A stretch of DNA of 27,935 nucleotides, from NCBI GenBank assembly GCA_964010765.1, contig CAXGMD010000046.1, positions 1 to 27,935 of the forward strand, read 5' to 3'. A program made the translations under genes and the position numbers. Below the pieces are notes generated by a model. The model saw only the letters and a program-made list of their open reading frames with translations, searched no databases and was not told where the DNA came from. Origin of the DNA: an uncultured bacterium (GTDB lineage: Bacteria > SAR324 > NAC60-12). Of this stretch, positions 1 through 27,935 are shown one piece after another (position 1 is the stretch's first letter; the number at the start of each line of letters is the position of its first letter).

Positions 1-37
1 GAACTGCTGACGTTCTGAATTCTTCTACTAACTTCAC

Positions 38-76
38 AAGCCCTGGATCTCCTTGTGGGATTCAGGGCTTTTTTTG
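38..76 (+). terminator. Rho-independent terminator of an upstream gene outside the window
   Basis: AAGCCCTGGATCTC-loop-GGGATTCAGGGCTT stem (with G-U pairs) running into a T7 tract. Confidence 0.85.
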
Positions 77-156
77 TTTATCCGCATATTCCCTCAGGGA
101 GAAAGCAAAGAATGTATTGGCTTCTTTCCCCCAAATCCTGCCTCCATGCACATGCT

Positions 157-288
157 AATTCCTTTGTGCTCTGGCTCCAACTGCGGATGGAGTACGATTA
201 GCGTCTGTTGAAACGTGAGCGACAGGCGGAACTTCTAGAACACCTTCCTGTTTTTCCCACCGAATCAGCAACTCCCGTTTCTGCCTAA
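157..288 (+). pseudogene. Remnant of a HigA-like (HTH antitoxin) C-terminus
   Basis: Frame reads NSFVLWLQLRMEYD*RLLKRERQAELLEHLPVFPTESATPVSA*, resembling the HigA 'SxEFWLNLQxxYDL' tail. In-frame TAG at 199-201 sits where Leu is expected. Confidence 0.45.
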
Positions 289-356
289 AATTTCTTTCAC
301 CTGCTATTCAGCCACTTCCTTCCCGCCTCTTTACTCGAAAAGCACTAGCTCTACAC

Positions 357-411
357 TTGACATGAAGCAGCCATTTACTTAGTGTTGTACATCTATTTTT
401 ATCTTGTACAA
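357..411 (+). promoter_or_regulatory. Sigma-70 promoter of the TA operon with two TGTACA operator palindromes
   Basis: TTGACA (357-362), 17 bp, TAGTGT (380-385). TGTACA at 386-391 and TTGTACAA at 404-411, the core known for Phd/YefM operators. Confidence 0.75.
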
Positions 412-419
412 AAACTGCC

Positions 420-650
420 ATGCTCACTGTCTCTGTCTCTCACTTCCGCCAACACCTCTTTCAATACCTGGATCAAGTTGCAACTGGTGAAACCATTGTG
501 ATTCAACGCAACCAGCAGGAAGTTGCCCGACTGGTCGGGCCTACTCCCCGGGACTGGCGCAAAAGGATCACGGATCAGCCTAAGCTCCTGGTCGATCCTG
601 AGGAACTGCTGCAGCCCCTGGCTGACGATCTCTGGCAAAAGTACGACTGA
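420..650 (+). CDS. Type II TA antitoxin, Phd/YefM family
   Basis: MLTVSVSHFRQHLFQYLDQVATGETIVIQRNQQEVARLV fits the Phd/YefM N-terminal pattern. Lies directly upstream of a PIN toxin. Confidence 0.9.
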   Translation: MLTVSVSHFRQHLFQYLDQVATGETIVIQRNQQEVARLVGPTPRDWRKRITDQPKLLVDPEELLQPLADDLWQKYD

Positions 651-659
651 CACCTCCCA

Positions 660-1073
660 ATGGCTTTTCTGCTGGACACACACGCACTGCTATTCTGGAG
701 CAATCAGCAAGTTCTCTCAAAAATTCAGCTAGAGAAGTTGGATCGTTTAGCTCAGCAGGGCCGACTCCACATCTCAACGGTTGTCTTCTGGGAAATTGCT
801 CTCCTCATCAGGTCTGGCCGACTCGCTGATTTCAATGTGCAGAACTGGAGCGAGGAGCTTCAGCATGCCGCTGGGATTCGATGCCTTCCTCCAACGATCC
901 CTGAAATGCTACACTCCGTAGCCTTACCTCCACATCACAAAGATCCTTTTGACCGCTTGATGATTGCCCAAGCTCTCTTGCACCAAATGACTCTGATCAC
1001 GAAAGATCAGACGATTCAACGCTACGAAGTTCCGATGTGCTGGGAGGGCCTGGAGGATTTAAGCTTGGATTGA
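660..1073 (+). CDS. vapC: Type II TA toxin, VapC/PIN-domain ribonuclease
   Basis: LLDTHALLFW, S..VFWEIA, HKDPFDRLMIAQA and LITKD PIN motifs. Confidence 0.92.
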   Translation: MAFLLDTHALLFWSNQQVLSKIQLEKLDRLAQQGRLHISTVVFWEIALLIRSGRLADFNVQNWSEELQHAAGIRCLPPTIPEMLHSVALPPHHKDPFDRLMIAQALLHQMTLITKDQTIQRYEVPMCWEGLEDLSLD

Positions 1074-1139
1074 TGGCTGAACAAGCCGGTTGCTTCTCAC
1101 CAAAACGATCAAATTTTCAAATGAAATCAATGGCTAAAA

Positions 1140-1190
1140 TCCTCGCCCAGTGGGAGAGAGGGGGGGCCACGCAAGTGGTGGGTGAGGGAG
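1140..1190 (-). repeat. REP-like extragenic palindromic element
   Basis: Minus strand CTCCCTCACCC-ACCACTTGCGTGG-CCCCCCCTCTCTCCCACTGGGCGAGGA, matching the CCCTCACCC...CCCTCTCCC...GGGAGAGG double-hairpin repeat type. Lies between convergent genes. Confidence 0.55.
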
Positions 1191-1226
1191 TTTTTAGAGA
1201 CTGCCCGTTCTGGTTCAAAGCAGTAA

Positions 1227-1873
1227 CTAGCCCTGGGGTTCCTGGTGGACGTAGAGCGAGCCTTCGTAATTGTGAACGAGATAGCCCGTGTTGCTACCCA
1301 TCAGCAGTCGCCCCAATGCGGTGTGATCATGCGCACCAATCACCATTAGTCCAGCGTTGACTCGCTCAGCGAGTTGAAGCGCTTGCGGGTAGGGTGTCCC
1401 AAAATCGAGATGCAGTTGATAGGGAGACTTCAGTTCAACTTGGGCTACCAGTTCTTCAAGGCTCTTGCGTCTATGTTCCAACAGCTGTTTGCGTCGATCC
1501 TGCAGGAAATCACCATCAATCGCCACTCCGTAGAAAGCTCCACCCCCGACAACATGAATTTCCGGATAGTCCCACATGTGCAGGAGGTGCAATTTCGCCC
1601 TGGGGCGCGAGAGCAAGCTCGTCTGTCTTACGGAGCAGTGATTTTGAGATCGAGCTGAGATCCAACGGAACAACAACCTGTTAAGGATCTCGTTGAGTTT
1701 GCTTATAGACAAAGATGGTGGTCGAACCTTGATGCAGGGCCATGTCCGTGTTGCTGCCCAGAAATAGCCTGCCCGCCAGAGTGTGTGAGTGAGATGCCAT
1801 GATTATCTGCAAAACTTATCACCTCCTTGCTGACGGGAGTGTTGTCTACAGGAACAAGGGTTGTGGGTTTCAT
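1227..1873 (-). pseudogene. Tandem-domain universal stress protein, disrupted
   Basis: ATG 1873 with GAGG RBS gives MKPTTLVPVDNTPVSKEVISFAD. A frame change leads to IIMASHSHTLAGRLFLGSNTDMALH, then TAA at 1683-1681, then QVVVPLDLSSIS. A second frameshift near 1605 leads into ...LMVIGAHDHTALGRLLMGSNTGYLVH. Confidence 0.85.
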
Positions 1874-2016
1874 GAGACCTCTTTGGGAGATTGCATTGTT
1901 GTGAGTTCACTTTTTAGGAAGGTACTCCTGCTGACTAGAGAAGATGTAAGAAAAAGTGGAGAGAGGAATTGACGAGCGTCAAATTTGAGAAATTGTCGTG
2001 TTTTCTTAATTTCTTT

Positions 2017-2778
2017 TCAGAAGAAATCCAGCAGTTTGAGAACAATTACAATAATAGCAACAAACAGTACCTTGCGCACAATTGCCTCACCTTTCTTGAC
2101 CGAAAGATTGGCTCCAACGTAGGCACCCACTGCATTGCCAGCCCCAAGGGCAAGACCCAGTCCCCAATCGACATTCTCATTCCAGACAAACACCAGTAGG
2201 GCTGGGATCGTGTAGATCATGACGATGAAGGCCTTGTGCATGTTTGCCCTCACCAAGGTCTCCCGAAATCCATGAAAGAGCAGGGCGATTAGTAGAAATC
2301 CTACCCCAATCTGGATGAAGCCACCGTAGAAGCCGATCCCAACCATGCCCAAGTTGCCGAGCAAGCGACGTTGGGTGGTCAAAGGCACATTGGGATCTGG
2401 TTGTTTCAGCGGAAAGATCAGCGAAAGCACCACTCCCACCATCACCAGCGAGAGGATAATGCGAAACCATTCGCCATCAATCCTGACGGCAAACCAGGCA
2501 CCGATCAACGCCCCGGGTAGAGTGAGCAGGCTAAGGCGCAGACTATCTGCGAAGGCGGATTGTTGTTGGTCGTGAAAGCCGCGTACTCCAGCAACACACT
2601 CAATCAGTAGGGCAACACGATTGGTACCGTTGGCCGTGGCGGCGTCTAGACCCAGGAAGAGAAGAGTGGGAACACTAAGCGTTGATCCACCACCGGCCAT
2701 GACATTCGTAAAGCCTGCGATGGAGCCGACCAGCAGCAGAAGGGGATAGGTCCACCAGGCAAGATCAACTAGCGACAA
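2017..2778 (-). CDS. Sulfite exporter TauE/SafE family membrane protein
   Basis: AGFTNVMAGGGS..SVPTLL, ANGTN and GFYGGFIQIGVG motifs, about 8 hydrophobic segments. Confidence 0.9.
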   Translation of the reverse strand: MSLVDLAWWTYPLLLLVGSIAGFTNVMAGGGSTLSVPTLLFLGLDAATANGTNRVALLIECVAGVRGFHDQQQSAFADSLRLSLLTLPGALIGAWFAVRIDGEWFRIILSLVMVGVVLSLIFPLKQPDPNVPLTTQRRLLGNLGMVGIGFYGGFIQIGVGFLLIALLFHGFRETLVRANMHKAFIVMIYTIPALLVFVWNENVDWGLGLALGAGNAVGAYVGANLSVKKGEAIVRKVLFVAIIVIVLKLLDFF

Positions 2779-3125
2779 CTGCGACGCATTGCATCAAAAC
2801 GAGCCATCATACGGAGGGTGTTTTCAGCAGAATTGGGCTGGCTGGGAGGCTTTGGCGCATACACTCGCTGGCGCTGATTGGGGGTGATGGGTAAGCCTGT
2901 ACGATAACGATCCCGACTGTGACTGTTCAGAAACTGATCGTGCTGGCCGCTGGGCATGGTCAGCATCGCCTTTTTCATTTTTTCAATTTGGGCTTCGACA
3001 CGTGCCAGGCACTCCTTGCGGTCATAGTGTTCGAGGTAAATTCCATCTGTCGGGAATTGCTGAGCTAGGCTGGGTAAGGTGCTCAGCCAAAGCATCAAGC
3101 TGACGCATATTATTAGTTTCTGCAT
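2769..3125 (-). CDS. Hypothetical secreted protein
   Basis: Signal peptide MQKLIICVSLMLWLSTLPSLA, AGGA RBS, overlaps the TauE start. Confidence 0.7.
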   Translation of the reverse strand: MQKLIICVSLMLWLSTLPSLAQQFPTDGIYLEHYDRKECLARVEAQIEKMKKAMLTMPSGQHDQFLNSHSRDRYRTGLPITPNQRQRVYAPKPPSQPNSAENTLRMMARFDAMRRSCR

Positions 3126-3132
3126 TTTTTCC

Positions 3133-3159
3133 TAAAGTCTTTGGAATCGCTGCCGATGA
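3133..3159 (+). promoter_or_regulatory. Sigma-28 (FliA) promoter
   Basis: TAAAGTCT-N11-GCCGATGA versus consensus TAAAGTTT-N11-GCCGATAA (one mismatch per box, exact spacing), intergenic. Confidence 0.75.
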
Positions 3160-3181
3160 TCTTACTGAGTTTATTGCTTTC

Positions 3182-3240
3182 AGCCGAAGCAAGTTCAACA
3201 CCTTTCGCTGGGGTGTAGCGTCGTACCGGACTTGTCGGCT
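3182..3240 (+). other. Long three-helix stem-loop in the sigma-28 leader (candidate structured RNA)
   Basis: AGCCGA/TCGGCT, CAAGTTC/GGACTTG and ACACCT/GGGTGT pairings. G-U pairs favour the plus strand. Confidence 0.5.
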
Positions 3241-3284
3241 TGTCAATCACAGTTGATCGTGTTCCGATTCAAATGGAGTTTTTA

Positions 3285-3515
3285 ATGAGCGAAACCACCG
3301 AAGCCCTGAGCTTGGAACAGTTCCAAACGCTAGTCGGCTTTGAAAACAGTGAGCGCTTCGAATTGCAGGTCTCCCAGGCAATTCTGGACTTAGCTAACTC
3401 TCTGGAAGCCAATTTCCTGGACAAGGAAACAAAGATCGACTACGCAACCCATGTCTTTGCACACATGCTGGATGACTTGGCGGAACTACTGGAGCGGGGT
3501 AACCTAATCAACTAG
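3285..3515 (+). CDS. Small acidic helical hypothetical protein (76 aa)
   Basis: GGAG RBS at 3275-3278 ahead of ATG 3285. Ends 3 nt before the next gene. Confidence 0.75.
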   Translation: MSETTEALSLEQFQTLVGFENSERFELQVSQAILDLANSLEANFLDKETKIDYATHVFAHMLDDLAELLERGNLIN

Positions 3516-3518
3516 TTC

Positions 3519-4925
3519 ATGCCTGCTGCTGAAGCATCCCCTTCCCAACGTTGGTTTGATCAATATTGCCGGAATCTGCGGCTACAGTTTGCTGGTCGCA
3601 GTTGTGCCGGAGCAGCGTGTCTATTGCTTGCCTTTCTGCTGCTCCAAAGTACCCCACTTCCCTTTCTAAATTTTCTTCTCGGCTCGTTTGCGATCCTTGC
3701 CGTGTGTCTGATTGGCAGTTGGTTGCTACATCGACCAGAGTATTGTCTGCAAAAGCTCTATCGGCAAGACCCTGCCTTCGCAGAAGCATTGCACAGCAGT
3801 TTACAATTCAGAGAGAATCCACCGGCTTCACAAACTACCAATATTTTTCTTGAACGCTTTGAGAAGCAGTTGCTTGAGCGCTTAGAAGGTGAGGAGACCC
3901 ATCGACTACTGCCACCTTGGCGTACGCTTGTCGGGGTTACGGTGTCTCTGCAGGTTGTTGTTTGGATTGGCGGTTGGTGGCTGCCCCAGTATTTGGTCAA
4001 CCAAGGCCCAACTGCAGCGGAAGCATTACAAATTCCCCACTCCTACCGTATTCTCTATCCAGCGTATCTCAAACGTGATTCCGAAGTCTTTTCCACACTT
4101 CCCAACGAGCTGCAAATTCCTGCTGGAAGCCGGTTGGAAATCTTTCTGGAGCAAGGATTACCGGATGGCGACCAAAGTGCCTATCGACCAATTCAGGATG
4201 AACCCCAACCCTTGCAGTGGGTTCCTCAACAACAGCGCTGGCGCTCGGCGTTGACACCACTGAAAACTGGGACTCTCTTTCTCGAGTGGCGTCAACAGAG
4301 TGTTGCAGTGGAGGTGATTCCAGATCTGAGTCCCACGGTGATGGTCCTTTGGCCTCCTGATAAGTACATCTTTGACTTATCCCAACTGCAGGTGGAGTTG
4401 GAAGCCAAGGACGACTACGGACTCCGCCAGATTCTGTTGAGATATCGTAACGAAGCCACAGGAAGCATTGAGCGTGAGATCATTCAGTCTTTTGAAGGAG
4501 ACTTCAAGAGCTACCAGGAAAGCTATCTCTGGGAACTCTCGGCAACACCCTTAAGAGCCGGAGATAATGTGACGGCTTGGATTGAGGTCAGTGACAGCGA
4601 TACTTTCCAGGGGCCGAACGTGACTCGATCGGAGGAATTCCGTTTTGAGGTTCGCAGTCAACGGGAGTTCCATGAGTACATCCTAAGTCTCTTCCGTAAG
4701 GTGGATCGGGAGCTTCGGGACTTGTTATCCGTTCTGGACCGTCAACTGATTGTGGAGACCACGGACAAAGAAAATTTGATTGAGGAACTGCTCAATTTTC
4801 TTCAGGAAGAGGCTAACTACGATCGGTTATTGTCTGATGGCTTGCGGGGATTTATTGGAGAGTTGCGCTTCCAGTTACGGTTCTATCAACGCAAACGGGA
4901 AGAACTAGCAGTTCCTCCCAGTTGA
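3519..4925 (+). CDS. Membrane-anchored protein, DUF4175-like
   Basis: Three N-terminal TM segments, a beta-rich domain with ELEAKDDYGL and LRAGDNV..WIEVSDSD...GPN motifs, helical C-terminus. Confidence 0.6.
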   Translation: MPAAEASPSQRWFDQYCRNLRLQFAGRSCAGAACLLLAFLLLQSTPLPFLNFLLGSFAILAVCLIGSWLLHRPEYCLQKLYRQDPAFAEALHSSLQFRENPPASQTTNIFLERFEKQLLERLEGEETHRLLPPWRTLVGVTVSLQVVVWIGGWWLPQYLVNQGPTAAEALQIPHSYRILYPAYLKRDSEVFSTLPNELQIPAGSRLEIFLEQGLPDGDQSAYRPIQDEPQPLQWVPQQQRWRSALTPLKTGTLFLEWRQQSVAVEVIPDLSPTVMVLWPPDKYIFDLSQLQVELEAKDDYGLRQILLRYRNEATGSIEREIIQSFEGDFKSYQESYLWELSATPLRAGDNVTAWIEVSDSDTFQGPNVTRSEEFRFEVRSQREFHEYILSLFRKVDRELRDLLSVLDRQLIVETTDKENLIEELLNFLQEEANYDRLLSDGLRGFIGELRFQLRFYQRKREELAVPPS

Positions 4926-4942
4926 TATCAGCAGAACTTGCC

Positions 4943-5752
4943 TTAGAACTGCCGACAAAAAGCCTGGTGTTCAGGCAGTCTATTCGCACAGATTTGGCTG
5001 ACGCAGAATTGAGCACGTTCGCTGGTGCGGGTTTGGAGAAAAGCACTATCAGTGCGTTGTAGCTGCAGCACACATCTGAGCAAGGATGCTTCATCCTTCG
5101 GCACATTGCCAGATGGATCCTCACAGGCGCTGCGGCTGTAGCTCATGTTGCGTCCGGAGGGCGTGGAGCGGGCATAAAGTTCGAGTTCCCGCAGCATTTG
5201 CTGCAGATGAGACTGATAGGTCATCGAAGCCCGACCTGTTCCACATAAAACATCCTGCGCAGCCGTTGATCTACTCTCATCCTCCTGCAGCAGGGGAATC
5301 GCGATTAGCATTCCAGAGAGAATTATCAACAACGCTCCAATCACTGCAATCCAACCCACAGGCCATTTTATTGGAGGAGGAGGACCTCCTTCCTCAAAGG
5401 ACACCTCAAAAAGCTGTACCTGCCCTTCGATGGATTCCTTGTTGAGACCTGGTGTTGGAGCAAAGCGCAACTCCATTCCAACCAACCTGATTTCAGCAAC
5501 CTTTGGACGTTTGAGCAACTTTGCTTTGGGGGAAAGTTTCGCCACATCCTTGGCGTAGCGTTCGATAATCTTTCGTAGTTCCAGGGAGTCTTCCCAATTG
5601 TTGCGGCCTATCCCTGGGGCAAGGATTTTCTCCAAATCATCCCGTGCAAACATCCGAGCTTTGCGCTCACCATCAGGGGCATTGTCGCAGACCCCGATGG
5701 GGCGCCATTGCGAAAAACGCATGGTGGAGAGGTGATTGACATTCACAGCCAA
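4943..5752 (-). CDS. Hypothetical single-pass membrane protein
   Basis: 269-aa ORF with a central TM helix and Cys-containing C-terminal domain. Overlaps the coaBC stop. Confidence 0.7.
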   Translation of the reverse strand: MAVNVNHLSTMRFSQWRPIGVCDNAPDGERKARMFARDDLEKILAPGIGRNNWEDSLELRKIIERYAKDVAKLSPKAKLLKRPKVAEIRLVGMELRFAPTPGLNKESIEGQVQLFEVSFEEGGPPPPIKWPVGWIAVIGALLIILSGMLIAIPLLQEDESRSTAAQDVLCGTGRASMTYQSHLQQMLRELELYARSTPSGRNMSYSRSACEDPSGNVPKDEASLLRCVLQLQRTDSAFLQTRTSERAQFCVSQICANRLPEHQAFCRQF

Positions 5753-6984
5753 CTCGCTACACGTTCGAGTACTGCCTTAGCGATAGCTGGCTTACTGATC
5801 ACCTGCTCTTCCGGCTTATTGTTCTCTACCAGCCACGCTACCTGATCTCCATATTCGATAAATTCCTCTCCACGGTTGGCCACGACCAATTGATATTCCT
5901 TTGAGCGTTCTCGGGCGATCGCCATCAATTCTCGATGGGTACGATTTTCTTCGTATTTGAAGGTCACCATGTTGAGCTTGGGGTGAGTAGCTCGTACCTC
6001 ACGTATCACCTTGGGGGTTTGTTCAAAGGAGAGCGTGAGCTGCTGGCCACTGGGTAGCTTGCCAGGATACACCTGAGAAGGTTGATAATCTGCAACAGCT
6101 GCGCTGAAAATGGCTGTGCGTGCTCCATCATCCAACCCAGACAGCACTTTTTGACGGTAGCTGCTGAAGTCTACCACACGCTGATGAGGCAAATAACTTG
6201 GTGCTGGTAGGCTCCCTTGTCCGAGGATCAATTGAATTGCAGCTCCTTCAACCCATGCCTGCTTGGCAATTTCAATGGCTAACGCACCTGTGAAACGATT
6301 AGTGAACAGGCGGACATGATCTACCCACACCGGGGTTGGTCCTCCAGTGATCATCAACTGTTGGCCTTTGAGAGTTCCTGCGCTAAGCGAGCGCATCAAA
6401 TGTCCCACTAAAAATTCGTTGTCCGGCAAATTGTTCTTACCATTTTCCTGACGAGGTGGGACTACGGTCACTCCATAATCATGTAACCGCTGCAAGGATT
6501 CCTGCAGAATCTGGTTATGCATAGAACCGTGCATGGTGGGAACAACAAGAATTGGAGTCTTTGCCCGCTCAGCACGACCTAGGGCAGAGGCAAGCAACGC
6601 TGTGGGCAGGTCGTCCGCAATGCCCCAGGCAAACTTATTCAGTAAGTTGTAGGTGGCAGGAGCAACGAGATAAGCAGAAAAGGGAGAGTTGTCACTCAAA
6701 TGCTCTGCGTTTGGACTAGATTCCGTCAGCACGGGGTTGAGGGATGTCCATTCAAGAGCTTCCCGAGCGACGTAGCGCAAGGCATCTGCTGTTGCAAAGA
6801 CTTGAACTTCTGCGCCTTCCCGACGTAGATCGCGGATTAAATCAGGACTGCGGTAGGCTGCAATACTTCCGGAAAGAATCAGGGCAATTCGCTTGTTTGA
6901 AAGTCGACTGCCGCGCTGAGACACCTCTCGATCCTGAAGATCACTACTGAGCGGGGGCATAAAGTCCCAGAGTGGTTCGCTCAT
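5743..6984 (-). CDS. coaBC: Bifunctional phosphopantothenoylcysteine decarboxylase/phosphopantothenate-cysteine ligase, archaeal-like type
   Basis: SGSIAAY, APATYN..K.A.GIADD, PTMHGSM, ITGGPT...D.VR..TN..TG, AAVADY, TPKVI and VVAN motifs. Confidence 0.93.
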   Translation of the reverse strand: MSEPLWDFMPPLSSDLQDREVSQRGSRLSNKRIALILSGSIAAYRSPDLIRDLRREGAEVQVFATADALRYVAREALEWTSLNPVLTESSPNAEHLSDNSPFSAYLVAPATYNLLNKFAWGIADDLPTALLASALGRAERAKTPILVVPTMHGSMHNQILQESLQRLHDYGVTVVPPRQENGKNNLPDNEFLVGHLMRSLSAGTLKGQQLMITGGPTPVWVDHVRLFTNRFTGALAIEIAKQAWVEGAAIQLILGQGSLPAPSYLPHQRVVDFSSYRQKVLSGLDDGARTAIFSAAVADYQPSQVYPGKLPSGQQLTLSFEQTPKVIREVRATHPKLNMVTFKYEENRTHRELMAIARERSKEYQLVVANRGEEFIEYGDQVAWLVENNKPEEQVISKPAIAKAVLERVASWL

Positions 6985-7193
6985 CGAATCAACAATGGGG
7001 CATCAGCCCAAAGGGGGTCTACAAAAAAAATAACCTGCAACTTATGCAAGATTTTGGCGAAAACTGTTTTCACTGGCTTGAATCCAAAGAAAATAATCTG
7101 TTGAATCATATGCTTGCAATTTTAAATCATTGCCTTAGGTTGTAGATTCAAAAAATTTGAACTTCCTCTTCAAACTCTCGAGGGACGCTACAC

Positions 7194-7523
7194 ATGAACA
7201 AGTCACAGATGATCAACACACTCACTGAGAAAACCGATTGTCCAATCAAGACGGCTGACAAGGTCGTACGCATCTTTTTTGACAGCATCAAAGAGGCTTT
7301 GTCCGAGGGTGATAAGGTTGAAATTCGAGGATTTGGTTCATTCACGGTCAAGCACTACGAAGCCTACCTAGGCCGCAACCCGCGGACGGGAGAATCTGTG
7401 CGTGTTCCTCCAAAGAAGCTCCCTGTCTTTCGGACAGGCAAGGATTTGCGCCATCGAGTGGATCAAAGCCGTGAGCAGGGAGTAAAACTTGTAGAGAATC
7501 GACGCAAGCCTCGGAACGATTGA
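7194..7523 (+). CDS. HU/IHF family DNA-binding protein (IHF-beta-like)
   Basis: MNKS, VEIRGFGSF, GRNPRTGE and P.FRTGKDLR motifs, plus a short basic C-terminal extension. Confidence 0.92.
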   Translation: MNKSQMINTLTEKTDCPIKTADKVVRIFFDSIKEALSEGDKVEIRGFGSFTVKHYEAYLGRNPRTGESVRVPPKKLPVFRTGKDLRHRVDQSREQGVKLVENRRKPRND

Positions 7524-7559
7524 TCAACTTCAAAAATTGAACTTCCCTCTAAGACCAAG

Positions 7560-8582
7560 CTAATTCACAGGACCTTCTTCCGAGGGTAAATCGAACAGAT
7601 CCTGATAACCAGGTTTGGGCTCAACGAACTCTTGAATCCGGATCGCCCGGCGTCCGCGATACGCTCCCTGGAATCCTCGAAACTTCAAGACGTTCTGCAC
7701 GTAGCCCTCAAGAGCATCGTCCTTGGACTGTTCCAACTGCACATGATCACCAACGCGTAGCTTCAAGAAGCGCCGTAGTGAAACCTGAGCATTCCCCAAA
7801 GGCACCCGAACTTCTACCTTAGATCCTCGCAAGTGGGCCTCCAAGCGAGCGCGATTGACCGGACTTGGTTCAGTATCAGCATTGACCGCACCACCGTCCA
7901 AACGATTCCGAATTGGATCAAGCATGTTGTAGGGCAGGCAAATGGTCATCGTCATCGGTAGGCGATGCAATTCCACGTCAAAAGTAGTGTAAACAACGAT
8001 CTCTTCATCACTCGCAGCTTGGGCCAAGCGAGCATTGGTTTCCATTCGATCAAAACGCATCTTCAGAGGGACAATAGTTTGCCAGGCGTTACGCAGATCT
8101 ATCAGGGCACTGTGGACGATCTTGGCGACAACCTGAGATTCAATACGGGTAAATTCCCTTTCTACATCCCGTACCTGGAGGCGTCCATCTCCTCCGAACA
8201 TCAGGTCAATGAAACAATGGATCAGGCGCTGCTCCATCCCAAGTAAAGCGGTTCCACGTAAGGGTGGTAAGTGAAAAAGGCTCAATGATGTGGGATAGCT
8301 AATACCTTCAATATAGTCTTTGTAGTTCACTAATTCCGTGGTGCGTCGCACGATCCGAAAACTGCGTCGCAGGTGATTGGAGAGGGTTTGCTGTAAAGAA
8401 CGGGCAAAGCGATCATGAACGTTATCCAATCCAGGGAGATGACCACGTATGATGCGGTTTTTACGAGCTAGGTCGAAAGGGACGATGTCGTCGGCAATTT
8501 GCATTTCTTTATTGCTGCCAACAGGGACTCCCTTGAGCAAGGCTTGAATATCTTCATTACTGAGTCTGAGTTTTTTTTCCAT
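7560..8582 (-). CDS. fliM: Flagellar motor switch protein FliM
   Basis: LSNEDIQALL (CheY-binding LSQxEIDxLL-like), DLMFGGDG, REFTRIE, C-terminal SpoA domain (LKLRVGD). Start set at ATG 8582. Confidence 0.92.
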   Translation of the reverse strand: MEKKLRLSNEDIQALLKGVPVGSNKEMQIADDIVPFDLARKNRIIRGHLPGLDNVHDRFARSLQQTLSNHLRRSFRIVRRTTELVNYKDYIEGISYPTSLSLFHLPPLRGTALLGMEQRLIHCFIDLMFGGDGRLQVRDVEREFTRIESQVVAKIVHSALIDLRNAWQTIVPLKMRFDRMETNARLAQAASDEEIVVYTTFDVELHRLPMTMTICLPYNMLDPIRNRLDGGAVNADTEPSPVNRARLEAHLRGSKVEVRVPLGNAQVSLRRFLKLRVGDHVQLEQSKDDALEGYVQNVLKFRGFQGAYRGRRAIRIQEFVEPKPGYQDLFDLPSEEGPVN

Positions 8583-8590
8583 TTGGTGTG

Positions 8591-9058
8591 ATGATGCGTT
8601 TAGGAGTATTAGTTTATATCGAAAAAGATGAGCAGATTTTGATGATTCATCGCCAGAAACGAGATGAACATCAAGGTTTTTGGTTGGCTCCTGGTGGAAA
8701 AATTGAAGCCAATGAACCACCGCATGAAGCTGCCCGTCGAGAAGTGATTGAAGAAACTGGGCTGAAACTAACCGATCTGCACCTTCAAGGGTTGCTGAGT
8801 TTCCCGGATCTAGGAGATTCTCCCTTTGGCGATGAATGGCACGTTTTTGTCTTTTATTCGAACAGTTTTCAGGGTGCCTTGCGAGAGGATTGTCCGGAAG
8901 GCATCCTTGCCTGGATTTCTAAGAAAGAATTGACTTCCCTGCCAATGTGGGAGGGAGACCGACTGTTCACCCCGATGGTCTTTCAGCAGCAACCCTTTGG
9001 TGGGAGATTGCTCTACCGGGGTAATGTTCTGCATGAATCACAATTTTGGAATCTTTGA
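8591..9058 (+). CDS. Nudix hydrolase, 8-oxo-dGTP diphosphatase (MutT/MTH1-like)
   Basis: Nudix box GGKIEANEPPHEAARREVIEETGL, plus CPEG.L.W and LPMWEGDR. Start is 8588, 8591 or 8594. Confidence 0.9.
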   Translation: MMRLGVLVYIEKDEQILMIHRQKRDEHQGFWLAPGGKIEANEPPHEAARREVIEETGLKLTDLHLQGLLSFPDLGDSPFGDEWHVFVFYSNSFQGALREDCPEGILAWISKKELTSLPMWEGDRLFTPMVFQQQPFGGRLLYRGNVLHESQFWNL

Positions 9059-9074
9059 AGTGAGTTTCAGTACT

Positions 9075-9452
9075 ATGAAATGGGTAGCCTTGACTCTAAT
9101 TGGACTGTTAGCACTTGGGGGGTGTCATGTGCGTCTGCAATATCCCTCAGAAAGTCCTTCTCCAAAGCAGCACCGACTAGAAAGAAATTTCTGGTTCTGG
9201 GGACTTGTGGGCGATTGGCAAATTGAGGCTGATCATTATTGCGCCCAAGGCAGACTTTACGAATCTCACTTCTTTACTTCTCTCGGTCAAGGCGTACTCA
9301 CCTTCGTCACTCTGGGAGTTTATAGTCCTCGAACGGTAATTCTTACTTGTTCAGGTGAGCAAGAACCCTTGCCTGAAGTGAATAGGCCAACCGACCCCTT
9401 ACCTGAATTTCTGTCTCCTGATCCAAACACCCGGCCTTTCGAACAGCACTGA
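9075..9452 (+). CDS. Bor/Iss-like lipoprotein
   Basis: Signal peptide with lipobox LGGC, FWFWGL...C...VTLGVYSPR....C pattern, Pro-rich tail. Confidence 0.7.
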   Translation: MKWVALTLIGLLALGGCHVRLQYPSESPSPKQHRLERNFWFWGLVGDWQIEADHYCAQGRLYESHFFTSLGQGVLTFVTLGVYSPRTVILTCSGEQEPLPEVNRPTDPLPEFLSPDPNTRPFEQH

Positions 9453-9636
9453 TTCTGATCAACATTCAAAGCTCATTCATCAACGATGAACACGACCGCA
9501 TAGAATTTTGCTGAAAAGGCTACCAGATCCATTCACTGTGTTCCAGAGGGCATCACAAAGAATTTTGTTTAGCAAGTCAGGTAGTCCACCTTAGATTCCT
9601 TTCGTCTTTCTGCTAGCTACAATCGTCAGTTTTTCT

Positions 9637-10368
9637 ATGCGAGGAGAAGTGTCATCAAACTTGCCGTTGGGTGAAATCGTAGACGGATTTGTAATTCCTC
9701 CACATCCTCGTGGAATTGAGTTGGAAGGGAAGTGGGTTATGATCCAGCCACTCTCTGCTGAAAAGTTTGCAGCGGAGCTTTACGAAGCCTATCAGCTTGA
9801 TCCGCAAGGAAACAATTGGACTTATCTACCCTATGGACCGTTTTCAACCCAATCAGAATTTTTGAATTGGCTTCGCTTGGTGGAAGATGAGACGGATCCT
9901 GTTTTCTTTGCAATAATCAACAAGACCATGAGAAAAGCCGTAGGTGTCGCTAGTTTTCTGAGAATTAATCCCCAAGATGGAACGATCGAAGTTGGACATC
10001 TAAATTTCTCCCCCTTACTGCAGAAAACTACCGAAGCAACAGAGGCCATGTTCCTGATGATGAAATGGGCTTTTGAAAATGGCTATCGCCGGTATGAATG
10101 GAAATGCAATGCTCTCAACATCAAGTCTCGCGGGGCAGCGCAAAGATTGGGCTTTTCTTACGAAGGAACATTTAGACAAGCTCTGATTGTCAAGGGGAGG
10201 AATCGAGACACTGCTTGGTTTGCTGTCATTGACAAGGAATGGAAAAATTTAGAGCGGTGTTTCTTAAGATATTTGTCTGAAGAAAATTTCGATGAAAATC
10301 GGGCACAAAAAATCTCTCTTGCCTCATTGACAAAACCCCTGCTCTACAAAGTGGATGAGCTAGAATAA
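9637..10368 (+). CDS. GNAT N-acetyltransferase, RimJ/RimL-like
   Basis: WTYLPYGPF, IEVGHL.FSP.LQ, GYRRYEWKCNALN..S..AAQRLGFSYEG.FRQ and KGRNRDTAW motifs. Confidence 0.92.
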   Translation: MRGEVSSNLPLGEIVDGFVIPPHPRGIELEGKWVMIQPLSAEKFAAELYEAYQLDPQGNNWTYLPYGPFSTQSEFLNWLRLVEDETDPVFFAIINKTMRKAVGVASFLRINPQDGTIEVGHLNFSPLLQKTTEATEAMFLMMKWAFENGYRRYEWKCNALNIKSRGAAQRLGFSYEGTFRQALIVKGRNRDTAWFAVIDKEWKNLERCFLRYLSEENFDENRAQKISLASLTKPLLYKVDELE

Positions 10369-10447
10369 AAGAATGAGTTCTCCTAAACCCAAAATGTTAC
10401 TAGAAGAAAACACGACCAGCCTGTACCAAGTGAAGGAGATGCGGGGC

Positions 10448-11878
10448 ATGACGGTCAAATCAAGCTGGAAAATTTGCCTAATTTTATTGGGATGGCTATT
10501 TATCAGCACATGCACTCATTCTCTATCGGCTCAGTCCATTGAATGGAGTCGTTCTCCAGCATACCTGACACCTGCCCAAGTGCACGATGATCTTGTTGCA
10601 GCAAAGCAATTGATCCGAGAGAACTACGTCCACTATGAGCGTCTTCAGCAGGCAGGCCATGATTGGGATCAAGTCTTCTCAGAGTTAAGATCACAGTTGC
10701 TGGAAAATCCTCGCCCAATGCTGACCCAGCACTTTCAGGAAAAACTCTTGGAAGCTTTGCAGTTCACAGAGGATCCCGTCTTCCGAGCAGATCTCCATCT
10801 ACCTCGGCGGCACTATCAGACTCGAATTCTACTAGTCGAACCCCGGTTCACAGACTTGCGTCTCGCTAAACAAGGAGATCGCTTTCGGGTGCTTCCTGAT
10901 CAAAAGTTCCCCGGACTGGCGAATCTCTGGCTGAACGAATGTAATCATCCAAGTGTGCGTTTATTTCCAATCCTACCAGAGCGAATTCGTGAGGAAAGAG
11001 TGATGCTGGGGATCTATGCATCTGAATTTACAGAACGAATCAGGTGTGAATTTGTTGATGAGTTGAACCGAAAAGTCACTCGAGAGCTTCTCTTACAACG
11101 TATTGTCAAAGAGTTGGTCTCTCCAAGACAAACCCTGTTTCAAGCAGATGAAGGTCGTGTGTTTTATGTTCGTTGGCTTCGTGATGGACGTAAAGAGGAG
11201 ACGGCAGTAAGAGATTTTTATTTGCTGCCTGAGAGAATGGGTTCGGCCCGAACGCTAATCCTCGATGTCCGTGACAATGCTCAGGGCAGCTTTTCCTTTA
11301 TTGAGCGCTGGCTTCGTGATGTTTTACGAAATAATGTGCAAAGTTCCATCGTCCGGGAAAAGCAAACTCCCGCAACGATCACAGGCTTGTTGCGCCAAAT
11401 GGAGTGGCAGGAACGCCAGCTTTCGCAATCAGGGTGGCTGCAAGATGCCTTAGCTCAGCAGCGAGGTGTTTTTGCATCGATGTTACAGCGTTTTGAAGAA
11501 GAATCGATCAACGCCAAATGGATGGAGACGAAATTTCTGTTTCAAGGCAAACCGAAATCTCCAAAATGGAACAAGCGGTTGATCGTGATTGCTAATGACC
11601 AGTGTGGACCAGGTTGTCAGTTTTTGGTGGGGCTAAGCCGTCAATTGCCAAATGCTACTCTACTCGGAACGAACACAGGTCCTTATCCAGATGGGAATAT
11701 AGTGCCGATGTTTCAACTGCCTGCCTCAGGCATTTTACTCTCTTTCAGTCATCAGCTTCATTTGGATCATCAACTAAACGTAGTGCCACCATCCGGGCAA
11801 GAACCAGACTTCTGGCTATTTCCAACAACAACCCTGAGTAGTGTAATGCGTTTTGCCAACAGTGAACTAGAGCCTTGA
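10448..11878 (+). CDS. Secreted S41 peptidase-like protein with degenerate active site
   Basis: AAGGAG RBS at 10433-10438, signal peptide, LILDVRDNAQGS, LIVIANDQCGPGCQ, LLGTNTG, LPASG and GQEPD follow the S41 motif order. Confidence 0.7.
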   Translation: MTVKSSWKICLILLGWLFISTCTHSLSAQSIEWSRSPAYLTPAQVHDDLVAAKQLIRENYVHYERLQQAGHDWDQVFSELRSQLLENPRPMLTQHFQEKLLEALQFTEDPVFRADLHLPRRHYQTRILLVEPRFTDLRLAKQGDRFRVLPDQKFPGLANLWLNECNHPSVRLFPILPERIREERVMLGIYASEFTERIRCEFVDELNRKVTRELLLQRIVKELVSPRQTLFQADEGRVFYVRWLRDGRKEETAVRDFYLLPERMGSARTLILDVRDNAQGSFSFIERWLRDVLRNNVQSSIVREKQTPATITGLLRQMEWQERQLSQSGWLQDALAQQRGVFASMLQRFEEESINAKWMETKFLFQGKPKSPKWNKRLIVIANDQCGPGCQFLVGLSRQLPNATLLGTNTGPYPDGNIVPMFQLPASGILLSFSHQLHLDHQLNVVPPSGQEPDFWLFPTTTLSSVMRFANSELEP

Positions 11879-11943
11879 TTGGTCAAAAATTTGTATGAAC
11901 TTAAGAATACTTTTGGTCCCTTCCCATTAGAACGAGCAATGAA

Positions 11944-12564
11944 ATGAAAGTAGGCAATACGCCCGCCCCAGCCCAGGCTGCAAATCAGAAAAAAGCTGAG
12001 AAAACAGAAGAAAGCAAGTTGCCCTTCCCGATTCCACAAGCGGCTCAGCCTGTTCACCAACCAGATACGCGCTACAACAATGTTCGAGGGCCAGAAGACC
12101 ATAATCAATCAATCACCCTTCGCCGCTCCTATGTAATGGTAGTGTCCAGTTACGAGAAGGTTGCCCAGAAACAACAGCTTACGGATAAAGCTGCAGAGCA
12201 ATTTGCGGAGACCCTCCAACTTCGCCTGAACACCCTAAATGAGCAGGCTCTGAGGGAAATCCAAGAATTACCAGAATTCAAACGTCTTGAGACAGAGAAC
12301 ATTCGGGAGCTTGGTGAAGAATTGGCAGAACGGATGCAGGATGAACAGCAGCAATTAGAGGCATTTGCGCTTCTGAAAAATCCAAAATTTGCTGAGTACA
12401 TGGAGTCTAAGGATAGTGCCCAACGTAGTTTTGCAGAGCAAATGCAAGACTTTGGTTCTGAAACTCTGATGTTTGGGGCCTTGGAAATGATCAAGGACTT
12501 TGGAGGTTTAGCCGGCTTGGGTGATGCGAGTAACAGCAAAGGCAATGTCAGTATCAAGGTCTAA
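11944..12564 (+). CDS. Hypothetical helical protein
   Basis: 206-aa ORF with low-complexity N-terminus and Q/E-rich helices, fills the gap between S41-like gene and dgkA. Confidence 0.75.
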   Translation: MKVGNTPAPAQAANQKKAEKTEESKLPFPIPQAAQPVHQPDTRYNNVRGPEDHNQSITLRRSYVMVVSSYEKVAQKQQLTDKAAEQFAETLQLRLNTLNEQALREIQELPEFKRLETENIRELGEELAERMQDEQQQLEAFALLKNPKFAEYMESKDSAQRSFAEQMQDFGSETLMFGALEMIKDFGGLAGLGDASNSKGNVSIKV

Positions 12565-12613
12565 ACTTCTCAGTAGCAACTAACTATCTTCTATTTCCCT
12601 CATCCCCTCGTTC

Positions 12614-13015
12614 ATGATTGATTCAATGGAAGGGGAATCTCCCACATTACCTCCCCACCAGACTGGATGGCGTAGAATTAAGAATGCTCTCCATTTTTCC
12701 TTGGAGGGGTTACGCGCTTGCTACACTGGTGAAGAAGCATTCCGACAGGAAGTCTGGTTAGCCACATTTCTGATTCCCCTCTCTATTATACTGCCGATCA
12801 GTGTGCTCAGTACGGCTTTATTGATTGCGAGTGTGCTACTGGTGATGATCGTTGAAATTATCAATTCTGCTGTTGAGGCGGTTGTTGATCGTATTTCGAA
12901 AGATCACCATCTTCTCTCTAAAAAGGCGAAGGACATGGGCAGTGCTGCGGTCTTTCTCAGCCTAGTCAACCTCGTCATTGTTTGGACATGTGTGCTCTGG
13001 ACAGAGTGGAATTGA
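12614..13015 (+). CDS. dgkA: Prokaryotic diacylglycerol kinase
   Basis: EEAFRQE, VEIINSAVEAVVDRI and SKKAKDMGSAAV motifs. Confidence 0.95.
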   Translation: MIDSMEGESPTLPPHQTGWRRIKNALHFSLEGLRACYTGEEAFRQEVWLATFLIPLSIILPISVLSTALLIASVLLVMIVEIINSAVEAVVDRISKDHHLLSKKAKDMGSAAVFLSLVNLVIVWTCVLWTEWN

Positions 13016-13074
13016 ATTTTCTTCAAACACAAGCGTTGCACTTTCTTCGGCTTTCTACTAGCTTTTGACGACTT

Positions 13075-13512
13075 ATGGTCAAACCAAAACCTGTCATGGG
13101 TTGGCTAGGCGTGAGTTTAAGCCTGCTGGTGAGTACAATACCGTTGAACTGTTGGGCTGACTTTCCTCGCTTGCCAGCTATTGAGCCGGTGGAGATCTTC
13201 GTTCGAGAATCCCTGAAACCGGCACAGGAGCGCTATTATCGAGATGGGTTTCTCTATTACTTGGGACCAATCGAAGGCAATCGTGCTCATGGGAAAGGAA
13301 GGCTGTTTTGGAAGAACGGCAAGGTCCGCTATGACGGGGACTTCATTGAGGGGCGTCTCGAAGGCGCTGGAAAGTTGTTTGACCACGAAGGACGCCTGCT
13401 CTACCAGGGAGAGTTTCGAGCTGGTGTTTTTGCACGTGGTTCATACTTCAATGCTGCTGGGGAAGTAATGTACGAAGGTGACTTCCCTCCACCACCCCTG
13501 CTCCAACGCTAA
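13075..13512 (+). CDS. Secreted MORN-repeat protein
   Basis: Signal peptide and repeats YLGPIEGNRAHGKG, YDGDFIEGRLEGAG, YQGEFRAG, YEGDF. Confidence 0.8.
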   Translation: MVKPKPVMGWLGVSLSLLVSTIPLNCWADFPRLPAIEPVEIFVRESLKPAQERYYRDGFLYYLGPIEGNRAHGKGRLFWKNGKVRYDGDFIEGRLEGAGKLFDHEGRLLYQGEFRAGVFARGSYFNAAGEVMYEGDFPPPPLLQR

Positions 13513-13544
13513 TGGGGCGGTATCCTTATGCCGTAGGTAATTAG

Positions 13545-13820
13545 ATGGTCAAAGCTGATGTTGTACGTCGAGTCCGTTTAGAAACGGGCATTTCTCAGGG
13601 TGAAGCTGAGGACTTAATTAATGAACTGTTGGAAATCATGCGCCAGACCCTGGAGTCTGGGGACAACCTGATGGTCACTAACTTTGGGCTCTTTGAACTG
13701 AAGGACAAGGTTGCCCGACCTGGCAGGGATCCCAAGAGCAAAGTGGAACACCGCATTGATGCCCGCCGAGTGATTTCTTTCCATCCTGCAAAAACATGGC
13801 GGGAGGAATTGAATCAGTAA
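13545..13820 (+). CDS. HU/IHF family DNA-binding protein (IHF-alpha-like)
   Basis: MVKADVV, NFGLFELKDK.ARPGRDPKS and ARRVISFHP motifs. Confidence 0.88.
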   Translation: MVKADVVRRVRLETGISQGEAEDLINELLEIMRQTLESGDNLMVTNFGLFELKDKVARPGRDPKSKVEHRIDARRVISFHPAKTWREELNQ

Positions 13821-13866
13821 GTCAACCTACACAAGCATTACAACTTAAATAACAAATTACTGCTAA

Positions 13867-13921
13867 AAATTTTGTGCAGTGCACAAAATTTCTTGACAAC
13901 GAAGTGATGAGCCTTCATTGT
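13867..13921 (+). promoter_or_regulatory. Perfect 25-bp palindromic operator (PhaR-like) abutting a sigma-70 -35 box
   Basis: AAATTTTGTGCA-G-TGCACAAAATTT at 13867-13891, TTGACA at 13893-13898, weak -10 CATTGT 17 bp later. Confidence 0.7.
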
Positions 13922-13996
13922 GGGGATTATCAATAAAATACTTAGCCATTCAATACTCTAAGTAATGTTATTCCCTAACCGAACTTTCGGTAAAAT

Positions 13997-14749
13997 ATGA
14001 TACTCACTCCATTCAACTATGCTGACAAGGTTGCCGAAGGGGTCGAAGCCTTCTTCTCCATGCAGAAACAGACTCTCCAGATGGCTTTTGAAAATCTTGA
14101 AAGATCAAGAATTTCTCGATATGAGAGTCTTGGTCGGACGCAAATCTCCCTCCAAAATGCTACTGAAACCATTGGGCAGCAAATTCTGACAAATCAACTG
14201 GCGGTCAGAAAGTCTATCAATCAAACGTTTCAATTAAGATTACCTAAGACCACAAAACAATGGGATACGCTGCAGCAAAACTTCAGCAATTATTGTGAGA
14301 ATGTTCTTCAGCAAATTGATCATTCTGTCGTGATGACCAAACGAGCTGCGGAGCAAAGCCAAAAGGTAGAAAACACAGCACAGCAGTTGTCCCAAAACTT
14401 TTTGAATGAACATCTTGATAGCATTCAGAAAAATACCCTAAAGGTCTGGGCACGTCCTATGGTTGTAGTAACTGTGGAGGAAGATAAGGAAGAAGCAGTT
14501 TCGACAGAAGTCAAAGCTCCACTGACGGAAACGGCTATCCCAGATGCTGTGGATCCCCAGAAGTCGGCAGGTCCCATCTTGGCAAACAAGGAATCCAAGC
14601 CACAGAGCAACAAACCAACTGAACAAGCCAGTGAATTCGTACTGGCTCAATCGACTTCTGAAGAGAAGTCGCTGGCGGCCAAAATCGCGAGTAACCAAAA
14701 AAGTGCACAAAGAACTGGCTCAAGCCGGAGTTCACGGCGCTCCAAATAG
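13997..14749 (+). CDS. Phasin-like protein (putative storage-granule-associated)
   Basis: About 150 aa of Q/N-rich amphipathic helices, then a disordered A/K/P/S/E-rich tail ending SSRSSRRSK. PhaR-like operator upstream. Confidence 0.5.
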   Translation: MILTPFNYADKVAEGVEAFFSMQKQTLQMAFENLERSRISRYESLGRTQISLQNATETIGQQILTNQLAVRKSINQTFQLRLPKTTKQWDTLQQNFSNYCENVLQQIDHSVVMTKRAAEQSQKVENTAQQLSQNFLNEHLDSIQKNTLKVWARPMVVVTVEEDKEEAVSTEVKAPLTETAIPDAVDPQKSAGPILANKESKPQSNKPTEQASEFVLAQSTSEEKSLAAKIASNQKSAQRTGSSRSSRRSK

Positions 14750-14806
14750 GCAAAGTATCTTGCCTGATTCACCTAAACTTAATGCTATTAAAGAATGGAA
14801 AGGAAT

Positions 14807-15016
14807 ATGAGCATTTCTCGATCGAAAAACGCAATCACACAAGAAGAAATCGACGCTGCCTTAGCAAATTTCTTGGCAAAAGGAGGATCCATTACTCACC
14901 TTCAGGATCCCCGATCAACGGCATTGTGGAACAACGAATTTGATGATCCATTCATGTCTGATGACGATAGTTCTATCAATCCAGATCATTTGAGAATTGC
15001 ACATTCAGAGTTTTGA
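14807..15016 (+). CDS. Small protein with SutA-like RNA-polymerase-binding motif
   Basis: AAGGA RBS. EEIDAALANFLAKGGSITHL resembles Pseudomonas SutA 'ALARAMEEFLSRGGKVQEI'. Acidic tail. Confidence 0.55.
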   Translation: MSISRSKNAITQEEIDAALANFLAKGGSITHLQDPRSTALWNNEFDDPFMSDDDSSINPDHLRIAHSEF

Positions 15017-15761
15017 ATGAGCGTAGACGCTGTAGCCAACTACGGCGTCTGTCTTCCTCCCTCTGCGCATCATTAGATTTATCCCATTCCTCCCCCTGAC
15101 TTCCAACTTCGCTGAACAACCACTCCTCAACGTCTAATTTCTGGCTTAATTCTGGTTCACAGTTCCACTGGGCTTGGATGTCTTGGCCATTGCCGGAGCG
15201 GCGTGCGTGAAACTTCCAGCCAAGGTATTTGAGATTTGTTATCTCGTTCCGGTAGAGGCATCGAAGAAGATATAATTCATCTGTTTGGAAATTGAAGACA
15301 GGTATCTCCAAAACAAATTCTGACACATCAGGAATACAAAGCCATCTTGGCCAAGACCAGACCCAATCCCTATGGAATCCTGATCGACTGGATTGAATTT
15401 CTGCGAGCTTTTTTGAATGCAGTAGTTTCCCTGTTGTGACGTGCTGTCCACCAAGAATCAGGATTTCTTTACAATCTGGAACAAAATCCCCCTGTAACAG
15501 CCGAATAATACTGAGGCTATCCCGATATTCTTTTGGGCCTTTGGTCCAAGGCCAGTTTACCGGGATACCTTTCTCTGGATCTTCAAAAAGAGCTTCTGCA
15601 ACATGTTGTCGTGTAGGAGCTGCGATCAAAGCCTGATAGGTTTGTACCTGCCTCAGAATGACCCAAAATAGTGAAAAACCATTAACTTGATGAGGAAATA
15701 AAATTCTTGGTGGGAACTGATTTAGCCAGGATTTCGCAAAATCTGGGAGGACATTTTTCAT
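14976..15761 (-). CDS. Hypothetical protein
   Basis: 261-aa ORF, ATGA overlap with the upstream nucleotidase-like gene. Confidence 0.7.
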   Translation of the reverse strand: MKNVLPDFAKSWLNQFPPRILFPHQVNGFSLFWVILRQVQTYQALIAAPTRQHVAEALFEDPEKGIPVNWPWTKGPKEYRDSLSIIRLLQGDFVPDCKEILILGGQHVTTGKLLHSKKLAEIQSSRSGFHRDWVWSWPRWLCIPDVSEFVLEIPVFNFQTDELYLLRCLYRNEITNLKYLGWKFHARRSGNGQDIQAQWNCEPELSQKLDVEEWLFSEVGSQGEEWDKSNDAQREEDRRRSWLQRLRSFKTLNVQFSNDLD

Positions 15762-17222
15762 GGAATGATGTTCAAAAAATCACACTCAGCAGGGAGTATC
15801 CTGGCAGTCCTCAAGAATTGGAATAATCTTTCTGGCCAGGAGATAGAGTCTAATTGCCCTATCTGATCATGATCAATCAGGGCACGAAAGACTCCCTCGT
15901 TACCTTGAAGATGGTAATTCAGCATCCAGACATCTTGGTTTGTAGTACCCATCACTGGCTTACCAATCAGTGACCACTTTTTTTGGTCTATCAAAATGTC
16001 TAATTGAGATCCATATAAGGAGGCTAACTGTAAGTGATTTCGATAGGGCCACCATCGATGTAAGTGGCTACGTTTCAAAAGTTCTCCAGTATTTGGAAAG
16101 AGTAGTGGTTCATATTGCCAACTTGGCAGCAGGGCTCTTTTTGGTTCTGGAAGCGCCGATTTGATCAGTTCGTTTATGCAATTTGACCAAGCTGTTTTGG
16201 ATGGTTCCTTCAGCCAGCGAACGGGCAATTCCGTTGTCATAAATTGGTCTGCCCGCTTTTGCCAAGGAAGCCATGATAGCCAGTCCTCGGCAATTTCTTG
16301 AGGCGCCTCCACGTATTGATAGTGGCTTTGCGTAATACGCCAACGCTTCTGTCTTAATTCCAGAGACCAATGCACCTCAATCCAGCCATTCCCAAAAGCA
16401 CCTGGAGCCACTAAGGGGGCTCGATACCGATTGAGGTGAGAGGTCGACCGTCTAGGAAATGTTTGGTGAGCATGCCCCGATACAACTAGATCAACGCCAG
16501 GTACATGATCGGCCACCCAGCCCGCAGCATTGGCGTTGGGGAGGCCAGCATATAGGTTTTCTTGATCTCCGAACTTTTTATTTGAGCCACTGTGCAACAA
16601 CGCAATAATGAGATCGACCTGCTGTTTTTCACGTAAGATTTTTTGTGATTTCTTTGGATCTTTCAAGAATGTCAAGAAATGCTAAATCATTTGCTAATTT
16701 TTCATGCCACATTGGAGCCGCAGGTGTCGTCAAACCAAAGACCCCAATTCGAAAGCCTCCTTTTTCAATGATTTCGAAACTTGGGAATTTGGGCCAGGTG
16801 CCTCTTATTGATACCACGTTTCCAGCGAGCATCGGGAAATTGGCTATTTTCTGAGCGACCTTCAACTTGTCAGCACCCAACGCCAAATCAGCATTTCCTA
16901 AGACTACGGTGTCCCACTGTAGTGCATTCAAGATTTCCAGTTGTGGAAATCTGGGAGGAGAGTGCTCATGCGTTAAAAAGTGACTAAAATCTGATCCTCC
17001 TAACAAGTCCCCTGCATCAAGCCGTAAAGTTGGGACTTCTCCGCGCTTGGGAGCCAGAGCATCAGCAAGATAAAGCCAACCTTGATTGCGACTAGCGTAC
17101 TTTGAAGCAAGAATGCCTTTGGTATCTCCTGTGATCAGAATACGCAGTTGTCCCTTGGATGAGTAACCAACAGCTGGGAAAGATAGAAGGAGAAGTAGGA
17201 AGATTAGGAGGCGAGACGACAT
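15758..17222 (-). pseudogene. Secreted metallophosphoesterase/5'-nucleotidase-like gene split by a frameshift
   Basis: N-part has ITGDTKG, DAGDLLGG, VLGNADL, FPMLAGNV and IGVFGLTTP. C-part has VDLIIALLHSG, PGVDLVVSGHAH and WPYRNHL. Removing one base from the A6 run (T6 at 16639-16644) gives a single 487-aa ORF. Confidence 0.75.
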
Positions 17223-17674
17223 GACAACTGAGCATCGCTCAGGTGTTGATTGAATTGGTAACGAAAATCTCTGCGCGCCTTTTCAGAGGAAGTGGGACTG
17301 TCAAACAGCGTAGCAAAGTGTTGGTTTGCTAGAATCGACCATTGTTTAGATTCTGTGGGGTTACATCCTGCGAGTTGTGCAAGGGATATCCAGTGCAGAT
17401 CTTGACTGCGGTTCGCGGCTTCCTCGGTCAATTGATCCCAATTTGCCTGTAGAAACTGCTCTTCCTCATAACGTTGACCCAATGTCCAATCTTCACAACC
17501 CATGGTCCCTGAAGAACTGGCAAAAGCAAAGGTGGATGAAGAGGAAATGTCTACGGAGAACGCATCAAGCTTCCCATCAGCAAATCCCATAGGTCCACCC
17601 TCGTGACAAGACCAGGCAGTACCACTACTTAGAAGCCAGGCAGTAACAAAAAAACTAGCCCACCTTGCATTCAT
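17204..17674 (-). CDS. Secreted DUF3015-like protein, paralog 2
   Basis: Signal peptide, STFAFASSSGTMGC, FLQANWDQL.EEAA and LAQLAGC. Confidence 0.7.
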   Translation of the reverse strand: MNARWASFFVTAWLLSSGTAWSCHEGGPMGFADGKLDAFSVDISSSSTFAFASSSGTMGCEDWTLGQRYEEEQFLQANWDQLTEEAANRSQDLHWISLAQLAGCNPTESKQWSILANQHFATLFDSPTSSEKARRDFRYQFNQHLSDAQLSCRLAS

Positions 17675-18125
17675 GGCGCAAACTCGGATGTGATTGAATC
17701 CATTGGCTCAGTACAGGTACCAAGGCCTCTACTTGACCATTATTGTGTAAGTGGAAATCGATCCTCTCCTGATGCAATCTCAGGAAATTGCCAAACTGCT
17801 GTTGGCCGACCTCAGAACAATAATACAAAGCTCCCAGCGCCTCTGAGTGTGGACCATGGCCTATTGCAACTTCTTCTTCGAGCGTGGCTTGGTTGGCGAC
17901 TAAAAATTGCCAACGGGCGAAGCGTTCCTGCAGCGCAATATCCCAATTCGGGCAATTGGATGTCCCAGAAGTAGTCGCAGAGGAGTAAACGGGAGAGAAG
18001 GTTAGGTCGACTGAGGAAAGCAAAGGATCTTCGCTTGTAGCACCCATCATGGTGCCCTCACAGCCAGCAAAACTTTCTGCTACTCCGAGAAAAAACAGCG
18101 ATGTGAGGAGCAATGAAGAGCGCAT
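17655..18125 (-). CDS. Secreted DUF3015-like protein, paralog 1
   Basis: Signal peptide from ATG 18125 (ORF open to 18170), SSATTSGTSNC, FLVANQATLEEEVAIGHGPH..AL..LY.C. Confidence 0.72.
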   Translation of the reverse strand: MRSSLLLTSLFFLGVAESFAGCEGTMMGATSEDPLLSSVDLTFSPVYSSATTSGTSNCPNWDIALQERFARWQFLVANQATLEEEVAIGHGPHSEALGALYYCSEVGQQQFGNFLRLHQERIDFHLHNNGQVEALVPVLSQWIQSHPSLRHECKVG

Positions 18126-18185
18126 GGCTGACGCGAGATCGGGTGAAATGGAGAAAGCACCCAGCATCACTGGGTGCTGGAAGCA

Positions 18186-18476
18186 CTACGAAGCCTTCAG
18201 TTTGTCTGATTTGCGGATGATTTGTGTTCGCATGGAGTCCACTCCGCGCGCCAGAGCCTTGTAGAGATTTTTATCATCGGAATTACTGGCGAGCATCTTT
18301 TGTTGGTAGCTGCAGTTGATACCTACATGATAGCTCTCGTCTTTCTGACGAGTCAGATTCACGTGAAAGGGGTATTTATTGTCGGTAATCTTCAACAGGT
18401 CATCAAAGAGTTCATGAACATGCTCTTTAACTGCATCAGAATGTTTCATGTTTTTGAAACTAACATGGATAGACAT
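18186..18476 (-). CDS. hpf: Short ribosome hibernation promoting factor (HPF/RaiA family)
   Basis: IHVSFKNMKHSDAVKEHV...NLYKAL..GVD.MRTQI.RK pattern, GAGGAGG RBS. Confidence 0.85.
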   Translation of the reverse strand: MSIHVSFKNMKHSDAVKEHVHELFDDLLKITDNKYPFHVNLTRQKDESYHVGINCSYQQKMLASNSDDKNLYKALARGVDSMRTQIIRKSDKLKAS

Positions 18477-18573
18477 ACTACCTCCTCAGGATCTGGCGTT
18501 GATACAATCCGTGTGTCCAACACGGTGTTCCCAAACAGGTTCAACTCATCCGTGCATCGATAGCAGTCTCCTC

Positions 18574-18711
18574 TCAGCTTTCGCTTTCCTCGTCTGTAGG
18601 AGCAACCATTTCAGGTACTTCTGAGCCTGAGGGAAGAAGAAAGAAGTATCCCGGTAAGAATACCAACAAAAATGCACCAATACCGATTGCAGCCAAAATG
18701 GCGATTCGCAT
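18574..18711 (-). CDS. Unannotated 45-aa single-pass membrane peptide
   Basis: MRIAILAAIGIGAFLLVFLPGYFFLLPSGSEVPEMVAPTDEESES*, a hydrophobic helix plus acidic tail. Co-oriented with flanking genes and absent from the ORF track. Confidence 0.65.
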   Translation of the reverse strand: MRIAILAAIGIGAFLLVFLPGYFFLLPSGSEVPEMVAPTDEESES

Positions 18712-18847
18712 GAGTGTCAACCGTTTGAGAGTTGAAAAATGCAGCTTCGCTGCAGCAACCTGTGTTGCTTCTTCAATAGATATCAGACCTTCGAGGAGTG
18801 GGTCAAGCCGGACTGGAAAGATAGAAAAAACATTGAATTTGACCTCG

Positions 18848-19207
18848 CTAAGGTAGTGCAGTGATCCAATTCAATTGTTCTATTCCATCTTTCTGAAGGC
18901 TTCCCAAAGCCATTGAGGGCAAACCGGAATCAACCTGCCAGTGCAGTTGCCAGTCAGAAAATATGGGATCAGTCAATTCGCGTTGATGAGAACCGATTTG
19001 CCGTGATTCATCGTCAAGTTCTGCAAGCAACATTGAAACCATCCAGTTGTCAAATTGGCTTGCGATGTGTCGGGCCTCTCTTTGTTGCTGAATCCCGCTT
19101 GCGATGGCTTCAGCAATCCGGTTTGTGTTCCAAAGCACCAGCAGCAGCAAAGGAAGTGAAAGTGCTACTTCCAGCAAGGTAAAGCCTAATCGCTTTTGCA
19201 TCTTCAA
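18848..19207 (-). CDS. Prepilin-type N-terminal cleavage/methylation protein (minor pilin/pseudopilin)
   Basis: KRLG|FTLLEVAL type IV signal. ATGA overlap with the carboxylase stop. Confidence 0.75.
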   Translation of the reverse strand: MKMQKRLGFTLLEVALSLPLLLLVLWNTNRIAEAIASGIQQQREARHIASQFDNWMVSMLLAELDDESRQIGSHQRELTDPIFSDWQLHWQVDSGLPSMALGSLQKDGIEQLNWITALP

Positions 19208-21960
19208 AGAGTAAGTAGTTTGAGTGTGACCTCCTGACGATATTTTGCCAACATGGTGGCGTCTTCTTCCACAATTGGGTGATCAGGCTCAATTTGGAAG
19301 AGCAGTTGTCCCCTTGAAACCAGAGTGCCTCCGGAAGAATCTACACATACCTGCCTTACCGTTCCCGGAAATTCTGCCCTAATTGGATTAAACATCTTCA
19401 TCACCTCTAACAGTCCAAGCACATCATTTTGCTCCACATGTTGCCCAGCCTCCACGTAGGGTGGACTGCTGGGTGTTTCACAAGCATAGAAGGTTCCTCC
19501 TGTCCAACTTCGTACTTCATCGCTATGAGATGGTGGAAGAGGTGCCAGTGCCTGGGAGTATTGCTTGATCTTTTCAGTATTCTGAAACTCCTTTGGAATG
19601 ACTGGAACCAGTGCTTGATTGCAATTCCAATCAAAATACCCGCTGCTAATGCCCAATGAGATGAGAATACTCAGCAAGGGAACCAAGCCGACTTGAAAAC
19701 CAGCATGCGCTGCTTGTACGTCTGACCAGAGATCCTCGTCAAATCCGACAGGGGCCTTGTTTTCGAGGATATTCCGCAAATCTTCCCATTCTGGGTAACC
19801 TAAGCGATTTTCCAAATCTGCATAAAACTGGAGTCCTTCTTCGAGTAACAGATGATCATCCTCCCAGATAATTTCACTGGGAGGTAGTCCACTTCTTTTC
19901 TCCCAATGCAGGTAACGATAAAGCTCACGCAGCACATGAATCGGATTCTGACACCACTGAATCTGCTGCTCCTGAATTTGCCATCGAGGCTTTTGACGTT
20001 TGGCAAGCCATCCGGCGATGAGATGTGGCATACCCAACAAGCGCCTGAGTGGTCTTAGCAGCAGCGTTTTTTTCCTTTCAAAAGCTCTAAGAGCCTCTGG
20101 GCCTAGCTCCTTGATTGATCCACTCAAATGCTGCCAAGCGAACTCCAAGTCGATATCTTTCGCACCCAAGCTCAGCTTGCCGCAGAGCGCAAGGTAGGAC
20201 TCCACAAAACGGGTGTTTGGCTTTACCATCGAATCCACACCCAACATCCAATACAGAATCCCATAATGAAATGACAGGTTGAGTTGTAGATCTGTTCCGC
20301 GCACTTCCATTTCTCTAAGAACACGAGCCATTTGCTCTAGATTTTCTAAACGTGTCCTGCCCCATGTGACGGACAGGGCCACATTAGAATCGTAGGCGCC
20401 AGCAAGATGATAAGGTTGGAATAAACCAGTATCAGGATTCCGTAATCCAATCCCCTGGTCGTCTCGTAGTTCCCCTTCAATTGGAGCCGACCATGAGCGT
20501 AAAATACCCCCAGCATGAGGTTGTAATCCCTGGTTGGTTGCATTGATTCGAACCTCCATTCCAGATAGATTTCGGAGTCGCCGTTGTGGTTTGGGAAGCA
20601 CTTGTCCGTAGCAGGCAACCAGAAACATTGCGGCAACCAGTGAATCTACAAGGAAGTTGTCGCCAGGTTTGTCCGGGTTAGTAAATTCGAGCCTGTAAGC
20701 CATCTCTGTGACTCGATGTTCGACCTGAATTCTAGTGTTTACCTCCATGAAGTAGTGTTGGTCTCCTTCAACAATGCACTCAAAGGTGGATACGTTATCC
20801 AGCCCTAGAGCCGTTCCGAAGTCCTGAGCTTGCTTACACATCTCACGTAGTACGACTAGGTCTTGCTGAAGTACTTCTGCTTGACGATTTTTGCCAACCT
20901 CAAGATATTCAGCAATCGTTTGCTCAAGCAGCTCTTCAGTGAGTGAAAGTTCAACTAATTTTTGTTCGTGCATCTGTAGAGAACAGTCACGACCGCCCAA
21001 CTCTATGCACCACTGGCCATTACCAAGTAACTGGACTTCGTTGTGGCGAGTATCTTCAATGTTCATCTCGATTAGGAAAGTCTTGTTGTCACCCGGACCA
21101 GTCACTCGAGCTTCAATCAAGACAGCCCTTACGGCGGCTTCAATATCTGCTTCACTTTGAATAACCCGTTGACCCTTTCCACCACCACCACCAATATGCT
21201 TAAAGCGTAGTCGTCTGCCTGGGTTTTTTGCCCAGATCTCCTTACAACAGATGAGTGTTTCTGACTGCAATTCTTCTATGCTGAACAGATCAATCTGGCG
21301 CTTGTAGGAAGCCTGCAGAATTTGCTCAGCTTGGTCCAATATGTCTGAATTGAGCTGCAAATCTGTTGGCACAGGAAGTTGATGTCGATCAATCAGGTTT
21401 TTAAGAAATTGAGAAGGATCGTTGCCTCCAGCTTTTTTCAAAAGAGTGCGTGCAGTGATTCGATCTTCACCCGGAGTTACCGATACGCTTAGCTTACGAG
21501 CCAATTGTTTGGCTTCATCTTTAGAGCCTGCCTGCTGAATCACTCTTGCACTGGGGCCAACAAAGCAAATATTCGCTTCTTCAATCTGCTTTACGAAGTC
21601 ACCGTCCTCAGCCATGAACCCATAGCCTGCAAAGAGGTGGGTGTAGTTGTGCTGTTTGCAGAGACGAAGAATTTTATCAATGCATTGCTGTCGTTCCTCT
21701 CGTGACGAGCCAACATAATCAGGGATATGGTGGACCTGTTCATGACGATTAGCGAGGAATCGCAGTTCGGGAGCAAGTGTTTGGGGATACGTGATACTGT
21801 CTTTTTCAGAAAGGAGAATGCCGTATCGTGCCCCCAGTTCCTCCAAGACTTGCATGACTTCAAGGCGAATGGGGCCGCGGCAGACGATGAGGCACTTTAC
21901 GTCCTTAAAACTAAATTGCTGTTGCCACGGGCTTGCAGGATTAAACGAAAGTGCTTTCAT
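19204..21960 (-). CDS. Biotin carboxylase fused to biotin carboxyl carrier domain (acyl-CoA carboxylase alpha-type subunit)
   Basis: GYGFMAED, FVGPS, GGGGGKGQR, RDCSLQMHEQKLVE, FMEVNTRIQVEH.VTE, E.RINA and biotinylation site EVMKM. Confidence 0.92.
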   Translation of the reverse strand: MKALSFNPASPWQQQFSFKDVKCLIVCRGPIRLEVMQVLEELGARYGILLSEKDSITYPQTLAPELRFLANRHEQVHHIPDYVGSSREERQQCIDKILRLCKQHNYTHLFAGYGFMAEDGDFVKQIEEANICFVGPSARVIQQAGSKDEAKQLARKLSVSVTPGEDRITARTLLKKAGGNDPSQFLKNLIDRHQLPVPTDLQLNSDILDQAEQILQASYKRQIDLFSIEELQSETLICCKEIWAKNPGRRLRFKHIGGGGGKGQRVIQSEADIEAAVRAVLIEARVTGPGDNKTFLIEMNIEDTRHNEVQLLGNGQWCIELGGRDCSLQMHEQKLVELSLTEELLEQTIAEYLEVGKNRQAEVLQQDLVVLREMCKQAQDFGTALGLDNVSTFECIVEGDQHYFMEVNTRIQVEHRVTEMAYRLEFTNPDKPGDNFLVDSLVAAMFLVACYGQVLPKPQRRLRNLSGMEVRINATNQGLQPHAGGILRSWSAPIEGELRDDQGIGLRNPDTGLFQPYHLAGAYDSNVALSVTWGRTRLENLEQMARVLREMEVRGTDLQLNLSFHYGILYWMLGVDSMVKPNTRFVESYLALCGKLSLGAKDIDLEFAWQHLSGSIKELGPEALRAFERKKTLLLRPLRRLLGMPHLIAGWLAKRQKPRWQIQEQQIQWCQNPIHVLRELYRYLHWEKRSGLPPSEIIWEDDHLLLEEGLQFYADLENRLGYPEWEDLRNILENKAPVGFDEDLWSDVQAAHAGFQVGLVPLLSILISLGISSGYFDWNCNQALVPVIPKEFQNTEKIKQYSQALAPLPPSHSDEVRSWTGGTFYACETPSSPPYVEAGQHVEQNDVLGLLEVMKMFNPIRAEFPGTVRQVCVDSSGGTLVSRGQLLFQIEPDHPIVEEDATMLAKYRQEVTLKLLTL

Positions 21961-22140
21961 GAGAATTCAGAAACCAGAAGGAAATGAATAAAAAAGTTTT
22001 CAAAAATGATTCAATTTGGAAAAATTTGGGGCAGAATAGAGGGCTTTGTGGTAGGAGACAAGGTATTTGCCTTTAGATTCCTCACCCCAATATCAAGACA
22101 TTGGAATCAAAATTCAATATGATCTCAAGCAAAGGAGACC

Positions 22141-22710
22141 GTGTACGAAACTGCTGATATCCGCAAAGGATTGCGAATAGAACTGGATAGCGAACCCTAC
22201 GCCGTCATTGAATTTCAGTTTGTGAAGCCGGGTAAAGGAAATGCATTTACGAGGACTCGAATTCGCAATCTAATCAATGGTTCGGTATTAGATCGAACCT
22301 TTAAGACGGGTGAGAAACTAAAGCCTGCCGATACTCAGGATCGGACCATGCAGTTCCTCTATCGAGATGAGGGGGATGGGGGCTTCCATTTTATGGACAA
22401 CAGCAGTTACGAGCAGGTCGCTTTGGATGCTGATCTCGTCGGTGATGCCACAAACTACTTGATTGACAACATGGAAGTGAACGTTGCTTTCTTTCGTGAA
22501 CGACCGATCGGCATCACTCTTCCTAATTTTGTAGTTCTAGAAGTTGTTGAAGCTCCTCCAGGGGAGAAGGGCAATACGGTTACGGGTGCATCCAAGCCTG
22601 TTGTTGTTTCCACAGGTTACACCGTCAATGCACCTATGTTTGTTTCTGAGGGAGAGTTGTTGAAAATTGATACTCGAACAGGCGAATACGTAGAGCGCGT
22701 AAAAGCTTAA
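22141..22710 (+). CDS. efp: Elongation factor P (Lys34 type)
   Basis: VKPGKGNAF.R, MQFLY, KIDTRTGEYVERV. GTG start after AAGGAG. Confidence 0.97.
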   Translation: MYETADIRKGLRIELDSEPYAVIEFQFVKPGKGNAFTRTRIRNLINGSVLDRTFKTGEKLKPADTQDRTMQFLYRDEGDGGFHFMDNSSYEQVALDADLVGDATNYLIDNMEVNVAFFRERPIGITLPNFVVLEVVEAPPGEKGNTVTGASKPVVVSTGYTVNAPMFVSEGELLKIDTRTGEYVERVKA

Positions 22711-22717
22711 GGCCACT

Positions 22718-25700
22718 ATGAAAAGCATGCTGAAGTTCAGGGATATTATCCTGGGCAAAAAAGATGATTCTCCGGATTCTTCGCAGAAAAAGGGTGACGC
22801 CAAGCAGGGCGAGGATTCACTTTCTCCGGTTGCCGCAGAACAAGTCAAAATTTTGATGGAGCTCTATCAGGAAGTTCCTTGTAATCCAAAGTCAGGGGAT
22901 CTTGAAAAACGTATTAAAAATATTGTCAAAAGTCTTCAGGGAAGCAGTTTGCTGGAAAGCATTCGTGAGACTTTCTCCGATGAGCAAGTAAAAGAGTGGA
23001 AGGAGCAATCGCAGAAAGAATTTGATGAAATGGGTAAGCTCAATCGAGCTCGAATGGAGAGTCTCATTGAGGTGGCTGATGAAGGCATGCGCCAAGTCGT
23101 TTACGAAAGTATTTTTATTTTTGATGTCAATCCGTCAGATCAACCCAATCTCGATATCACTTATAAGAAGGGTGTTGATCCAGAGACTGGAAAACCAATG
23201 ATTCACCGTGATCGCTATCATGTATTTTGTGAGAATGCGATGCATGGTATTGATGGAATCGATCGTTGGTTACCAGAGCAGTCCAAACGTGAGGGGGAAG
23301 GTAATTGGATGGCCCATCTGCAGGAGCAGTTTGGTGAACTGGTCAATGATTTTGGGAAAAGCGAGAAGCCAATTGTGCAAACACTTAGCACGATTGGGAG
23401 TCTTGGAGGTATTGGCCACAAGCCTGATTCTGACGTTGATGCACAGGTGATTTTTGGAACAGAGCCCCGATATGAACACAATTGGACTGATGCTGACTTC
23501 TTCATTGCCTTGGCCTTCAAGATCATAAGTTCTGCTTATGATCGTTATCTTCTTCAATTTCCAGAGGAAAAGCGAGAACAGCTAAAGCAAAAAGTGAAAG
23601 ATCAGATGATCGAGGAGCATGGTGAAGCTCTTAGCCCTGAACAGCAGAAAATCATCGACATCATCTTTCCAAGTACCTACACACTATTGATGCGCAAAAC
23701 CTGTCGGGCTTTGATCAGCAAGATGGAGCCGGGCAAGCAAATGCAGTTCTTCTGGTCTCAAATTCCACTAATCTTACGCAAGTTGCCAGAGGGTGACCTG
23801 TATAGGAACGCACTGATTCTCTTTTTTCCTTTTCTCAAAAACATCCCAGCTAGGAAACTTCAAGGAAGCTGCTTTCCAAATTCTGTTACTTCAATGGATG
23901 CTAATGCTGCCCTTGGGCGATTGATCATTTTCTATCGTGATCGTGTATTGGGCCAACGAGTAGTGATGAAGTTATTGGAAGAGCCGGCCAAGGCAGCTGG
24001 GGTTGAACCAGCCAAATTCCCACCTGCCCAACAAAGGCAAGTGCTAATGGAGCATTTGAAGAAGAATCCCTCGCGTGGAAAGGTCGTTCAACAATTCTTG
24101 GAGCATGTCTCTGAGAGTTATCGTTGGGAAGTCGCCCAAGACGCTGATGAGTGGCACACCGATGTTGGCCAGCAAGTAGGCTTGGATCAACAGATGCTGG
24201 AAGTGATTCAATCGATTCCTCTCAAAGACCAGGCTCGTAAGGGGTTTTTGAAAAGAATGGTGGATTTGGTAAACGCTAGAGTGGAGCAGGAAGCAATACG
24301 CAACGAAGCCGCATATGAGCCGGGTACTTCTCGTAAGATCTACTATGCAGAAGAATACGAACTGGCAAAATATCCTGCTCAGGAAGCTCATTACTTTGTG
24401 AATATCCTTCGTAAACAGCGGGCTGGCCAACATACGCCATTCTTGGTATCGCCGGAAGGCAGCATGGCATACTCCAACATGCTCAATGATCTACTGCTCA
24501 ATCCTGCAACGCTTTTGTGTGGCTTGTCTCCGATGCCCTTTTCACTGCCTGAAGAAGTCAAAATCCTTTCGAATATTGGTGTTTTCCCTGACTGGGAAGT
24601 GACCCAACATCGAGAGCATCAAGGAGATGAAGAACCTGATCCAAGAGCCGCAGCTGAAAATCAGGAAACATTCAAACTTAGAAATCTTCCAAACTGGGGA
24701 AACTATGCGCCATCCAGAGAAGTTTTTCTGACCTATGTGATTCCGATTTTTCTTAGAGAAAGTGAGAAGATCAGCCATCGGAATCTCCCGAAGGCGCTCT
24801 TAAACACTTGGTGGATTGAAATGCTCACCTGTGATGAGGATACTCCTGAGCTGACCAGCCTGACCAAACTCTTAATCTTTCCGAACGACAGAGCCTTCAT
24901 CAAGAAAGAGATGACAGGTCCTTACGTCGATATCATCAAGAGTATGGAAGAGGAATTCCCACAGCTTGTCCGAGATCCTTGGTGGATCAAGTTTACGGAG
25001 ATGCTGATGCGTTTCCAAGATCCTGAAGTACAAAAAGAAATGCTTTTCTGTTTTGCTCAGCACATTCGTGCTTCGGATGTTATTGATTTAGACACAACAT
25101 CTGGGGAACCTATCTATCTTGATAAGAATTCCTCCTGGCGCTTCAAGGCAGTGCATCGCTTTTACACGAAGTTCTATGCTGAAGAGGGACCTCGAATTGA
25201 TTTAATGAAATTCTCCCAAGGTAGGGATGATGTGGCTCAAGAGAAGGAAACTGTTCTGAAAAAGCTTTTCCTCAACAGTATGAAAAACACGGAGCGCAGA
25301 CTGATTCAGATTGGTAATCAAAATACCATCAACCGAATGAGCCAATACATAACCCAGGTTACGAAGAACAATGAGGAGAAGGAGCGTGTCGAGAAAATAC
25401 TGACCAAGCCTCTGGACAAATTGATGGACCGTATGTTGATCGTTGACATGTCCGTGGTGGATAAAGCGCAAACTGAGGCTGAACTGAATGTCATTGAAAA
25501 ACGCCAGATTGCTCAAATTCAGGATGATCGCCGGAAAGTTGGAGAATTATCAACTTCCATCACCAAACACTACGGTGAGAAGTTGCAGGCTGAACTCAAC
25601 AAAGAGGTCGTTGAGAAAATTATCTTCCAATCCAGGGTTCCCCTTGCGGGAGATCCCTTGGAAAATGTCATCTTCAAGTATCACTTCGAAAAGAATTTCA

Positions 25701-26557
25701 ATCGTCGCCCATTTCAAGTCCCACTACCTATTTCCAAATCACTCTGCATCCCTAGAAACGTAATTCTTTTGGAGTTTGAGCCGAAAAAAGAGAAATGGAA
25801 ATTCAAGGCAATGATCTCTAAAAAGGCTGGTGGTAGTGGTGGTAATCAGCTTGAGATGTTTCAGTCAAATCTGGTCGAAGGTGTAACTCGTTGTGTTTTC
25901 AGTAAGTACATCGGGTTTGATGCTCGAGCGATGACCTCCTTCCAGAAAAACGCAGTTTCTTCCAGAAGCGTTGTGGCTTCCAATCCCGTCACAGCAGATG
26001 ATCTGCAGAATCTTGCAGGTGACATCAAGAGTTTTTGCAAACCAATTCGGGTCAGTTCAACTGAGCTCTTAGAGAATATCTACTATCTATACGATGTGAT
26101 GATTGTCTGCAACGTGGATCGTCCGCTAGGATGCGCAGCCATCGTCAGAACAAATTTTGATGAACAGTTTGTTTTCACATTTGATTTGAACAAAACGCCA
26201 ACCATCGAAAAGGATCCTGGTCTTGCCAGCACAAAAAACCAACCAATGCACACGTTCTATCAAAGATTCAATAGCTTGCCAGCACGAAAGCTCTACTGGG
26301 AGGCATTCAACAAACTGAATCTTCCAATGTCAGAAGAGCAGCCACCAAAACTGAAAATCTGGGTAAATCCAGGAAGCTTTAACTTGAACGTCACTCCCAA
26401 GTACCAACGAGTCTACCTGAATGGTATTGCGGAAAATCTTTGGAAGCCAGAACATGTCTGGAAAGAACCTGCTGATGATGCGAAATTTGCTTTGATTAAG
26501 GACTTTGATGAAATTGGGAAGCAAGCTATTACTGACTATCAGCAAAATCATGAGTAA
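22718..26557 (+). CDS. Large diverged class-I adenylate cyclase-like nucleotidyltransferase
   Basis: TIGSLGGIGHKPDSDVD (pol-beta GS..DxD) plus colinear matches to recalled E. coli CyaA blocks: LNRARM, PKALL, DPW, CF, WR, VRTNFDE. Confidence 0.75.
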   Translation: MKSMLKFRDIILGKKDDSPDSSQKKGDAKQGEDSLSPVAAEQVKILMELYQEVPCNPKSGDLEKRIKNIVKSLQGSSLLESIRETFSDEQVKEWKEQSQKEFDEMGKLNRARMESLIEVADEGMRQVVYESIFIFDVNPSDQPNLDITYKKGVDPETGKPMIHRDRYHVFCENAMHGIDGIDRWLPEQSKREGEGNWMAHLQEQFGELVNDFGKSEKPIVQTLSTIGSLGGIGHKPDSDVDAQVIFGTEPRYEHNWTDADFFIALAFKIISSAYDRYLLQFPEEKREQLKQKVKDQMIEEHGEALSPEQQKIIDIIFPSTYTLLMRKTCRALISKMEPGKQMQFFWSQIPLILRKLPEGDLYRNALILFFPFLKNIPARKLQGSCFPNSVTSMDANAALGRLIIFYRDRVLGQRVVMKLLEEPAKAAGVEPAKFPPAQQRQVLMEHLKKNPSRGKVVQQFLEHVSESYRWEVAQDADEWHTDVGQQVGLDQQMLEVIQSIPLKDQARKGFLKRMVDLVNARVEQEAIRNEAAYEPGTSRKIYYAEEYELAKYPAQEAHYFVNILRKQRAGQHTPFLVSPEGSMAYSNMLNDLLLNPATLLCGLSPMPFSLPEEVKILSNIGVFPDWEVTQHREHQGDEEPDPRAAAENQETFKLRNLPNWGNYAPSREVFLTYVIPIFLRESEKISHRNLPKALLNTWWIEMLTCDEDTPELTSLTKLLIFPNDRAFIKKEMTGPYVDIIKSMEEEFPQLVRDPWWIKFTEMLMRFQDPEVQKEMLFCFAQHIRASDVIDLDTTSGEPIYLDKNSSWRFKAVHRFYTKFYAEEGPRIDLMKFSQGRDDVAQEKETVLKKLFLNSMKNTERRLIQIGNQNTINRMSQYITQVTKNNEEKERVEKILTKPLDKLMDRMLIVDMSVVDKAQTEAELNVIEKRQIAQIQDDRRKVGELSTSITKHYGEKLQAELNKEVVEKIIFQSRVPLAGDPLENVIFKYHFEKNFNRRPFQVPLPISKSLCIPRNVILLEFEPKKEKWKFKAMISKKAGGSGGNQLEMFQSNLVEGVTRCVFSKYIGFDARAMTSFQKNAVSSRSVVASNPVTADDLQNLAGDIKSFCKPIRVSSTELLENIYYLYDVMIVCNVDRPLGCAAIVRTNFDEQFVFTFDLNKTPTIEKDPGLASTKNQPMHTFYQRFNSLPARKLYWEAFNKLNLPMSEEQPPKLKIWVNPGSFNLNVTPKYQRVYLNGIAENLWKPEHVWKEPADDAKFALIKDFDEIGKQAITDYQQNHE

Positions 26558-26634
26558 TTTTTTCTCAAGCTTCGTCGTGCTTGGTTCTACCTCGTGATTA
26601 AGTGAATTTTCGAATTTGCTGGTGTTGAGTCAGC

Positions 26635-27852
26635 ATGCTCCAAGAGTTTCCTCCCACCTTCATTGCTCGCTGTCTCGGATTTGATGAATCTGCGGAAGAG
26701 TTCCACTTCCAATGGCAGGAGCACCGATTCCCTCTAAAAGCCGATCAGAATTTAAAGATCACCGAAGGTGCCCTGATTCGATTTCAATTCAGTCAAGGCA
26801 AATTCGTAACGGAAAAGGTTGTCTATACGCCTCCAGCAGGTCTGAAAGCTAATGGTGATGCACTCCGCTGGCGCAAACTCAATCAATTCCCCTCACGCTT
26901 TCATTGTCTGAAAGCAAGGCACCATATCCTGCGTAGTATTCGAGATTGGTTTGATCAGCAGGGTTTCCTTGAAGTTCAAACCCCAGCAAGAGTCAAAGCA
27001 CCAAATCCTGAAGCCCATTTTGATCTAATTCAATGTGATCAGGGATACCTGGTAACCTCACCAGAATTTCAAATGAAACGTATGCTGGTTGGCGGATTTG
27101 AAAAGATTTACCAAATCAGTGCCTGCTACCGAGGAAAGGAAGTCGGTCAATGGCACAATCCAGAGTTTACGATGCTCGAATGGTATCGTGTTGGGGAGAA
27201 TTGGCACCGATTGTGTCAGGACATTCAAGAGATAACTCAGTGCCTTCCAGGGGTATGGATTGATTCAAAGCAACATAAAATGTTGGAAGGTGAATGGAAA
27301 CTTACAACAGTCAATGATCTTCTTCAGGAATTTTGGCAATTTGAAATACGACCTACAGATCAAGCAGGAGATCTCCTCGAAAAGCTCAAGGAAAATGGTC
27401 ATGAAGACTGGATCAATCAGCAAAGGATCAATGGAGAATCTTTCGTAGTTATTTTTGGCAGGATTTGGGATGAACTCGAACAAAAACTTGGGTGGGAAAG
27501 ACCTTGCTTGGTCACAGATTGGCCTCCTCAACTGGCTAGCCTCGCCCAGCTCACTCCAAATGGCCTTGCCGAAAGAGTGGAATGCTATGTTCAAGGAATG
27601 GAGATCGCCAATGGCTTTGGTGAACTGACGGACCCTAATGAGCAGCAAAAACGCTTTGAAATAGAATTAACCCATCGGAGCCAGGTCGGAAAATCAGATG
27701 TTGGGTTAGATCACCAATTTCTTGACGCTTTGTGGGAAGGGATGCCTCCAAGTTGTGGGATGGCACTAGGTATAGAGCGCCTATTGATTTGGCTGTTGGA
27801 TGTTCCATCCATTGAGAATGTGATGGCTTTTACGGAATCTGAAATTTTCTGA
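26635..27852 (+). CDS. epmA: EF-P lysine aminoacylase EpmA (GenX/PoxA) with N-terminal extension
   Basis: FLEVQTP, LVTSPEFQMKRML, HNPEFTMLEWYR, EIANGFGELTD..EQ..RF and GMPPSCGMALGIERL motifs, same strand as efp. Confidence 0.92.
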   Translation: MLQEFPPTFIARCLGFDESAEEFHFQWQEHRFPLKADQNLKITEGALIRFQFSQGKFVTEKVVYTPPAGLKANGDALRWRKLNQFPSRFHCLKARHHILRSIRDWFDQQGFLEVQTPARVKAPNPEAHFDLIQCDQGYLVTSPEFQMKRMLVGGFEKIYQISACYRGKEVGQWHNPEFTMLEWYRVGENWHRLCQDIQEITQCLPGVWIDSKQHKMLEGEWKLTTVNDLLQEFWQFEIRPTDQAGDLLEKLKENGHEDWINQQRINGESFVVIFGRIWDELEQKLGWERPCLVTDWPPQLASLAQLTPNGLAERVECYVQGMEIANGFGELTDPNEQQKRFEIELTHRSQVGKSDVGLDHQFLDALWEGMPPSCGMALGIERLLIWLLDVPSIENVMAFTESEIF

Positions 27853-27861
27853 TTTTTCTTG

Positions 27862-27890
27862 TTGACTTAATCAGAGTACTTTTATATTCT
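27862..27890 (+). promoter_or_regulatory. Sigma-70 promoter for a gene beyond the window
   Basis: TTGACT (27862-27867), 17 bp, TATTCT (27885-27890). Confidence 0.65.
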
Positions 27891-27935
27891 CATAAGCTTT
27901 CGCGAGTTATCGTGAGTTCTTTGAGAGTCGATGTG

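Follow-up and report, generated by a model that had tools for sequence, protein, structure and literature searches.

A giant nucleotidyltransferase remotely related to class-I adenylate cyclases, encoded with efp and epmA in an uncultured SAR324 bacterium

Elongation factor P (EF-P) depends on lineage-specific modification in most bacteria, and a survey covering more than 3,000 genomes reports that the modification is unknown for about half of lysine-type EF-Ps (51% of the largest EF-P family; PMC11388002). The closest described system is the EpmA/EpmB/EpmC beta-lysylation pathway of E. coli and Salmonella. The SAR324 locus described here resembles that system in its lysine-type EF-P with a KPGKG loop, in an EpmA that scores above the NCBIfam cut-off and carries an equivalent of the Ala298 gate, and in the clustering of efp with epmA. 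It differs in that EpmB was not found, in that a gene for a giant nucleotidyltransferase (NTase), which we call X, is inserted in the putative operon, and in an N-terminal extension of approximately 85–130 aa that distinguishes SAR324 EpmA from the E. coli and Salmonella enzymes. The locus represents a clade with EpmA, no detectable EpmB, and a strongly conserved, uncharacterised enzyme in what appears to be the same operon.

The second described system to which X must be compared is the class-I adenylate cyclase (E. coli CyaA type; PF12633 + PF01295; PRK09450). The two have in common a GSxG...SDxD nucleotidyltransferase motif, and the EVHFF...SGSAQ..LLKDEFYRT..AG..P pattern of the cyclases corresponds to EAHYF...EGSMAY..LNDLLLNP..CG..P in X; on the other hand, X has helical inserts of approximately 220 and 120 aa, a different C-terminal region, and its efp–epmA operon setting. 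We know of no cultured member of SAR324, and it is for such a lineage that efp, X, and epmA matter as a concrete three-gene system open to heterologous expression.

The locus and its gene products

The window, that is, the whole 27,935-nt stretch of DNA analysed, carries three consecutive ORFs on one strand (Table 1): efp (189 aa) starting with GTG, X (1279 aa) with ATG, and epmA (405 aa) with ATG. Seven nucleotides separate the efp stop from the X ATG and 77 nt separate X from epmA, so that the gene order, gaps, and common strand given in an earlier sequence-only reading are borne out by the ORF coordinates; that no epmB lies in the window likewise held, as no radical-SAM aminomutase turned up when the 27 main ORFs of the window were scanned against Pfam. 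The arrangement looks like an operon, judging from the short gaps, the lack of a terminator-like hairpin in either intergenic gap (efp/X and X/epmA) in a pattern search, and the presence of one after epmA. Promoter-like sites show no excess (4 in the region versus a mean of 8.3 in shuffles). Contigs from four RNA libraries span both junctions (efp/X and X/epmA), but these same contigs also run across the divergent promoter region that precedes efp, such that DNA carry-over is possible and the contigs cannot prove a single transcript.

The identities of the two flanking genes are clear from profile matches. The first product is EF-P (TIGR00038, 234.7 bits versus a cut-off of 185.8), with matches to all three Pfam EF-P domains and Lys32 located in the PGKG loop. 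The third is EpmA (TIGR00462, 289.5 bits versus a cut-off of 286.9), in which GMALGIER aligns with GVALGVD of Salmonella GenX (3g1z) at the position equivalent to the Ala298 gate.

Table 1. Positions of the features of the efp–X–epmA region in the window; domain assignments within X are predicted
Feature	Position (nt)	Strand	Basis
Promoter-like site upstream of efp, AAGACA-17-TATGAT	22095..22123	+	Pattern match only
efp, elongation factor P, lysine type, KPGKGNAF loop with Lys32 at its tip	22141..22710	+	Profiles, loop alignment
X, 1279-aa nucleotidyltransferase, family seen only in SAR324, remotely related to class-I adenylate cyclase catalytic core	22718..26557	+	
X aa 145–257, first half of Pol-beta-type NTase domain, G227-S228...D239-x-D241 (nt 23396–23440)	23150..23488	+	Conservation, AF2 strands, VIA matches to ANT(9), ANT(3'')(9), MNT
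X aa 258–551, all-helical insertion splitting the NTase domain; approximately aa 281–500 not in ~940-aa relatives	23489..24370	+	
X aa 552–655, second half of NTase domain, strand E556-A-H-Y-F (candidate third carboxylate)	24371..24682	+	Conservation, AF2
X aa 666–869, HEPN-like helical bundle after NTase domain, near-invariant PIFLRESEKVSHRNLPKALLNCWW block	24713..25324	+	VIA, conservation
X aa 870–980, second helical insert, not in ~940-aa relatives	25325..25657	+	
X aa 981–1279, conserved C-terminal alpha/beta region, no clear structural match (best Z 4.4)	25658..26554	+	AF2 pLDDT 88.8
epmA, EF-P--lysine ligase, Ala gate GMALGIER at aa 375–382	26635..27852	+	
epmA N-terminal extension, ~85 aa, not in E. 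coli/Salmonella EpmA	26635..26889	+	
Terminator-like hairpin 3' of epmA	27899..27916	+	Pattern match only

Predicted fold of X and its relation to class-I cyclases

AF2 models of X are of high confidence both for aa 36–870 (pLDDT 90.8, pTM 0.88) and for aa 861–1279 (pLDDT 88.8). Structural comparison of the model using VIA-align recovers the NTase alpha/beta fold, with best matches to ANT(9) (6sxj, Z 9.6, 223 residues aligned) and ANT(3'')(9) (7uy4, Z 9.4, 230 residues), scores that are only modestly above the stated background of 7–8; a Foldseek search with the 835-residue model gave no match at E≤0.001. The elements of a Pol-beta-type active site are present, namely hG[GS], a DxD pair, and E556 as the putative third carboxylate, with the AF2 strands placed accordingly. 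G227, S228, D241, and E556 are each kept in at least 90% of 32 aligned rows of the X family, and the second half of the NTase domain contains a near-invariant block, HTPFLVSPEGS..LNDxLLNP, within the segment that aligns to class-I cyclases.

As in the ANT enzymes, which are of the kanamycin nucleotidyltransferase type, the model places the active site between an N-terminal Pol-beta NTase domain and a helical bundle that follows it. However, sequence identity to ANT is 8–11% (the kanamycin NTase sequence match is marginal, at E 0.74), ANT enzymes have approximately 250 residues while X is five times larger with its NTase domain split by some 300 residues, and nothing points to an aminoglycoside substrate. 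The next matches are to HEPN domains and minimal (MNT) transferases, recalling MNT-HEPN modules: 8xeh, 2rff, and 1no5 match at the level of the minimal NTase fold (Z 6.2–6.8), and HEPN chains match model residues 631–834 at Z 5.0–7.1 (2hsb being the highest), values that lie within the aligner's background, including that stated for helical bundles. Unlike those modules, X would carry both domains on a single polypeptide, together with large inserts. An NTase joined to a HEPN-like domain is the architecture used for protein AMPylation; among GlnE/DrrA-type protein adenylyltransferases, DrrA matches X at Z 5.3, again within background. Taken as a whole, X is predicted to combine an ANT/MNT-like transferase domain with a HEPN-like bundle of helices, and to have in addition two helical inserts and a C-terminal domain. 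The solved folds closest to X are acceptor-modifying transferases (ANT, MNT, DrrA) and not cyclases; PDB sequence searches matched no solved class-I cyclase structure.

The sequence-only reading had called X "CyaA-like", and this description stands only in a remote sense, for the catalytic core and not for membership of class I. A profile of the X family finds true class-I cyclases at E 1e-5 to 1e-3 over two collinear stretches (8 of the 13 profile hits scanned carry PF12633 + PF01295), and hhalign of the X family against class-I cyclases gives a probability of 98.3% (E 1.3e-14) over approximately 120 columns. By these profile comparisons, the catalytic core of X is remotely homologous to that of class-I adenylate cyclases at the superfamily level. 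The X family is their nearest known outgroup. Full membership of class I, considered as a candidate assignment, was rejected on the domain models and on the invariant residues. Against PF12633 (Adenyl_cycl_N), the X of the window reaches only E 0.072 and 13.5 bits (cut-off 27) over the 33 residues of aa 213–245. Four of seven X-family members do pass that cut-off (30.5–35.7 bits), but two of these four are ~940-aa outgroup relatives, and even the best matched stretches span no more than part of the profile of 199 positions, those of X-type members only about 40 residues. PF01295 (Adenylate_cycl) gave no match for X at E≤10, nor in seven relatives at E≤0.1, and NCBIfam class-I models gave none for X, with a ~930-aa relative scoring 24.5 bits versus a cut-off of 802. 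In the alignment (P0176 numbering, 8 aligned class-I cyclases), X appears to keep the E of EVHFF, G170, A172, L176, the D of LLKD, and G190, but not E180, R183, W195, or W196. Because several class-I invariant residues are not kept, cyclase chemistry in X is not assured.

The X family and a preferred reading of its role

X matches nothing in Pfam or NCBIfam at E≤0.01. On comparative grounds it is a real gene under strong constraint. Its identity across eight congeneric genomes is 94.9–98.4%, compared with only 80.7–91.4% for EpmA; full-length homologues in other genera share 35–44% identity, and many near-invariant blocks persist across paralogs at that same level of divergence. X defines a family of nucleotidyltransferases of more than 1200 aa, which is rare, with only 132 cluster representatives in a set of 1.84 billion proteins, and was seen only in SAR324. 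Genomes contain from 1 to 8 X-family paralogs. A separate, unlinked paralog clade has a conserved context of its own (flgF-flgG-flgA-flgH – X – 408-aa unknown – tilS), other paralogs adjoin ftsH, and relatives of approximately 940 aa are found throughout the phylum unlinked to efp. We found no domain or insert specific to efp-linked copies as compared with unlinked paralogs, and there were no PADLOC matches and no toxin-antitoxin context for X.

The number of paralogs within genomes, and the variety of their gene neighbourhoods, are in keeping with a signalling family. The reading that we tentatively favour is that X is a catalytically competent Pol-beta-type NTase, a far-diverged sister of the class-I cyclases, with a signalling or regulatory role, and that it is co-expressed with EF-P and EpmA rather than providing a step of beta-lysylation. 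An NTP, probably ATP, would bind in the cleft that the split NTase domain forms with the HEPN-like helical domain, with metal ions held by D239, D241, and E556. The alpha-phosphate would then be the target of one of two nucleophiles: the 3'-OH of the same nucleotide, which would yield a cyclic messenger as class-I cyclases do, or an acceptor hydroxyl, which would leave an NMP adduct. Retention of one X paralog for co-transcription with efp and epmA, in the taxonomic family of this organism, would allow the dose of X to follow the EF-P system. Weighing against this reading are the acceptor-modifying nature of the closest solved folds, the modest margin of the VIA scores over background, the class-I residues that X does not keep, the limits of the RNA-library contigs, and the small number of independent linkage events. 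The substrate and product of X, and any effect on EF-P, are to this extent what we infer. The idea put forward from the sequence alone, that X might NMPylate EF-P or EpmA or make a messenger tied to EF-P, is weakened by the 1–8 paralogs per genome, by the other conserved context between flgFGAH and tilS, and by the lack of an efp-specific domain.

Linkage to efp and epmA and the search for EpmB

The proposal that synteny be examined in related genomes proved informative: X is linked to efp/epmA in 24 of 30 genomes examined, representing 9 of the 12 genera of the taxonomic family, and hence well beyond the genus. In genera g1, g2, g4, and g12 the order is efp-X-epmA; the other order is X-efp-epmA, and four of the genera that have it (g3, g7, g9, and g10) show the block flgF flgG flgA flgH – 575-aa unknown – X – efp – epmA. 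Genera g11 and g5 have efp and epmA adjacent with X elsewhere, and g6 (two genomes, one of them closed), the only genus with no X-family gene at all, also has no EpmA at the efp locus, while efp and its downstream neighbours are kept.

For a bona fide epmB, for which the same earlier reading had suggested a genome search, no match to TIGR03821 at or above 369.3 bits was found, either in the organism's own genome or among 25 genomes from its taxonomic family (f1); 7 of the 25 have any match at E≤1e-20. The sequence-only idea thus withstood two of the refuting conditions set for it, lack of conserved synteny and an epmB elsewhere. The sole EpmB-like match in the organism's own assembly, which at 3.86 Mb and 92% completeness does not prove absence, lies on another contig (G000:C81); it is frameshifted, with 137.7 and 108.3 bits falling in different reading frames, and has the LAM_C domain typical of KamA-type enzymes. 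KamA-type matches at E≤1e-20 are likewise missing from 16 of 23 EpmA-bearing genomes of the family, some of them 94–99% complete, whereas such a match is present in 13 of the 16 sister-family genomes, which have efp-epmA and no full-length X.

These patterns bear on a rather unlikely possibility, that X is itself an EF-P modification enzyme, transferring NMP to EF-P, EpmA, or the lysyl side chain, or supplying or replacing the EpmB step in an EpmA + X system. The placement of X either inside the efp–epmA pair or immediately ahead of efp, the missing EpmB, and the joint absence of X and EpmA from g6 all argue for it, as does the likeness of its predicted fold to ANT, MNT, and DrrA, which adenylylate hydroxyls of small molecules or proteins. 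The Ala gate is kept in 18 of 18 SAR324 EpmAs checked, which leaves the origin of the beta-type substrate that EpmA would still be expected to use to be explained; A298 of EpmA has been linked to beta-lysine specificity in a preprint (bioRxiv 10.64898/2026.07.07.736966). Against an EF-P modification enzyme stand the lack of any domain or insert peculiar to the efp-linked X copies, the paralogs in the flgFGAH/tilS context and by ftsH, the separation of X from efp-epmA in g11 and g5, the KamA-type genes present in four X-efp-epmA genera, and the chemistry itself, since a 2,3-amino shift is beyond an NTase. A bolder form of this idea is that EF-P activation was rebuilt in the SAR324 family through loss of EpmB and recruitment of a giant cyclase-related NTase, which would nucleotidylate EF-P, EpmA, or the attached lysyl group or provide a new route to the EpmA substrate; we regard it as distinctly doubtful, but if true it would constitute a system for the post-translational modification of EF-P of a type not seen before.

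It is also rather improbable, in our judgement, that the linkage is historical and without function, an ancestral X having followed flgFGAH with efp-epmA neighbouring by chance, local rearrangement having produced efp-X-epmA, and X serving, for example, in motility signalling. The occurrence of flgFGAH ahead of X both in g3, g7, g9, and g10 and in the unlinked paralog clade is consistent with this history, as are the unlinked ~940-aa relatives found phylum-wide and the loss of linkage in g11 and g5. Furthermore, one local move interconverts the two gene orders, which may both stem from a single ancestral adjacency and hence reflect few independent events. However, g1, g2, g4, and g12 share no flanking gene families and nevertheless keep the trio intact, with gaps down to 1–27 nt (77 nt in the window), and g6 has lost X and epmA together from around a retained efp. 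In addition, every other lineage searched has efp next to epmA, in several cases with a 4-nt overlap between the genes; X separates two genes that are otherwise always together, and expression of epmA therefore presumably needs read-through of X. That X is instead a catalytically dead scaffold is highly improbable: D239 or more of the motif is lost in only four unlinked paralogs (so pseudo-enzymes do arise in the family), while all efp-linked copies covering the motif keep D239 within GS...DSDxD together with E556, and conservation peaks around the predicted active site.

Conserved linkage of X to efp and epmA

As the sequence-only reading had it, efp, the nucleotidyltransferase-type ORF (here X) and epmA are consecutive same-strand ORFs, separated by gaps of 7 nt (efp/X) and 77 nt (X/epmA). 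The efp product is EF-P, matching three of three Pfam EF-P domains as well as TIGR00038 (234.7 bits versus a cut-off of 185.8) and carrying a lysine at the tip of its KPGKGNAF loop; the epmA product is the EF-P–lysine ligase EpmA (TIGR00462, 289.5 bits versus a cut-off of 286.9).

Positions of the features discussed (efp, X and epmA from the ORF list; G000 is the assembly containing the window, C81 another of its contigs, and L handles denote fetched genomic loci)
Feature	Sequence	Position	Strand	Remarks
efp	window	22141-22710	+	189 aa, GTG start
X	window	22718-26557	+	1279 aa
epmA	window	26635-27852	+	405 aa
EpmA N-terminal extension	window	26635-26889		EpmA aa 1-85
R680-x6-H687 string of X	window	24755-24778		RESEKISH
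Biotin carboxylase fusion	window	19204-21960	-	918 aa, divergent from efp
Two tandem DUF3015 paralogs	window	17204-18170	-	
PIN-domain protein	window	660-1073	+	
fliM	window	7560-8720	-	
KamA-type gene	G000, C81	8162-9120		L001 1219-2663
glnA-glnE, upstream of efp	L049 (g6)	1150-5644		
Fic-domain protein and HsdM, upstream of efp	L048 (g6)	2355-5374		
~575-aa protein between flgH and X	L030	11193-12920	-	
~408-aa protein between X and tilS	L016	8986-10212	+	

The association recurs in related genomes. Searching genomes for X, efp and epmA, and calling ORFs on the fetched loci, we find the three genes linked in 24 of 30 genomes and in nine of the 12 genera (g1 to g12, g1 being the window's own) of the organism's family, f1, in two gene orders. 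The order efp-X-epmA is present in 18 genomes, from g1 (nine, one of them split over two contigs), g2, g4 and g12 (three each), and the order X-efp-epmA in six, from g7 (two), g3, g8, g9 and g10 (one each). Four genomes have efp and epmA adjacent with X elsewhere: one from g5 and three from g11, the latter being those examined for adjacency, with 15 further g11 genomes falling outside the 30-genome count. The two g6 genomes, one of them closed, contain neither an X-family gene nor EpmA; there, the genes downstream of efp, for a carbamoyltransferase and a citrate synthase, are the ones that come after epmA in the X-efp-epmA genera. Spacing in the relatives is tight, with efp/X gaps of 3-27 nt, X/epmA gaps of 1-12 nt in efp-X-epmA loci of genera other than the window's, and a 4-nt overlap of efp and epmA in several X-efp-epmA loci. 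When the four efp-X-epmA genera are compared with one another, they have no flanking gene family in common, and the trio is the sole conserved block. Operon-like linkage of X to efp and epmA is conserved across nine genera. In the sister family, f2, efp lies next to epmA, and the relatives of X are all of the ~950-aa kind, encoded elsewhere.

We note in passing that upstream of efp the two g6 genomes differ, one having glnA-glnE and the other genes for a Fic-domain protein and HsdM. GlnE is another Pol-beta-type protein adenylyltransferase; the GlnE and Fic-domain neighbours are probably a coincidence.

Sequences from public RNA-labelled runs cover the locus: 17 such runs contain 68-85% of the stretch's sampled words, and in four runs, from four studies, assembled contigs span the efp/X junction as well as the X/epmA junction, although contigs cannot prove a single transcript. 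Because contigs from these runs also extend across the divergent region ahead of efp, some DNA carry-over is possible. A pattern scan places a promoter-like site before efp and a terminator-like hairpin after epmA, at counts not above those in shuffled sequence, and no terminator-like hairpin in either intergenic gap.

A nucleotidyltransferase remotely related to class-I adenylate cyclases

X is a real and strongly constrained gene. Its identity across eight genomes of the same genus is 94.9-98.4%, compared with 80.7-91.4% for EpmA and 96.8-99.5% for EF-P, so that X is under strong purifying selection, and other genera of the family have full-length homologues of ~1160-1340 aa that are 34-44% identical to it. 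Among 88 genomes of the SAR324 phylum, the long form is confined to f1, and relatives of ~920-1080 aa are found across the phylum; X-family copies number one to eight per genome. The family is small: when 1.84 billion cluster representatives were searched with a profile of aa 36-870, only 132 proteins came up at E<=0.001, comprising ~15 full-length X-type clusters, ~25 proteins of 900-1060 aa, and a remainder of fragments or weak tail. At E<=0.01, X falls into no family of Pfam or NCBIfam; PADLOC and NCBIfam give no match, and its best ESM Atlas score (0.84) lies within the chance range; the family is without a Pfam or NCBIfam model of its own. X lacks a PPP motif and so gives no indication of requiring EF-P for its own translation.

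The description of X as "CyaA-like" stands for the catalytic core and fails for membership of class I. At E<=10 Pfam yields a single match, to PF12633 (Adenyl_cycl_N; E 0.072), which is 33 residues long (aa 213-245) and corresponds to the motif IGSLGGIGHKPDSDVD, and a precomputed PF12633 tag is attached to 23 of 55 database matches to X. Genuine class-I adenylate cyclases make up the weak tail of the profile search (13 of the 132 matches were scanned against Pfam, and eight of these carry PF12633 with PF01295); they align with the X profile at two collinear places, one at the GS...DxD motif and one at profile positions ~499-576. A profile-profile comparison between the X alignment and an alignment of eight such cyclases gives a probability of 98.3% (E 1.3e-14) over 120 columns, with the X block EAHYF...SPEGSMAY..LNDLLLNP..CG..P aligning to the cyclase block EVHFF...ECSGNAQ..LLLDEFYR..AG..P. 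These alignments establish homology of the catalytic core at the superfamily level, albeit remote. Yet PF01295 is unmatched in X and in seven relatives, the PF12633 match is limited to the motif, and several class-I invariant residues (E180, R183 and WW) are not retained, all of which place X outside the class-I adenylate cyclases proper. Its nucleotidyltransferase site is intact: at least 90% of X-family rows retain G227, S228, D241 and E556, and D239 is lost only in four paralogs, none of them efp-linked. In those paralogs (at loci L029, L032, L036 and L045) the first Asp or more of DSDxD is gone (DSGFD, DSNLD, DSNMD, EQPID), and they are likely pseudo-enzymes. We class X as a Pol-beta nucleotidyltransferase that belongs to the class-I cyclase superfamily and whose genomic association is new.

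Structure models built from alignments of 32 and 33 natural homologues had a mean pLDDT of 90.8 and pTM of 0.88 for aa 36-870, and a mean pLDDT of 88.8 for aa 861-1279. Foldseek found no PDB match to either model at E<=0.001; PDB sequence searches with X and the family profile returned only designed helical repeats or matches at E>0.08, and no class-I cyclase structure. In an exhaustive VIA-align search, the N-terminal model matched ANT(9) (6sxj; Z 9.6, 223/250 residues aligned) and ANT(3'')(9) (7uy4; Z 9.4, 230/257 residues), values that exceed the 7-8 given as background for the aligner by no more than a modest margin, followed by HEPN domains (Z up to 7.1, within that background for helical bundles; model residues 631-834), ANT(4') (6.8), minimal MNT transferases (6.2-6.8), LinB (5.9), DrrA (5.3) and CdnE (5.0). 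We read the N-terminal model, which is confident, as a Pol-beta nucleotidyltransferase domain split by a ~300-residue all-helical insertion and followed by a putative HEPN-like bundle, the same two-domain layout (nucleotidyltransferase domain plus helical bundle) as in ANT/KNTase-type enzymes. The string RESEKISH lies in the most conserved block (RESEKVSH) of the HEPN-like domain. We considered it as a HEPN RNase site and set that aside: the spacing fits, but the string is missing in the ~940-aa relatives (shorter homologues without most of the first helical insert and without the second) and lines up with a lysine-rich block of class-I cyclases. Conservation extends over the C-terminal 300 residues, which the ~940-aa relatives also have and which gave no clear VIA match (best Z 4.4). 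A wide search with aa 861-1279 returned generic helical-bundle matches on aa 861-980 only (Z<=6.8), and in a further search (Z<=4.8) half-folds resembling uL18 and ASKHA scored about 4, so that no fold was assigned.

Paralogs and a second neighbourhood

A maximum-likelihood tree of X (quick search under LG+G4; 34 rows, with two ~940-aa relatives as the root and with six near-identical g1 rows and duplicate loci left out) contains one unlinked clade, from g2, g4, g11 and g12, and a clade with support 99 holding all efp-linked copies together with unlinked paralogs of large-genome genera. The efp-linked copies do not form one exclusive clade; X-efp-epmA copies fall into two subclades with unlinked paralogs between them. 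This topology would fit an old efp linkage with duplicates seeded elsewhere. Members of the unlinked clade share the context flgF, flgG, flgA, flgH - X - 408-aa protein - tilS, and further unlinked copies adjoin ftsH. Since flgFGAH also lies close to X in the linked block of g3, g7, g9 and g10 (flgF flgG flgA flgH - 575-aa protein - X - efp - epmA), X-family genes have two recurrent neighbourhoods, one flagellar basal-body and one efp/epmA. Both gene orders around efp may stem from one ancestral adjacency. The ~575-aa and ~408-aa neighbours are each conserved in their contexts and match no family in Pfam, NCBIfam or PADLOC.

Lysine aminomutase genes and the possible role of X

The absence of epmB from the window, pointed out from the sequence alone, extends in large part to the assembly: its sole TIGR03821-like match, on C81, is below the cut-off (137.7 + 108.3 bits versus 369.3) and is broken across two reading frames where a few A residues follow one another. 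This gene encodes radical SAM and LAM_C domains and lies between a thiolase gene and a D-Ala-D-Ala-ligase-like ATP-grasp gene; its LAM_C domain and these neighbours mark it as KamA-type and not in an EpmB context. It is the genome's only KamA-type lysine 2,3-aminomutase gene, and its frameshift reflects either an assembly error or a pseudogene. Among 25 f1 genomes, including the window's, seven have any match at E<=1e-20 and none exceeds the EpmB cut-off; among 16 f2 genomes, the corresponding counts are 13 and four. No match at that threshold was found in 16 of the 23 EpmA-bearing f1 genomes, some of them 94-99% complete, to be read as not found rather than absent given that most of the assemblies are incomplete. 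In each of 18 EpmA sequences checked, alanine occupies the site corresponding to E. coli A298, a residue that, according to a preprint (bioRxiv 10.64898/2026.07.07.736966), gates beta- versus alpha-lysine use. With no EpmB found, the lysine 2,3-aminomutase expected to make it, the source of EpmA's substrate is unexplained, the strongest hint that the pathway differs in these organisms.

We tentatively favor X as a signaling or regulatory nucleotidyltransferase or cyclase co-expressed with the EF-P system, because it has multiple paralogs, occurs in other contexts as well and carries no domain specific to EF-P. The same three points speak for a linkage that is historical and without functional meaning, which we consider unlikely. 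Equally doubtful is that X acts directly in EF-P modification, a reading suggested by EpmA occurring without EpmB, by g6 having neither X nor EpmA, and by a trio that stays together while its flanking genes change; co-folding X aa 80-870 with EF-P, both as alignments, scored 0.00 (mark 0.32), which speaks neither for nor against binding. That X itself is a pseudo-enzyme is very improbable. At the level of search listings, the literature on SAR324 EF-P, EF-P AMPylation and efp/epmA neighbourhoods describes no cyclase-like or nucleotidyltransferase gene in efp-epmA operons.

EpmA itself carries an N-terminal extension that is missing in the E. coli/Salmonella enzyme. In SAR324 the extension measures ~70-130 aa, occurs in both f1 and f2 (EpmA N-termini in L017-L051), matches nothing in Pfam or NCBIfam, and shows a weakly conserved pattern, GRV..(strand-like)..G.LI.F....GD.LRWR, by which it looks like a remnant of the LysRS OB-fold anticodon-binding domain. 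Elsewhere in the window, the interval from 10.3 to 19.2 kb contains about ten ORFs, 110-500 aa long, for which Pfam gives nothing at E<=1e-6. The large ORF divergent from efp, which matches acetyl-CoA, pyruvate and urea carboxylase models far below their cut-offs, encodes a biotin carboxylase (N, ATP-grasp and C domains) fused to a C-terminal biotinyl carrier domain.
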